From Candidatus Micrarchaeota archaeon (GTDB lineage: Archaea > Micrarchaeota > Micrarchaeia > Norongarragalinales > JAPLXB01): a stretch of 57,179 nucleotides of DNA. Below, piece after piece: positions 1 through 57,179 of this stretch (positions within the stretch are counted from its first letter, which is position 1; each line of letters starts with the position of its first letter). The translations under genes and the position numbers were made by a program. Where the stretch lies: assembly GCA_026396285.1 (NCBI GenBank), contig JAPLXB010000027.1, positions 1 through 57,179 of the forward strand, in the 5' to 3' direction. Under the pieces are notes generated by a model. The model was not told where the DNA came from and ran no database searches. It saw only the letters and a program-made list of their open reading frames with translations.

Positions 1-40
1 CTTTTTCTGCCAAATCTGGCTGCGCGCCTTCGTCAACAAC

Positions 41-1462
41 ATGGCGAAAAGCTGCGGGATGAACTACTGCAAAATCCTGGCAGTATTCAAAGGACAGGAC
101 ATGAGTTTTTACTACGGGAAGAAGAACTGCCTTGATTTCACTCGCAATCTCGTGAAAAAACTGGACGCCGACCCAGGCTACGGCGACAGGATAAACCGCA
201 ACATAATGCGTTTTTCCGACCTGCTGGAGGAAAGCGCGGAGAAAATCCCGGCGGATTTGAACGGCAAATCCAACCGGACGCTGTGGAAAATAATTGAAAA
301 GCACGTAAAAATCCACACTGAACTCTACGAGTGGGGCTGGCTGTCAAACGCGACTGACATGTTTTACCCCGAGTTCACGGAACTGTTGAAAAACTACTTG
401 CGGACAAAAACCGAGACGGAGGAAGAAGCAAACAACTGGTTCATGACGCTTACTTCCCCGGGCGAAAAAAGTCTTGAGGCGCTGCAGCACGAGGAATTCA
501 TCAAAATGGCGATTGCGATAGAGAATGACGCGTACCACAAGAACCGTTTCCTGCACGAGAATCCAAGGGACGTCGCCAAAGGCCTCCGCGGCCCGGTGAA
601 GCGGGCGCTGGAAAAATACTATGCGGCGTATTCGCCGATGAGCGCGCTTTGGGTGGGGGAACCGGCTCCGCTGGAACGGTTTGTTTCAGAACTGTCTGAC
701 TACCTGAAGCAGGGCAAGCCGCCGGCAGAGGAACTTGAAAAAGCGGACGCGGAACTTAAGTCGAGGGAGGCGGCTAAAAAACAGCTTGCCAAGCGTCTGT
801 CCATTGATGAAAAGCACCGGCGCCTGTTCCGGGTTTTCGGAGACTTCATGATAACCAAAGTTTACCGGCGTTACGCGCAACTGCGTTCACTTTACCGCAT
901 GAGGCCTGTGTTCAAAGAAATTGCCTCGCGATTCGACATCTCTGAGCGCCAAGCGCGGTTCCTGCTCACCCCTGAATACAAGCTGTTGGTTGACAGCAAG
1001 TTCGACAAGACGCTTTTGAAGGAACGCGAAAAATTCTGCACCCTTTATTCCGAAGAATGGAAGGATCTCGTGCTTACCGGGAAGGAAGCGCGTGAACTGG
1101 CCAAAAAAACGGTCCAAACAATAGATTCCGCGGTCAGGGAACTGCACGGCCAGTGCGCCTGCCTTGGGAAAGCAACTGGAAGGGTTAGGATAATCCTTTC
1201 GCCCGTCGACATGCCGAAAATGAGGAAGGGGGACGTCCTGGTGGCCATAGCAACCAATCCCGACGTGGTCCCGGCGATGAAAAAGGCCGCAGCCATAGTG
1301 ACCGAACAGGGCGGAGTCACCTGCCACGCGGCCATTGTTTCAAGGGAACTCGGCATCCCGTGCGTCATTGGGACAAAAATCGCGACGAAAGTGCTCAGGG
1401 ACGGGGAAGTGGTGGAAGTGGATGCCGCCGCAGGAGTCGTTAAGAGGCTTGGAAAAAACTGA
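41..1462 (+). CDS. PEP-utilising-enzyme family protein (PpsA/Rph-like) ending in the swivelling phosphohistidine domain; possibly 5'-truncated by the window edge
   Basis: The C-terminal ~90 aa carry the mobile-domain motif GGVTCHAAIVSRELGIPCVIG. The frame is open back to nt 2, so the N-terminus may lie outside the window. The stop follows directly after the swivel domain, with no TIM-barrel PEP/pyruvate domain. Confidence 0.7.
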   Translation: MAKSCGMNYCKILAVFKGQDMSFYYGKKNCLDFTRNLVKKLDADPGYGDRINRNIMRFSDLLEESAEKIPADLNGKSNRTLWKIIEKHVKIHTELYEWGWLSNATDMFYPEFTELLKNYLRTKTETEEEANNWFMTLTSPGEKSLEALQHEEFIKMAIAIENDAYHKNRFLHENPRDVAKGLRGPVKRALEKYYAAYSPMSALWVGEPAPLERFVSELSDYLKQGKPPAEELEKADAELKSREAAKKQLAKRLSIDEKHRRLFRVFGDFMITKVYRRYAQLRSLYRMRPVFKEIASRFDISERQARFLLTPEYKLLVDSKFDKTLLKEREKFCTLYSEEWKDLVLTGKEARELAKKTVQTIDSAVRELHGQCACLGKATGRVRIILSPVDMPKMRKGDVLVAIATNPDVVPAMKKAAAIVTEQGGVTCHAAIVSRELGIPCVIGTKIATKVLRDGEVVEVDAAAGVVKRLGKN

Positions 1463-1508
1463 TGCCGCCCGCCAAAAAAGTTTTTAACCATATCAATCAA
1501 TAGTGGTT

Positions 1509-3164
1509 ATGCCCAAGTTCATCTTCGTTACCGGCGGAGTGCTTTCATCCCTAGGCAAGGGCATCCTCGTCTCCTCTCTGGCGCGCCTCCTCAAGGGCCA
1601 CCTTTCATCCCTAGGCAAGGGCATCCTCGTCTCCTCTCTGGCGCGCCTCCTCAAGGGCCACGGCGTCAACGCGTCGGCAATGAAAATAGACCCCTACCTC
1701 AACTGCGACGCCGGGACACTGAACCCGTTCGAGCACGGCGAGGTTTTCGTAACCAACGACGGGTTTGAATGCGACCTGGACGTGGGCAACTATGAGCGCT
1801 TCCTTGACATTTTCGTCCGCAGCGAGCAGAACTTCATGATGGGTTCGGTTTACAAGACGATTGTGGAGGAGGAAAGGCGCGGCGGCTTCCTTGGGAAAAC
1901 CGTCCAGCTAATCCCGCATGCAACGAATGAAATCAAGCGCCGCATCCGGCTCGCCGCCGGGGTGACTGGCTGCGACGTCCTGTTTGTCGAAATCGGCGGC
2001 ACCGTCGGGGACATTGAATCGGAAATAGTGCTTGAGGCCGCGAGGCAGATGAAGTTCGACGGAAAGCACGGCGACGTGGTTTTCGTCCACCTGGCGCTGG
2101 TGCCGCGGATAATAACCGGCGAGCAGAAGACGAAGCCGTTCCAGCACTCCGTCAAGGCGCTGCTCTCCCGCGGGATAACACCGGACATACTGGTTGCACG
2201 CAGTGACGAAATGGTTTCCGAGGCGGCGAAGGAAAAGATTTCCCTCCAATGCAACGTCAGGAAAGAGGACGTGTTCTGCTCGCCTTCGCTTAAAAACATT
2301 TACGCCCTGCCGCTGGTGCTGCAGGAGCAGGGGATTCACCTGAATATCGCCGCAAAAATGGGGCTCAAACTCAAGAAAAAGGACTTGAAGCAGTGGACCG
2401 CGTTGGTCAAGAAAATGGACGCGCTCGCGGAAAAAGGGAGGAAAGTCTCGGTCGGGGTCGTCGGGAAATATGCGACAATGAAGGACACGTACATGAGCAT
2501 ATTTGAGGCAATCAGGCACGCCGGGCTGGCGAACGGCGTGTGCGCGGAAGGCGTGCTCATTGATTCCGACGACATAGAGAGCAAAAAAACCGATTTGAAT
2601 GGCTTTGACGCGCTGCTGGTTCCAGGCGGCTTCGGGTCCCGCGGCGTGGAGGGGAAGATAACCGCCATACGCTTCGCGCGGGAGAAAAAGAAGCCGCTGC
2701 TAGGCATATGCTACGGCTTCCAGCTGAGCGTCATAGAGTTCGCAAGGAACGTCCTCGGCTGGAAGGACGCGGACACGACTGAAAACAATTCCCGCACAAG
2801 GCACCCGGTCATTGACATACTGCCAGAGCAGAAGACCGTCAAGGAAAAGGGGGGCACGATGCGCCTTGGCGCGCAAAAAACGCTTGTCAAACCAGGCACG
2901 CTGGCCCACAAGATGTACGGGGCCAATGAAATCTGGAAGCGGCACAGGCACCGCTATGAAGTCAACCCGGATGCCATCGGCGAACTGGAAAAAGCTGGCC
3001 TCGTCTTTTCGGGCAGGAGCGGGGACGGGCGCAAAATGGAGATACTTGAGCTTCCGGGCCAGTGCTTCATCGGCTCACAGTACCACCCTGAATTCGACTC
3101 GCGGCTCGGGCGGCCTGAACCGATGTTCAACGCGTTGGTTAAGGCGGCACTGAAAAGAGTTTAA
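1509..3164 (+). CDS. pyrG: CTP synthase (carries an in-frame 20-aa tandem duplication)
   Basis: FIFVTGGVLSSLGKGI, DPYLNCDAGT and GGTVGDIES motifs are present. The C-terminal glutamine amidotransferase has GICYGFQ and HRHRYEVN. The ATG at 1509 gives the canonical MPKFIFVTGG N-terminus, whereas the ORF track uses GTG 1503. Confidence 0.95.
   Translation: MPKFIFVTGGVLSSLGKGILVSSLARLLKGHLSSLGKGILVSSLARLLKGHGVNASAMKIDPYLNCDAGTLNPFEHGEVFVTNDGFECDLDVGNYERFLDIFVRSEQNFMMGSVYKTIVEEERRGGFLGKTVQLIPHATNEIKRRIRLAAGVTGCDVLFVEIGGTVGDIESEIVLEAARQMKFDGKHGDVVFVHLALVPRIITGEQKTKPFQHSVKALLSRGITPDILVARSDEMVSEAAKEKISLQCNVRKEDVFCSPSLKNIYALPLVLQEQGIHLNIAAKMGLKLKKKDLKQWTALVKKMDALAEKGRKVSVGVVGKYATMKDTYMSIFEAIRHAGLANGVCAEGVLIDSDDIESKKTDLNGFDALLVPGGFGSRGVEGKITAIRFAREKKKPLLGICYGFQLSVIEFARNVLGWKDADTTENNSRTRHPVIDILPEQKTVKEKGGTMRLGAQKTLVKPGTLAHKMYGANEIWKRHRHRYEVNPDAIGELEKAGLVFSGRSGDGRKMEILELPGQCFIGSQYHPEFDSRLGRPEPMFNALVKAALKRV
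1542..1661 (+). repeat. Perfect 2 x 60-bp direct tandem duplication inside pyrG
   Basis: 1542-1601 is identical base for base to 1602-1661. It duplicates LSSLGKGILVSSLARLLKGH in frame. Confidence 0.97.
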
Positions 3165-3206
3165 TAAACTGTGGGCCCCTGTCTTTTGTCCAAGCCTTGC
3201 AGGGTG

Positions 3207-3545
3207 ATGCGCGTGTATGAGAAAATCGCTTCAATGATAAGGGAATCGGGCGGCCGGCTCTCCAATGACGTTAACATCGGCAAGCGCCAGCGCCTTTCCT
3301 TCGAGTTCAGGAAACCCGACGCCGCGTGGAATGTTTACAACGAGTTGCTCGCAGCAAGACCGAAAAGGCATCTGCTTGGCCTGCCGCTGCTGCGGCCGCA
3401 CGCTTATGTGGAAATGGAGGTTGAAAAGGACCGCCTTACGGATATCGTGCTCGGGACGCGGGTCAATGTCCTCGGCCACACGGACGTTGGAAGGAATTTC
3501 GTGAAAATGCTGCGACACGAGCAGGCGCCCAAGGCCAGGCGATAA
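3207..3545 (+). CDS. hypothetical protein
   Basis: ORF with plausible composition. ATG 3207 is preceded by AGGGTG. No recognisable motif. Confidence 0.4.
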   Translation: MRVYEKIASMIRESGGRLSNDVNIGKRQRLSFEFRKPDAAWNVYNELLAARPKRHLLGLPLLRPHAYVEMEVEKDRLTDIVLGTRVNVLGHTDVGRNFVKMLRHEQAPKARR

Positions 3546-3583
3546 AAGCGGAAAACGCAGGGGCCGGGCGCGCGTAAAGCGCA

Positions 3584-4789
3584 TCAGGCGATGCGCGCTA
3601 TCTTCTTCAATTCCGCAAGGAACGCGCCTATCTCATCTTCCGTGTTGTACAAGTACAACGATGCCCTGACCGCCCCGTGCGGCGCTCCCAGGTGCCGCAT
3701 CGCCGGCTCAGCGCAGAAAAAGCCGGAGCGGACCGCAAAACCGCGGTGGTCAAGCATCAGCGCCACTTCCCGCGGGTCCATTTTCCCGACGTTGAACGAC
3801 ACGACGGCGCATTTCTCCCGCCAGTCAAGAGGGCCGTATATTTTCACTCCCTCAACCGAGCCCAGGCCTTCGATGAGCGCTTTCGCAAGCTTCTTCTCGT
3901 GCTCCTCCACGCGATGCATTCCCACCTTTTTCAAATAATCGGCTGCCGCGCCCAGCCCTATGCCCCCGGCCAGGTCCTGGGTGCCGCCTTCCAGCCTGGA
4001 CGGCAGCTTGTCAAATGTGCACGACTCTAGAGAAACGCTGGTCACTGTTCCGCCGCCCACGATGAAAGGCGCCAATTCCTCCAGAGCCGCCCTTCTTCCA
4101 ACCAGGCAGCCGATTCCGGTCGGTCCAAGCATCTTGTGCCCGGAAAAAGCGAAGAAGTCCGCGCCCATGCGCCCAAAATCAACAGCCTTGTGGGGAACGC
4201 CCTGCGCGCCGTCAACCAGCACCAGTGCGCCGTTGTCGTGGGCGATTTTGGTTATTTCCTGCAGCGGCGCAGTTGTCCCAGTGGTGTTTGTCGTGTGGTG
4301 GACTACAACGAGGCGCGTTTTTCCACTGATTTTCTCTTCAAATGACTTTGTTGAAACGCGCCCGGCGCCGTCGGCGCCGACGAAGTCAAGGGCTATCTTG
4401 CCTGACTTTGCAAGGAGTTGGAAGGGCAAGAGGGCCGAATGGTGCTCCATCACGGTCGTGACGACGTTCTGCCGTTTGGAAAAGTCAATCGTTCTTGAAA
4501 CCAGGTTGAGCCCCTCGGTCGTGTTCCTTGTCCACAACAATTCATTTGCGCGGGCGCCGACGAACTCCGCTACTTTCCTCCGGGCGCCTTCGAAAGCGGC
4601 CTCGGCGTCCCTGCTGAGCCTGTGCGGCGAACGGCCGTGCGCGCACCCCGAATACTCTGAATTGTATCCGTTGACCGCGTCTATCACTGCCTGCGGCTTG
4701 AGGGTGGTGCACGCGTTGTCAAAATAGGTTATCTTCCTGTTTCTTAGAAGGGGAAAATCGCGCCTGATGCTTTCGTTCACTCCAATCAC
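3584..4789 (-). CDS. sufS: cysteine desulfurase, SufS/CsdA-like class V aminotransferase
   Basis: IRRDFPLL...YFDNACTT N-terminus, PLP-lysine motif FSGHKMLGPTGIG and active-site loop RSGFFCAEP. Start chosen at in-frame GTG 4789. The ORF-track start 4858 overlaps the divergent neighbour. Confidence 0.85.
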   Translation of the reverse strand: MIGVNESIRRDFPLLRNRKITYFDNACTTLKPQAVIDAVNGYNSEYSGCAHGRSPHRLSRDAEAAFEGARRKVAEFVGARANELLWTRNTTEGLNLVSRTIDFSKRQNVVTTVMEHHSALLPFQLLAKSGKIALDFVGADGAGRVSTKSFEEKISGKTRLVVVHHTTNTTGTTAPLQEITKIAHDNGALVLVDGAQGVPHKAVDFGRMGADFFAFSGHKMLGPTGIGCLVGRRAALEELAPFIVGGGTVTSVSLESCTFDKLPSRLEGGTQDLAGGIGLGAAADYLKKVGMHRVEEHEKKLAKALIEGLGSVEGVKIYGPLDWREKCAVVSFNVGKMDPREVALMLDHRGFAVRSGFFCAEPAMRHLGAPHGAVRASLYLYNTEDEIGAFLAELKKIARIA

Positions 4790-4856
4790 CAGCGTCCACG
4801 GCCTGCATAGTTGATTAAAACACGTGTTTTTTATGCCTTGCCAGAAAAACAAAAGC

Positions 4857-5384
4857 ATGCAGGCGCTGGTTGTTTTTGAAAAACGCGTCGCCGCTGCCGC
4901 GGGCGCCGTTGCAAAAGGGCTTGCTGAAGGCGGGGTCCATTCGGACAGCGTTGAAATCGCCTCATTCAGCGAGCAAAACGCGGCGGAATATCAGCTGGTC
5001 CTGATCGGCGCAGAACCGGGACTTGGCGGCATCGGCCCGATGGCAAAAAAACTTACCAAAGGCAAACAATGGCACGGGCGAAGCGTTGCGCTGTTTTTTT
5101 CAGTCAACCAGTTTTCAAAAAAAGCCCTTGCCGGAGCCGCGGCTGCTCTTGCGGCCCGCGGCGCAGCGGTTAACGGCACCATAGCGCTCAGGAGGGCCGG
5201 CTTTCTCGGCTTGGGCCGCATCATGGAAGACGAACTGTACCGGGCGCAGGCGTTCGGCGAAAGGATGGGGCTCGCCATCCGTGGCGTGCGGGCGAGAAAG
5301 CCGCAGGAGAAGGCGAGGATACGGTTCTATAAGAAACAAGACTTCGGGCGCAGGCGCGATTCCGGCGGTGGAAAAGTATTTTAA
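4857..5384 (+). CDS. hypothetical protein, flavodoxin-like fold suspected
   Basis: The MQALVVFEK...LVLIGAEP pattern resembles a flavodoxin-like beta-alpha start, but no FMN-binding T/SxTGNT loop is present. Ala-rich. Confidence 0.35.
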   Translation: MQALVVFEKRVAAAAGAVAKGLAEGGVHSDSVEIASFSEQNAAEYQLVLIGAEPGLGGIGPMAKKLTKGKQWHGRSVALFFSVNQFSKKALAGAAAALAARGAAVNGTIALRRAGFLGLGRIMEDELYRAQAFGERMGLAIRGVRARKPQEKARIRFYKKQDFGRRRDSGGGKVF

Positions 5385-5405
5385 CTACCTGCCGGTGATT
5401 TTTGC

Positions 5406-6167
5406 ATGGCGCCCATTGAAAGAGCCAAGACCGGCATCTACGGACTGGATGAACTGATTGGCGGCGGCATCCCGAAAAAAAGGACTATTCTTGTTTCCGG
5501 CGCCTGCGGCACCGGCAAAAGCATTTTCTCAATGCAGTTCATCTACAAGGGCGCGATAGAATACGACGAGCCCGGCGTTTTCGTCACGTTTGACGAGATG
5601 CCTGACAAGATACGGCAGGACATGACCAACTTCGGGTGGAACGTGAAGGAGGCGGAGGAAAGCGAGGTTCTTGCCCTTGTCGACGCTTCAAGCGCGCGGG
5701 CCGGGGCGCCTTCCGAGGAAGAGCACGCGATGATGCCCGGCCAGATGGATTTCGACAAGATGCTAGTAGACATCCTAAGCGTCTGCCGCAAAGTCGGGGC
5801 GAAAAGGCTCGCGATAGACAGCATTCCGGCAATGGCATTCCAATTGGAAAAGGAGTCTGAAATAAGGCGGGCGGTCCTCAAGCTTTCTTACGTCATATCG
5901 CGGTCCGGCCTGACCACGATGATGACGTCGGAGGTTCCCGAACAGTCGCTTGGCTCGGGCCAGCCGATGCAGTTCTCCAAGTACGGCGTAGAGGAATACA
6001 TCGCCGACGGGGTCGTCCTCCTCAGTTTCCTTGGCGTTGGCTCGCAGGCCACCAGGACGGTATATGTCAGGAAACTCCGCGGCACAAAGCACAGCATGGA
6101 AATCCACCCAATGGAAATAACCGACAAGGGCATCGTCGTCAAGAAGATAGAGGAAGTCTTCAAATAG
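5406..6167 (+). CDS. KaiC/RadA-like RecA-superfamily ATPase
   Basis: GIYGLDELIGGGIPKKRTILVSGACGTGKS (Walker A) followed by VFVTFDE and LAIDS (Walker B-like). Single KaiC-type domain, about 250 aa. Confidence 0.85.
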   Translation: MAPIERAKTGIYGLDELIGGGIPKKRTILVSGACGTGKSIFSMQFIYKGAIEYDEPGVFVTFDEMPDKIRQDMTNFGWNVKEAEESEVLALVDASSARAGAPSEEEHAMMPGQMDFDKMLVDILSVCRKVGAKRLAIDSIPAMAFQLEKESEIRRAVLKLSYVISRSGLTTMMTSEVPEQSLGSGQPMQFSKYGVEEYIADGVVLLSFLGVGSQATRTVYVRKLRGTKHSMEIHPMEITDKGIVVKKIEEVFK

Positions 6168-6256
6168 GCGCCTGCGGCAAAATCCAATCTATTGGGCACA
6201 GCCGCACCCCGAAGCATTTATATTTTCTTTACACTGTTAAGTTTCAAGTGCTTTTC

Positions 6257-7483
6257 ATGGGAAGGATATACCTGGACCACGCAGCCACCACTCCCGTCGA
6301 CCCGCGGGTCCTTGAGGCGATGCAGCCGTTTTTTTCCGAAAAATTCGGCAACGCGTCCAGCCTCCACTCCGAAGGAACTGAGGCGGCGGAGGCGCTTGAA
6401 AAATCGCGGGAAACTGTTGCGGGCGCGCTGGGAGCAAAACCGGATGAGGTGGTCTTCACTTCCGGCGGATCGGAATCCGACAACCTCGCCATCAAGGGCT
6501 TTGCCTACGCCAACAGGAAAAAGGGAAACCGCATCGTTACGAGCGCCATAGAGCATCCGGCGGTGCTCAACACCTGCCGCTACCTGGAAAAAAACGGCTT
6601 CCGGGTCACTTACGTCCCTGTCGGCCGCAACGGCATCGTTGACTTGAACGCCCTTGAAAAGGCGGTGACCGAAGAAACAATCCTTGTTTCAATAATGCAC
6701 GCCAACAACGAGATTGGGACTATACAGCCGCTGGGGAAAATATCCGAAATTGCGAAAAGGCGCGGCGTGGCGTTGCACACCGATGCGGTGCAGACGTTTG
6801 GAAAGATTGAAACCGACGCCGACAAGCTCGGGGCTGACTTGCTTTCCCTTTCAGGCCACAAAATATACGGGCCGAAGGGCGTGGGCGCGCTTTTCGTTAG
6901 GAAAGGAACCGTGCTCGAGCCACTAATCCACGGCGGGGAGCACGAAAAGGGGTTGCGGGCGGGGACGGAAAACGTCGCGGGAATAGCCGGGTTGGCTGAA
7001 GCAACCAGGATATGCGCCAAGGAAATGAATGGCGAGGCTGCGCGCGAAACGCGGCTCAGGGACCGCCTGTTAAAAGGCATTCTTGAAACGCCGGGGTCGT
7101 GGCTCAATGGCCACCGGACCAAGCGGCTGCCCAACAACGCCAACTTCTCGTTCAGGCACGTTGAAGGCGAGTCGTTGGTGCTTTACTTGGACATGAAGGG
7201 AATCGCGGCGTCGACGGGTTCCGCGTGCTCGTCCCTCAAGCTGGAGCCGTCGCACGTGCTTAGGGCAATCGGCTTGACTCCCGAGGAAGCGCACGGTTCC
7301 CTGCGCTTGACGCTTGGGCGGGCGACCACCGCAAAAGACATTGAAACCGTGCTGGAAATAATTCCGGGCGAGGTGGAAAAACTTAGGAAAATCTCCCCCA
7401 TGGCCGGAATGAGTGCGTTGGAAAAAAAGCGCTTGGAAAAACAGCCGCACGGGCACGGAAGACACGGGAAGGCGTGCGACTGA
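6257..7483 (+). CDS. iscS: cysteine desulfurase NifS/IscS type
   Basis: IYLDHAATTPVDPRV, SGGSESDNLAIKG, HTDAVQ, SLSGHKIYGPKGVGALF (PLP Lys) and active-site STGSACSS. Confidence 0.93.
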   Translation: MGRIYLDHAATTPVDPRVLEAMQPFFSEKFGNASSLHSEGTEAAEALEKSRETVAGALGAKPDEVVFTSGGSESDNLAIKGFAYANRKKGNRIVTSAIEHPAVLNTCRYLEKNGFRVTYVPVGRNGIVDLNALEKAVTEETILVSIMHANNEIGTIQPLGKISEIAKRRGVALHTDAVQTFGKIETDADKLGADLLSLSGHKIYGPKGVGALFVRKGTVLEPLIHGGEHEKGLRAGTENVAGIAGLAEATRICAKEMNGEAARETRLRDRLLKGILETPGSWLNGHRTKRLPNNANFSFRHVEGESLVLYLDMKGIAASTGSACSSLKLEPSHVLRAIGLTPEEAHGSLRLTLGRATTAKDIETVLEIIPGEVEKLRKISPMAGMSALEKKRLEKQPHGHGRHGKACD

Positions 7484-7515
7484 AAACTTTTGAAAAAACA
7501 CTGGATGCGGTTTTA

Positions 7516-7893
7516 ATGGCGGTCAATTACACGAAAAAAGTGATGGAACACCTCGCCAACCCGAGGAACGTGGGCGAAATTCCGGGCGCGGACGGCGTCG
7601 GAACCGTCGGAAACCCGGTCTGCGGCGACGTGATGAGCATCTACATCAAGGTCGGTGGCGGCAGGATAACCGACATCAAGTTCAAGACATACGGCTGCGG
7701 CGCCGCGATTGCGACTAGCAGCATAATAACCGAACTGGCAAAAGGCAAAACAATTGAAGAGGCGGTGAAGATTTCAGTGAATGACGTCGCAGGCGAATTG
7801 GGCGGCCTGCCGCCGGTCAAAATGCATTGCTCAAACCTGGCGGCCGACGCGCTGCACGCCGCGATAAAGGATTACCAGGAGAGGAGGAAATGA
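7516..7893 (+). CDS. iscU: Fe-S cluster scaffold IscU/NifU N-terminal type
   Basis: GNPVCGDVM, YGCGAAIASS-like (TYGCGAAIATSS) and MHCSNLAADAL give the three conserved Cys ligands. Lies immediately downstream of iscS. Confidence 0.93.
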   Translation: MAVNYTKKVMEHLANPRNVGEIPGADGVGTVGNPVCGDVMSIYIKVGGGRITDIKFKTYGCGAAIATSSIITELAKGKTIEEAVKISVNDVAGELGGLPPVKMHCSNLAADALHAAIKDYQERRK

Positions 7894-7897
7894 CGGC

Positions 7898-8248
7898 ATG
7901 ATTCCCTGCGAACTAATGGTTTCACGCGTGCTGCCAGTCATCCGCAGCGTTGCGGCCTCCCGCCTGGCGAAGACGAAGAAACAGAAGGAAATCGCGGAAG
8001 AGCTCGGGATAACCGAGGCCGCGGTATCGCATTATTTGTCCAAGAGGCGCGGCAACTACGGTGGCGTGGTGGGAAAAGCAGTTGCAAAAAGCGTGGACAA
8101 GTTCATTGGAAAGAAAATGCCGCATGCCGAAAAAGTCTGCGCAGTGTGCCGCGATCTCAGGTCCTCCGGCGCCTTGTGCGCAATCCACGCCGAAAAAAAC
8201 CCTTCTTTTGACGTGCGCGGCTGCATGATTTGCCGAAACGCCTGTTGA
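7898..8248 (+). CDS. HTH transcriptional regulator with Cys-rich C-terminal domain
   Basis: The HTH-like segment is KKQKEIAEELGITEAAVSHYLSKRRG. The C-terminal Cys cluster is CAVCRDLRSSGALCAIH...GCMICRNAC. Starts 5 nt after the iscU stop. Confidence 0.6.
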   Translation: MIPCELMVSRVLPVIRSVAASRLAKTKKQKEIAEELGITEAAVSHYLSKRRGNYGGVVGKAVAKSVDKFIGKKMPHAEKVCAVCRDLRSSGALCAIHAEKNPSFDVRGCMICRNAC

Positions 8249-8276
8249 AACGCTTGCAGACGCAAAAAAAGCTTAG

Positions 8277-8347
8277 AGCAGGGCAGGGGAGTCGCACCCC
8301 TCTCTCCCGGTCTGCAGCCGGGCGCATAGCTGCTCTGCCAGCCCTGC
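8277..8347 (-). tRNA. tRNA-Cys (GCA)
   Basis: The reverse complement folds as acceptor GCAGGGC/GCCCTGC, anticodon stem CCCGG/CCGGG with loop CUGCAGA, T arm AGGGG-UGCGACU-CCCCU, and discriminator U. 71 nt, no encoded CCA. Confidence 0.85.
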
Positions 8348-8620
8348 ACGCAATAGCACTGCAGTATGATTTCCCCGCAAAGGAATTTAACTTTGCTTGC
8401 TGACGCGCGTGCCGCCGGCTTGGAAGAAAAATGAAGCTGGTCGCGCCAAAAGAATCAGCCGGCCGAAGCCGGTACGGGCGACCAGTTCAACCCACCTTTA
8501 CAGAATCCGCAGGAAAAATAACGGCTTGGGGAATAAAAACCTTGCTTACCACTGGGGCGGAGGTAAAAACAGGTGTTAGGACGCTTGGCCGTCGAATCCT
8601 CCGAGTGCCAGCGTTTTTAA

Positions 8621-8754
8621 CGGGCCCGAGGGGATTTGAACCCCTGACCTTACGGTTGCTCCCTTTTTGTGAAGCTTTTTGCGCGGAATTGCACGGATTC
8701 GCGCAGAAAGGTCCGCTAAGAGCCGTCTGCTCTGCCAAACTGAGCTACGGGCCC
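8621..8754 (-). tRNA. tRNA-Lys (CUU) with a 60-nt intron at the canonical 37/38 position
   Basis: Reverse complement: acceptor GGGCCCG/CGGGCCC, D arm GCUC-AGUUUGGCA-GAGC, anticodon stem GACGG with loop CUCUUA|intron|A, then CCGUA, variable AGGUC, and T arm AGGGG-UUCAAAU-CCCCU. 134 nt in total, 74 nt mature. There is a G27.A43 mismatch. Confidence 0.8.
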
Positions 8755-8799
8755 GCGAGAATTATTAAGCCGTTCAAAGTTTTAATTCCTTGTGAAAGC

Positions 8800-9312
8800 A
8801 TGATTTGCGTCCTTAGACTGGGCCACAGGAAGGCCCGCGATAAGCGCGTGACTACTCACGTCGCCCTGGTTGCGCGCGCGTTCGGCGCGGACAAGGTGAT
8901 GCTCAGCGGCGAGAGGGATGACGCGGTTGTGGAGAGCATAAAAAAGGTTTCAAAAAAATGGGGCGGACGGTTCTCGGCGCGCTATGAAAAGAACTGGAAA
9001 AAAGCCCTGCGCGGATTCAAGGGAACGACGGTCCACTTGACCATGTACGGCCTGCCTCTCTGCGATGTCGTTGGAAAGCTGCGGGGACAAAAAAACATGA
9101 TGGTGATAGTGGGCGCAGAGAAGGTCCCGCGCGAGGTATACTCGCTTGCCGACTTCAACGTGAGTGTCACAAGCCAGCCGCACAGCGAGGTCGCGGCGCT
9201 GGCCGTGTTCCTGCATGAATTTTTTTCCGGCAAGGAGTTGGACAAAAAGTTCGGTGGCGCCGAAATAATACTCGAGCCGTCGGCAAAAGGAAAGAAATTC
9301 GCTCGGAAATAG
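8800..9312 (+). CDS. trm56: tRNA (cytidine56-2'-O)-methyltransferase aTrm56 (SPOUT)
   Basis: The [31 protein letters not shown]-terminus and ~170 aa length are typical of aTrm56. The upstream part of the 293-aa track ORF covers the tRNA-Lys gene and is not coding. Confidence 0.85.
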
Positions 9313-9325
9313 TAGTAAACCAAGG

Positions 9326-9333
9326 TATAAATA
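9326..9333 (+). promoter_or_regulatory. TATA box for tfe (near-leaderless transcript)
   Basis: TATAAATA lies 24 nt upstream of the tfe ATG, with an A/T-rich flank. Confidence 0.5.
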
Positions 9334-9356
9334 TTTTTTGCCACACAGATGCTGGT

Positions 9357-9887
9357 ATGCCGAAACAACTCCCTTCCCACCGCTACCTAAAACAATTCAT
9401 CACAGAGGTGACGGGCGACCGCGGCTTGAAGGTCGCCACGTGCGTCGGCGACGGCGCCACTGACGAGAAGATAGAACAAAAGACGGGCATCAAGATTGCC
9501 GAAGTCCGGTCAATATTGAACCACTTGCATAGCTTCGGCATCGTCGAATACCTGCGGGAAAAGAACCTTTCAAACGGCTGGTTTACCTACACCTGGAAGC
9601 TTAACGGCGACCGGGCGCTGCAGAACTTCATTCTATTCAAGAAAAAGGAGCAGGAAACCCTGAGGAAAAAGCTCGCCGAGGAGGCCGGCGTCCTGTTCTA
9701 CAAATGCCGCAAGGGCTGTTCGCGGCTGCCGTTCGAGCAGGCGATGGACAAGCAGTTCCGGTGCCCGCAGTGCAAGTCACTCATGCACCACGTGCGGCCG
9801 CACGATGAATTGAGGAAACTTGAGGATAGACTAATTTCATTGGAGAAAATCACTTCAGCGGAAAACCTTTTGATGAAAAGGGACTGA
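9357..9887 (+). CDS. tfe: transcription factor E (TFIIE alpha homologue)
   Basis: N-terminal winged helix (IAEVRSILNHLHSFGIVEY...WFTYTWKLN) followed by the zinc ribbon CRKGCSRLPFEQAMDKQFRCPQCKS. Confidence 0.85.
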   Translation: MPKQLPSHRYLKQFITEVTGDRGLKVATCVGDGATDEKIEQKTGIKIAEVRSILNHLHSFGIVEYLREKNLSNGWFTYTWKLNGDRALQNFILFKKKEQETLRKKLAEEAGVLFYKCRKGCSRLPFEQAMDKQFRCPQCKSLMHHVRPHDELRKLEDRLISLEKITSAENLLMKRD

Positions 9888-9985
9888 CGCGCGGCAGGCG
9901 CTTTTGAATTATTGCGGGAAGCGCGCCTTTGGCGACCAGAAACAATATTAAGCCACGGCCGCACTTTTTGTTGAAACCTGTTTTT

Positions 9986-10103
9986 AGCGGGGTAGGGTAG
10001 CCAGGAGTGCCCGCTGGGCTCATAACCCGGAACGGAAAACGCGCCCTGATTTTGAAGGCGTTTTTTCGCGGGAAGACCGGTGGTTCAAATCCACCCCCCG
10101 CTA
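9986..10103 (+). tRNA. initiator tRNA-Met (CAU) with a ~43-nt intron at a non-canonical position (43/44, start of variable loop)
   Basis: A1:U72 acceptor AGCGGGG/CCCCGCU, D arm GGGU...GCCC, and anticodon stem CUGGG/CCCGG with three G:C pairs next to loop CUCAUAA. 10031-10073 interrupts the sequence before AGACC and T arm GGUGG-UUCAAAU-CCACC. Confidence 0.8.
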
Positions 10104-10170
10104 TACCTTTTTACCAACCGCCAGCGCGCAGGCTGCGGGCGTTACAGACAAAACAGGCTGTGCGGGGGAA

Positions 10171-10503
10171 TTAAATCGGCGCCATTCCCCTGCGGTAGCG
10201 GTATGAGTACGGGGCCGCCTGCGGCTTTTCCCCTGCCGGCGCCTCTTCCTCCGCGGTTTCCTCTGCGGCGCTTGGCGAAATTATGAGTATCTTGCCGGCC
10301 GCTTTCACGCTCTTGTAAAGGACGGTTTTTTCCCTGAAAACGCGCTTGGCATCCTCCTTGCTCGTGACTTTTATCGGCTCGAGCGTCAGGCGGACCACTT
10401 CTCCCTTCTGGAGGTCGATTATAACATCAAACACTTTCCCGACATACTGCGCAGTGTCGGTGTAAACATCCATTCCCATTAGTTGAGAAATTTTCAGAGT
10501 CAT
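10171..10503 (-). CDS. PRC-barrel domain protein
   Basis: ISQLMGMDVYTDTAQYVGKVFDVIIDLQKGEVVRL is a typical PRC-barrel N-terminus. The tail is acidic and Ala-rich. Confidence 0.6.
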   Translation of the reverse strand: MTLKISQLMGMDVYTDTAQYVGKVFDVIIDLQKGEVVRLTLEPIKVTSKEDAKRVFREKTVLYKSVKAAGKILIISPSAAEETAEEEAPAGEKPQAAPYSYRYRRGMAPI

Positions 10504-10560
10504 ACGATCACCTTACCACGTTTTTTGGCCAGCGGGTTTTTTAACCTTACCGCAGGCGCC

Positions 10561-10965
10561 TCACACTGCCCGCAGGTCAATTATTTTTTTCACTTCACCG
10601 AGTATGTGGCCGTAGTCGCGGTAGTGGGACAAAGCGTAAACTTTTACAGGATAATTCCCGGGCGGAGTTCTCGCAGTGCCCCATAACTTGAGCGTCATGT
10701 CGCGCGCCTCGCCGTGCTGGAGCATCCCGAGCCGGATTTCCTTTTCCCGTGACAGGGCAGTCTGGTCGAAACCCAGCAGTTTCGGGACGACTACAACCAG
10801 TGACGTAAGTAGTTCCTTTCCGGACGTGTTCTTGGCCTTCACTTCCAGTTCGACGTAGTCGCTCTTGTGCGCCGGAAGCCGGTAGGGGTGCGCTTCGCAG
10901 TGGAGGGAGTAATAACCGGTCGTTTCCTGGACGCGTCCACCGCGCAATAAGTCAAGCAAACCCAT
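10561..10965 (-). CDS. hypothetical protein
   Basis: ORF with no recognisable motif. ATG 10965 is preceded by AGGTG at -6, while the longer track start 11025 is a TTG that overlaps the upstream gene. Confidence 0.45.
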   Translation of the reverse strand: MGLLDLLRGGRVQETTGYYSLHCEAHPYRLPAHKSDYVELEVKAKNTSGKELLTSLVVVVPKLLGFDQTALSREKEIRLGMLQHGEARDMTLKLWGTARTPPGNYPVKVYALSHYRDYGHILGEVKKIIDLRAV

Positions 10966-10997
10966 GAAAACACCTAAGAAGGTCGCGCGCAGTGTTT

Positions 10998-11390
10998 TTA
11001 ATTCTTTATCCAGCGGCTCCACCAATTGGCGTACTCGCCGAGGGCGTCGGAAAAGCCGGGGCTGAGGCGGTATTCCGGGCCGTTTTCCCCGTTTTTTTCA
11101 ATCAACCCCGAGCGCTCGAGGGCGAGGCACAGTAGGTATAACGTGCTTTTCCCCGCACCGAGGGTTTTCGCGAGTTCGCTGAAACGGGTTGGTTTTTTCT
11201 TCAGCGCGTCCAAGAGCCGGGCCGCCAGCTGCTTTTTCGTGTGCGAAAAGTAGAACGAGTCGGTTATGAAGTCGTATGTCGTGAACTGGCCGCCCTTGAT
11301 TTTTTCAACTTCTTCCTTCCTCACGCGGAAATAGGCGTAGCACTGGCTCTTCTGCTTCTGGTAGTGCGGCCGCGTCCTGCCAGTGCGCAT
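10998..11390 (-). CDS. winged-helix (ArsR/TrmB-like) DNA-binding protein
   Basis: ARLLDALKKKPTRFSELAKTLGAGKSTLYLLCLALERSGLIEKNGE..YRLS is an HTH plus wing pattern. ATG at 11390. Confidence 0.55.
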   Translation of the reverse strand: MRTGRTRPHYQKQKSQCYAYFRVRKEEVEKIKGGQFTTYDFITDSFYFSHTKKQLAARLLDALKKKPTRFSELAKTLGAGKSTLYLLCLALERSGLIEKNGENGPEYRLSPGFSDALGEYANWWSRWIKN

Positions 11391-11440
11391 GAATTCGTTG
11401 CGATGCAAGGGTTAAATAATTTGCTTGAAAATAACGGAAC

Positions 11441-11590
11441 ATGGCTTTCCACGCTGAGAAAAAAGAGTTCACGGAAATAACCAAATGCCCGGACTGCGGC
11501 GGAACCGAATTCATAATGGATTGGAAGAAGAAGGAAAAAATCTGCAGCAAGTGTGGGCTTGTCGTTGGAAGGATTTTCAAGCCGCACTGA
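11441..11590 (+). CDS. stand-alone TFIIB/TFB-type zinc-ribbon mini-protein (49 aa)
   Basis: Not in the ORF track (<60 aa). The translation is MAFHAEKKEFTEITKCPDCGGTEFIMDWKKKEKICSKCGLVVGRIFKPH. CPxCG-x14-CxxCGlV matches the TFB N-terminal ribbon, and no cyclin-fold core follows. Confidence 0.55.
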   Translation: MAFHAEKKEFTEITKCPDCGGTEFIMDWKKKEKICSKCGLVVGRIFKPH

Positions 11591-11658
11591 AACCCGGCAC
11601 GCGGCCCACGCCGACGGGTGCAGACACCCCGCAGTTCCACTAATTGCGGTTTTGGCGG

Positions 11659-12171
11659 TTAGGGTTTGGTTTGGGTGCGGTAAGCGCCGCAGTAAACCGC
11701 GGAACCCCTTAATTCCTCGAAAACAACCTGGCAGATTTTGAGCCCTGGCTTAAGGCGCAGCTTGTTTGGGGACATGTTGACTATCTCTAAAACCTGGTTG
11801 TTGTCCACCCCCGGCTGTATAAGGCTTGAACTCAAATGAACCGCCAGGCCGAGGCGCGCGAACCGGGTTCTGCCGTCTATTCGCGCGCACAAATACGTTG
11901 GTAGCTTGATTTTTTCAACAGTCACACCCAAAACCAATTCTTTTGGTTTTATTGAGATTCCTTCCTTCCCGGTATAAATTATTTCAGACTGTCCGTCTGG
12001 CGTCGTGTCTTCGCTTATGTCAATCGTTTTCTTTTTGTTTTTGAATACCCTGAAAACGTTCCCTAAACGCAAGTCAATGGAACAGGGTCCGATGTTTTTT
12101 TTGTCAAAAGGGGTTACGGTTATTTCGCCTTTATTAAGTGCTTTTAGTATTTCTTTTTTTGAAAGAATCAA
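11659..12171 (-). CDS. dcd: dCTP deaminase / dUTPase-superfamily enzyme
   Basis: MILSKKEILKAL..GEITVTPFD...GPCSIDLRLG, then ARIDGRTRFARLGL and VLEIVN. TTG start. Confidence 0.88.
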   Translation of the reverse strand: MILSKKEILKALNKGEITVTPFDKKNIGPCSIDLRLGNVFRVFKNKKKTIDISEDTTPDGQSEIIYTGKEGISIKPKELVLGVTVEKIKLPTYLCARIDGRTRFARLGLAVHLSSSLIQPGVDNNQVLEIVNMSPNKLRLKPGLKICQVVFEELRGSAVYCGAYRTQTKP

Positions 12172-12217
12172 ACAACCACGAATACGTTTATTTACTGGGT
12201 TTTTTTAACTCCCTTTC

Positions 12218-12595
12218 ATGCCCGTTTTCATCAAGAAAAACGCGCTTCTAAGCTGCCTGCAAGGAGCGAAAAACCTCCACCCACACGAGTTTTTGGGTCT
12301 TCTCCGGGGTTTAGTGGAACTGAGGGGGGTGGTGGTTACAGAACTCGTACTTGCGCCGCTTTCAGACTATACGGAACAAGAATCGTCTTTTTCCCCCTGG
12401 TTCCTTCCGTCAGACCCTTCGATAATAGGCTCTTTTCACTCCCACCCAACGTACGGCAGAAAACCGTCAAAAGCCGACTTGGCTTTCTTTTCGCGGTCCG
12501 GGAGAATCCATTTAATTGCCTCCCTGCCGTACTCAATTGGCTCAGTAGCCGCGTATGGAAGCGACGGGAAACAAATGGAACTGGTTGTTGAATGA
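12218..12595 (+). CDS. minimal JAMM/MPN+ metalloprotease (stand-alone, 125 aa)
   Basis: HPHEFLGLLRG supplies the catalytic Glu, and GSFHSHPTYGRKPSKADLAFF gives the HxHx7Sx2D zinc motif. Confidence 0.8.
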   Translation: MPVFIKKNALLSCLQGAKNLHPHEFLGLLRGLVELRGVVVTELVLAPLSDYTEQESSFSPWFLPSDPSIIGSFHSHPTYGRKPSKADLAFFSRSGRIHLIASLPYSIGSVAAYGSDGKQMELVVE

Positions 12596-12863
12596 ATTGC
12601 ACGGGGGTTTGGTTTTGCCGCGCGTAATCAATTTGTGCTTTTCGTGCAGGTTCGGGTGGCTCGGCGAAGAGACTGGGAAAGCGTTACCCTGCCCCAAGTG
12701 CCATGGCGCGAACACTTCCTTCACAAAGGAGTTGAAAACCGCGGAACCCCGGCTTGGCCGCCAGGCGTTCGAGGAACTGGTCGCGGCCGCGTTGAAGGAC
12801 CCGGAGCTAAAGAAATTAAACGCAGCTTACCTGCCGCTTTTCTGGAAGTTAAAGAGGTGCTAG
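12555..12863 (+). CDS. small zinc-ribbon protein (start uncertain)
   Basis: CFSC-x17-CPKC four-Cys ribbon followed by a helical tail. The track start overlaps the JAMM gene by 41 nt, so the true start is probably an internal TTG/GTG. Confidence 0.4.
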   Translation: MEATGNKWNWLLNELHGGLVLPRVINLCFSCRFGWLGEETGKALPCPKCHGANTSFTKELKTAEPRLGRQAFEELVAAALKDPELKKLNAAYLPLFWKLKRC

Positions 12864-12864
12864 G

Positions 12865-14133
12865 ATGAAAATAACCCGCGTTTGCGCCCGCGAAGTCCTG
12901 GACTCGCGCGGCAACCCGACGGTTGAAGCCGAAGTAGGAACCGCCAACGGGGTTTTCAGAGCCATCGTTCCGTCAGGCGCGTCGACAGGAAGCAACGAGG
13001 CGCTGGAACTGAGGGATGGAGGGAAACGGTATGGCGGGAAAGGCGTGCTGAACGCGGTAGGCAACGTCAACAACATGATTTCAAAGAAAATCACGGGAAT
13101 GGACTGCTGCAACCAGGAAGGAATAGACGCGGAAATGATTGAACTCGACGGGACGCCGAACAAGGGCGCCCTCGGCGCAAACGCCATCCTAGGGGTTTCC
13201 ATGGCTGCCGCAAAGGCGGGCGCGGCCGCGACAGGCCTCCGGCTCTACGCGTATCTTGGCAAACTCGCCAAACGCAGCCCGACAACAATGCCGGTTCCGC
13301 AATTGAACGTGATGAACGGCGGCAAGCACGCCGGCCTTGAGAACGACATCCAGGAACAGATGTTCATGCCGGTAGGCGCCCGGTCATTCAGGGAAGCGCT
13401 GCGCTTTTCAACCGAGGCGTACCACGCCCTGAAGGCAATTTTAAAGAAAAAATTCGGGGCGCAAGCGACGCTGCTGGGCGACGAGGGCGGGTTCGTTCCA
13501 CCCCAGTTGAGCACGGTTGAAGACCGCCTCGAAGTCATGGCCGCTGCCTTACTGGAAAGCGGGTACGAGAAAAAAATAGTGTTCGCAGTGGACGCCGCTT
13601 CCACCGAGTTCCACCGGGACGGCGCTTATTTCATCGGGGAGAAGAAATACTCCGCCGGGGAACTGGTTGATTTTTACAAGTCCCTTGCTTCGGCGTATCC
13701 GGTAGTTTCGCTTGAGGACGGGATGGCCGAAGACGACTGGGGCGGTTGGGCGGAACTGACGAAGAAGTTGGGCAAGAAAATCCAGATAGTCGGGGACGAC
13801 CTCCTCGTCACGAACCCGGCGAGGATACGGCACGCAGTCGCTGGCAAAGCAGCCAATTCGCTGCTGTTGAAACTTAACCAGATCGGGACCGTTTCCGAAT
13901 CAATAGAAGCGGCCAAACTGGCGTTTGACGCCGGGTGGAGCGTCGTTGTTTCCCACCGCTCGGGCGAATCGGAGGACAGTTTCATATCAGACTTGGTGGT
14001 TGGGCTCGGCGCGGGGCAGAGCAAGTTCGGTGCGCCTGCCCGCAGCGACCGGAACGCGAAATACAACCAGTTGCTGAGGATAGAGGAAGGCTTGGGGCGG
14101 AAAGCAAGATACCCTGGAAGGAAGTTCAGATGA
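12865..14133 (+). CDS. eno: enolase
   Basis: REVLDSRGNPTVE, SGASTG..EA.ELRD, VGDDL.VTN, LLLK.NQIGT..E and SHRSGE motifs. AGAGGTG RBS upstream. Confidence 0.97.
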   Translation: MKITRVCAREVLDSRGNPTVEAEVGTANGVFRAIVPSGASTGSNEALELRDGGKRYGGKGVLNAVGNVNNMISKKITGMDCCNQEGIDAEMIELDGTPNKGALGANAILGVSMAAAKAGAAATGLRLYAYLGKLAKRSPTTMPVPQLNVMNGGKHAGLENDIQEQMFMPVGARSFREALRFSTEAYHALKAILKKKFGAQATLLGDEGGFVPPQLSTVEDRLEVMAAALLESGYEKKIVFAVDAASTEFHRDGAYFIGEKKYSAGELVDFYKSLASAYPVVSLEDGMAEDDWGGWAELTKKLGKKIQIVGDDLLVTNPARIRHAVAGKAANSLLLKLNQIGTVSESIEAAKLAFDAGWSVVVSHRSGESEDSFISDLVVGLGAGQSKFGAPARSDRNAKYNQLLRIEEGLGRKARYPGRKFR

Positions 14134-15656
14134 ACGTGGTAAGGCCGGTCGTCCTAATCGTAATGGACGGCTGGGGCGTCAGCACGAGAAAGAAAGGCAA
14201 CGCCATCGCCGCAGCGAAGACCCCCCGCTTCAACAGCCTCTGGAAAAAATACCCGCATACTTTCCTCTGCGCTTCGGGCGAATGCGTGGGCCTTCCCAAG
14301 GGAAGCCAAGGCAGCAGCGAAGTCGGCCACCTCAACATGGGCGCAGGCAGGATAGTCCGCCAGTCGCTCGGGAGGATAAACAAGGCCATTGAAGACAAGT
14401 CGTTTTCCAAGAACAAGGCGTTCAACGACGCGTTTGAAAACTGCAGGAAACACAAGTCCGCGCTGCATCTGATGGGCTTGGTCCAGGACCAGGGCGTCCA
14501 CGCCCACCAAGACCACTTGTTTGCCCTCATCCGCCTGGCGGCAGCGTGCGGCGTTTCCAGCGTATGGGTCCACTTTTTTTCAGACGGCCGCGACACCCCG
14601 CCAAAGAGCTCGCTGAAGTTCCTGAACCGGCTTGAGGCAGAGATGAAAAAAAGCAGGAGTGGAGAGATTGGAACGGTGATGGGGCGGTATTACTCAATGG
14701 ACCGGGACAACCGCTGGGAACGGACCGAGAAAGCATATGAAGCGCTGGTAAACGCTTGCGGGCAAAGGACTGCGACTGCGAGGGAAGCAATTGCCGCGGC
14801 GTACGCGCGGGGGGAGACGGACGAATTCATTTCGCCGACGATAGTGGGCGGGTTCGAGGGCATTGCAAAAAACGATTCGGTGATTTTCTTCAACTACCGC
14901 CTCGACCGGACGAGGCAGCTTACGAAAGCGTTTGTCGAACCGAAGTTCGGCGGCTTTCAGCGCCGGCGCGCCGGAGTTTTTTTCGTGTGCATGACCGAAT
15001 ACTACGCGGGCGTTCCGGCGCGGGTGGCGTTCCCGCCGGAGAACATGAAAAACCTTTTCGGCCAGGTTGTTGCCGCGCGCGGCCTGAGGCAGCTGCGGGT
15101 TTCGGAAACAGAGAAGTACGCGCACGTCACCTTCTTCTTCAACGGCCAAATAGAGAAGCCCAACAAGGGCGAGGACCGCGTCATGGTCCCGAGCCCCAAG
15201 GTCCCGACCTACGACTTGGAGCCGGGGATGAGCGCGCCGCAGGTGACGACAAAGCTGGTGGAAGCAGTGAAATCCGATAGGTATGACGTTGTAATCTGCA
15301 ACATCGTCAACTGCGACATGGTCGGGCACACGGGGGTCTGGAAGGCGGTGCTGAAAGCAGTGGAAACGGTTGATGATTCAATCGGGAAAATAACCGAGGC
15401 AGTCAAAAGCGCCGGCGGCGCAGCGATAATCACCGCGGACCACGGCAACGCCGAGAAAAAGGTTGACGCGCGCGGCAACGTACTGACCGCCCACACAACT
15501 AACAAGGTTCCGTTCATTCTAGTCTGCGACCGGCCGGAGTTGAAGCGCGCCCGGCTGCGGCGCGGCGTGCTGGCCGACGTTTCGCCAACGATGCTGCAAT
15601 TGCTTGGGATTCCAAAGCCCAAGGAAATGACCGCGCGTTCGCTGGTAGTTGGTTGA
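14130..15656 (+). CDS. gpmI: 2,3-bisphosphoglycerate-independent phosphoglycerate mutase, bacterial GpmI type
   Basis: PVVLIVMDGWG, GSSEVGHLNMGAGR, HLMGLVQDQGVHAH, FSDGRDTPP, CNIVNCDMVGHTG and ITADHGNAE. The ATG overlaps the eno stop (ATGA). The upstream part of the track ORF lies inside eno. Confidence 0.93.
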   Translation: MNVVRPVVLIVMDGWGVSTRKKGNAIAAAKTPRFNSLWKKYPHTFLCASGECVGLPKGSQGSSEVGHLNMGAGRIVRQSLGRINKAIEDKSFSKNKAFNDAFENCRKHKSALHLMGLVQDQGVHAHQDHLFALIRLAAACGVSSVWVHFFSDGRDTPPKSSLKFLNRLEAEMKKSRSGEIGTVMGRYYSMDRDNRWERTEKAYEALVNACGQRTATAREAIAAAYARGETDEFISPTIVGGFEGIAKNDSVIFFNYRLDRTRQLTKAFVEPKFGGFQRRRAGVFFVCMTEYYAGVPARVAFPPENMKNLFGQVVAARGLRQLRVSETEKYAHVTFFFNGQIEKPNKGEDRVMVPSPKVPTYDLEPGMSAPQVTTKLVEAVKSDRYDVVICNIVNCDMVGHTGVWKAVLKAVETVDDSIGKITEAVKSAGGAAIITADHGNAEKKVDARGNVLTAHTTNKVPFILVCDRPELKRARLRRGVLADVSPTMLQLLGIPKPKEMTARSLVVG

Positions 15657-15701
15657 AAAAAAGGGAAAAACCGCGCCCGCCCAACCGCGCTTTTTGGCGT
15701 C

Positions 15702-15902
15702 TCAGGTCTTGAGTGAAGAACCGGTCGTGATCAGGATTATTCCCATTATGAAGAAAATCCCGTCCTGGATCTGGCCAAGGGTCGCTGCGCCGATGCCCTG
15801 GGTCGCAAGCTTGTACAGTTCGTAGGCCAGCGTTATTATCCCGAACGCTATAAGGATGTCTCCCCACAGCGGCCGCGGAAGTCCTTCAACAGGCATGCTC
15901 AA
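15702..15902 (-). CDS. small two-TM membrane protein
   Basis: Two hydrophobic segments: ILIAFGIITLAYELY and GIFFIMGIILITTG. Confidence 0.45.
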   Translation of the reverse strand: MSMPVEGLPRPLWGDILIAFGIITLAYELYKLATQGIGAATLGQIQDGIFFIMGIILITTGSSLKT

Positions 15903-15913
15903 TCACCTTATGC

Positions 15914-16465
15914 TCATTTTTTTCTTTTCCCGGCTTTTTTCGCCTTCTTTGCAGGCCTTGTTTTTGCCGGCGCTGCTTTCTTTTTGGCCTTTTTCTTGGC
16001 CGTCGCCGCAGCCTTGGGTCTTTTAGCCATGGCTTTTTTCGCCAAGGCCCTGAATTTATTCTCCGCCGCCGCGGCTTTCTTATCGGCCAACTTCTTTACG
16101 GCATCGCTTTTCTTGAGCGCGCCCGCGAGTTTTTCAACATGCTTGTCAAGCGCGGCGAACTTCTTTTCCATCAGCTGCTTTATTTTTGACGAGTTGTCCT
16201 CGGCTTCCTTGAGCGCGCTTATCGCTTTTTTGTTTTCCTGCGACAAGTCGTCTATTTTCTTGAGCAGTTTGGAGTTGCTCTGCTCCATGCCCGTGTTTAC
16301 TTTTTTGAAAATCTTAACCTCGTCGTCGAGGTTCTTTATCCGGGCTTCGCGCTGCTCCTTCTCATCCTGCGCCCGGGCTTTTTCCTCCTCAAGCATCTCG
16401 TTCAACAGCTCCAAGTCTTCTTGGCGCACGTAACCCATTTTTTGCATCATTCCTTCAAACACCAC
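15914..16465 (-). CDS. coiled-coil protein with Lys/Ala-rich histone-H1-like basic tail
   Basis: Heptad-like E/K-rich body. The last ~60 aa are KKAAAAENKF..AKKAMAKRPKAAATAKKKAKKKAAPAKTRPAKKAKKAGKRKK. Confidence 0.55.
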   Translation of the reverse strand: MVFEGMMQKMGYVRQEDLELLNEMLEEEKARAQDEKEQREARIKNLDDEVKIFKKVNTGMEQSNSKLLKKIDDLSQENKKAISALKEAEDNSSKIKQLMEKKFAALDKHVEKLAGALKKSDAVKKLADKKAAAAENKFRALAKKAMAKRPKAAATAKKKAKKKAAPAKTRPAKKAKKAGKRKK

Positions 16466-16619
16466 GTAAATCCCCCTGCGTCATTACTTCAATCCTTTTT
16501 AAATATTTATTGTAAAGCCGGCAACGGCGGTTTCTGCCCGGGTTTCCCGGTCTTCTAAGCCGCCAGCAATTGTTTTTTTAAACCACCGGTTAAAGTGGTT
16601 AATCTGCGTGGTTTTTCAC

Positions 16620-16967
16620 ATGGCTGGGGAACTCGACGAGGAACGCCCCGACGAACTCGGGGAGGGCGATTTGGAGGAGCAGCTGTTCGGGGACGAATAC
16701 GAAGACAGCCAGCACGAGAACACTGCGCCGGCAACCAAAGATCCCGGGATAACGGTCAAGAAATACTTGTGCTCACGCTGCGGCAAGACGATGCGCGAAG
16801 TCGTTCGCCTGATTCCACCAGCCCACTGCGGAGTCCCCATGCGGGAAGTAACGGAATACGGCCAGGACAGCTCGTTTCCGGAGATAGTCTTGGAAAAGTC
16901 CTCGGCCGGGAAGGCGAGAGCCGCGAAGCCCGCGCTCGGCCGGAAGAAGGGGAAATCACGGGCCTAG
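16620..16967 (+). CDS. hypothetical protein (acidic N-terminus, CxxC...HC segment, basic tail)
   Basis: MAGELDEERPDELGEGDLEE...CSRCGKTMREVVRLIPPAHCGVPM. The ATG at 16620 lies inside the track ORF. Confidence 0.45.
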   Translation: MAGELDEERPDELGEGDLEEQLFGDEYEDSQHENTAPATKDPGITVKKYLCSRCGKTMREVVRLIPPAHCGVPMREVTEYGQDSSFPEIVLEKSSAGKARAAKPALGRKKGKSRA

Positions 16968-18149
16968 TTTCGCGACCGCTTCGGCAATCCGCTCCAGTCC
17001 CTTCCTGATGTTGTCTTCCGAGGTGGCGTAACTTATCCGTATGTGTGCGTCGCTTCCAAAGGCAGAGCCGGGTACGACCGCGACTTTCGCTTCCTCCAGA
17101 ACATATTTTGCGAAACCGTTTGAGTTTTCTATCGTTGTTCCGCCCGGCGTCCGTTTTCCGTACAGCGCCGAAACGTTCGGGAAGGCATAAAAAGCGCCTT
17201 CCGGCTCAACGCAACTGATTCCAGGAATCCTGCGCAGGCCGTCAACGATTACGCGCCTCCTTTTAGCGAACTCTCTCGCCATCTCGCCAACGCAGTCCTG
17301 CGGCCCTGTGATTGCCGCAAGCGCGCCTTTTTGCGCAAAACTGGTGGGGTTTGACGTGCAGTGGCTCTGGATGTCGGACATTACTTTTATCACTTCCTTT
17401 GGCCCGGCCGCGTAGCCGATGCGCCATCCGGTCATCGCGTAAGTCTTTGAAAAGCCGTTGATGACTATCGTCCTTTCCTTTGCCCCGAGGGCCGCTATGC
17501 TGGCGTGCTTTTTTCCGTAAGTCATTTTTTCATAGACCTCGTCTGAAATAACATAGCAGTCGTTTTTTCCTGCTAATTCCGCGATTTCCGCCAGTTCCTT
17601 TTCCCCGTAAACCGCCCCAGTGGGGTTGTTGGGGGAGTTTATCACGATCGCTTTCGTCTTTTTTGAAACCCGTTCCTCGACAGCCGCCGGGTCGAGGCAA
17701 AAGCCGCTTTTTTCCGGGGTTTCAACAAACGCCGGTTTTCCGCCGCACAGTTTTATCTGCTCCGCGTAACTCACCCAGTATGGCGAGGGTAGGATCACTT
17801 CGTCGCCCTCTTCCACAATGGTTTGGAAAACGTTCCACAACGAATGCTTTGCGCCGCACGAGACTAGGACTTCGCCGGGAGAGTACTCGAGCGAGTTCTC
17901 CGTCTTGAGTTTTTCGCATATCGCCTTTCTCAGCTCCTCTATTCCGTTTGCGGCAGTGTATTTGGTGAAGCCTTTTTCCAGCGCGTCCTCCGCGGCCTTC
18001 TTGATGTGCGCGGGCGTGTCAAAGTCGGGTTCGCCTACGCCGAAGCCGATGACGTTGATTCCTTCCGACTTCATTTTTTTGGCCAGCGCGTCAACCGCGA
18101 GCGTCGGCGACGGGCTTATGCCAGCTGCTTTTCTTGAAATGCCCCTCAT
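16956..18149 (-). CDS. aspC: aspartate/aromatic aminotransferase, class I PLP enzyme
   Basis: GEPDFDTP, NSPNNPTG, PLP-Lys motif FSKTYAMTGWRIGY and RISYA. ATG 18149 (GTG 18158 is also possible). Confidence 0.9.
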   Translation of the reverse strand: MRGISRKAAGISPSPTLAVDALAKKMKSEGINVIGFGVGEPDFDTPAHIKKAAEDALEKGFTKYTAANGIEELRKAICEKLKTENSLEYSPGEVLVSCGAKHSLWNVFQTIVEEGDEVILPSPYWVSYAEQIKLCGGKPAFVETPEKSGFCLDPAAVEERVSKKTKAIVINSPNNPTGAVYGEKELAEIAELAGKNDCYVISDEVYEKMTYGKKHASIAALGAKERTIVINGFSKTYAMTGWRIGYAAGPKEVIKVMSDIQSHCTSNPTSFAQKGALAAITGPQDCVGEMAREFAKRRRVIVDGLRRIPGISCVEPEGAFYAFPNVSALYGKRTPGGTTIENSNGFAKYVLEEAKVAVVPGSAFGSDAHIRISYATSEDNIRKGLERIAEAVAKLGP

Positions 18150-18161
18150 GCGGCTCACCCC

Positions 18162-19625
18162 TCAACCCAAGCTTCTCCTGATTTCGCCGGCCCTGGTTAT
18201 TTCCTCCGTAACGTTTCCCCCCCGTGACAGCAGTATGCGGACGTTTGACGCGATGTTGCGGTGGATGAAGTGCTCTTCTTCAACCGGCCCAATGCCCTCG
18301 CCAAGGAATTCCTCTACGAGCAGTACGTCTTCCTTCACCCGCTTCCATGCAGTTTTCGCCGTAGCGAGTATTTCAAGGTTTTCCTTGTTCAGGAAATGCC
18401 CGGCGCGGACAAGGTCCTTGCGCAATCCCGTGTAAACGTCTTCAACTGCGTCGACAAGGTTCCTTTTCTCAAGTTCCCTCAGCGCCCGGCCAGCGCCGAT
18501 GAATTCCGGCGGCACGCCGACCGAGTAAAGCGCGGCGACGAACGCGATGGCGCGCGGCAGGCGCTTCTTTCCGACGTTGCGCGAGTAGCCGAACAGCCCG
18601 ATGTGGAGCCGCCTCTCGCGCCGCCTCGGAACGAATGCCGCCAGCCTGTTCACTTCCCCGGCGACGCCTTCAATCGTGCCAGTGTAAAACCTTTCAAACA
18701 CCCTTGACGCCTCAATGGCTTTTTCCCCGTCGACCGGCCCCGCCTTTTTCTTCAGCAGCCCCGGCAGCGCCGCGATTGCGTGCTTGACTTTTTTCAGCGG
18801 GTAGTCATACCTAAAACCCGACTGTACAGTGACAGTCCTGATTCCCGGGTATTCGCCGGCGAATTCCCTTACCGAATCCGGGGTGAGCCCTCCCCTGAAC
18901 GGCAGGCAGCCGACTCCTATTATGGGGTGCGTCCTTGCGCCGGTGTTTTCTTCCAGTTCCCTCAGCCGCGCCAACCCGGTTTTAACTCCAAGCACCGCCG
19001 CCGCACAGCCCGAATTCAGCGCCGGGTCAGAGCGCGCGAACCACACGCGGGTTTCATCAGCCTTTCTTTTCGCGAGATATTCCGCCACGATTTTGTCGGC
19101 GTTGGCCATCAAGTGGACTGTTTCAATCAGTGGAGTAACTTTTATTTCCCTGGGACCTGACGGTTTGAGGGCCTGGAAGGCGTTTGCGACTTCCCGGTAC
19201 CTGTCTTCTATGAACAGCACCTGCCTGGCCGCCGTAGTCATTGGTAGGTATGCTTCATTGATTGGTGGCGCGTGCACCCCGTATTCGGTCGCGAAGTCGT
19301 TGGCGGAAAGTATGCTAACGAACGCCTTGGCAAGGCGGTATTCACGCTCCTGCCAGATGTTTGGGAACCTGAATGTCAGCGTGATGTCCCGGCCCAGCTG
19401 TTTTTTCCTGAAGAATCCGCCGTAGTTTTCCAGGAGTTTCTCCACTACCGACTCGTCAGCGTGCTTGCCTTCCCAGTCCCAGAGGAACTCCTCGCAGCCG
19501 ATGTCCTTGAAGCACCGGTAGCATTCCTCGACTTCGTTCGTTGCGCTGACAAAACCGTCGCCGAGCCAGTAGGGAGCCCTGGCGTTGTCCGGGTGCTGGG
19601 TCGCCATCGTGGCTGGAACCTTCAT
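18162..19625 (-). CDS. ppcA: archaeal-type phosphoenolpyruvate carboxylase
   Basis: The N-terminal VPATMATQHPDNA signature and ~490 aa size are typical of atPEPC, as opposed to the ~900 aa bacterial Ppc. Confidence 0.85.
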   Translation of the reverse strand: MKVPATMATQHPDNARAPYWLGDGFVSATNEVEECYRCFKDIGCEEFLWDWEGKHADESVVEKLLENYGGFFRKKQLGRDITLTFRFPNIWQEREYRLAKAFVSILSANDFATEYGVHAPPINEAYLPMTTAARQVLFIEDRYREVANAFQALKPSGPREIKVTPLIETVHLMANADKIVAEYLAKRKADETRVWFARSDPALNSGCAAAVLGVKTGLARLRELEENTGARTHPIIGVGCLPFRGGLTPDSVREFAGEYPGIRTVTVQSGFRYDYPLKKVKHAIAALPGLLKKKAGPVDGEKAIEASRVFERFYTGTIEGVAGEVNRLAAFVPRRRERRLHIGLFGYSRNVGKKRLPRAIAFVAALYSVGVPPEFIGAGRALRELEKRNLVDAVEDVYTGLRKDLVRAGHFLNKENLEILATAKTAWKRVKEDVLLVEEFLGEGIGPVEEEHFIHRNIASNVRILLSRGGNVTEEITRAGEIRRSLG

Positions 19626-19746
19626 GGGGAACACGCTTCCGATTCAATTGCGCCGCGAATTATAAAAACAGGACTGGCTGCTGGGAAATCGCGGGAAAAG
19701 AATTAAGGAAAAATAAAAAGAGGAAAAAAATTAGCTAAGCCCGGCC

Positions 19747-19905
19747 TCACTTCGAGGCAAGGCCCTTTTTCTTTATCAGGTCCCAGATTTTTTTCGTCAT
19801 CTGGCTTGGCACTATGTCGCTTGTGCCGAAAACTTCGCCGAGCGTCGTGTCAGACACACTGGCGAAATTGACCTTGTATCCGCCGAAAGGAACTCTCTTG
19901 GCCAT
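19747..19905 (-). CDS. 52-aa mini-protein with SWIB/MDM2-like helix motif
   Basis: Not in the ORF track. The translation is MAKRVPFGGYKVNFASVSDTTLGEVFGTSDIVPSQMTKKIWDLIKKKGLASK. GGAGG lies 12 nt upstream of the ATG. L..VFG....P..MTKKIW.LIKKK.L resembles the SWIB core. Confidence 0.45.
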   Translation of the reverse strand: MAKRVPFGGYKVNFASVSDTTLGEVFGTSDIVPSQMTKKIWDLIKKKGLASK

Positions 19906-19965
19906 TTCAAACCAACTCCTCCCAACTTTTTGTTGGGAACGTTATGTGTTCAACCACGGTGTTTT

Positions 19966-20913
19966 TTAACCTTTCCCGGATTTTTTCCCCTCTTGCGCGC
20001 GGAGGACCGCCACGGCCGCGCCGGCAATCAGGAGAACAAGCACAGCCATTCCCGCAAGCAGCCCGCTGTCGTTGGTTTTTTCTTCCGGGGCCGCCGGAGT
20101 CGCGGTCTCTGACGGCAACGGAGTGCTTGAAACCGAAGGAGCGGGCGTCGCGCCCGGCGTTTGAGCCGGCGCTGGGGTCGCAGTGGGCGCAAAAACCGGT
20201 ATGTTTACCTCGTTGTCCGAATAATTGGTTTCCTGGAACTGGTTGCGCCCGACAACCACGTGAATCATGAATTCGTCGCTTGCGCCGGGCGATGCCGGAG
20301 TAAGCGTCCACGACGCGTTTTCAACCCTGACCACCACCGTCTCCCCGGGCCCGAGACGCGCTATTGCACTGTCGTTTTCCGCGTGCAGTATGTTTTCTCC
20401 GTTGCGGAGCAGCTCGGAAATGACGTTGATGTTGTAAAGCGTTAATTCGCCGCGGTTTTCTACAAGCTCCTCGGAAACGAAGTCTGAAACGCTCACAACG
20501 CCCCCGGCGTAATGAGTTTGCATTGTCTTCATCACAATTATTAGCGCCAAGTTCGCCTCAAGGACGCTCGCGTCAAGCGAGACGGAGTAATTTCCGCCAG
20601 CATACTGCGTTCCCAGCACAGTGAACTTCAGCCCGAGCGGTTCCAAGCGCGTGGTTTTTCCAAAATCCGCTCCAGGAATGTCAAGGTAAAACCTTCGTAT
20701 GCCGTACGGGGCGAAAAAAGTCAGCGAAACCAGGTCGCGGGAAACGAATCCGGCCTCTATTGAACTGTTGTTTTCCAGCATCACCCGGTCGCCAGGCAGC
20801 AGGGGGTGAACCCCGCTTCCGCTGAACAAGGCCGCCCAGCATTCCGCGGCAAAGAGCGAGAACAAAGCCAGCGATATGAGAAAACGCAAATTACTCAACA
20901 ACCAAATTAGCAA
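19966..20913 (-). CDS. secreted surface protein with C-terminal Pro/Thr linker and TM anchor
   Basis: N-terminal signal-like LLSNLRFLISLALFSLFAAE, NYSDNEVNIPV (CARDB-like), a PT-rich linker TATPAPAQTPGATPAPS, then the hydrophobic anchor LLAGMAVLVLLIAGAAVAVL followed by a basic tail. Confidence 0.6.
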   Translation of the reverse strand: MLIWLLSNLRFLISLALFSLFAAECWAALFSGSGVHPLLPGDRVMLENNSSIEAGFVSRDLVSLTFFAPYGIRRFYLDIPGADFGKTTRLEPLGLKFTVLGTQYAGGNYSVSLDASVLEANLALIIVMKTMQTHYAGGVVSVSDFVSEELVENRGELTLYNINVISELLRNGENILHAENDSAIARLGPGETVVVRVENASWTLTPASPGASDEFMIHVVVGRNQFQETNYSDNEVNIPVFAPTATPAPAQTPGATPAPSVSSTPLPSETATPAAPEEKTNDSGLLAGMAVLVLLIAGAAVAVLRAQEGKKSGKG

Positions 20914-21009
20914 ATTGTTTTTAAAGCGATTTGCCCAGAATTAACCAGATTATTTTTAAACTAACACAACCAAAAACAATCTAACGCAGTACCGTAAGAG
21001 GCGTTTTTA

Positions 21010-23376
21010 ATGGCTAGCCAGTTACTCGTCGCCTACATAAGAGACCGCCTAGGCCACGGTTATTCCCCCAGCGAAGTAAAGCAGCTTTTCGTCAACAGGG
21101 GGTGGCGGGAAATAGATGTGGACGTGGCAATTCAGGTTGCGCTCGGAAACGCCGGCCCGGGCCAGCCAGTCCAGCGCGCGCAGCCCGTACACTCGTTTCA
21201 GCAACCGCGCCAGCAGCCATCGGCGCCGCAGCGCCAACTGCCCCAGCCGTCAATGCCGGCGCCCGCTGCCAGCGAACGCACACTTCTGAACGCGCCCTCG
21301 TATTCGCCTTCGGTTTCAATCGACACAGCGAAGTTGACAAAAATCGTTGCAGGCCTTGCGGCAATGCTCCTCGTAATCGGCATCGCCTACGTGCTATTCT
21401 TCCAGTCGCCGTCCTCAACCCGGTTTGAAATAAAGGTAATGAGCGGGGAAAAGGCGCTTGACGGCGCGGAAGTGCGGGTTTATGACAACGGCAAACTCGT
21501 CGGAACCGCAAAAACCGTGAAAGGCGTGGCTGTTTTTTCCAATCTCCCGCCCAAACTGCTTACGTTCAAGATATCAAAAACAGGTTACGGGGAGATTGAG
21601 GAAAGCTATGACACCACGGCCGGTTCGGCTGCAACGACAGAACTGGTTTTGGCCAACGCGACCGAAGCAACCCCGACCCCGACCGCGACCCTGACGCCCG
21701 CCTCTAACGTGACTGCGCCGTTGATTTCCGGAATCAGCGTCAATGCCACGAACACAAGCGCGGCAATCAAGTGGATTACTGACAAGGCGTCCAATTCAAC
21801 CCTGCTTTATGGCTTAAGTGCCTCATACGGCCAATCGGCAGGCCAGAACGACAACACGACCAGCCACTCGGTTACCGCTTCAAGCCTCGCCGCGAACAAA
21901 ACTTATTATTACAAAATCGTTTCCTGCGCCATAGTTGGAACCGCATCAAACTGTTCTTCCGCCACAGGCACCCTAGTCACCATTACGCCGGTCATCACCT
22001 ATACGTGCAGCGGGACTCCGATAGGCCAGTGCATTCCAAGCACCGGGGACAAATGCATTTCCGATCCGTTTGCCGGCGCGGTCCCGTACCCGTCATGCAC
22101 GACGTGCGCCTGCCCAAGCGGGAAAACATGTAACACCGCCACCGGCGCATGCACCGCAAACCCGACTCCCACTCCCACATCAACACCCAGCCCCGGCTGC
22201 ACAGTTGGTGCAGCGTGTGGTACGACAAGCTGTTCCGCCGGCTACTCCGGTTCGTGCACCCAAACATATTCATCTTCTTGCACTTGCCAGTCTTGCACGC
22301 TGCCGACGTGCACGCTTCTTGTGCCAACAATATCCAGCGTAACAGCAGTTCCGGGAGATACCGCCGCAAGCATTACCTGGACAACGAATCACAATAGCAC
22401 GTCCGCGGTATACTACGGGACCACGACAGCATACGGTTCAAAATACCCGACATCACCTTCTGACAATGTCACGTCCCACACGCTTCTAGTAAGCGGTCCC
22501 CTCTCAACCGGAACACTTTACCACTATAAAGTCGAGTCATGCAATTCGGCAGGATGCACGAACTCAAGTGAAAGCAGTTTCATTACAACCGGGGCTGCGA
22601 CACTGGTTTATGTTTCTATGTCGCTGATGTCGCTGAACACGACGCTCAGTTCCGCTACCGTTCAATTCTCGCTTTCAGCGATTTGGTCTAATGGGACCAG
22701 TCCTGACGTTACCGAGGCGGCTTCATGGACCGACACGATAACCGGTGACACCGATGTTCTCAACAGCGCCGGACTGAAGGGAAAATTATCGATTGGTACG
22801 ACTACTCCGGGCTCGGGAACGATAACTGCTACATATTCGAGCAAGCAAAACATCACAAACACTATTTACGTTAAACAAGTTCCAACCGCCGCGCTCACAA
22901 TAAACCAGCCGACGTGGTCCGTGCTGTATGGTACTTCCACGACCGTTACCTGTAGCGCGTCAGCATGCACCGCCGCGCTGACCCGTGGAGGACAGTCGGT
23001 GTCGCCGATCGATACACAGACACTCGGGGCAGCCAGCTACCAATATATTTGTAGCATCGCGGAAACCGCCACCTGCACCGCCGCCTCAAACAGTAGCACG
23101 CTTATAGTCACTCCCAAGCCAATAACCTGTTCCTTCTCTAGCCCTGCCTTATGGTCTGCCATGAACAGCACGCCCGTGACCGTGTCTGCCGCGAATAATG
23201 AATCCCAGACACCTATCCTCACTTCAGGAGCGCCGTGGTGCGCCGTCTTGGGCGGGACCTGCACCGGAAACGCAGACAACGCCAACGGCACCCAGACCAG
23301 TTTCACGTTCACTTCCTCCTTCGCGGCAGGCAATTACTCGGGTTGCAGCAACTCATCGCAATTCACGATTACTTGA
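21010..23376 (+). CDS. large cell-surface glycoprotein-like protein (cytoplasmic N-domain, TM, FN3-like x2, Cys-rich module, Big_2-like)
   Basis: One TM segment (IVAGLAAMLLVIGIAYVLFF). Two FN3-like modules (ISGISVNATNTSAAIKWITDKASNSTLLYG...YYYKIVSC and ISSVTAVPGDTAASITWTTNHNSTSAVYYG..YHYKVESC). A Cys-rich stretch, and dozens of N-x-S/T sequons. Confidence 0.7.
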   Translation: MASQLLVAYIRDRLGHGYSPSEVKQLFVNRGWREIDVDVAIQVALGNAGPGQPVQRAQPVHSFQQPRQQPSAPQRQLPQPSMPAPAASERTLLNAPSYSPSVSIDTAKLTKIVAGLAAMLLVIGIAYVLFFQSPSSTRFEIKVMSGEKALDGAEVRVYDNGKLVGTAKTVKGVAVFSNLPPKLLTFKISKTGYGEIEESYDTTAGSAATTELVLANATEATPTPTATLTPASNVTAPLISGISVNATNTSAAIKWITDKASNSTLLYGLSASYGQSAGQNDNTTSHSVTASSLAANKTYYYKIVSCAIVGTASNCSSATGTLVTITPVITYTCSGTPIGQCIPSTGDKCISDPFAGAVPYPSCTTCACPSGKTCNTATGACTANPTPTPTSTPSPGCTVGAACGTTSCSAGYSGSCTQTYSSSCTCQSCTLPTCTLLVPTISSVTAVPGDTAASITWTTNHNSTSAVYYGTTTAYGSKYPTSPSDNVTSHTLLVSGPLSTGTLYHYKVESCNSAGCTNSSESSFITTGAATLVYVSMSLMSLNTTLSSATVQFSLSAIWSNGTSPDVTEAASWTDTITGDTDVLNSAGLKGKLSIGTTTPGSGTITATYSSKQNITNTIYVKQVPTAALTINQPTWSVLYGTSTTVTCSASACTAALTRGGQSVSPIDTQTLGAASYQYICSIAETATCTAASNSSTLIVTPKPITCSFSSPALWSAMNSTPVTVSAANNESQTPILTSGAPWCAVLGGTCTGNADNANGTQTSFTFTSSFAAGNYSGCSNSSQFTIT

Positions 23377-23388
23377 ACAGGTGATTTC

Positions 23389-23673
23389 ATGGCATTAAAA
23401 GTGACCGGCGAACAACTTATCAAGGAGTGGGAGGAGGCCGGCAAGAAAATGGCCGAGGCCCAGGAGCACTACCACAAGATTGACGACCTGCTCAAGCGCT
23501 ACACCGTTGAAACTGGCAAAAACCTGGTGCACTGCGACAAGTGCGGGAAACTGATGTTCGAGAACCCGTCCGAGGACTTCGGGAAGGGAAACTTTTTGCA
23601 CTGGAACTTCTGTTCCGACGCGTGCAGGGAAGTCTACTGGCGCGGCGCGCCAGCCCCCGAAGCAAGCCGCTGA
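23389..23673 (+). CDS. hypothetical Cys-containing protein
   Basis: ORF with HCDKCGK...FCSDAC (possible zinc site). The 3' end overlaps the convergent nth-like gene by 40 nt. Confidence 0.4.
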   Translation: MALKVTGEQLIKEWEEAGKKMAEAQEHYHKIDDLLKRYTVETGKNLVHCDKCGKLMFENPSEDFGKGNFLHWNFCSDACREVYWRGAPAPEASR

Positions 23674-24332
23674 TTCCTGCGCGAGTGCAGGCACGCTTTT
23701 TCCACGGGGCAGCCGCCGCACACCGGCCTTGTCCTGCAGTGCCTTTTGCCAAGCTCGACAAGCAGTGCGTGGAATTCGCCGAAAACCCCTGCATTGCAGG
23801 GAACGCTTTTCTCGAGAAAAACACGGGCTTCCTCGTAGCCGGTAAATCTTTTTTCAAGAGCCCTGTCCATTATGCGGCGGGTGTACGCGTCTATTACGAA
23901 GACCGGCTTTCCTCCTGCATAAAGGAGAATAGAATCTGCGGTCTCCGGCCCCACGCCGTCAAGTGAAAGCAACTCCTCGCGCGCAGCGGCCAGTGGTTTT
24001 TCAAAGAACTCGTCAAGGGTTGGGTAGTTTTCCGCAAAATATGCGGCGGTTTTCTCGAGCCGCGCGGCCTTCTGCCTGTAGAACCCCGTGCACTTCACGC
24101 ACGAGCGTATCGTGTTTAGGGGCGCGGCCGCGAGCGTTTCCGGGTTATCGGCGAGGTTTTTTTGCTTGAGCCGCGCGATCGCGTTTTCCACGTTTTTCCA
24201 CGCGGTCTGCTGGGCGAGTATGGCGCCGATAACTACTTCGAACCTGGTTTCCGCAGGCCACCAGTGTTGGGGCCCGAACGAGGACAGTAACGTTGCGTAC
24301 AGTTTTTTTGGCGACATTGGCGCGGGCGGCAT
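23634..24332 (-). CDS. endonuclease III-family HhH-GPD DNA glycosylase with 4Fe-4S loop
   Basis: FGPQHWWPAETRFEVVIGAILAQQTAW, HhH LLSLDGVGPETADSILLY, and Fe-S cluster CRTRPVCGGCPVEKAC. Start placed at MPPAPMSPKK, since the upstream track extension has poor composition. Confidence 0.8.
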   Translation of the reverse strand: MPPAPMSPKKLYATLLSSFGPQHWWPAETRFEVVIGAILAQQTAWKNVENAIARLKQKNLADNPETLAAAPLNTIRSCVKCTGFYRQKAARLEKTAAYFAENYPTLDEFFEKPLAAAREELLSLDGVGPETADSILLYAGGKPVFVIDAYTRRIMDRALEKRFTGYEEARVFLEKSVPCNAGVFGEFHALLVELGKRHCRTRPVCGGCPVEKACLHSRRNQRLASGAGAPRQ

Positions 24333-24391
24333 GGAATTGTTTTTTCCGAAAATGAAATAAATAGGCGCGCGTTCCCCTTTTTGGTGTTTTT

Positions 24392-24610
24392 TTGGCGAAA
24401 AAGGGCAAAGGCGGGAAAAAAGCGGTTGCCGGCGGCGCAGCGGGCGGAAGCCATCCCATTGACGAACTAATGACCATGCTTTCTTCCACTGGGAAAGCGG
24501 CTTCAAGGGTTGAAAAGGAGACGGTCGTGCTTTTGGTGTGCCTCAAGTGCGGGACGCGCAATCCCGGTGAGGCAAACTATTGCATGAAGTGCGGGCAGAA
24601 ACTCAAGTGA
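24392..24610 (+). CDS. small zinc-ribbon (DZR-like) protein
   Basis: C-terminal CLKCGTRNPGEANYCMKCGQKL. TTG start, and an internal ATG is possible. Confidence 0.4.
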   Translation: MAKKGKGGKKAVAGGAAGGSHPIDELMTMLSSTGKAASRVEKETVVLLVCLKCGTRNPGEANYCMKCGQKLK

Positions 24611-24810
24611 CTGCCTGCGGCCGTGCTGCAAAGCAATAAATGTCTTCACATCCACTTTCTTCCATGTTTGAGGATTTTTTGAAGGATCGTTTCGGCCACG
24701 GCGGCCCTGATGAAAACAGTGAGCGGAGCGAGCCGGTTTATTTTGACGAGGAAGACGAGCAGGGATGGTTTTTATAATGCAGGCGCGTTTCAGGTTTCGG
24801 GGTGGTTTGA

Positions 24811-25056
24811 ATGGGTGGGATTTGCTGGTGTGCAAAATGCATAGTTGGAAAAGTCATTGCCGCAGTATTGGGCGCGCTTGCGCTCGCGACTCTTGGCTAT
24901 TCCCTCGCAGGCCAGTTGAAAGGCGCGGACTTTTTGATGTCGGCAGGGTACTATCTGGTTGGTATCGTGCTGTGCATGGCGGCGAAGAAGGCGATGTGGT
25001 GCATTTGCTGCCAATGCGGATGTGAGTGCGGGGCGCCGGCAAAACGCAAGAAATAA
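24811..25056 (+). CDS. small Cys-rich membrane protein
   Basis: Two hydrophobic helices flanked by CWCAKC and WCICCQCGCECG clusters. Confidence 0.4.
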   Translation: MGGICWCAKCIVGKVIAAVLGALALATLGYSLAGQLKGADFLMSAGYYLVGIVLCMAAKKAMWCICCQCGCECGAPAKRKK

Positions 25057-25236
25057 GCAAGCGAAACTGCCGTTTCCGCAATTCAGAAAACACTTTGTTT
25101 TTCCTTTTCCTATTATTTTTTTCGGCCGCGCGCCGGTGTTTACCGGGGCGCTGGCTGTTTTGGAAAAACTTTTAAACCCCTACTCGTAGTAGGTGTGGGC
25201 GCTCAGACCCACTAAATGTTGTGCCAGGTTGTTTTT

Positions 25237-25692
25237 GTGAAATGTCCTTATTGCTCGCATGCCGAGACGAAGGTCGTCGACTCGCGGGAACCAGATGACT
25301 TTGCGTCAGTGCGCAGGAGGCGCGAGTGCCTGGAGTGCGGGAAAAGGTTCACCACGTACGAACGGGCCGAATTGGTGAAGCTTCTCGTGATAAAGAAGGA
25401 CGGGCGGCGCGAGCAGTTCGACAAGAACAAGCTTATAACCGGCATGTTGAAGGCCTGTGAAAAGAGGCCGGTCAGCGCCGAAGCGGTTTCGCATGCCGCC
25501 GACGAGATAGAGCGCGAGCTCAGGAGGATGGACACGACCGAGATACCGAGCTGGAAGATTGGCGAAATGGTTATCGAGCGGCTGAAGAAGACGGACAAGG
25601 TCGCTTACATACGGTTCGCCTCGGTTTACCGCTCGTTCGAGGACGTTGAATCGTTTGAGAAGGAAGTTAGCAAGCTGCTAAGGAACAAGTGA
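25237..25692 (+). CDS. nrdR: NrdR transcriptional repressor (zinc ribbon + ATP-cone)
   Basis: (M)KCPYCSHAETKVVDSRE...RRRRECLECGKRFTTYER, then ATP-cone VIKKDGRREQFDKNKL and VAYIRFASVYRSFED. GTG 25237 gives the canonical N-terminus. Confidence 0.9.
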   Translation: MKCPYCSHAETKVVDSREPDDFASVRRRRECLECGKRFTTYERAELVKLLVIKKDGRREQFDKNKLITGMLKACEKRPVSAEAVSHAADEIERELRRMDTTEIPSWKIGEMVIERLKKTDKVAYIRFASVYRSFEDVESFEKEVSKLLRNK

Positions 25693-27776
25693 TGGCTTTG
25701 ATAAAGAAAATACGCAAGCGCGACGGGACGACTGTTTACTTCGACAAGAACAAGATAAGCACCGCCATCTTCAAGGCCGCCCAATCCGTCGGCGGAACAG
25801 ACCGGAAGCTGGCGGACAAGCTGGCAGCCAAGGTGCTTGCCGTCCTGGAAAAAGAGGCCAGGGAAAAGAATATCGCCGTCCCGGGAGTGGAGCACGTCCA
25901 GGACACTGTTGAAAAGGTTTTGATTGAAAGCGGCCACGCGAAGACCGCGAAGTCGTACATATTGTACCGCCAGGAGCACAAGATAATCCGCGAGGACGAC
26001 CTGCGGCTTTCGTTCAACGCCTCCAAGGTGCTTGAAAAGAGGTACCTGCGGAAGGACGAGAACGGAACGCCGGCCGAGAGCCCGATTGCGCTCTTCAGGC
26101 GGGTGGCGGCGAACATCGCGTCAGCGGATTCCGCATACCGCGGCGACGCCCGGTCGACGGAAAAGGAATTCTATTACCTGATGACCTCGTTCGAGTTCCT
26201 GCCGAATTCCCCGACGCTGATGAACGCCGGAAGGGAGCTCCAGCAACTCGCAGCCTGCTTCGTGCTGCCCGTGCATGACTCGCTTGAAAGCATTTTCGAC
26301 ACCATAAAGCAGACGTGCATAATCCAGAAGTCCGGGGGTGGGACGGGGTTCTCGTTTTCAAGCATCAGGCCAAAGAACTCGGTCGTGCGCTCAACGTTCG
26401 GCGTGGCTTCCGGCCCGGTTTCTTTCATGAAAGTATTTGATGCCGCGACAGAGGCAGTGAAGCAAGGCGGAACCCGCCGCGGCGCAAACATGGGAATCCT
26501 GCGCGTAGACCACCCGGACATCCTGGAATTCATCACCTGCAAGGAAAACGGGACCGACCTCCAGAACTTCAACATTTCGGTCGCCATGACTGACGAGTTC
26601 ATGAAGGCCGCGGAGGGCGAAAGCGATTATGACCTGATAAACCCGCAGACCAAGCAGCCGGCCGGGTCGCTCAACGCAAGGGAAGTCTTCGACCTGGTGG
26701 CTGAGATGGCGTGGAGGACCGGCGACCCCGGGATAATTTTCATCGACCGCCTCAACGCGGACAATCCGACGCCGTCGCTGGGCGCGATAGAGTCAACCAA
26801 CCCGTGCGGGGAACAGCCCCTCCTCGCTTTTGAGTCCTGCAACCTTGGCTCGGTCAACCTTTCGAAGGCGGTGCGCGACGGGAAGATTGACTGGCTCAAG
26901 CTCGAGCGCGTTGTTCGTTCGGCAGTGCACTTCCTTGACAACGTTATAGACATGAGCAAGTACCCGCTTCCCGAGATAGACCGCATGGTTCGCGCGAACA
27001 GGAAAATCGGCCTAGGCGTGATGGGTTTCGCGGACATGCTGCTCCAACTGGGCCTGCCTTACAATTCGGAAGAGGCCGCGCGCGTCGGCGGCCAGGTGAT
27101 GGAGTTCATAAACGCCGAATCCAAGAAAGCGTCGCGCACCCTCGCTGAAAAGCGCGGGAGTTTCTCCAATTTCGGGAAAAGCACGTGGCCAGCAAAGGGC
27201 TTCAAGGCGTTCAGGAACGCGACGACCACGACCATCGCCCCGACGGGCACGATAAGCATAATCGCGAACTGCTCCAGCGGCATCGAGCCATTGTTCGCGA
27301 TATCCTTCATGCGCGAGGTCATGGAAGGGACGCAGCTGCTTGAAGTCAACCCGTGGTTTGAGAAAATCGCAATACAGCAGGGCTTCTATTCGGAGGAACT
27401 GATGAAAAAGATGGCCGAGAAGGGAACCGTGCACGACCTGCCTGAGGTGCCAAAGGAGATCCAGAAGCTTTTCGTCACCGCCCACGACATAACCCCGGAG
27501 TGGCACGTGCGCATGCAGGCCGCGTTCCAGAAGCACGTGGACAACGCGGTGTCAAAAACCGTGAATTTCGCGAACCACGCCAAGGTGTCCGACGTGGCCA
27601 ACGCCTACTGGCTCGCGTACCGCCTCGGGTGCAAGGGCATAACAATTTACCGCGACGGCAGCAAGGAAAAACAGGTGCTTTACGTGGGTCACAAGAAAAA
27701 AGAGCCGGTGCCGCAGCCTGGCGCCAACGCCGTCCCAATAGAATACTCTGGAGGTTGCAAGACATGCGAGGCGTGA
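25692..27776 (+). CDS. nrdJ: ribonucleoside-(tri/di)phosphate reductase, class II (adenosylcobalamin-dependent) with N-terminal ATP-cone
   Basis: ATP-cone IKKIRKRDGTTVYFDKNKI. Catalytic core motifs LAACFVL, STNPCGEQPL, CNLGS and TIAPTG. Monomeric ~690 aa size, with C-terminal CKTCE. The start overlaps the nrdR stop. Confidence 0.9.
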   Translation: MALIKKIRKRDGTTVYFDKNKISTAIFKAAQSVGGTDRKLADKLAAKVLAVLEKEAREKNIAVPGVEHVQDTVEKVLIESGHAKTAKSYILYRQEHKIIREDDLRLSFNASKVLEKRYLRKDENGTPAESPIALFRRVAANIASADSAYRGDARSTEKEFYYLMTSFEFLPNSPTLMNAGRELQQLAACFVLPVHDSLESIFDTIKQTCIIQKSGGGTGFSFSSIRPKNSVVRSTFGVASGPVSFMKVFDAATEAVKQGGTRRGANMGILRVDHPDILEFITCKENGTDLQNFNISVAMTDEFMKAAEGESDYDLINPQTKQPAGSLNAREVFDLVAEMAWRTGDPGIIFIDRLNADNPTPSLGAIESTNPCGEQPLLAFESCNLGSVNLSKAVRDGKIDWLKLERVVRSAVHFLDNVIDMSKYPLPEIDRMVRANRKIGLGVMGFADMLLQLGLPYNSEEAARVGGQVMEFINAESKKASRTLAEKRGSFSNFGKSTWPAKGFKAFRNATTTTIAPTGTISIIANCSSGIEPLFAISFMREVMEGTQLLEVNPWFEKIAIQQGFYSEELMKKMAEKGTVHDLPEVPKEIQKLFVTAHDITPEWHVRMQAAFQKHVDNAVSKTVNFANHAKVSDVANAYWLAYRLGCKGITIYRDGSKEKQVLYVGHKKKEPVPQPGANAVPIEYSGGCKTCEA

Positions 27777-28297
27777 ATGCGCTGAAGTTTGCAGGAGGGC
27801 TGGCCGCAGCGATACTTCTCAGGCTCCCCCAAGCAGTGCCAAACGTTGAGCCGGTGATGGCGTTCGTGCTGCCTTATTCAAAGGCTTACGGCGCGCTCGC
27901 GGGCTTCGCTTTTGCCTTCATTTCAGTGCTTTCATTCGACTTCATCAGCGGGCGGGTCGGGGTGTGGACACTGTACACGGCAGTTCCATACGGGCTGATA
28001 GGCCTTTTTGCCGCGAAATACCTTGGTTCAAGGGAAAAGCGCTCAAGTTACGCCGCGTATGCGGCAGGCGCGACAATAGCTTATGACGCGGTCACGGCGT
28101 TCATGTTCGGCCTCCAGTTCAACCAGCCGCTGTGGCTGACTTTCGTCGGGCAAGTTCCATTCACTTTAGTACACTTGGCCGGAAACATCTCGTTGTCCGC
28201 GGTTGTTTCCCCGCTGATTTACAGGCGCGTGCTTGCCGGAAAACAGGAGAACCCTTCAGGAGATGTGTTTGGAAATGCAAGTAAAGTTGTTCACTAG
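27764..28297 (+). CDS. multi-pass membrane protein (possible vitamin/ECF-S-like transporter component)
   Basis: About five hydrophobic helices. The start overlaps the nrdJ end by 13 nt. The track N-extension lies inside nrdJ. Confidence 0.5.
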   Translation: MRGVNALKFAGGLAAAILLRLPQAVPNVEPVMAFVLPYSKAYGALAGFAFAFISVLSFDFISGRVGVWTLYTAVPYGLIGLFAAKYLGSREKRSSYAAYAAGATIAYDAVTAFMFGLQFNQPLWLTFVGQVPFTLVHLAGNISLSAVVSPLIYRRVLAGKQENPSGDVFGNASKVVH

Positions 28298-28535
28298 GAA
28301 AACATGCGCCCGGTGCCCGCCTGCCAAGAAAATATGCGAAGGCCTGCGACAGAAGGGGGTGGCGGTCGTATTCCTTGACGTTGACACTCCGGATGGCCGA
28401 GATGAAGCGACCCGCCACGGCGTCAAGGCGCTTCCAACCACCATACTGCTTGGCGACGAGGGAACCGAGCTGTTTTCGTGGCGCGGCGACGCGCCCGACG
28501 AGTCGCTGTTGAACACGCTGCTTGGTGGAAAATGA
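28275..28535 (+). CDS. glutaredoxin/NrdH-like small redoxin
   Basis: MQVKLFTRKTCARCPPAKK (CxxC after beta1) and ALPTTIL (cis-Pro region). About 86 aa. Confidence 0.7.
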   Translation: MQVKLFTRKTCARCPPAKKICEGLRQKGVAVVFLDVDTPDGRDEATRHGVKALPTTILLGDEGTELFSWRGDAPDESLLNTLLGGK

Positions 28536-29257
28536 TGGAAAAAGCAGTCGTGGTTCCGCTTTTGCTCGCTGCGGCGCTGTTTCTCGCCGGGTGCGCCTAC
28601 GTTCCTGCTTACGGCCAGCCGGCGGCAGCCACTCCTTCCGCCACGCCGCAGCTGCCGCAGCCGGCAGCACCAACCATTAAACCCGATGCTTATTTCGTTG
28701 CTGAAAATATTTATCTCTTCGGCCTCAAACCGGTTGTCAAAATAGATAGAGAGGTCAAGCTGCGGGTAAGCATACGGAACGACTCGCTCCTTTTTGAGGA
28801 CTACTTCAACCCTCTCGTTAACGCATCGACGCGAGAGATTACAAACATCAGGCAGCCAAGCATCATCGAACTGTTGGGCATAACCAACAACAAGACCGAT
28901 TTGATTGAAGGCGCCGTTTCCGTCGAAACCGACCTCGCGCCAAGAAACGGGTCAACTTCCCTCGCGTTTATCGACATGTACACGACTGAAAATGTTTTCC
29001 AGAAAAAGAACCAGACTACGGAACTGATGTCGTATGTCAGTTCAAACAAGTCGGTCTCGCTGCCGTATGGAAAGATTCCTCGCCAGGAAGGATTTGCCGC
29101 ACTCATCTTCTTCTTCCCAACAAGCGAGTTTGAACCTTCAAGTAAGGCTTTTCGCGAATATTACGGCTCAATCAGGGGATGGAGGTACATTCGTTTCCTT
29201 CATGAGACTGCTGGCAACTCCACGCTGATTGTGCAGGTATCCATGCTTTTCGAATGA
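28532..29257 (+). CDS. secreted lipoprotein-like protein
   Basis: Signal peptide with lipobox-like LFLAGC (MMEKAVVVPLLLAAALFLAGCAY). The ATG overlaps the upstream stop (ATGATG). Confidence 0.55.
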   Translation: MMEKAVVVPLLLAAALFLAGCAYVPAYGQPAAATPSATPQLPQPAAPTIKPDAYFVAENIYLFGLKPVVKIDREVKLRVSIRNDSLLFEDYFNPLVNASTREITNIRQPSIIELLGITNNKTDLIEGAVSVETDLAPRNGSTSLAFIDMYTTENVFQKKNQTTELMSYVSSNKSVSLPYGKIPRQEGFAALIFFFPTSEFEPSSKAFREYYGSIRGWRYIRFLHETAGNSTLIVQVSMLFE

Positions 29258-29365
29258 AGCGGCCGGTGGACGCGACCACGACGCCCGTTTGTTTTTTCCC
29301 ACCAAAGCCGTTTACTTCGGCGGCCGTATGATAACGCAAATAAAGGCAGTCCAGTTCCTTCTTCC

Positions 29366-30877
29366 ATGGCGGATCCGGAAATAGAAAAGTACGTGAAGGA
29401 AAACCTGGCCAAAGGCTGCACTTGGGAAGCAATAAGGTTGGAATTGAGGAAAGCGGGCTGGCCGGAAAAGGAAATCAACGAGGCCACGCCAAAGGCAATG
29501 CAGCCGGCACCGGAGGAAACCGTTGCAAAAAAGGCGCCCTCCGCGCTCCCTGCCAAAATGTTTGCAGCGGTCGTAGTCGGCGCAGTCGCCGTGATTGCGG
29601 TTTATTCGGCTTATTTGTATTTTTCCCAGCTTTCCATGCAGCCAAGCGGGGGCGAGATTCCCTTCGAACCGCTGCCGCCGGCTGTTTCGCCGCCGCTGCC
29701 CGAAATGATTGAGCCAACCGCCGTGCCCACTGCGCTCTCAACTCTAATCCCGGCGTTTTCAACGCCGGCGCCCACTTCCGCGCCTACTCCGCCGCCAGTT
29801 ATCCCGGTGATTTACAGCGCGTCAAACTATTCCATCAAAAGCGATTCCGCAATCATTTCATGGATAACCGACGTTCCAAGCACTACGCGCATAATATACG
29901 GAACCGCTTCCCTTAACCAGTCAATTGAAAACGGCGACCAGACGACCGCCCACTACGTGAAACTAACCGGCCTCGCCCCAAACACGACCTACAATTACGC
30001 GGTCGCGAGCTGCGTCAAGTCGGCTTGTAGATACTCGGAAACCAATTCATTCAAAACCCCCTCCATGTGGCTCGATGTCGAAGGAATTGAATTGAGCCCG
30101 CTTGGCCAGACAATCTACGTGAACGATTCCATGCAATTCAATGCGGTGGTGGTTTTGAAAAACGGCACGCGCACAGCCGCCCCGCCGTATATCATTTCAT
30201 GGGACTCGCCCGGTGCCTTGGTTGGCTCAGTAAATTCAACGGGTTTCTTCCAGCCAGCGTCTCCCGGGACCGCAACGGTAAATGTTTCAATTGTAAACGC
30301 AACGGCAACAAACGGCACGATTGTAAACCTCCCAGTCCAAGCCATTTGGAACTCAACCACCATCACTGTTTTGAAGGCCCGGCCCCGGCTATCCATTTCA
30401 ATAACCCCCTCCGACTTTGTGGACTACGGAACGACTACAACAATAACCTGCCAGGCGAACACAAGCCAAGTTACCCCTGCACTCACGAGGGATGGGGCGT
30501 TACTGTCCGGGGCAGCTGATTCCGCGGTGCTGCCGGTCGGCAGCCACTCGTATTCATGTTATTCAAATGAAACGACAAATTACACCTCGGTTTTTACTTA
30601 CGCGACCGTCGGCGTGAGAAAAGTGACTGCATCGCCAAAGCTGCTGGTAAACGGCTCGGAATGGACTGCCGACACGGCGTGGAACATTTCCCAAGGGTTT
30701 TACTACGCCAACTTCAGTTACTCCGGCACCACCGCCGCGTCAACCAGTTCCGAATGCTCATTCAACGTGTTCTGCACAATTCTTAATCTGGGAACGTTCA
30801 CCTTTACAGTATACCATTCAGGGGACGAAAACCACACCGCCACTTCCGTCGTGCGCTACTTCAACGTGATATCGTGA
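29366..30877 (+). CDS. cell-surface glycoprotein-like protein, paralogue of 21010-23376
   Basis: Same layout as the paralogue: short cytoplasmic N-domain (KGCTWEAIRLELRKAGWPEKEINEA), TM, Pro-rich linker, FN3-like module (SAIISWITDVPSTTRIIYG...YNYAVASC), Big_2-like module and many sequons. Confidence 0.7.
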   Translation: MADPEIEKYVKENLAKGCTWEAIRLELRKAGWPEKEINEATPKAMQPAPEETVAKKAPSALPAKMFAAVVVGAVAVIAVYSAYLYFSQLSMQPSGGEIPFEPLPPAVSPPLPEMIEPTAVPTALSTLIPAFSTPAPTSAPTPPPVIPVIYSASNYSIKSDSAIISWITDVPSTTRIIYGTASLNQSIENGDQTTAHYVKLTGLAPNTTYNYAVASCVKSACRYSETNSFKTPSMWLDVEGIELSPLGQTIYVNDSMQFNAVVVLKNGTRTAAPPYIISWDSPGALVGSVNSTGFFQPASPGTATVNVSIVNATATNGTIVNLPVQAIWNSTTITVLKARPRLSISITPSDFVDYGTTTTITCQANTSQVTPALTRDGALLSGAADSAVLPVGSHSYSCYSNETTNYTSVFTYATVGVRKVTASPKLLVNGSEWTADTAWNISQGFYYANFSYSGTTAASTSSECSFNVFCTILNLGTFTFTVYHSGDENHTATSVVRYFNVIS

Positions 30878-31539
30878 ATAACCCGCGGCAACTGCCGGGG
30901 GCTGTAAAGCACGTAATCCGGTTTGGTTCCGCTTTTTTCCCTGCTTTCACCGTATTTCGCCCACGCGGTTACCATGCCTGCCTTCTTTGCTCCGGCGATG
31001 TCGCGCCTCAGGCTGTCCCCAACAAAAAGAATCTCGTCCGGGGTGAGCCCAAGTTTTCTGACCGCTTCCTGGAACGGCAGGGTGCTCGGCTTTTTCTCGC
31101 GCGTGTCCTCGAAGGCGACGACGAGGTCAAAGAACCCGGAGAGCCGCATTTCAGCGAGCCTGAGCCACGCCTGGAGCCGCGGCGCGTCAGTGACTATGCC
31201 AAGTTTCAGCCTTTTTTCCCTCAGCTTCAAGAGGACGTCCGCAATCCCGGGGTACGGCTCAAGGTATCCTTCCTTCACCTGCCTGTACGCAATTATTCCG
31301 GCGGCCATGACTGGGTAATCAATCCTCCCCATTGTTTTTTTCAGGAAGAGTTGGAAAATTTTCTGGTACTCGTAGCCCTTTTCCTCGTAAAAACCCCACA
31401 GCATTTTTTCAGCCCGTTTCCTCCCCACCCTGAGCCCGGCACCGATCATCGCCCCTATCGCGGCTTCTATGGCGCGCCTCTTCATTTTCATGAAGTCCAT
31501 GAGCGTGTTATCCAAGTCAAAAAGCACAGCGCGTATCAT
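30856..31539 (-). CDS. HAD-superfamily hydrolase (subfamily IA)
   Basis: Motif I AVLFDLDNTL, motif II GIVTDAP, and motif III-IV KP....F...LFVGDSLRRDIAGA. Confidence 0.85.
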   Translation of the reverse strand: MIRAVLFDLDNTLMDFMKMKRRAIEAAIGAMIGAGLRVGRKRAEKMLWGFYEEKGYEYQKIFQLFLKKTMGRIDYPVMAAGIIAYRQVKEGYLEPYPGIADVLLKLREKRLKLGIVTDAPRLQAWLRLAEMRLSGFFDLVVAFEDTREKKPSTLPFQEAVRKLGLTPDEILFVGDSLRRDIAGAKKAGMVTAWAKYGESREKSGTKPDYVLYSPRQLPRVIHDITLK

Positions 31540-31759
31540 GGAAAAAACCAGCGGGAACAACTTAATTAAGTTCGCCGCCGCAAAGTTTCCAGTGGTTTTA
31601 TTGGCTGAAGAACAGACCGAGGAGATGAAGCGGTTGTTTCGCCTGCTTTCAAACTACCAGCTCGGGCTCTTGTCCGAAGATGAGGTAATTGAAATGAACC
31701 GCCTCCAGAAGAAAGTCTACGGCGACTCGATAATGTACCGCGACGCCACCCTGAAGTGA
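31538..31759 (+). CDS. hypothetical protein, member 1 of a tandem paralogue pair
   Basis: Shares the core RL..LL..YQ.GLLS.(D/E)E..EM..LQKKVYGDS..YRDA with the next gene. Start uncertain. Confidence 0.5.
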   Translation: MEKTSGNNLIKFAAAKFPVVLLAEEQTEEMKRLFRLLSNYQLGLLSEDEVIEMNRLQKKVYGDSIMYRDATLK

Positions 31760-31764
31760 TTTGC

Positions 31765-32103
31765 ATGGACGAGCCGGCGAGGAAGGAAAAAGAAAGGCTC
31801 TACGTGCTGCTGGCAAGGTACCAGATAGGCCTCCTTTCAGATGAAGAGAAGGAGGAGATGACTACGCTCCAGAAGAAAGTTTACGGCGACTCTACGCTTT
31901 ACCGGGACGCCGAATACGAGCGGCTGGCGTGCGCGCCCAAGAAAGGCGACGCGCTGCCCGAAGCGCCCGAGAAGGACAGGCCGCGGATAGTGGCGGAAAA
32001 AGAGGGTGGAGCCGTTGCAGAAACGGAAACAGAAGACGCCCTTTTCGAGGAAGCGCCGAAGAAGGAGAAAAAGAAAATAGACCTTGACTTGGAGGAACTC
32101 TGA
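31765..32103 (+). CDS. hypothetical protein, member 2 of a tandem paralogue pair
   Basis: RLYVLLARYQIGLLSDEEKEEMTTLQKKVYGDSTLYRDA plus an acidic/basic C-terminal extension. Confidence 0.5.
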   Translation: MDEPARKEKERLYVLLARYQIGLLSDEEKEEMTTLQKKVYGDSTLYRDAEYERLACAPKKGDALPEAPEKDRPRIVAEKEGGAVAETETEDALFEEAPKKEKKKIDLDLEEL

Positions 32104-32109
32104 CGCCCG

Positions 32110-32496
32110 TCAATGGGCGTGCCCTTCTTGGAACAGGCCTTTCCTCAACGGATACGCGTGGGCTGAAATCATTTTCGCACGGCGCATGCCCTGAATCTCT
32201 TTTTCCTTTTCCTTCGCCGACCTGAAGCGCTGCGTGATTGAAAACGCGTGCCCCATTTCCTTCCCAAAAGCCATTGACGGGTTGCGGTTCACTTCCACGA
32301 TTGCGGTAACGCCGCTGTTTTCACACGCCGCCAGTAGCCCGTTTTTTATTTCAGCCGCCTCGTCGCCAGCCCCGCATTTCCTCAAAGCAACGTAGCCAAT
32401 CAGCGCCAGCGAGCGAAGTTCGGGCATCACCTTGAGTTCCAGGCCCCCGAAAAAGAATTTTCCGCTCTTTGAAAGCACTGCAAGCAATTCCCTCAC
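32110..32496 (-). CDS. hypothetical protein
   Basis: ORF with reasonable composition. GTG start, no motif recognised. Confidence 0.4.
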   Translation of the reverse strand: MRELLAVLSKSGKFFFGGLELKVMPELRSLALIGYVALRKCGAGDEAAEIKNGLLAACENSGVTAIVEVNRNPSMAFGKEMGHAFSITQRFRSAKEKEKEIQGMRRAKMISAHAYPLRKGLFQEGHAH

Positions 32497-32559
32497 TGAA
32501 ACACCGCGTTAAGCACGGTCCCGTGGTTTTTTATTGATTTTGCCCCCCTATATTGTGCG

Positions 32560-33177
32560 ATGGCAGAACTATCCAACAAGATAATCGCCGTGCTCCTCGG
32601 TTTCTTGATGGTCACCTATCTGATAAGCACGTGGATGGTTTTGAACAAGTTTCAACTCCAACCAATGGCTGGCGGAGCGTTTTCCACCTCAACATCTGGT
32701 ATCGTATCGGCAATTGTTCCGGGAATTGTCTCAATCAGCCTGGTGTCCGCGCTGGTGAACTTTTCGACAATAAACGCCACCGCCGTAAAAGACTCGCATA
32801 CTGACGCGGTCGCGGGCCAGCGGTTCTTCACAATAGAAAACGACGGGACCGTCGTCGTAAACGTCTCCGCGTGCTCAACCGAACTGTGGATTGGGTCGTC
32901 TAAAGCACCTTCCGACTACAACATCACCGTCGAAAACAACAAGACCGGCTCCGCACTGGAGTTTCCGCTTGGCGGAGAAGGCATATGGGGCGTGATGAAC
33001 ACCACTGCTTCGGCCTGCGGCGGCGCCGCAAGCGGTTCCGGCACGAGAATCGCCGGTTTCCTGGATTATACCGATACAAACGACACCATCAACGTATTCA
33101 TCCAAATCCATGTGCCGAGCGACGAGCCCCCTGGGACAAAGGCCGCGACAGTCACTTTCACCGCCGACTACGGTTGA
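32560..33177 (+). CDS. secreted/anchored protein with N-terminal hydrophobic segment
   Basis: MAELSNKIIAVLLGFLMVTYLIS is followed by a Ser/Thr/Gly-rich beta-type domain. Confidence 0.45.
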   Translation: MAELSNKIIAVLLGFLMVTYLISTWMVLNKFQLQPMAGGAFSTSTSGIVSAIVPGIVSISLVSALVNFSTINATAVKDSHTDAVAGQRFFTIENDGTVVVNVSACSTELWIGSSKAPSDYNITVENNKTGSALEFPLGGEGIWGVMNTTASACGGAASGSGTRIAGFLDYTDTNDTINVFIQIHVPSDEPPGTKAATVTFTADYG

Positions 33178-33237
33178 AACCCAACCAATAAATACCTGGT
33201 TTTTCAACCGAACTTATAACTCCCAAGGGTGGTTTGA

Positions 33238-33489
33238 ATGGACAAGACGCTAGTCGGCAAGGTGCTCCACTACTACAACAAGGCGGGTGTGGCCGTGGTG
33301 GAGCTTTCCGGCGAACTCAAGGCTGGGGACCGGATAAGCATCGAGGGCGGCGAATCATTCGAGCAAGCCGTTGAATCAATGCAGATAGAGCACAAAGTGA
33401 TTCCGGTTGCGAAAAAGGGCCAGTGCATAGGGTTGAAGGTGGCGAACCCGGTGCGCGAAGGCTACCAAGTCTACAAAATAATCGGGTAA
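33238..33489 (+). CDS. EF-Tu domain-2-like beta-barrel mini-protein
   Basis: VGKVLHYYNKAGVAVVELSGELKAGDRISIEG......IEHKVIPVAKKGQCIGLKV resembles the translation-factor domain II barrel. AAGGGTGG RBS. Confidence 0.5.
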   Translation: MDKTLVGKVLHYYNKAGVAVVELSGELKAGDRISIEGGESFEQAVESMQIEHKVIPVAKKGQCIGLKVANPVREGYQVYKIIG

Positions 33490-33562
33490 GCCCGGAAAAC
33501 GCGCTTTGGGCCCTTCTAGATTAGAATTAAGTAGTTTACGCCCCATATTCTCCTGGTTTTCA

Positions 33563-34231
33563 ATGCCCCTTGAAAAAAACGAGTTCCAGCCGATAATCCA
33601 CAAGTGCTTTTCACAGCTCCAAAGAAGAACAACCTATACCATGGAGCACAGCCTGAGAGCCGCCGAGATAATGGAAAGAATGGTGGCCGAACACCTCCGC
33701 CAGGGCGGGGACTTCCTTGACTTTGGCTATCTGGAAGGGAAGCACGCCGGCATAAAGGGATTGTTGAGGGGGAAGGAAGTAGAGCTCGCCGGCACCCTTG
33801 GCCTGGCGCACGACATCGGCAAAGTGGTTTTGATTAAAAAACACGGGTACGAGATGTGGAAAAAAACACCCGACCACCTGAGTGACGGGGAGTGGAAGAT
33901 AATCCGCAGCCACCCGTATCACTCGGCAGAGTTCATCAGGAAAATAAAAAGCCCGTTCTCGGACCTTGTCGCCGACCTGGCGTTCCACCACCACGAGCGG
34001 TGGGACGTGAAGGGCAAGGAGATTCCCCTGCCTTCGCGCTTCCTCACTGTGGCAGACGCGCTTGACGCAATGGGTTTTGACCGGCCGTACCGAAAAAAAC
34101 TGTCGCTGCGCGAAGTCAAAGGCGTGTTGAGAAAAGAGAGTGGAAGGCAGTTCGACCCGGAAGCGGTTAAAATCATGCTCAAGTTGCTGGACAAAGACTG
34201 GAAAATCAAAGCGCACTTCAAGCCACGCTAG
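33563..34231 (+). CDS. HD-GYP-family metal-dependent phosphohydrolase (GYP motif degenerate)
   Basis: LGLAHDIGKVVL (HD), HHHERWDVKGKEIPLPSRFLTVADALDAMGFDRPYRKKLSLREV and GRQFDPEAV. Confidence 0.75.
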   Translation: MPLEKNEFQPIIHKCFSQLQRRTTYTMEHSLRAAEIMERMVAEHLRQGGDFLDFGYLEGKHAGIKGLLRGKEVELAGTLGLAHDIGKVVLIKKHGYEMWKKTPDHLSDGEWKIIRSHPYHSAEFIRKIKSPFSDLVADLAFHHHERWDVKGKEIPLPSRFLTVADALDAMGFDRPYRKKLSLREVKGVLRKESGRQFDPEAVKIMLKLLDKDWKIKAHFKPR

Positions 34232-34622
34232 GGCTCCCGCCAACATTTTTCTTCTTAGCCAGCGGGAACAAGACGCCCGCGTCCTCGGCTTCGCCGCGCT
34301 TGCGCCACTTCTCGTACCATTCCGCCAGGTTCCTTAGCGGCGTGCTGAAGCGGTTCGTCAACGCGTACCCGCTCGTCGTCTTGTCCAACAACCCCAACTG
34401 CGTCGCGTACTCAAGGTAGCGCAACCACGTCGCCTTCGGCAAGTCATTTGGCATGTCGCTGAGCCGCGCGATGCCCTTCTCCTTCACGAACAGCATTGCC
34501 CTGCAAAAACGGTACTTGTGGGTGTCGTTTTCAAACAATATGTCGGCCAAGTGCCTTATGCTCGGCGCCTTAAGCTTCTCCTTCACGGGCTGCGCCTCCC
34601 ACTCCCAGTACTTCAAATTCAT
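34218..34622 (-). CDS. hypothetical protein (possible winged helix)
   Basis: ORF; YLEYATQLGLLDKTTSGYALTNRF is wing-like. ATG 34622. Confidence 0.4.
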   Translation of the reverse strand: MNLKYWEWEAQPVKEKLKAPSIRHLADILFENDTHKYRFCRAMLFVKEKGIARLSDMPNDLPKATWLRYLEYATQLGLLDKTTSGYALTNRFSTPLRNLAEWYEKWRKRGEAEDAGVLFPLAKKKNVGGSPSVA

Positions 34623-34873
34623 GATTCCAACAATGCGTTTCAAAAATATAAAACGGATTGTTGTCGGTTCAAGCAGCCAAAACCAAGGTATTTATACCAC
34701 CCCGGCCCTATTTCTGCAGAGTTGGCCTTTCGAGGCCCGTAAGATTCCGTAATTTCGTGCGATAAGACTCTTTCTAGACGCCGTTTTTGGCCGTTGTTCG
34801 AGGAGTTCCCAACGCTACGCAAAGAAAGGAACTCAGCGGCCGAGGAAGCCATCAACAAACAGGTGAAAGAAAA

Positions 34874-35077
34874 ATGTACGACGACGACAAACACGGCCCC
34901 CACTACGGAGGCCACGGCGGAGGCGGAGGCGGAGGCAGTTTCGGCTCCCGTGAAATGCACAAGGCAACCTGCAGCGACTGCGGACAGGAATGCGAAGTTC
35001 CGTTCAAGCCGACTGAAGGCAAGCCAGTGTACTGCAACAACTGCTTTCAGAACCACAGGAAGCCACGCAGGTACTAA
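34874..35077 (+). CDS. Gly-rich CxxC-x17-CxxC zinc-ribbon protein
   Basis: MYDDDKHGPHYGGHGGGGGGGSFGSREMHKATCSDCGQECEVPFKPTEGKPVYCNNCFQNHRKPRRY. AGGTGA RBS 8 nt upstream. Confidence 0.65.
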   Translation: MYDDDKHGPHYGGHGGGGGGGSFGSREMHKATCSDCGQECEVPFKPTEGKPVYCNNCFQNHRKPRRY

Positions 35078-35088
35078 GTGCTAAAAAC

Positions 35089-35121
35089 GCCGCTCGATTT
35101 CGGGCGGCGGCTTATTTTTTT
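35089..35121 (+). terminator. hairpin plus T-run terminator
   Basis: GCCGC-(11 nt)-GCGGC followed by cttaTTTTTTTT, directly after the 34874-35077 stop. Confidence 0.4.
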
Positions 35122-35153
35122 AACAAGCAAAACCCCTATTCCTAGCGATATTC

Positions 35154-35621
35154 ATGGAGTCCCTCGCTGGAACCCGGGTGCTTTTGACCGAGCGGTACGC
35201 CAGGTTCGGGACGCGGCCGGGGTTGTACAAGTTTGTCTACCATGCGCCCGGCAACGCCGTGGTAATCGGTACTGCCGAAGACACCCACCAGGGTCTCTAC
35301 TCTGCTTTGAAAAAGAGCCTCGGCATTAAAGCCAAAAAGAGCGATTTTTCCCTCAAGGGCGTGTTCAACAGAAGGAACAACAGCGTGTGGCTGCGGTTGG
35401 ATTACAAGGAAGAGCACGCGCAGCACGTGACGAACCTCGCGCAGGTCCTTAAACGAGAGGGGATGGGGCACTTCGCCCTCCGTTCAATCCCCTCGGCTCT
35501 CACGAGGGAAGGGGTCGGCCACTTCACCATCCGGAAGCTATGGAAAAGCGTTCCCCTCGGCACAGTCAAGGAAATCGCGGAAGGCCGCAGTTCCCGGCCG
35601 GCCGGAATTAACAAAAAGTGA
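35154..35621 (+). CDS. hypothetical protein with internal REG(M/V)GHF repeat
   Basis: ORF in which KREGMGHFALRSIP and TREGVGHFTIRKLW repeat 16 aa apart. Confidence 0.45.
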   Translation: MESLAGTRVLLTERYARFGTRPGLYKFVYHAPGNAVVIGTAEDTHQGLYSALKKSLGIKAKKSDFSLKGVFNRRNNSVWLRLDYKEEHAQHVTNLAQVLKREGMGHFALRSIPSALTREGVGHFTIRKLWKSVPLGTVKEIAEGRSSRPAGINKK

Positions 35622-35625
35622 ATAA

Positions 35626-35880
35626 ATGGAACCATTTAAAATTTCAGTGAATCTTGACGAGCTAATAAAGCAGGTTAGGCTTTGGTCAGCAAACCGTGAC
35701 GTTGAGAACCGAAAAAGAAAGATAGAGCAACTACAAGAACTTGTATCAAAAGTTGACTCGTTAATAGATCTCGCTGAATTAATGGAACTTCCAATTGTTA
35801 TTGCTAGTTGGGAACGAAAAAAGAAATCCATTTTGGATGAAATGGCTACCGCCAAAGAAAATCTAAAACATAACTTGTAA
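35626..35880 (+). CDS. hypothetical coiled-coil protein (AT-richer gene)
   Basis: ORF, helical and E/K/L-rich. Visibly lower GC than the surroundings. Confidence 0.4.
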   Translation: MEPFKISVNLDELIKQVRLWSANRDVENRKRKIEQLQELVSKVDSLIDLAELMELPIVIASWERKKKSILDEMATAKENLKHNL

Positions 35881-36230
35881 GTTAACCAATTCCGTTTTTT
35901 TGAACCTCGCTTTTTGCCGCAAACGAGTTCGTCCACCGTTTCCACCAACGCGTTTGTTTCATTTTTTTGAAAAAACCGGGGTGGGTGTGACTAGGGGAGG
36001 CCCAAACGCCAGTAAACTATCTAAAAGAATAGGAAATGCGCAAAACCAGCAAAACAGTGGTTCAAAAAAATGAAAACAAGGTTTTGGCGGCTAGGCAAAA
36101 GGCGCCAAAGGCAGCGTCCAAGCGCGCAAAAAATGTGCGGAAAAACCGCCAAAACAACCAATCAGTTCATACTTAAAAGAAACAAGTTGTCTGCCGAAAA
36201 ACTATTAACAAACAAAGCACGAAGCATATA

Positions 36231-36662
36231 ATGGCAAGCTTGTTCAAGACCGCCGTGATGGGAACCGCGATGCTCGGAAAGGGAAGGCTGAGCGCAACCG
36301 CGAGGATGGCCGTGCCGTTCTTGTTCCTTGGCGGAAACAGGCGCAGGGCCGAGCTGCCCAAAGAAATGCGCGAGAACGTCGGGATTAAAGTGCTTGGAAT
36401 GGAGGGGCGCCTCGAAAAAGTACCGCTCATAAAGATCGGCCCTCCGGAAGCGAAAGTTGTGCCCGCAACGCCGGGAACGCAGTGGCTCGGGATTGCCGGG
36501 GCCAAGATATTGAGGAAGGAAGAGCGCGCGAAAGTCAGGCTTCCCGCAGGTTTTTCCGAAAAGGCGCGCGTGCTCGTCCAGCAGCAAAAAGTGTTCGGGC
36601 GGCCGGTTGGTTCCAATTCCCAGCTGATCAGTCTTGCTCTGAAACAATACCGGCGCCGCTAA
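36231..36662 (+). CDS. hypothetical protein
   Basis: ORF with no motif. Two antisense ORFs overlap it, so the strand choice is tentative. Confidence 0.3.
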   Translation: MASLFKTAVMGTAMLGKGRLSATARMAVPFLFLGGNRRRAELPKEMRENVGIKVLGMEGRLEKVPLIKIGPPEAKVVPATPGTQWLGIAGAKILRKEERAKVRLPAGFSEKARVLVQQQKVFGRPVGSNSQLISLALKQYRRR

Positions 36663-36722
36663 CGGCAGAAAAATTAGAAAACACTAAAAAGCCCACAAAA
36701 AATCGGTTCAACCAGGTATGAA

Positions 36723-36995
36723 CTAATGCACTTCCCGGCGCATGAAATACGGCACAAGTTCATGCCCGTCAGCCGGCTCGCTGCGCTTCGAGCGCTTTGC
36801 CGTCTTCGTTTTCTTCCGCTTCGCTTTTTTCGCAACCGCGGCCACCGAGGCAGTGCCGCCGTCCAAGAGGCAGCTGATGGCGTCGCAAAGCGTCGTTTTT
36901 TTGCCTTTCACGGCCTGAATCCTACCAGCAACCCGGTGGAGCCGCTCGTGCGTTTTTTCATCGACGCGTATCAACTTCGCCAATCCATCACGCAT
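36723..36995 (-). CDS. ribbon-helix-helix-like small DNA-binding protein with basic tail
   Basis: LIRVDEKTHERLHRVAGRI..KGKKTTLCDAISCLL is a beta-strand plus two-helix pattern, followed by KKAKRKKTKTAKRSKR. Confidence 0.45.
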   Translation of the reverse strand: MRDGLAKLIRVDEKTHERLHRVAGRIQAVKGKKTTLCDAISCLLDGGTASVAAVAKKAKRKKTKTAKRSKRSEPADGHELVPYFMRREVH

Positions 36996-37003
36996 TTACA
37001 AAA

Positions 37004-37025
37004 TAAACTTTGTTTATAAAGTTTA
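37004..37025. promoter_or_regulatory. 8-bp inverted repeat overlapping a TATA-like element upstream of the RHH gene
   Basis: TAAACTTT-gtttat-AAAGTTTA begins 9 nt upstream of the start codon at 36995. Contains TTTATAAA. Confidence 0.4.
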
Positions 37026-37467
37026 CTATGTATACAAAACACCGGTTGTACGGCGCGCCCTTTTGCGTGGGTTTTTTAATTTACGCTGCAATTTTTTTGT
37101 GCCTGTTGCCTAAAACTGCCCGCACCGACCCGGTTTTTTTGGCGTGGCTTGCTGGCTGGTTTTTCCAGGCAAAAAACGGCCTACTATCGAGCTGGTTTCG
37201 CGTGAATTGCAGGGAACGCGGCTGGTTTTTTCCAAAACCTGCCCATTCCAAGATCGTGATTCGGGGTTGCGGCATTTTTTGCCGGGGTTAAGGCCAGGTT
37301 TGCCCACGTGGTGGCCGTGAGTCGCCAGCTAAGCGAACGGGGTTTTGCAGACTGGCGGGTTAAAAACAGGTTTTTTTCAAGGTTTTGGAATGGCTTCGGA
37401 TGAAAAAAGTGTTCTACGTGCTTTGTTTGGGGAAAAACCTGCCCATGTTTCTAAACGTGTTTGAAAA

Positions 37468-40248
37468 ATGTCAAAAGGTGGCTGTTTGCTGAGGCGTGAA
37501 GTCATTGAATTGGCCCGGAAAAAGGGGTTCGGGGAGTGGACTGAAATCCAGGAGTCCGCAATTCCGCGCGTTGATGCCGGCGAAGACGTGCTAGTCATTG
37601 CCCCGACTGGCTGGGGAAAGACCGAGGTCGCAATCCTGCCCATTCTTTCAAAACTCATTGACTTGCGGGAGCGCGGGGAGAAAAACGGCATCCAGGCGCT
37701 CTACATCACCCCGCTGCGCGCGCTGAACCGCGACATGCTCGGCCGCCTGGCTTATTGGTGTAGCGAACTGGGCATAAGTCTTTCAGTCAGGCACGGGGAC
37801 ACGACGTCTTACGAGCGCGCGAAACAGCGGGACAACCCGCCGCAGCTGCTCATAACAACTCCGGAAACCCTTTGCGCGCTGCTGATTGCGCCTAAGTTGA
37901 GGGACTCGCTTTCAAACGTCAGGTTCGTGGTCGTGGACGAGGTGCACGAGCTTGTTGACAGCAAGCGCGGCATCCAGTTGAGCATTTCGCTTGAGAGGTT
38001 GCGCGAGCGCGCCGGCGCACTGCAGGTCGTGGGACTGAGCGCAACCGTCGGCAGCGAAAACGACGTCGCCGCATTCCTTTCCCCTTCTGCGAAGGTCGTG
38101 AAGCTCGAGTCCGCGAGGGAGTTTTCCGTGAACGTGGAGTTTCCGTTGGAGAAGTCCGGCGGCGCGGAGATTTTTGGCGAAAGGACGAATGCAAAAATTC
38201 CCCTCATAGCAGGCCTCATTGATTCCCATAAGAAGACACTCTTGTTCGTGAACACGCGCTCGTTCGCGGAGGCGCTCGGTTCGCTGCTTATGAAACTGCC
38301 CGCATTAAAGGAAAAAGTCGCGGTCCACCACTCGTCGCTTTCAAAGGAGTCGCGCGTGGAAGTGGAAGAGAAGTTCAAGAAAGGTGAGCTCAAAGCCGTC
38401 GTGTGCACGTCTTCGCTGGAGCTGGGGATTGACGTGGGCGACATCGACCTGGTGATTCAATTCGTTTCCCCACGGCAGGTCGCGCGCTTCATGCAACGCG
38501 TCGGCAGGAGCGGCCACCGGAAGCATTTGACTCCCAAGGGCGAAATGATTGCAGTGGACGCGCTTGACGCACTCGAGTGCGCAGTCATCGCCCGCAGGGC
38601 GAAGAAGCACCTGCTTGAAGCAACCGAAATCCAAAAGAATTCCCTCGATGTCCTCGCCCACGGCATCGCCGGACTTGCGCTTGACTTCGGGAGCGTGAGT
38701 GTGAAGAAGGCTTTTGAAGTCGTTAAGCGGGCGTTTCCCTACAGCAGCCTCGAAGAAGAGGGGTTCATGCGCGTCGTGAACCAGTTGGCTGGCCAGCGCA
38801 CACTGTTTTTCCGCGACGGGATAATTTCCAAGGGAATGAAGACCAAGCTCTACTATTACGACAATTTGAGCACGATTCCTGACGAGAAGCGGTTCTTCGT
38901 CACAGACGCGGCGACGAGAAAATCCGTGGGAGTACTCCACGAAGGCTTCGTTTCCGAACTCGTTCCCGGCGGCTTGTTCATTGCGCGCGGGCGGCCGTGG
39001 CGCGTCCTCGACATCAGCGAAGAACGCATAATCGTCGAGCGCAGCGACGAAATCAGCGCGGCAATTCCCGAATGGGAGGGCGAGGAGATTCCCGTGCCCC
39101 GTAACATTGCCGAAGAAGTCGGCGAACTGCTAATGCTCCTGCCAATGACTTCGAACGCGGAGCTGAAGCGCGTCTACTCGCTTTCCGACTCGGCAGCGAA
39201 CCGGGTACGGACTTTTGCGTTCAAGCAGAAGGAGTTCTTCGTCCCCGGCGCCTCAACGCTTGTGATTGAATCGCTAGGCAACGCGCTTGTCGTGCATTCC
39301 TTTGCCGGCACGAAAACCAACGAGGCGCTTTCCAGGATAATTTCAGCTCTTCTGGCCTCGGCGCTGGGTTCGGCGGTGCGCACAAGGGTTTCGCCCTATT
39401 GCCTGCTGTTCGAATTTTCAAGGCCCTATCCTTCTGAAAAGTTCACGAGGCTTTTGAAAGAGATCGCGCCCGCGAAGGCAAAAGAAATCCTCCTGGGTTC
39501 GCTGCCCCGGGCGTCGCTTTACCGGTTCAGGTTCGTGCACGTCGCAAAACGCTTCGGGTTCATCCGCAAGGACGCCGACTACAAGGACGTGAGCATAAAG
39601 CGCATCGTTGAAGAGCAGCGCGGGTCGCCTGTTTTTGACGAGGCGATGGCAGAATTGTTCCAAGACAAGATAGACTTGGAAGGGGCCGCGGCACTGCTGG
39701 AAGGCATCCGTTCCGGGAAAGTCCATATCCAGGTTTTTGACGCGGACAAGCGCGGCGTATCCCCGCTTGCAAGGGATTTCCTGGAGTTCAGGGGCTATTC
39801 CGAGTTGTTCGCCCCGCCCGAACCGACCTCGCAAATAATCCGGGCATTCAAGGAAAACCTGTACGTAAAAACCGTTTCCCTGTTGTGCACGCACTGTGCG
39901 AAAACTTTTTCCAAAAAAATCAGCGAACTAGAGGAAACAGTCAACTGTCCATACTGCGGCTCGGGCCAGGTTGCTTTCGCCAAACACCGACAGGCAATCG
40001 AGCGCAAAAAGGAAGGGAAGAAACTGGCGAAGGACGAGCAGAAGGGGTACAGGGACGCGCTCAGGGAGGCTTCAATCATTTCCTCCTATGGAAAACGCGG
40101 CGTCGCCGCCCTTGAAACCTATGGAGTGGGGCCCGAAACCGCGTCCAGGATACTGAAGCGCGTGCACAAGACCGACGAGGACTTTTTCAAGGAACTCCTA
40201 GAGGCGCAGAAGACGTTCGTGAGGACGAAAAGGTACTGGCGCGCGTGA
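37468..40248 (+). CDS. lhr: Lhr-type large DEAD/DEAH-box helicase
   Basis: Motif I APTGWGKT, motif II VVVDEVHE, SAT, HHSSLS, QRVGRSGHR, a long Lhr-type C-terminal region, and zinc ribbon CTHCAK...CPYCGSG. Confidence 0.88.
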   Translation: MSKGGCLLRREVIELARKKGFGEWTEIQESAIPRVDAGEDVLVIAPTGWGKTEVAILPILSKLIDLRERGEKNGIQALYITPLRALNRDMLGRLAYWCSELGISLSVRHGDTTSYERAKQRDNPPQLLITTPETLCALLIAPKLRDSLSNVRFVVVDEVHELVDSKRGIQLSISLERLRERAGALQVVGLSATVGSENDVAAFLSPSAKVVKLESAREFSVNVEFPLEKSGGAEIFGERTNAKIPLIAGLIDSHKKTLLFVNTRSFAEALGSLLMKLPALKEKVAVHHSSLSKESRVEVEEKFKKGELKAVVCTSSLELGIDVGDIDLVIQFVSPRQVARFMQRVGRSGHRKHLTPKGEMIAVDALDALECAVIARRAKKHLLEATEIQKNSLDVLAHGIAGLALDFGSVSVKKAFEVVKRAFPYSSLEEEGFMRVVNQLAGQRTLFFRDGIISKGMKTKLYYYDNLSTIPDEKRFFVTDAATRKSVGVLHEGFVSELVPGGLFIARGRPWRVLDISEERIIVERSDEISAAIPEWEGEEIPVPRNIAEEVGELLMLLPMTSNAELKRVYSLSDSAANRVRTFAFKQKEFFVPGASTLVIESLGNALVVHSFAGTKTNEALSRIISALLASALGSAVRTRVSPYCLLFEFSRPYPSEKFTRLLKEIAPAKAKEILLGSLPRASLYRFRFVHVAKRFGFIRKDADYKDVSIKRIVEEQRGSPVFDEAMAELFQDKIDLEGAAALLEGIRSGKVHIQVFDADKRGVSPLARDFLEFRGYSELFAPPEPTSQIIRAFKENLYVKTVSLLCTHCAKTFSKKISELEETVNCPYCGSGQVAFAKHRQAIERKKEGKKLAKDEQKGYRDALREASIISSYGKRGVAALETYGVGPETASRILKRVHKTDEDFFKELLEAQKTFVRTKRYWRA

Positions 40249-40373
40249 ACGCGCCGCACGCAAGCGGACGCGCGGGTCGCGGGCGAAGTTTTTTTAAGCA
40301 ATGCCTGTTGTTTTTGTTTTGTTCCGCGCTTTTGCGGGGGGCGCAGCTTGTCTTTTTCAGGAGTTGTTTGACA

Positions 40374-40988
40374 ATGCCGATTATTGACGCTAACTACCTG
40401 GCTTACTTGGCTGACGCGAAGAAAATCGGGTCCCACCGCAGTGACGCGGAAAAGGAAATGCTTCGGCAGGACCTCAAGGCCTCGCTGCTTGCAACTCTTG
40501 CAACTGACTTGGAATTGGAGAACAGGCGCGGGGGCAGGGACGTTAAGGAACTCGTTCTCCGCGGAAGGGCGTTCTTCAACCAGGGCGAGTACTTGAAGAA
40601 TTTTTCAGAAGAGGAGATCCGCGCCGGCGCGCATTTGGAACTCCTGAAGGAACTTGGCCAGCGCGTGCGCCAGATAAAGGAAGAAACGGATTCCTTTGCC
40701 AAGACCAACGCATTCCTCTACCAGCAGCTGGCGGAAGTAATCCTGCCGATTATTTCAACGCCCGGCGCAGACGCCCAGATTCTGGTAACCCGCCTTTCAA
40801 GGACTGACCTTCTTTTGAAGCCGCCGGAACAAGCAGCGTCAGAAGCGATTGCGCAAGCCGCCCAGCAGGAAGGAACAGGCGCACAGCAAGGCGCTCAGGA
40901 GGCGCACGCGCTTCCGGAGCCGCCGAAAAAAGAGAAGAAAAGTTTTTTCTCGCGCCTAGGCGGGCTTTTTGGAAAACGCGGACAATAA
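40374..40988 (+). CDS. hypothetical helical protein with basic amphipathic C-terminal tail
   Basis: ORF with ATG at 40374. The tail is KKEKKSFFSRLGGLFGKRGQ. Confidence 0.45.
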   Translation: MPIIDANYLAYLADAKKIGSHRSDAEKEMLRQDLKASLLATLATDLELENRRGGRDVKELVLRGRAFFNQGEYLKNFSEEEIRAGAHLELLKELGQRVRQIKEETDSFAKTNAFLYQQLAEVILPIISTPGADAQILVTRLSRTDLLLKPPEQAASEAIAQAAQQEGTGAQQGAQEAHALPEPPKKEKKSFFSRLGGLFGKRGQ

Positions 40989-41155
40989 GCCGCGGATTTT
41001 GTTGAACAGTCCGCGCTTAACCGGCTGCGTCCTCGGCTGCCCTTGGGGATGCTTTTGCTGCCGCGGAAACGATTCCACGACCAGCCACTCGGGCGGCCCG
41101 GGCGGCGCCCTCTCCTCAACCTCCAATTCCCTGACCCTGACAACAACAGGCTTTT

Positions 41156-41641
41156 TCACTGAACCACCCGCGGCCGGTTGTGCTTTTCGACAGGCGTCAG
41201 CCCAAATTCTTCCGGGTGCTTGACGAGGTATTCCGCCGCCTCCTTGTTCAAGGGACTTGCAGGATTCGGGTTGTCCAACAGCTGTTTCAGCGCGTCCACC
41301 ACGCTCCTAACAGTCTGCGTTTCCGCCCAGTCGTTCACCAGAAGGATACAGACTTTTCCATCGCTTTCCCTGATGTTCGGGTGGAAAATGGGCGTCAGCC
41401 ACACGACGTCTATGCCGCCAGGGTAAGGATATTCGCGCGTAAGCCGCACGCGCACCTCGTGCGCCGAGCGTTTCTTGATTATGCCGTGTTCGCGGCAAAG
41501 CGCTCCGCCCTCGAGGAAAACCCGGTACTCCGTGTGCTCCTGGTTAGCTTGGAACCTTGCCCCGCTGGCGCGCATTTCCTCAAACTCGCTCTCGAGCCTG
41601 CGCCTCCAAATTGATTCAGGCAACTGCGGCATGGAATCCAC
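41156..41641 (-). CDS. ubiquitin-conjugating enzyme E2 (UBC fold) homologue
   Basis: N-terminal helix WRRRLESEFEEM, then YPYPGGIDVVWLTPIFHPNIRESDGKVCILLVNDW....VRSVVDALKQLLDNPNPASPLN. This gives the HPN triad, a catalytic Cys 8 residues later, Trp, and the PNP.SPLN tail. Confidence 0.9.
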   Translation of the reverse strand: MDSMPQLPESIWRRRLESEFEEMRASGARFQANQEHTEYRVFLEGGALCREHGIIKKRSAHEVRVRLTREYPYPGGIDVVWLTPIFHPNIRESDGKVCILLVNDWAETQTVRSVVDALKQLLDNPNPASPLNKEAAEYLVKHPEEFGLTPVEKHNRPRVVQ

Positions 41642-41663
41642 TTTGATTACGCCGGGAAACGGG

Positions 41664-41906
41664 TTACCCGCCAGTGGGGTCCGGCATGAGCAGGAGCGAA
41701 TCCCCTTCCTTCAAGCCAACGTCCGCAATAGTGGCGTCGGGGTCGAGAATCTGATTTTCCTTCGTCGCCAGCACGAACCTGTCCTTGAGCTTCAGATTTT
41801 CCGCAAGAACTTCAAGCAGGGAACTGACCGTGAATTCCGGCTCAACAGCGAGCGTGATTTCCTTTCCAGTAGTCGTATGGGTCACTGAAATGTTGAATTC
41901 GACCAT
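41664..41906 (-). CDS. ubiquitin homologue (beta-grasp, 80 aa) ending in Gly-Gly-stop
   Basis: The translation is MVEFNISVTHTTTGKEITLAVEPEFTVSSLLEVLAENLKLKDRFVLATKENQILDPDATIADVGLKEGDSLLLMPDPTGG*. GK.ITL.VEP..T and the C-terminal ..L.L....GG align with eukaryotic ubiquitin. The upstream part of the 134-aa track ORF has non-coding-like composition. Confidence 0.88.
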   Translation of the reverse strand: MVEFNISVTHTTTGKEITLAVEPEFTVSSLLEVLAENLKLKDRFVLATKENQILDPDATIADVGLKEGDSLLLMPDPTGG

Positions 41907-41978
41907 AGCACCATCTTTTTTATGCCAAGCAAACTTATTCTTAAAACAATTAAATAAGGTTGCGGAGGCCGGGTTCCA

Positions 41979-42296
41979 GTGGACAAACCGAGGATAGTCG
42001 CCATCAAGGAAAAAACCCTGGTTGAGGCAAAGGAAGGAACAGGGGAAACGCCCGCGACCGGCGCCCAAGAGACAGAAATGACAGAACCCGTTCCCCGAAA
42101 AGAGGTTGCACGCGGCCCGCCGTGGGTAGTGAGGGAAGCGATAGAAGCGCGGAAAAAAGCGTTGCCCGAGGCGGCTGAGAAAATAATCGAGGAACAGGCG
42201 AAGGACATTATCCCGACTGTCCCCGAACTAGGAGAGCCGGTGATGGTGAAGAAAAAGGGCTTGGCGGGACGGCTCTTAGGATGGGTTTTCAAGTGA
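41979..42296 (+). CDS. hypothetical E/K-rich protein inside the ubiquitin module
   Basis: ORF fills the 405-nt gap between the Ub and JAMM genes. GTG start (uncertain). The C-terminus is KKKGLAGRLLGWVFK. The antisense ORF 41882-42292 looks non-coding. Confidence 0.4.
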   Translation: MDKPRIVAIKEKTLVEAKEGTGETPATGAQETEMTEPVPRKEVARGPPWVVREAIEARKKALPEAAEKIIEEQAKDIIPTVPELGEPVMVKKKGLAGRLLGWVFK

Positions 42297-42311
42297 TGCG
42301 GCGGGAGTGGT

Positions 42312-42806
42312 TTGTTGTTCGAAGCCTATGTTGAAAAAAGCGTCGTCGAAGCAGCGGAAGGATTTTTTTCAACCATGGCCGCGCGCGGGCTGGAGGCAAT
42401 GGGCCTCCTCGCAGGCAGGGTTTTTACCTGGCGCGGCAAGCGCTACGCCGTTGCAGAGGATTTCGTGACCGCAAAAAACAAGGCTTCCGCGGTGTCAGTG
42501 AGGTTTTCCGAGGACGGGTTCGGTGAACTCGTTGAAAAACTGGAGAAAACCGCGCGCAAAAGGAAAAAAATATTCGTCGGCTGGGCGCACAGCCACCCCG
42601 GATACGGGTGCTTCCTTTCAGGAACGGACGTTGACACGCAACGCAAGTATTTTCCGGAGCCGTTTCATGTGGCAATGGTGATTGACCCGTTGAAGCGCGA
42701 CGGCGAAGGGTTTATGAAGAGATTATACAAACTTGATGAACGCGGATACAGGGAGGCGTCGTTCGCAGTGATTGAGCGGGCGCGCGGAAGTGGCTTCCAT
42801 GGCTGA
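42312..42806 (+). CDS. Rpn11/CSN5-like JAMM (MPN+) isopeptidase
   Basis: LEAMGLLAGRV supplies the catalytic Glu. VGWAHSHPGYGCFLSGTDVDTQ closely parallels the eukaryotic Rpn11/CSN5 motif GWYHSHPG.GCWLS..D..TQ. TTG start. Confidence 0.88.
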   Translation: MLFEAYVEKSVVEAAEGFFSTMAARGLEAMGLLAGRVFTWRGKRYAVAEDFVTAKNKASAVSVRFSEDGFGELVEKLEKTARKRKKIFVGWAHSHPGYGCFLSGTDVDTQRKYFPEPFHVAMVIDPLKRDGEGFMKRLYKLDERGYREASFAVIERARGSGFHG

Positions 42807-43728
42807 AAAATTCAAGTTCACGGTATTCGACAAGCACGTGCTGGAAAAAGTCAGCGCCGGCGAAAACGACCTGAAAAACATTTGCGCCGCGCTCAATGTG
42901 GACTGGAAGGACTTCCAGGCACGCACCCGCATCCTCGTTAAAAAAAGCCTCCTTATGCTGGACGAGAGCGATTCAAACCTCGCCCGCCTGGGCGTGGAAG
43001 GATACAACGCGCTCCATCCCGCGGAAAAGCCGAAGCGGACCGCGGCAAAACGCAAGCCCAAGGCCGGGAAAACCGTTGAGAAAATCCCGGACGCGCAGGG
43101 ACTGGAACAACCGCTTTCCAGCCAGGCACAGGAGTCGAAGCCAACCGAACCGCAGACCCAGCACAAACTCGCGGAACCAGAAGCCCGCGGGCAGGAGCCG
43201 CACGACCCGGACAACCCGCACAACGACTACATCGACATTCCATACAACCCGCTGATACACGGCCCCAACGGCTCCGTGCCGGAGAAGAAAAAGGAAACGG
43301 TTCCCGCGGCCGTCGAGAAGCCAAAGCCGCCTGCTGCTGCAACGAAACCGGACCAGATTGACCTGATTGAAATTTTTGAAAAATACGGGGTAAAGAAAAA
43401 ACAGGCGATAAAGGAAAAACTCGGGGAACTGAGCAAGGCCATTGACGACAAGCCCCTGTCAACCACGCTCGCGACAATAGCGCGCGAAGGCAAATACGAG
43501 AGCGAGGAAAAATGCGACTTGTGCAAGGCGCCCTTCAGGCTTTCTCTAAGGAAGGACAACCACCCAAAATACGGCCACTGCTTCTGCGGCGCCGCCTACC
43601 ACAAGGACTGCTACGAAAGCCTTTTGGACCGGAACGGCAAGTGCCTGAGGTGCGGGAAAAAACTGGTGCTAATGCTTGACAAGCAGAGCGAAGACGCGGT
43701 CAAGGCCGTGAAAAAACTCTTCGAATGA
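42799..43728 (+). CDS. winged-helix + long disordered linker + C4HC3 RING-type zinc-finger protein (candidate E3)
   Basis: The C-terminus is CDLC-x18-CFC-x4-H-x2-C-x10-CLRC, with eight ligands in cross-brace spacing. The N-terminus FDKHVLEKVSAGENDLKNICAALNVDWKDFQARTRILVKKSLLMLDE is wH-like. The ATG overlaps the JAMM stop by 8 nt. Confidence 0.8.
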   Translation: MAEKFKFTVFDKHVLEKVSAGENDLKNICAALNVDWKDFQARTRILVKKSLLMLDESDSNLARLGVEGYNALHPAEKPKRTAAKRKPKAGKTVEKIPDAQGLEQPLSSQAQESKPTEPQTQHKLAEPEARGQEPHDPDNPHNDYIDIPYNPLIHGPNGSVPEKKKETVPAAVEKPKPPAAATKPDQIDLIEIFEKYGVKKKQAIKEKLGELSKAIDDKPLSTTLATIAREGKYESEEKCDLCKAPFRLSLRKDNHPKYGHCFCGAAYHKDCYESLLDRNGKCLRCGKKLVLMLDKQSEDAVKAVKKLFE

Positions 43729-43771
43729 CTCCGGCCGCGCTTGCCGCCCCAACCAACGCCAACCTAGCGGT

Positions 43772-44383
43772 TCAACAGGCTTGGACGAATTCATTGAACA
43801 CGTCGTCGATGTTCAGGACCTTGTTCTTTATCTCAAAGATTATGAACGCCTTGTTCAGGTTGTCTGAAACGCACGAAATGGCGCCGGCGCTGAACTGGGC
43901 CATCAAACCCTCATCCCTGACTTCATAGAAGACAGACTTGCCTCCGATGTTTTTGGTTTTCGAGTAAATTGCACCCATTCCCGGCCTAATCTCCTCGGCA
44001 GTCGGCCGCCTGACCCTAATCAAGTAATTGACGTCAACACCCGCTTCCTTGATTTTGAGTTCCTTTTCATAGTAAAGCCCCCACACCTGGTTCGTCGTGT
44101 ACTGGTCCAGCGTAAACGGCTTCAGGTTGGTGAAAAGCTTGTTGACAGACGCCTCCACTTTTGACTTCACCGCTTCCAAGTTGAACGTAGGCGCAATCGT
44201 GGTCGGCGTCGCAGTCTGCTGGATCTGCCCGATCGGAGTAGGCGAAACGCTTGCCGCCGAGGCCGCCGGAGTCGCGCTTGCCTGTATCGTAGGCACAGGC
44301 GTCGGGGACGCGGCCGGCGCGCCAACGCAGCCGAACAAAAGCAGCGAAAAAACCAACGGCAAGATAAAAAGCAACTTGTTCAT
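43772..44383 (-). CDS. secreted lipoprotein-like protein
   Basis: MNKLLFILPLVFSLLLFGCVGAP lipobox-like signal, followed by a Pro/Thr/Ala-rich linker. Confidence 0.55.
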   Translation of the reverse strand: MNKLLFILPLVFSLLLFGCVGAPAASPTPVPTIQASATPAASAASVSPTPIGQIQQTATPTTIAPTFNLEAVKSKVEASVNKLFTNLKPFTLDQYTTNQVWGLYYEKELKIKEAGVDVNYLIRVRRPTAEEIRPGMGAIYSKTKNIGGKSVFYEVRDEGLMAQFSAGAISCVSDNLNKAFIIFEIKNKVLNIDDVFNEFVQAC

Positions 44384-44468
44384 ACCATCCCCTCCTCCCA
44401 GCAAAAACCCAAGTGGCTAATTCAATGGCGGTTAATAAACTTTTTTTCCACCGCGTTGTCGGCAATCT

Positions 44469-45236
44469 TTAGGGGTGCACGGGACAGCTCTTCCTCTTCG
44501 GCACCCGGAACACCCTGCTGATGCCATCCAAGCCGTTGAACGACCAGTATTTTCCAGCCAGCCCCTCGCGGCCGTGGACCAATTTGATGAATTCATTGAC
44601 TTGGACTGCTGCCACGAGGCTCGTGGTAGTGGGCAGCGCAGGCATCTTCGGGTCAAGGAAATCCAGCAGCTCGCCGACGCATGAATACTTCTTCCACAAC
44701 AGCTTGTAATCCTGCCTGCTCATCCCGCACTCGATGCACGACGACCCGCCGGCCACCACCTGCGCCTTCCCGAAAAACCCGGCGGTTCCCCCGTCAAACA
44801 AGGGCATTTTACCATAGCAGTGCGCGTTGAGGGAAAGGCGCGCGCCCAAGTTGTCCAAGCACCCGAACGCGTGGGTGAAGGCGTTGAAAAAACCCTCTCC
44901 CACGTCCTCCAGTTTTCCGACAACCGGGATTATTTTGGACGGCCCCAGTTTTGCGGCTTCCCTCGCCAGCGCCTCGGCCTTGTACTCGCCTCCCTTCGCG
45001 TGGCCGTCGTTGAAAAAAACGCATCGGTTAAGGTTCGCGGCAACAATCCGGTCATAATCGACTACCGCGATTTCCCCTACCCCGAGTTGGACAAGGAGCT
45101 TAACAACCTCGTTGCCAAGCGCGCCTGCGCCGGCGACCAGCGCCCGCGTCCCTCCAACTGCGGCCTGGTCCCATCCATCCACCCGCTTTTGGCGGTCGAA
45201 ACGGTCCTCGTCAACTTTTTTTATTGCAGCAGGCAT
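44469..45236 (-). CDS. ThiF/MoeB/UBA-type E1-like activating enzyme (minimal, 255 aa)
   Basis: FDRQKRVDGW......ALVAGAGALGNEVVKLLVQLGVGEIAVVDYDRIVAANLNRC is the Rossmann GxGxxG plus NLNR motif, with CIEC zinc-site remnant. ATG 45236; the upstream track extension overlaps dtdA. Confidence 0.85.
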   Translation of the reverse strand: MPAAIKKVDEDRFDRQKRVDGWDQAAVGGTRALVAGAGALGNEVVKLLVQLGVGEIAVVDYDRIVAANLNRCVFFNDGHAKGGEYKAEALAREAAKLGPSKIIPVVGKLEDVGEGFFNAFTHAFGCLDNLGARLSLNAHCYGKMPLFDGGTAGFFGKAQVVAGGSSCIECGMSRQDYKLLWKKYSCVGELLDFLDPKMPALPTTTSLVAAVQVNEFIKLVHGREGLAGKYWSFNGLDGISRVFRVPKRKSCPVHP

Positions 45237-45255
45237 AACCAATTCAGGTGAACCA

Positions 45256-46092
45256 GTGCCTATAATTGTTTTCTCATCACTAGACGAGGCCGGCAAAAAC
45301 ATAGCCCGCCACATACTGGAATCGGGGTTCTCCCCGACTGCGCCGATTGAAAGCGCGAAGGGCCCGCTAGAGGCATGGGAAAAAGACGGAATCCGACTCG
45401 TCCAAGTGCCGTTCCTGCTCGCCACCGGCTGCGACTCAATAGCCCCCAACCATGTTTTCCAAACAGACTTGGTTATTTTCGCTTCAAGGCACCGCTCGGA
45501 AAGCGGCACGCCGTGCCTGACCGTGCACGCGACCGGCAACTACGGTGCCTCCGCGGAATACGGGGGGCGACCCGGCGAACTTTCCCGCACGAGCGCCAGG
45601 GCCCTCCACTGTGCGTACCGCTTCCTTGAATCTCACCGCATCCAAGGCTTTGACCCGTACATTGAAGCCACCCACCACGGGCCGACGAGCCTCCCTTCAC
45701 CGAGCATTTTCGTGGAAGTAGGCAGCACCGAAAACGAGTGGAAAATGGGGGCGCCGGCGAAAACCGTTGCCGAAGCAATAATGCACGTGTGCCAAAGCAA
45801 GTTATCCGGTTACCCGAACGAGGCCGCCGAGGGTACTGCGGTCGCAATCGGTTTCGGAGGAACCCACTACGCCGCCAAGTTTTCAAAAAACTCGGGCAAA
45901 TACGCGTTTTCCCACATAGCGCCAAAACACGCCCTCGAAACAGTGGACGCCGCAATGGTTGGGCAAATGGTTGAAAAAACCCAGGAGCCCATAGAGTGCG
46001 CGGTCGTGGACTGGAAAGGAACCAACCAGCAGGCCAGGGAAAAACTGTTCAAGCTCTTCGCAGGCGCCGGAATTGAATGGAAACGCACATGA
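45256..46092 (+). CDS. dtdA: archaeal D-aminoacyl-tRNA deacylase DtdA
   Basis: FASRHRSESGTPCLTVHATGN, EATHHGPT, FVEVGS.E.EW, GFGGTHYA and VDWKG match the archaeal DTD family. GTG 45256 start. Confidence 0.85.
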   Translation: MPIIVFSSLDEAGKNIARHILESGFSPTAPIESAKGPLEAWEKDGIRLVQVPFLLATGCDSIAPNHVFQTDLVIFASRHRSESGTPCLTVHATGNYGASAEYGGRPGELSRTSARALHCAYRFLESHRIQGFDPYIEATHHGPTSLPSPSIFVEVGSTENEWKMGAPAKTVAEAIMHVCQSKLSGYPNEAAEGTAVAIGFGGTHYAAKFSKNSGKYAFSHIAPKHALETVDAAMVGQMVEKTQEPIECAVVDWKGTNQQAREKLFKLFAGAGIEWKRT

Positions 46093-46122
46093 CTTTATAT
46101 TTCCCCCCGCGCAAAACAATGC

Positions 46123-46494
46123 ATGGTCTGCATAAAATGCGTTTCAGGCCCGCTCGTAAACACCGCGCTGCTTCTGCTGGTCGCCGCATTCGCGTACGGC
46201 GCATGGGTCCTGACCACGCCCTTTCTCCAACCGCTTGGGGCCGTCAAATACGCTGCCATCCCGCTGTATCTGCTGCTCGGGTTCTTCCTCATACTCCCAA
46301 TTGCCGCGTCTTTTTTCGTTTTCGCCGCAATCTTCCTCACCCAGTTCACTGCGCTCAGGCACCTCGTGGGCGCGAAAATCCGCGGCAATGCCAAGTTGTC
46401 GAAGCCGAAACCGATAGAGTACTACGAATACGACGACGAGTCGCGCGACTACGTCAAGAGAACCGGTTACTTCAACGACCAGTCGGTTGGTTGA
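46123..46494 (+). CDS. membrane protein (3 TM) with acidic/aromatic tail
   Basis: Three hydrophobic helices. The tail is IEYYEYDDESRDYVKRTGYF. Confidence 0.45.
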   Translation: MVCIKCVSGPLVNTALLLLVAAFAYGAWVLTTPFLQPLGAVKYAAIPLYLLLGFFLILPIAASFFVFAAIFLTQFTALRHLVGAKIRGNAKLSKPKPIEYYEYDDESRDYVKRTGYFNDQSVG

Positions 46495-46495
46495 A

Positions 46496-47074
46496 ATGTA
46501 TTACTCGCTCTACATCATCGCGGCCACTGTCGCCGCCTTCATAATCGAATCGGTTGCAACAAAACCAATTATTGCGCTTTTCGCCTTCACGCCCGCGGCA
46601 GCAATCTACATGCCTTGGACGTTCATAACCTCGGTATTCCTCCACGGCGGCTACGCCCACCTCTTCTTCAACATGTTCGCCCTCCTGATGTTCGGGCCGC
46701 TTCTGGAGCAAAAAATGGGAAGCAAGAGATTCCTTTGGCTCTACCTCGGCGCGGGAGTGATTGGAAGCATTTGTTACCTCATATACGCTTATACCCTCGG
46801 CGACCCGACAGTCGCGGCGCTCGGCGCCTCAGGAGCGATTTTTGGAGTGCTCGGAGCCCTCGCGGTCCTCGAGCCAAACCTCACAGTCTACTCTTACCCG
46901 ATTTTCCTGCCCCTGCCGCTGTGGATGGCTGCAATCGGGTGGATACTCCTCGAACTCGTGCTGCTGCCCGCCCAGGATTTCATAGCAAGGGCCGCCCACC
47001 TTGGGGGAATCTTCCTCGGCATAGCCTACGCCTACCAGTTGAAGAAAAAAGCGAAAACAATGCTCGACTTTTAA
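46496..47074 (+). CDS. rhomboid-family intramembrane serine protease
   Basis: FLHGGYAHLFFNM, catalytic GASGAIFGVLGA and AHLGGIFLG. Confidence 0.88.
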   Translation: MYYSLYIIAATVAAFIIESVATKPIIALFAFTPAAAIYMPWTFITSVFLHGGYAHLFFNMFALLMFGPLLEQKMGSKRFLWLYLGAGVIGSICYLIYAYTLGDPTVAALGASGAIFGVLGALAVLEPNLTVYSYPIFLPLPLWMAAIGWILLELVLLPAQDFIARAAHLGGIFLGIAYAYQLKKKAKTMLDF

Positions 47075-47194
47075 GGCCAGACCCACGGCCCCGCGGCGCC
47101 AGCTGACCCCGCCCTTGGCGCGTCCGCGCCGCCTGCAGCACACCAAAAACTTTAAAGCACCCGGCGGCGCTCAATTCATCCGGGGGCTGATTCA

Positions 47195-47461
47195 ATGCGC
47201 ATATTTGTCAGGAAAAAAAACGGGCGGCTCCAGCCATTCAACCTACTCAAGGTCATGCGGACAATTGAAGCAGCAGGCGCCGGCGTAAAACTGCTTCAGG
47301 AAATCTCGTGGGACGTCGTGAGGGAAATACTTTCAGACATACGGCAGGGCGTCAAGACTTTCGTAATCCCAAGCGGCATGATACGGAAACTGGTTGTGCG
47401 CGGCCTCTCGCGCAAGAGTCCCTCGCTCGCGAAAAAATACGCGCGCTACGAAAACGACTAA
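47195..47461 (+). CDS. stand-alone ATP-cone domain protein
   Basis: IFVRKKNGRLQPFNLLKVMRTI... matches the ATP-cone start v.KRdG..e.F...Ki. 88 aa with no catalytic domain. Confidence 0.6.
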   Translation: MRIFVRKKNGRLQPFNLLKVMRTIEAAGAGVKLLQEISWDVVREILSDIRQGVKTFVIPSGMIRKLVVRGLSRKSPSLAKKYARYEND

Positions 47462-47479
47462 CCTGACCGAGGGCCTGCC

Positions 47480-47746
47480 ATGGAGCAAAAAAAGCCGGGA
47501 AAAACAACCGAAAGACTGGCCGCCTTAAAGGAATTCGAGCGCGAGTTCAGGAAACAACTGATAACATTCATCGCGGCCTCGTTCGCGTTCGTCGCAGCGC
47601 TCTTCTGGAACACCGCGATAACCGACACGATAAAACTGTTCATACCCCTGAGCGGCGCATGGTTCTACGAGCTCATCAGCGCCGCGGTAGTAACCGCACT
47701 AGCAGTCACCGTGATTTACTTCCTTTCCAGGTACAAGCCACAGTAA
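47480..47746 (+). CDS. small two-TM membrane protein
   Basis: ITFIAASFAFVAALFW and ELISAAVVTALAVTVIYFL helices. Confidence 0.45.
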   Translation: MEQKKPGKTTERLAALKEFEREFRKQLITFIAASFAFVAALFWNTAITDTIKLFIPLSGAWFYELISAAVVTALAVTVIYFLSRYKPQ

Positions 47747-47868
47747 CAGCAAAAACTTTTTTCCCAAGGCAAGCGCGCAGCACTTACTTTTTACGAGCGC
47801 AAGCAGGGGGCGCCAGCATGCCGCTTATGTAAAAGCCCTCAAAGAAAAGCAAAACCATAGAAGTATTT

Positions 47869-47978
47869 TAAAAGTCTTTTACAACTCTTTTAAACTCATA
47901 CAAGACTTGTAAAAGACTCTTATAAGTCTTTTATAAGTGCCTTAGATTTTCAGAGTCCGCCAGCACAACTCTTTTAAA
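47869..47978. repeat. AT-rich repeat cluster upstream of the orc1/cdc6-like gene (candidate origin or regulatory region)
   Basis: AAGTCTTTTA occurs at 47872-47881 and 47924-47933, with inverted copies TAAAAGACT at 47910-47918 and CAAGACTT at 47901-47908. ACAACTCTTTTAAA occurs at 47881-47894 and 47965-47978. Confidence 0.5.
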
Positions 47979-48012
47979 ACTATCTTACGTAACGCTGGAG
48001 TGGGTGGGCTAA

Positions 48013-49167
48013 TTGGATAGCGTGTTTGCCGCAAAACAAAAGCTTTTACAAGACCTTGGCTGGTCAGAAAACCCGTTTGTCAAGGATTTGAGGGCCCAAG
48101 ACCACGAAACGTTCATGCGCTACTACTGCACGTTTGAGTCCGGTCAAATCCTCCAAAAACTCGCTTTTGACACAAAAGCCTGCCTTTTGCTCGGGCCAAA
48201 AGGGGTTGGAAAGACTTCCGCGCTCCAGTTCGTTTCCTACAACCTCCCTTCAGGCGAATTCCTGCCCATATTGTTCAAGGAACCGCCAGAAACAATTGAA
48301 GAACTGGGGGAGATAGTCTCGCCGGCCGGAATTTTGGACCGGTTGAAGGCATTGGTCGGCGCTAGACGGGGGCAGTCAAGGGAAGCGCTTGCCCGGAGGC
48401 TCAAGCAGGAGAGGCGGAAAATCGTTTTCTTCCTGGACGAGGCCCACCTTGAAAAAAACGTCGGCATGTACATGGAATTCAAGTACTTGTTGGACGAGGT
48501 CCCGAACCTGCGTCTCGTGATTTCTGCGCTCGGGAAAGAGAATTTCCCGGACTCGCTTCTCCAACTCGTAGGCGACCAAAACGTCTTCAAGCGCAGCGGC
48601 TTCTCCGAGGACGAGATGCTCCAGATAATTTCCCACCGCATCTCGGCAGTGGGCGGCCGGGGGCTGGAACCTTTTTCAGAGGATTTCCTGAAAATCATTT
48701 TCACCGAGCAGAACCTGTTGAGCCCGCGGTATGTTTTCGACGAGTTGAACAACTACCTCGCGCAACTTGCCCTTGGGAAAGCGCAGGACTCCACGATGGC
48801 GCAGTCGAAAGGAACCCAGCGCATTTTCCAGGAAGAAGCGATTGCGCAAAGCGCTTCCGGCGGCACGCTGACGACGTCCAATGCCGACTGGTGGGTGATT
48901 CTATCGCCGTCGCAGCAGCAGGTTATGAACCTTCTCCTGAAAACGGACGGGCTTACGCTGAGCGCGATAATGGAGAGGACCGGCCTGAGCCAGAATACGG
49001 CCTTCAACGCATTGTACCAGTTGAGGGGCGACGACGAGGCCGAAGTCAAGAGAAAGCCGGATGTGCCGTTTCCGCTTGTAATCGTGAAGCAGAAGATGGT
49101 GGGCGGGCGCAAGAAGAACATCTATCTTGTCGACCCGAAAATAAAGCATCTTTTCACGCTTAACTGA
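48013..49167 (+). CDS. AAA+ ATPase with C-terminal winged helix, Orc1/Cdc6-like (divergent)
   Basis: Walker A LLGPKGVGKTS and Walker B IVFFLDEAH. The C-terminal wH is QQQVMNLLLKTDGLTLSAIMERTGLSQNTAFNALYQL. TTG start. Confidence 0.6.
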   Translation: MDSVFAAKQKLLQDLGWSENPFVKDLRAQDHETFMRYYCTFESGQILQKLAFDTKACLLLGPKGVGKTSALQFVSYNLPSGEFLPILFKEPPETIEELGEIVSPAGILDRLKALVGARRGQSREALARRLKQERRKIVFFLDEAHLEKNVGMYMEFKYLLDEVPNLRLVISALGKENFPDSLLQLVGDQNVFKRSGFSEDEMLQIISHRISAVGGRGLEPFSEDFLKIIFTEQNLLSPRYVFDELNNYLAQLALGKAQDSTMAQSKGTQRIFQEEAIAQSASGGTLTTSNADWWVILSPSQQQVMNLLLKTDGLTLSAIMERTGLSQNTAFNALYQLRGDDEAEVKRKPDVPFPLVIVKQKMVGGRKKNIYLVDPKIKHLFTLN

Positions 49168-49312
49168 AAGTTCCGAGGTGGGTTAGAATGAACGTGGGAG
49201 AAATGCCCTTGCGGGAGCTATCCCAGCTTGCGGGCCGCGCGGCCTACACGCTAAGCGTGGCACAGGGTTTCGTGAGGCTGACCGTCGACGGGCAAAAGTG
49301 GAGGGGGTTGAA

Positions 49313-49519
49313 ATGACGTGGCTGCCCCTCTATGACATGGATAGGATAATCAGAGAAGCCGGAGCAGAGCGCGTGGGAGAGGACGCGAGCAAGAAACTAA
49401 GCGAAGTCCTCGAGGACTCGGCAAACGAGATAATAATCAGGGCAAGGCAATTGGCCAGGTACGCAGGAAGGAAAAACATACGGCGGGAAGACATCCTTTT
49501 GGCCCGCAGCTTCATATGA
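49313..49519 (+). CDS. archaeal histone (single histone fold)
   Basis: IIREAGAERVGEDASKKLSEVLEDSANEIIIRARQLARYAGRKNIRREDILLA. GGAGGGGG RBS upstream of ATG 49313. Confidence 0.88.
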   Translation: MTWLPLYDMDRIIREAGAERVGEDASKKLSEVLEDSANEIIIRARQLARYAGRKNIRREDILLARSFI

Positions 49520-49660
49520 ACGCCGGCCACGGGCACCCAGCCCGCCACCGCCTTGTTTTAGCCAAAGCGGCTTCAAGAGCCTTCAACAGCCCGGCAGCCA
49601 GCCGGCAAGCGAAAAAGCCCGGAAAACAACTTTTTAAATTCGTTTCACCGAATAACTACC

Positions 49661-49930
49661 ATGCCGAGGATTTCTGAGGAAAAAACAAGGAGAATCTGCG
49701 AGCACATACTTGAACTAATCTACTCAACTTACCCCAGTACCCTGTTTACGGCCGAAATAGCCGTTGAACTAGCCAGGGACGAGGAATTCGTGAAACGGTT
49801 GCTTGAAGACCTGGAAAAAAAGGGCCTGGTTGCGCGCATTAAAACCAGCGAAGGCGGAGACAAGTACGTACGGAGGAGCAGGTGGGCACTTTCAAAAGCG
49901 GCGAAGGAGAAATACGACGAAGCCGCGTGA
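49661..49930 (+). CDS. small winged-helix DNA-binding protein
   Basis: FTAEIAVELARDEEFVKRLLEDLEKKGLVARIK. TTTTTAAATT TATA-like box about 20 nt upstream. Confidence 0.5.
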   Translation: MPRISEEKTRRICEHILELIYSTYPSTLFTAEIAVELARDEEFVKRLLEDLEKKGLVARIKTSEGGDKYVRRSRWALSKAAKEKYDEAA

Positions 49931-50008
49931 AGCCAGACTGCCGGCGGCGGACTGCAGCCCGGCGCGGAAAAAGCGTTAAAACCGGTCAAAACAGCGGTCG
50001 TCAGGCGA

Positions 50009-50839
50009 TTAAACGAATGCTATTGCCGCGTAGTCAACGACGCTTTCCTCCCCAGTTGCTTCGCCGGAGTTGCTGAAGTGGAGCAATTCGCCTTTCTTTG
50101 CCCCGGCCAGTTTAGAGTAAATGCACGCGGCCGTAATCGGGCCGTGGCCGCAGATGCTCAACCGCTTTCCTTCAACCTCGCGCGCAAAACCATCCGCATC
50201 CAGTTTTTTTAGGAAACCGATTGCATCAAGGTCTTTTTTCCCCGCCTGGCCGGCAGGCTCGTAGTGGGTGAAGTCCGAACTGGCTATGACCGTGAAACCC
50301 GTTTTTTCCGACGCCTTCCACAACGCCTTTGCAACGTCCCGAACCGCGTCCATCCCCTGGTGCCCCATGCAGATTGCGGCGAAGGAAAAGTCCTTGAAGA
50401 AATGCTGGAGAAAAGGCAGCTGCACTTCCGCCGAGTGCTCGAAGCGGTGCGCCTCCTCGTCCGGTGAAATGAATTCCGAGTGCGAAGAAACCGTTTCCAC
50501 TAGTTTTCGGTCGCACTTCGCGGTGCCAAGCGGCGTTTCCCAGTCGTCAAGGCTCGCCGCCACCGGCGCGCCTGCGCCTGTGTGGTTCGGGCAAAGGATG
50601 ACGAACCGCGGCTTCTTTCCCATCCCGGATTTTTTGAGCGAAGCCCTCAGCGCAGCATAGGCGTGGGCTGCGGTGAAGCCCGAATAAGCCCAGCCGGCAT
50701 GGGGCGCGACCACGGCGAAAATTTTACCATAGCCCGGCGAGTATCCTGAAAGTTTTTTTTCAAAACCCGCGAGCATTCCACTGGCTTCTTTCCGCGTCCC
50801 GGGGTAAAACGTTCCCGCAACACTGGCTTTGCGGACCAT
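50009..50839 (-). CDS. MEMO1/AmmeMemoRadiSam system protein B family
   Basis: VRKASVAGTFYPG, VAPHAGWAYSG, CPNHTG and HSAEVQLPFLQ. Confidence 0.85.
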   Translation of the reverse strand: MVRKASVAGTFYPGTRKEASGMLAGFEKKLSGYSPGYGKIFAVVAPHAGWAYSGFTAAHAYAALRASLKKSGMGKKPRFVILCPNHTGAGAPVAASLDDWETPLGTAKCDRKLVETVSSHSEFISPDEEAHRFEHSAEVQLPFLQHFFKDFSFAAICMGHQGMDAVRDVAKALWKASEKTGFTVIASSDFTHYEPAGQAGKKDLDAIGFLKKLDADGFAREVEGKRLSICGHGPITAACIYSKLAGAKKGELLHFSNSGEATGEESVVDYAAIAFV

Positions 50840-50851
50840 TCCAACCACTAC

Positions 50852-51445
50852 CTATCTCGCTTCCTCGAAGTCAGCAGGCACTGCAGTGAATTCCTCGTTT
50901 GAAACGATTTTCCCCCTGAACTTCAGGACTTCCCTTGCAAGTATCCAGAAAACGAGGGCGATCGCCTTCCTTCCCTTGTTGTTCGTCGGAACCGCCAAGT
51001 CAACGTACCGCAGTGAATTGTTCGTGTCACACAACGCGATTACCGGGACGTTGACTTCAAACGCTTCCTTGACCGCCTGCCTGTCAACCGAGGGGTCGAC
51101 TGCCAACACCATTTTCGGCTCGCAGAAGTCAGTGCGCGCCGGGTTCGTGAACCTGCCCGGGGTGAATCTTCCAATGAGGCCTTGGCAGCCAGTCAATTCG
51201 CAGAATTTCTTGACCGGGTGGATGGCGTTGTCCTTGCTTCCGACCGCGTAAACCTTTTCCGGCTCGTATTTTGAAATAAGCCGCGCCGCAGACCGCAGGT
51301 GCTCGTCAAGCTTCTTTAGGTCAAGGACGTGGAGCCCGTCCTCGCGCGCCTTGTAAATGAACTGCCTCATACTCCCTACTTTCGTCTTCGTGCCGATGTG
51401 CACTCCCGCTTCCAAATACTTTTCCTGCAGAACCAGAAACTCCAT
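50852..51445 (-). CDS. rps2: 30S ribosomal protein uS2
   Basis: YLEAGVHIGTKTK, DGLHVLDL, GRFTPGRFTN and VPVIALCDTN. Confidence 0.95.
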   Translation of the reverse strand: MEFLVLQEKYLEAGVHIGTKTKVGSMRQFIYKAREDGLHVLDLKKLDEHLRSAARLISKYEPEKVYAVGSKDNAIHPVKKFCELTGCQGLIGRFTPGRFTNPARTDFCEPKMVLAVDPSVDRQAVKEAFEVNVPVIALCDTNNSLRYVDLAVPTNNKGRKAIALVFWILAREVLKFRGKIVSNEEFTAVPADFEEAR

Positions 51446-51581
51446 GCTAGACCACCAACTTCAATGCACGAGTTCAAAAAACTGCCCGTGCGTTTAGTCC
51501 GCGCCCACGAAAAACGAATAAGCCGGACGCGGCCAAAATACTTTTAATTACACACAATTTAAAGCCATTGGGTAACCCACC

Positions 51582-52253
51582 GTGGAACAAAAACCAGACG
51601 AGCCAGTGGAAACAATGAAAACCGCGGCCGCAGCCGAAACAGCGCAGGAACCGCTGGAACAAGGCGAGGAGGAAGCAGAAGGGGAGCTGAGCGAGGAAAC
51701 GGAATCGCTTGAAACCAACCCGGAACCAGCCACTGCCAACGAACAACCTGCCGCCGGGCAGGAACCGGAAGAAGTTGAAGAAGAAACCGGTAAGACCCCG
51801 CTTGATCCGCTGCGCATCGTGGAAGCAGCGCTGTTTCTTGCAAACAAGCCGCTTGCCATCGCAGAACTGGCGCTAATTGCCAAGACTACCGTCAAGCAGG
51901 CCCAAAAACTCGTTGAACAGCTGGCCGCTGAATTCGGGGAAAGGAACAGTTCAATCGAAGTGTTGGTGGAAAACAACCAAATCTCTTTACAGGTAAAGCC
52001 AGCTTATTTGGCGCCAGTCGCAGGCCTTTCCAAGGAGACGGGGCTTTCGCGCAAGGCGACGAGAATCCTCGCCCTCGTCGCGAAAAAGGAGGGGATGCTG
52101 CAGAGCGAGTTGAAGAACTTTTTCCGCGGCGAAATCTATGCCTACGTGACCGAACTCAAAACCGCGGGTTACCTGACCGCTGAAAAGAAGGGCAACACGC
52201 GCCTCCTGAAGCCGACGAAAAAATTCAATGAAAGCTTCCAACTCAGCGCATGA
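51582..52253 (+). CDS. scpB: ScpB-like segregation and condensation protein with acidic N-terminal extension
   Basis: LRIVEAALFLANKPLAIAELA......QKLVEQLAAEF......IEVLVENN...LQVKP, then a second wH LVAKKEGMLQSEL. Start uncertain (GTG 51582). Confidence 0.7.
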   Translation: MEQKPDEPVETMKTAAAAETAQEPLEQGEEEAEGELSEETESLETNPEPATANEQPAAGQEPEEVEEETGKTPLDPLRIVEAALFLANKPLAIAELALIAKTTVKQAQKLVEQLAAEFGERNSSIEVLVENNQISLQVKPAYLAPVAGLSKETGLSRKATRILALVAKKEGMLQSELKNFFRGEIYAYVTELKTAGYLTAEKKGNTRLLKPTKKFNESFQLSA

Positions 52254-52296
52254 CGCCGACGGCGCCACCAGCACCAAATGCCCGGCAAAAGCGCAG

Positions 52297-53205
52297 TCAG
52301 TGTTTTACCTCGCACACGCCGCCCCTGCCGCACGCGAACTTCCTTGTCTCGAACTGTATCGTGGCGTGTGAAATCCCCAGCTCCTTCCTCAGCCTGCAGT
52401 CAATGTCCTCGTAAATGCACGCGGTCCTGCTCACCCTCGAGTCGTCGATTGTCGCGTGCGCAGTAACGTAAATGATGTCCGAGCAGATGCTCCACACGTG
52501 GACGTCGTGCACGCCCCGCACGCCCCTGGCGCCTTTTATGCATTTCTCGACCATTTTCTGCGTCAGTCCGGGCGGCGAGAATTCGAACAAAATCCTCAGC
52601 GACCCCCTCAGCAAGCGGTATGAACTCGTCAAAATGATTGCTGCAATCACGAGGCTCGCAACCAAGTCAATTGCCATGTTTCCAGTCAATGCAATCAGCG
52701 CTCCCGCGACAATGACTCCAATCGACGAAACGGCGTCTCCAAAGGCGTGCAAGTAGGCGCTTTTCACGTTAAGGTTCTCGTGCCCGCGGAGTTTTACGAC
52801 GACCCACAGGTTTGCCGCGAGGCCTACTACTGCTATTGAAAGCATTCCAAACGCGTTCACGGCCGGCGGGTTAGTGAACCTTTGAAACGCTTCGTAAACA
52901 ATCAACAGGGTTATCAGGACGAGGCTGAAGCCGTTGAAAGCGGCCGCGAAGACTTCGGTCCGGTGGTAGCCGAAGGTGCGCCTCGTCCGCGGCGGCCTCA
53001 AGGCGATGCGGAACGCGGCGAAACTCACTGCGATTGAAAGGACATCCGACGCCATGTGGCCCGCGTCACTCAACAGAGCCAAGCTGTTTGACAGGACGCC
53101 GCCAGCGACTTCAAGCAGGAAGACTGCGGAAGTTATCGCAAGGGCTATCCCGAGGTTTTTCCCGATTAAAGCGTCTTTTTTGTGCTCCAAGCGAATTGCC
53201 TTCAA
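52297..53205 (-). CDS. cation diffusion facilitator (CzcD/ZitB-type) transporter
   Basis: Six TM segments with LLSDAGHMASD (TM2 HxxxD) and HAFGDAVSS (TM5), plus a cytoplasmic C-domain with VHDVHVW. TTG start. Confidence 0.88.
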   Translation of the reverse strand: MKAIRLEHKKDALIGKNLGIALAITSAVFLLEVAGGVLSNSLALLSDAGHMASDVLSIAVSFAAFRIALRPPRTRRTFGYHRTEVFAAAFNGFSLVLITLLIVYEAFQRFTNPPAVNAFGMLSIAVVGLAANLWVVVKLRGHENLNVKSAYLHAFGDAVSSIGVIVAGALIALTGNMAIDLVASLVIAAIILTSSYRLLRGSLRILFEFSPPGLTQKMVEKCIKGARGVRGVHDVHVWSICSDIIYVTAHATIDDSRVSRTACIYEDIDCRLRKELGISHATIQFETRKFACGRGGVCEVKH

Positions 53206-53208
53206 TTT

Positions 53209-53892
53209 TCATTGCTTGCTTTTGTTGTTCTCGTATTTTGCCGAAATCACTTTCCTCATTTCGCGCGCCCGGACCTTGCCGACTCCGCCTGCCTCCATCA
53301 ATTCTTTTTCGGTTGCGGTAAAAACCCTTTCCACGCTCCCGAAATGCGCGAGCAGGCTTTTGGCAGTCACCGGGCCGATGAGGGGAAGGCCTTCCACGAT
53401 GAACTGCTGGTAAAGCTCGAGCGGGAACGCCCTTTTCTCCAACCGCAGCCGCAGCTCCTTTTCCGGCTGGATTTGCTCGCGGAACGCCGCTTGGTAAACG
53501 AATTCGGCAAACCCTTCGTCGTCCTTGACGACGTGCACCGGCAGCCTGTAATCAACCATTAACGCAATCAGCGCCCCCCGAACGGCCTTCATTTCAAGGC
53601 GCTCGAACTTGCTGCCGACAAGCACCAGGAGCGGCCTTTCAAAGTTTTCCACGAGTTCCTTCGCCTGCGCAAATAGCCGGCCGTCCATTATGCTGGACTC
53701 AAAATCCGTGGAGGATTTCTTTTCTATCCCCACGCGCTTGGAAATGACGAAGTCGGCGACTGCAAGCCGTTTCACGGTTATTTCCGCGCCCAATTCCGCG
53801 AGGCGAGAGACCGCAAGCGAATCAGCCTCGCGGTCGTCAACCACCACGACAACTTTCCCGGCCTCGGGTTTGAAAACGATTTCAGAAGCCAC
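53209..53892 (-). CDS. XPF/ERCC4-type nuclease with C-terminal (HhH)2 (Hef nuclease half)
   Basis: VVVDDRE and ADFVISKRVGIEKKSSTDFESSIMDGRLF form the ERCC4 motif. The HhH tail is LLAHFGSVERVFTATEKELMEAGGVGKVRA. GTG start, in frame with the upstream helicase ORF. Confidence 0.85.
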   Translation of the reverse strand: MASEIVFKPEAGKVVVVVDDREADSLAVSRLAELGAEITVKRLAVADFVISKRVGIEKKSSTDFESSIMDGRLFAQAKELVENFERPLLVLVGSKFERLEMKAVRGALIALMVDYRLPVHVVKDDEGFAEFVYQAAFREQIQPEKELRLRLEKRAFPLELYQQFIVEGLPLIGPVTAKSLLAHFGSVERVFTATEKELMEAGGVGKVRAREMRKVISAKYENNKSKQ

Positions 53893-53913
53893 GAAAAAGG
53901 AAAGGCGCGGGCA

Positions 53914-55488
53914 TTAAAAGAATTCGCCGATGCTTTTCTGGCCTGTCGAAGGCCGCGTTTCCCCGCCTGTTCCAGCTTCGCGCTTTTCGCCTCCGCGCAC
54001 TCCTGCATCATGCATTTCCTTCTTCATTTCAGCCAGCGTCTTCTTCATCGTCTTCTCCTTTCGCTTCGAAATCCACAAATACGCCTCGTCCTTGGTGTCC
54101 TCCGCCACCAACACGACTGCCCGGCCCGCCTTCACCCTGCCCGCCCGCCCACGGCGCTGGATCAACCTGATTTCGGACGGAACCGCCTCGTAAAACACGA
54201 CCTCGTCAACCGCAGGAATGTCCAGTCCCTCTTCGCCGACCTGCGTCGCCACCAAGACATTGAATTCCTTTTCCCTGAATGAATCAACCAACCCAATCTG
54301 TTCCTTTTGCTTCATTCCGCCGTCGCCGCTCCTTCCGACCAGCAGCCGTGCGTCCACGCCCTTGATTTTGTTCAAGTCGCGCAACACGTTTTTCGCGGAA
54401 TCGCGGTAATGCACGAAGACAATGAGGTAATTTCCCGCCAGCGTTTCGCGCTCGACGATTTCCTTCAACTTCGCCGCCTTGGGGTGCTCTATTCCGGCTG
54501 CGAGGAGGCTCCTGCACTCCAGTTTTATCTCATCAACGCGCGGGTCGGCAAGCAGCCTGATTACTGCCTTTGATTTTTCCTCGCGTCCGGCCATCCCTTC
54601 CAAGAAATTTAACAACGCTTCCACGCCCTGGCTTTCAAGCAAGTCAACTGCATGCACGAGGTTAATCGCCCTCGCCAATTCACTCAGCGCCTTGTACGTC
54701 TTCGGCAGCTGCCTCAGCATCTGCCCCCGTAGTAGGAGCAACTGCTTCTTGTTCGGCCGCTTTGCCTTGATTGAAAAGCCGTAGGCCGTGATCATTTTCG
54801 CGCTTTCTTCAACCATTGCCAAAAGCATTGCCCGCAGCGCCACTATTTCCGGCGGCAGTTTCACGAAAACCCAGTCGAATTCAATCCTTTTCACGTACTG
54901 TAACACGTCCGCGTCCTCAAGCCCCCTTGACTCAATCTGCGCAATGCCGAGGTTGTCGCATACTTCCCGGACTTTTTCCTTTTCAGAAGAAGGCGAAGCG
55001 GTGAGCCCGAGCACGAGGACGTTTTTTCTCTTAGCCGCAGCGCCTATTGGCACGTATGCATAGTCGCCGACCGCGCGGTGGGCCTCGTCAAACACGATAA
55101 GCGCATACTGCGCCAAGTCAATCCTGTCCTTCGCCAAGTCGTTTTCAATGCACTGCGGCGTGGCGGAAACAACCTGCGCTGCCGCATAAGCTTTTTTCCT
55201 TTCAACCGGATTCATTTCGCCGGTCGCCAGCACCACGTCCCCGCCGATTTCCAGCAATTCCTTTATCCGCCGCGCCTGCTGGGCAGCCAGCGGCTTCGTG
55301 GGCGCCAAAAACAAGAATTTTGCGCCAGGGTTTTTCTTCAACAACGCCGCCATCACCAGCAGCGCCACAAACGTTTTTCCCAGAGCAGTAGGCATGACGA
55401 CAAGCGTGTTCGCGCGCGCCGCGCCCTCGGCAACCCGCGCCTGGTAGTCCCTGGCTTCAAAACCCTTCCTCAACGGCAGGCCGTCCAA
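53914..55488 (-). CDS. hef: Hef/FANCM-type DEAH helicase (Hef helicase half)
   Basis: RDYQ, MPTALGKT, FDEAHRA, GLTASP and QRRGRAGR. TTG start. The TAA stop lies 21 nt upstream of the nuclease start. Confidence 0.85.
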   Translation of the reverse strand: MDGLPLRKGFEARDYQARVAEGAARANTLVVMPTALGKTFVALLVMAALLKKNPGAKFLFLAPTKPLAAQQARRIKELLEIGGDVVLATGEMNPVERKKAYAAAQVVSATPQCIENDLAKDRIDLAQYALIVFDEAHRAVGDYAYVPIGAAAKRKNVLVLGLTASPSSEKEKVREVCDNLGIAQIESRGLEDADVLQYVKRIEFDWVFVKLPPEIVALRAMLLAMVEESAKMITAYGFSIKAKRPNKKQLLLLRGQMLRQLPKTYKALSELARAINLVHAVDLLESQGVEALLNFLEGMAGREEKSKAVIRLLADPRVDEIKLECRSLLAAGIEHPKAAKLKEIVERETLAGNYLIVFVHYRDSAKNVLRDLNKIKGVDARLLVGRSGDGGMKQKEQIGLVDSFREKEFNVLVATQVGEEGLDIPAVDEVVFYEAVPSEIRLIQRRGRAGRVKAGRAVVLVAEDTKDEAYLWISKRKEKTMKKTLAEMKKEMHDAGVRGGEKREAGTGGETRPSTGQKSIGEFF

Positions 55489-55623
55489 AAAAACCCCCTG
55501 GAACCACTCAAAACACCGAAAAAACAGTTAAACAAACCCCTTTATCTATTCGCAGACTCCACAAGGTTTAAATAAACCGGCGCCGAAATGGGAACGGTTT
55601 TTGAGTGATTCAAAGTGACTAAC

Positions 55624-55824
55624 ATGCCTGACTTGCCACTGGCGCCCGTCGAACGACTCATACGCAAAGCAGGAGCCGAACGCGTTTCAGAAGACGCCTC
55701 GGAGGCGCTGGCGGACGTGTTGGAACAGGCGGCACAAGACATTTCCCAAAAAGCAGTGCAGTTGGCAAAACACGCTGGACGAAAGACAGTCACCGCAGAA
55801 GACATAAAACTCGCCTCCCGCTGA
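55624..55824 (+). CDS. archaeal histone (single histone fold)
   Basis: [69 protein letters not shown] box at 55567-55574. Confidence 0.9.
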
Positions 55825-55875
55825 AAACCAGCCACCACCTATTTTTTTAAAACACCCGCCACCCTAATCAGCACC

Positions 55876-57179
55876 ATGCCAGCGCCAACCGCGTACCACG
55901 GCTACATCGACTTGAAATACGAGCCGACCAGCAACGATCTAGTTACCGAGTTCCGCGTCGAACCCGCAAAAGGAGTTTCTTTCAAGACAGCAGCCGAGGC
56001 AGTGGCTGGGGAATCATCCATCGGGACATGGACTGCGATCGTCGGCGCTCCTGAAAGGATTGCGAAAACACTTGCGCCGCACATTTTTTACCTCAATGAA
56101 AAAAGCAGGATAGCGAAAATAGCTTACCCGAGCGACCTTTTTGAACCCGGGAACATCCCCCAGATACTGAGTTCGGTGGCCGGAAACGTTTTCGGAATGA
56201 AAATAGTCGAAAACCTCCGTCTTGAAGACATCGATTTCCCGGACAGCATAATAAACTCGTTCAAGGGGCCTGCGCTCGGAATCCCCGGCATCCGGAAACT
56301 GTTGAGCGTGAAAAACCAGTCTCTTCTCGGCACGAAAAGGCCCCTGATCGGGACAATCGTCAAGCCAAAGCTCGGGTTGAATGAAAAAGAGCACGCCAAC
56401 GTCGCCTACGAAGCCTGGGTAAACGGATTGGACCTCGTCAAGGACGACGAAAACCTGACGTCAATGAAATTCAACAACTTCGAGAAACGCGTGGTTCTGA
56501 CACTGGACGCAATGGACCGCGCAGCGGCGGAAACCGGCGAAAAAAAACTAGCGGTACTGAACGTCACCGCCGAAGCAGGTGAAATGGTTCGCCGCGCGCA
56601 ATTCATCAAAGACCACGGCGGAAACACTGCCATGATAGACATCCTGACCGCCGGTTGGGCGGGGTTACAAACCCTGCGGAAGGCAAACACGGGCCTCATA
56701 ATCCACGCCCACCGCGCAATGCACGCCGCCTTCACCAGAAACCCGCGGCACGGCATTTCAATGCTCGCCATCGCAAAATGCGCGAGGCTAATCGGCGTGG
56801 ACACGCTCCACATCGGCGCCGTCTACGGGAAAATGGAGGGCGGGAAAAGCCAAGCGCTTCACTTACAACAAGAAATAGAAGAGAGACTCGTCCCCGAGCA
56901 CAAGAAATGCCGCGTGCTGGCAGAAAACTGGCACAAAATCAAGCCGGTGTTTGCAGTCGCCTCGGGCGGGTTGCATCCAGGAGTGCTGCCGAAACTGGTT
57001 CACACGATGGGAAACGACATAATCGCGCAAATGGGCGGCGGCTGCCACGGGCACCCGCGCGGAACCGCGGCCGGAGCAAGGGCAATCAGGCAGGCACTGG
57101 ACGCAACGCTCCAGCAAATTCCGTTGAAGGAATACGCAAAAAGCCATGAAGAACTCGCCCAAGCAATAAAAAAATGGGG
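55876..57179 (+). CDS. rbcL: RuBisCO large subunit, form III-like (3' end outside window)
   Basis: Not in the ORF track because there is no stop in the window. My own frame-1 translation from ATG 55876 gives GESSIGTWT, GTIVKPKLGL, DLVKDDENL (carbamylated Lys), IIHAHRAMHAA, VASGGLHPG and MGGGCHGHP. Confidence 0.9.
   Translation, partial: MPAPTAYHGYIDLKYEPTSNDLVTEFRVEPAKGVSFKTAAEAVAGESSIGTWTAIVGAPERIAKTLAPHIFYLNEKSRIAKIAYPSDLFEPGNIPQILSSVAGNVFGMKIVENLRLEDIDFPDSIINSFKGPALGIPGIRKLLSVKNQSLLGTKRPLIGTIVKPKLGLNEKEHANVAYEAWVNGLDLVKDDENLTSMKFNNFEKRVVLTLDAMDRAAAETGEKKLAVLNVTAEAGEMVRRAQFIKDHGGNTAMIDILTAGWAGLQTLRKANTGLIIHAHRAMHAAFTRNPRHGISMLAIAKCARLIGVDTLHIGAVYGKMEGGKSQALHLQQEIEERLVPEHKKCRVLAENWHKIKPVFAVASGGLHPGVLPKLVHTMGNDIIAQMGGGCHGHPRGTAAGARAIRQALDATLQQIPLKEYAKSHEELAQAIKKW

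Follow-up and report, generated by a model that had tools for sequence, protein, structure and literature searches.

Gene organisation of the locus

The window analysed here (57,179 nucleotides of contig JAPLXB010000027.1, assembly GCA_026396285.1) comes from a member of the Micrarchaeota, a DPANN archaeon with a tiny genome rather than a relative of Aigarchaeota or Asgard archaea. Reading of its ORFs placed five genes of a ubiquitylation module where the original prediction had them: a UBC-fold E2 (41156-41641, minus strand), a ubiquitin-like modifier (Ub; 41664-41906, minus strand), an MPN+/JAMM metalloprotease (42312-42806, plus strand), a candidate E3 with a RING-like finger (42799-43728, plus strand) and a minimal ThiF-fold E1 (44469-45236, minus strand); Pfam supported four of the five. 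The anticipated split, non-co-directional layout (E1 / RING–JAMM / Ub–E2) was also recovered, as was the 8-nt overlap between the JAMM stop and the start of the candidate E3. A lipobox protein (LLFGC; 43772-44404) does lie between the RING and E1 genes as proposed, but it is a variable insert outside the module. The Ub–E2 unit is separated from the plus-strand unit by a divergent, AT-rich intergenic region of 72 bp (41907..41978) containing the TATA-like elements TTAAATAA and TTTTAAGAATAAG, which are putative promoters; related loci carry similar elements 5' of Ub, often together with a GAGGTGGT-type ribosome-binding site. Within the window, neither a proteasome nor another Ub receptor is present.

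Predicted activating enzyme and modifier

The E1 (255 aa) matches Pfam ThiF with E=8e-36 (123.8 bits against a cut-off of 28.1), in line with the minimal ThiF-type E1 that had been predicted, and displays an RFDRQ motif, a GAGALG nucleotide loop and a MoeB-type zinc site (C167xxC170...C251xxH254). Analysis of Cys/His conservation in 30 sequences identified C186 as invariant; this cysteine lies in a crossover segment that spans about 24 residues. Among solved structures, UBA3 (2.5e-18), Uba1 (2.5e-17) and SAE2 (4.6e-17) rank above MoeB (1.8e-13) and ThiF (3.5e-9), and the alignment skips the Cys domain of UBA3. Canonical E1s use the Cys domain and the UFD for binding and charging of the E2; since both are missing from this E1, there is no modelled route for the transfer from E1 to E2.

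The 80-aa modifier ends in ...PDPTGG directly before the stop codon and is encoded in mature form; an [LM]PDPTGG C-terminus is found in nearly all Micrarchaeota Ub sequences compared (n=36). Its identity to human ubiquitin is 29%. The expected homology to ubiquitin was upheld by the SUMO-like Rad60-SLD family (27.0 against a cut-off of 23.8) and by PDB matches to ubiquitin and the Dsk2 and Rad23 UBLs, but not by PF00240 itself, where the score (20.7) stays under the cut-off of 25.4.

These two proteins bear on the possibility that the locus encodes a MoaD/ThiS-like protein and MoeB/UbaA, which would work as a sulfur-carrier or SAMP-type system in cofactor or tRNA thiolation, with the E2-like and finger proteins being incidental. 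The MoeB-like size and zinc site of the E1, its cysteine at the MoeB/ThiF crossover position and a faint ThiS match of the modifier (E=0.09) are what such a system would present. Nevertheless, the HMM searches did not confine the genes to sulfur-carrier families: none of the NCBIfam sulfur-carrier equivalogs reached its threshold on the E1 (about 50-65 bits for ThiF, MoeB and UbaA against cut-offs of 275-450), and the best 60 PDB matches listed for the modifier included ubiquitin and UBL domains, with MoaD, ThiS and SAMP absent from them. Further, the E2, with its catalytic residues intact, and the Rpn11-type JAMM are constant partners across the loci, and a related genome holds a second ThiF beside NifU and a cysteine desulfurase, away from the module. 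A sulfur-carrier function is thus regarded as extremely improbable.

Predicted conjugating enzyme and protease

The E2 matches Pfam UQ_con with 66.5 bits (cut-off 27; E=2.4e-18), which agrees with the UBC fold that had been predicted. Eight residues intervene between H87-P88-N89 and the catalytic C98, and HPN, C98 and W105 are kept in 38/38 orthologues. Eukaryotic UBE2A/Rad6 are its nearest solved relatives, human UBE2A being the best PDB match (3e-13), with HPN and Cys aligned; its homologues are overwhelmingly from Micrarchaeota/Norongarragalinales (45-92% identity). Judged from these homologues, the true start is most likely the ATG at 41632, which would yield a protein of 158 aa like theirs.

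The JAMM protein matches Pfam JAB (PF01398) with 1e-9 (38.6 bits against 22.5), which outscores Prok-JAB. Its catalytic residues (E28, H93-S-H95, S103 and D106) are unchanged in 35/35 sequences. The PDB matches comprise CSN5 (2.9e-13), Rpn11 (4e-12), Caldiarchaeum Rpn11 (7.5e-11) and AMSH (8e-5), with no minimal prokaryotic JAMM among them, and so agree with the proposed closeness to Rpn11/CSN5.

Two small proteins with a KPRIV motif

The ORF inside the module that had been labelled an orphan (41979..42296, plus strand, 105 aa) does not deserve that label. Lying 15 nt ahead of the JAMM gene, it encodes a low-complexity, probably disordered protein with an N-terminal MDKPRIV, an internal EEQAKDIIP...GEP and a C-terminal tail that is basic and hydrophobic. 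In most Micrarchaeota loci, ORFs of 82-440 aa at the syntenic position share its N- and C-terminal motifs, and an HMM of the C-terminal part, for which the window was left out, recovered the ORF with E=0.002 among 8413 ORFs.

A seventh gene, a micro-ORF of 67 aa (MKKPVVVRVRELEVEERAPP...KRGLFNKIRGLLSAFSKKPA; 40956..41159, minus strand), follows the E2, its GTG start overlapping the E2 stop (GTGA). This gene and the winged-helix domain of the candidate E3 (below) were absent from the earlier description. The micro-ORF product carries the N-terminal motif KP[RK]IV...EER.PP and scores E=2.9e-10 with an HMM built from other loci only. Nearly every Micrarchaeota locus has a counterpart of 35-67 aa 3' of E2, in most cases immediately after it, and in a few public genomes the gene is annotated as a hypothetical protein. 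The KP[RK]IV start is common to both small proteins, and the micro-ORF HMM matches the N-terminus of the 105-aa protein with E=1.2e-5. In the E1–Ub–E2–JAMM operons of Thermoplasmatota, the JAMM protease itself carries the KPRIV motif as a fusion. Both proteins are conserved and represent putative, previously unnoticed partners of the module.

The candidate E3

The product of the gene at 42799-43728 consists, as read from an alignment, of a winged helix, a variable, disordered linker and a C-terminal C4HC3 finger. Its 64 homologues, all from Micrarchaeota where the source is named, carry no precomputed Pfam domain. The winged helix-turn-helix (wHTH) domain (about residues 9-72; 42823..43014, plus strand) matches the Lrp/AsnC protein PH0140 (7e-6) and also MarR/ZitR in profile searches against PDB; its AF2 model (pLDDT 86) has an H-H-H-strand-strand wing and is placed in the MarR family by Foldseek (probability 1.0, TM about 0.7).

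The finger core (43513..43653, plus strand) is the most conserved part of the protein (mean column identity 58%, compared with 26% for the protein as a whole), and its ligands C239, C242, C261, C263, H268, C271, C282 and C285 (CxxC-x18-CxC-x4-HxxC-x10-CxxC) are invariant in 38 homologues. A RING fold is suggested by an AF2 model of moderate confidence (pLDDT 69), whose top 50 Foldseek matches in PDB are without exception RING E3 domains (for example, RNF165 with TM 0.72 and rmsd 2.8 Å); the structures of several were determined in complex with an E2. RING proteins also account for the top 7 of 8 profile matches against PDB. The predicted RING-type finger is borne out in its ligands and modelled fold, but not by Pfam, where every gathering score was missed: the whole protein gives weak RING matches only (E about 0.2), and across the family Prok-RING_1 (30/30 members) and zf-RING_2 (29/30) are all sub-threshold.

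The winged helix raises the possibility that the protein instead binds DNA to regulate transcription, either of the module itself or of other genes, in which case the cascade would be real but conjugation would need E1 and E2 only, as presumably in the RING-less operons of Thermoplasmatota and bacteria. The confident MarR/Lrp-type assignment of the N-terminal domain, the sub-threshold RING matches and the related E1-Ub-E2-JAMM operons without any eight-ligand finger are all compatible with such a regulator. The structural matches of the finger and its invariant cross-brace spacing argue against it, as do an invariant Leu between ligands 1 and 2, an aromatic residue after ligand 6 and a basic one after ligand 8. 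RINGs contact E2~Ub at positions resembling these sites. Moreover, translation of the finger gene is coupled to that of JAMM in this window, and the gene directly follows JAMM in the loci examined. A purely regulatory role is accordingly considered unlikely, and the finger protein is preferred as a candidate E3.

Conservation and origin of the module

All five genes occur in identical order and orientation in 29 of 37 Micrarchaeota species-level genomes; the split arrangement is itself conserved within the lineage. This phylum-wide synteny is accompanied by unchanged catalytic residues across the orthologue sets (n=30-38 sequences), and the loci stand among housekeeping genes, which also make up most of the window, often beside the same Lhr and AAA_22 neighbours. 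A regular expression for the eight-ligand RING, run over 8413 ORFs, returned one ORF per matching Micrarchaeota locus, always syntenic, and no other match.

Eukaryotic proteins are the best solved-structure relatives of the module proteins, which could point to contaminating or very recently transferred eukaryotic genes that were mis-binned into an archaeal contig. However, identity to the eukaryotic proteins is about 30% only, GC content is even throughout the window, and intron-containing archaeal tRNAs, TFE, aTrm56, DTD2 and Lhr are encoded on the same contig. With synteny in 29 or more Micrarchaeota species, this explanation is effectively refuted and retains next to no probability.

Proposed mechanism and significance

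The locus probably encodes a ubiquitin-type system for protein conjugation that is chromosomal and vertically inherited, with seven conserved genes arranged in three proposed transcription units: Ub–E2–micro-ORF, KPRIV protein–JAMM–(wHTH-RING) and E1. We infer the following chemical steps and substrates. The E1, probably a homodimer like MoeB and ThiF, would use ATP to adenylate the GG terminus of the ready-made Ub, which would then form a thioester with Cys186 of the crossover loop and be handed to Cys98 of the E2. The RING finger would bind E2~Ub and promote discharge onto substrate lysines, with the winged helix and linker possibly picking or localising the substrates, and the JAMM would take the modifier off again. 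Both KPRIV proteins may serve as tethers or regulators acting with the JAMM and/or the E2. Since the related Thermoplasmatota and bacterial operons, if they work, do so with no detectable RING, an E3 may be dispensable in such a cascade. A literature search found no description of such a system in DPANN archaea; the range of archaea known to have eukaryote-style ubiquitin machinery would thus widen to the Micrarchaeota.

Comparison with known systems

Like the Micrarchaeota module, the SAMP/UbaA/HvJAMM1 and Urm1/ELSA systems combine a JAMM protease with an E1 of MoeB size and a beta-grasp modifier that ends in GG, but they lack E2 and E3, whereas an E2 and a candidate E3 are present here. The equivalog scores for UbaA (49.6 bits; cut-off 450) and desampylase (19.3; cut-off 130) also set the module apart from the SAMP type.

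The bacterial Bil (BilABCD) and type II CBASS Cap2/Cap3 conjugation systems likewise combine a minimal E1 lacking a UFD with an E2, a Ubl and a JAMM protease, and serve defence (PMC10557695). By analogy, the module might place its Ubl on viral or immune proteins rather than act in housekeeping; partial PADLOC matches of the E1 to Cap2 E1-E2 fusions, a weak JAB match of the JAMM and the homologous E1-E2-JAMM sets of a few bacteria would fit. Such a role is nonetheless very improbable: the PADLOC matches of the E1 span just ~70 Rossmann-fold residues, and PADLOC models recognised neither the E2, Ub and finger protein nor the small proteins. In addition, the Bil/CBASS proteases are AMSH-like rather than of Rpn11/CSN5 type, those systems have no RING, and they occupy defence-island contexts, while in dozens of species the Micrarchaeota module retains the same housekeeping surroundings and does not lie in a variable island; GC content in the window is uniform.

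Loci L042-L080 comprise co-directional E1-Ub-E2-JAMM operons from Thermoplasmatota (Methanomassiliicoccales and relatives) as well as E1...E2-JAMM sets from a few bacteria (Solirubrobacterales). Both, which may be the bacterial-like 'Cluster III' of PMC5654768, resemble the module in their minimal E1 (33-45% identity), WLTPIFHPN-signature E2 (31-43%) and Rpn11-like JAMM (GWYHSHPG...S..D; 36-48%). Unlike the split Micrarchaeota arrangement, that of Thermoplasmatota is a single operon, in which KP[RK]IV...EE[RK].PP forms the N-terminus of the JAMM protein encoded 3' of E2 instead of separate small proteins. The regular-expression search detected no eight-ligand finger protein in these sets, and Ub in most of the loci is only 24-27% identical to that of Micrarchaeota.

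The E1/E2/RING/Ub/JAMM repertoire is shared with Asgard archaea (Loki-, Odin-, Thor- and Heimdallarchaeota; Clusters I/II of PMC5654768), and E2 genes with a WL[TS]PIFHPN signature (33-39% identity) occur in a Sigynarchaeum and a Helarchaeota genome, where wHTH-RING and KPRIV proteins were not detected in flanks of up to 6 kb. The C-terminal UBL domain usual in Cluster I/II E1s and the frequent linkage of Asgard systems to ESCRT genes (10.1101/2020.10.19.343400) are not seen in the Micrarchaeota module.

The operon of Candidatus Caldiarchaeum subterraneum (Aigarchaeota), which has been reconstituted in vitro, encodes Ub, E1, E2 and a small RING finger protein, with Rpn11 adjacent (PMC3082918, PMC5654768, PMC6043591). 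In place of the short crossover segment found here, its E1 carries a Cys domain of 60 aa and, at the C-terminus, a UBL/UFD (PMC5654768 supplement, PMC11354881); its Ub has a 9-residue propeptide. The Micrarchaeota module further differs in its DPANN host, its three transcription units instead of one operon, its two additional KPRIV proteins and its wHTH-linker-C4HC3 E3 candidate (about 220-420 aa, a closed family of 74 sequences). Both nevertheless comprise the identical five component types, including a UBC-fold E2 with HPN and Cys, an Rpn11-type JAMM (7.5e-11 to CsRpn11, chain 6fjv) and a modifier ~30% identical to ubiquitin with a GG end, in clustered genes with the protease on the opposite strand. 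Predicted from its sequence, the module reads as a working ubiquitylation system, a distinct form of the Caldiarchaeum/Asgard kind.

Genomic context and conservation

The five open reading frames (ORFs) from which the original prediction assembled a ubiquitylation module are present in 41156-45236 on the strands described, namely an E2 (41156-41641, minus), a ubiquitin homologue (Ub; 41664-41906, minus), a JAMM protease (42312-42806, plus), a finger protein regarded as the candidate E3 (42799-43728, plus) and an E1 (44469-45236, minus). The 8-nt overlap between the JAMM and finger-protein genes and the lipobox (LLFGC) of the lipoprotein-like ORF 43772-44404 (minus) are likewise as described there.

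The window carries intron-containing tRNAs and also encodes TFE, aTrm56, an archaeal D-Tyr-tRNA deacylase, Lhr, a split Hef and ribosomal protein S2. The E2 has 116 homologues (45-92% identity), and nearly all those named by source are Candidatus Micrarchaeota or Norongarragalinales; some already carry the public annotation ‘ubiquitin-conjugating enzyme E2’, and these genes are thus visible. The archaeal marker genes, the tRNAs and the Micrarchaeota-named E2 homologues therefore identify the host as a DPANN Micrarchaeota archaeon. Metabolic genes (enolase, iPGM, PEP carboxylase, CTP synthase and ribonucleotide reductase) are also present, GC content is even (52-58%) and the module is embedded in ordinary chromosome rather than an island.

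Several features of this surrounding chromosome deserve separate mention. Rfam places two long, probably intron-containing tRNA genes, missed by ARAGORN, at 8621-8754 (minus) and 9986-10103 (plus), together with a tRNA-Cys at 8276-8347 (minus); since ORF 8431-9312 overlaps a tRNA, the real start of aTrm56 must lie further downstream, near 8960. A bacterial-type NrdR repressor (Zn ribbon and ATP cone) stands directly upstream of the ribonucleotide reductase large subunit (25216-27776, plus), and the Hef-like nuclease (ERCC4 and HhH) and a helicase are two adjacent genes, not one fusion (53209-55488, minus). The sole recognisable domain in two large proteins (21010-23376 and 29366-30877, both plus) is a purple-acid-phosphatase N-terminal (fibronectin-like) module, and these may be surface proteins.

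Conservation of the module was followed in a one-genome-per-species scan, in which 212 E2 relatives bearing WL[TS]PIFHPN were found and the best 80 of the 212 were used. Micrarchaeota account for 37 of these 80; the others comprise many Thermoplasmatota, a few bacteria and one locus each from Bathyarchaeota, Sigynarchaeum, Helarchaeota and Desulfurococcales. When searched with the window proteins (tblastn), 29 of the 37 Micrarchaeota loci have the order E1(+) / RING(-) JAMM(-) / Ub(+) E2(+), which is the window arrangement read on the opposite strand. Seven of the remaining eight are truncated at contig ends and one has no E1 within 3.7 kb. The flanks are often shared too, with Lhr past the E2 and AAA_22 past the E1.

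The Pfam scan assigned no family to the lipoprotein-like ORF or to the ORF 41979-42296 (plus) upstream of the JAMM gene. Membership of the lipoprotein in the module can be ruled out, since other loci lack a counterpart and carry unrelated inserts at the E1-RING junction; it is cargo, outside the module. The lipobox protein itself has a Pro/Thr/Ala-rich linker and sits at the variable E1-RING insertion point. Two other loci carry secreted PT-rich proteins at this junction, cupredoxin-like by eye (L006:1750-2244 and L019:3174-3593), and further loci have unrelated genes there.

The modifier and its conjugating enzyme

In the Pfam scan, the 80-residue Ub scored above the cut-off for Rad60-SLD (27.0 against 23.8 bits) and under that for PF00240 ubiquitin (20.7 against 25.4 bits), and its identity to human ubiquitin is 29%. 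The best 60 PDB matches listed include ubiquitin and the UBLs of Dsk2 and Rad23, and MoaD, ThiS and SAMP are absent among them. The C-terminus reads PDPTGG-stop; in a comparison of 36 Micrarchaeota sequences, nearly all keep PDPTGG and most stop right at GG, with one or two further residues encoded in a few genes. Ub is also the most conserved protein of the module (64-80% identity by tblastn across the Micrarchaeota loci).

The E2 matches UQ_con well above the cut-off (E=2.4e-18; 66.5 bits against 27), and in the PDB it comes closest to human UBE2A/Rad6 (3e-13), with other eukaryotic E2s next. Upon alignment to UBE2A, HPN and the active-site Cys fall in register, and H87, P88, N89, C98 and W105 are invariant in all 38 orthologues. 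Homologues begin with MPxLPE, which points to the ATG at 41632 as the probable start of translation.

The activating enzyme

The E1 is a confident ThiF-family protein (E=8e-36, 123.8 bits by Pfam scan) whose PDB matches are led by UBA3 (2.5e-18), Uba1 (2.5e-17) and SAE2 (4.6e-17), with MoeB (1.8e-13) and ThiF (3.5e-9) weaker. It is 255 aa long, and all orthologues are of about 250 aa. Neither the separate catalytic Cys domain nor the C-terminal, E2-recruiting UFD of the canonical E1 architecture was found in it: the alignment leaps from UBA3 residue 197 to 281 over a 24-residue query segment and stops at the Zn site, so that the catalytic-Cys domain of UBA3 is skipped, with about 24 residues in its place. 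Within this segment lies C186 (motif DYxxxWxKYSCxG), invariant in 30 of 30 orthologues and the candidate catalytic Cys; its position corresponds to that of the crossover-loop Cys of MoeB and ThiF. The Zn ligands C167, C170, C251 and H254 are invariant among the 30 orthologues, RFDRQ and the nucleotide loop GAGALG are conserved, and D128 was read from the sequence.

With an E1 of this size and such matches to MoeB and ThiF, a sulfur-carrier or SAMP system has to be weighed. The E1 scores far under the equivalog cut-offs set for ThiF, MoeB and UbaA (TIGR02356, 65.4 against 275; TIGR02355, 49.5 against 377; NF047750, 49.6 against 450), and no NCBIfam sulfur-carrier/SAMP equivalog came close to its cut-off. 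Furthermore, sulfur-carrier/SAMP systems have no E2 or E3 partner, whereas here an E2 with its catalytic residues intact invariably lies close by, and a sulfur-carrier/SAMP identity is ruled out on both counts. A bacterial defence system (Bil, CBASS type II Cap2/Cap3 or 6A/6E) is the other alternative. The E1 does have a PADLOC match, limited to the Rossmann segment; the E2, Ub, the finger protein and the small proteins matched none of the PADLOC defence models. The synteny with housekeeping genes is conserved as well, and the module does not count as a recognised defence system; this alternative is unlikely.

The JAMM protease

The protease matches JAB PF01398 (E=1e-9; 38.6 bits against 22.5) better than Prok-JAB in the Pfam scan. 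Its PDB matches run from CSN5 (2.9e-13), Rpn11 (4e-12) and Caldiarchaeum Rpn11 (7.5e-11) to AMSH (~1e-4), with no minimal prokaryotic JAMM among them at E ≤0.01; this ranking bears out the original view that its motif is nearer to Rpn11/CSN5 than to the minimal prokaryotic JAMMs. E28, H93, H95, S103 and D106 are invariant in 35 of 35 sequences.

The candidate E3

The finger protein has 64 homologues, of which all those named by source are Micrarchaeota and none carries a precomputed Pfam domain. Scanned whole, it gave weak RING-type Pfam matches only (E ~0.2), and phmmer against the PDB returned noise only; domain-wise profiles were required to find its PDB relatives. In the family alignment, a conserved domain occupies the N-terminal ~70 aa and is joined by a linker, variable and of low complexity, to a C-terminal finger domain with eight invariant ligands (C239, C242, C261, C263, H268, C271, C282 and C285).

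The eight PDB matches of the finger-domain profile are weak, and the top seven of them are RING proteins (gp78, RCHY1, Cwc24, RNF24). Members scanned singly touched Prok-RING_1 in 30 of 30 cases and zf-RING_2 in 29 of 30, all under the gathering scores. The AlphaFold2 model of the domain (pLDDT 69) retrieved RING E3 domains for all of the top 50 Foldseek matches, including EL5, APC11, RNF165 (TM 0.72, rmsd 2.8 Å), TRIM21, Rbx and gp78, with probabilities up to 0.98 but E-values of only 0.05-0.3. Among 1.84 billion representative proteins, the profile found 74, of which 72 at ≤1e-10 with nothing in between. An expression for the eight RING ligands matched the syntenic ORF only, in each Micrarchaeota locus with a match; it found nothing in the non-Micrarchaeota loci nor elsewhere among 8413 ORFs. 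Judged from its sequences, the finger family is a closed, lineage-restricted and RING-like one.

The profile of the N-terminal domain matched Lrp/AsnC in the PDB (7e-6), and its AlphaFold2 model (pLDDT 86; H-H-H-strand-strand fold) retrieved MarR-family repressors at probability 1.0 and TM ~0.7. This part of the protein is predicted to be a MarR/Lrp-type winged helix (wHTH) of the DNA-binding type. Binding of DNA by this domain could serve to target ubiquitylation, or could make the protein a regulator. Because the finger resembles a RING and the N-terminal domain is a winged helix, the candidate E3 is read as wHTH-linker-RING. The region upstream of Ub shows no conserved operator fitting the winged helix; no palindrome is shared there, only TATA-like and ribosome-binding elements.

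Two further observations concern this protein. The linker holds a short conserved motif at about residues 190-210, [LIV]DLxE[LIV]xxK[YG][GA]P (also written DLxE[LI]xxK[YG]GP). The winged-helix profile (42823-43014) weakly touches the C-terminal WHB region of cullin-4A/4B (E 0.007-0.07), a match which recalls the pairing of cullin WHB with the Rbx1 RING and may be due to chance.

The small KPRIV-motif proteins

Almost all Micrarchaeota loci have a co-oriented ORF of 82-440 aa immediately before the JAMM gene. These ORFs are of low complexity, with three features in common: M(D)KP[RK]IV at the N-terminus, a C-terminal [EQ]QA[AS]RD[IV]xP...G.P and a basic hydrophobic tail. HMMs built from other loci, with the window left out, recover them across loci, including the 105-aa window ORF 41979-42296 at E=0.002. 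Starting from the window ORF alone, jackhmmer found itself only; its homology showed up only once the syntenic ORFs of the other loci had been used to build HMMs. The status of orphan given to it in the original prediction is therefore withdrawn in favour of a conserved syntenic position.

Downstream of the E2, almost all loci have a second small ORF (35-67 aa), mostly immediately after it; in several, the start of this ORF overlaps the stop of the E2. The window copy (micro-ORF; 40956-41159, minus, 67 aa) is coupled to the E2 stop by a GTGA overlap. Its motif is MKKP[RK]IVxVKE...EREPP, and an HMM of these micro-ORFs from which the window was left out gives E-values of 2.9e-10 for the window copy, 1.2e-5 for the N-terminus of 41979-42296 and 3e-6 to 2e-3 for the first ~25 residues of Thermoplasmatota JAMMs. 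The latter proteins (~220 aa, encoded after the E2) consist of M.RP[RK]IV.ETKR..EE[RK].PP, a spacer of ~40 residues and an Rpn11-like domain; such KP[RK]IV...EE[RK].PP-JAMM fusions occur at L057:2037-2696, L073:6509-7174, L078:6341-7015 and other Thermoplasmatota loci. A homologue search with the micro-ORF gave 14 called micro-proteins; those with a named source organism are all from Micrarchaeota, and none of the matches that passed the database-wide threshold is a fusion.

The motif is thus free in one lineage and JAMM-fused in the other, and the free micro-ORF occupies the position of the fused N-terminus, right after the E2; this is read as a putative gene fission plus duplication. The JAMM, the E2 or both are the inferred partners of the KPRIV motif.

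The C-termini of 41979-42296, 40956-41159 and their counterparts in many loci carry tails of the form K(K)GFFxKLKxxLGF, which we take to resemble the amphipathic membrane-targeting sequence of MinD. The hydrophobic moment of these tails was not significant against shuffles, and that of the MinD tail was likewise not significant; membrane targeting by the tails is only a lead. A 247-aa ORF without a family (40245-40988, plus) begins at the Lhr stop codon; its C-terminal end, KKEKKSFFSRLGGLFGKRGQ, resembles the tails of the two small proteins. It is weakly matched by the C-terminal HMM of the JAMM-upstream ORFs (E ~0.01-0.05), and tblastn found no homologue of it in the other loci.

Proposed mechanism and significance

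The ubiquitylation system of Caldiarchaeum has been reconstituted (PMC5654768, PMC6043591), and by analogy with it the module most likely runs a working conjugation cycle. The E1 would adenylate the mature Ub and take it up as a thioester on C186, from which it would pass to C98 of the E2; RING-assisted transfer would then place Ub on substrate lysines, and the Rpn11-like JAMM would strip it off again. What the data show directly is which domains are present, which residues are invariant and how the genes are linked; each chemical step of the scheme is taken from the analogy.

A wider reading, which is possible though rather doubtful as a whole, joins these elements into a core seven-component ubiquitylation machine of Micrarchaeota, in which a wHTH-RING E3 would be directed to nucleic acid or chromatin, a short and hitherto unknown N-terminal motif, KP[RK]IV...EER.PP, would organise the deubiquitinase and possibly the E2, and ancestry would be common with the Thermoplasmatota operons. 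Were this true, RING-dependent ubiquitylation would neither be confined to the Asgard/TACK line nor serve as a marker of closeness to eukaryotes.

The view that eukaryotic ubiquitin signalling arose in archaea has drawn centrally on complete archaeal E1/E2/RING/Ub/Rpn11 sets, and a phylum-wide syntenic system in DPANN changes the known distribution of archaeal ubiquitin systems. Micrarchaeota are ultra-small DPANN archaea with genomes of ~1 Mb, and presence in such reduced genomes argues that the system serves something these cells cannot lose. Being very small and soluble, the protein set offers a simpler experimental system, in which it can be asked how a MoeB-sized E1 without a UFD charges a true UBC E2 and how a minimal RING works. 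The KPRIV proteins and the wHTH-RING architecture provide new handles on the targeting of deubiquitinase and ligase. Thermoplasmatota is the phylum hosting cultivated Micrarchaeota, and kinship with its operons is relevant to the flow of genes between DPANN symbionts and hosts.

Comparison with known systems

The surveys consulted place archaeal systems in Aigarchaeota, Asgard, some Crenarchaeota, MCG and one marine Euryarchaeote (PMC4327156, PMC5654768, PMC4571567). A full-text search of the openly accessible literature found no description of this system in Micrarchaeota or DPANN.

E2s with WLTPIFHPN are also present in bacterial genomes, namely at loci L064, L066-L068 and L070 (Solirubrobacterales), L081 (Anaerolineae) and L082 (Planctomycetota). 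In the Solirubrobacterales loci the E2 has a minimal E1 and a JAMM as partners; L081 and L082 have E2 and JAMM only. Such E2s in bacteria imply that this type of operon moved between domains.

By sequence, the nearest relatives of the module are the E1-Ub-E2-JAMM operons of Thermoplasmatota, which are RING-less. The systems of Caldiarchaeum and Asgard are the same kind of machine. The window module differs from them in its minimal E1, in a Ub that is encoded mature, in its three transcription units, in two additional motif proteins and in a candidate E3 from a closed family: the Caldiarchaeum E3 is a small RING finger protein, whereas that of the window is read as wHTH-linker-RING.
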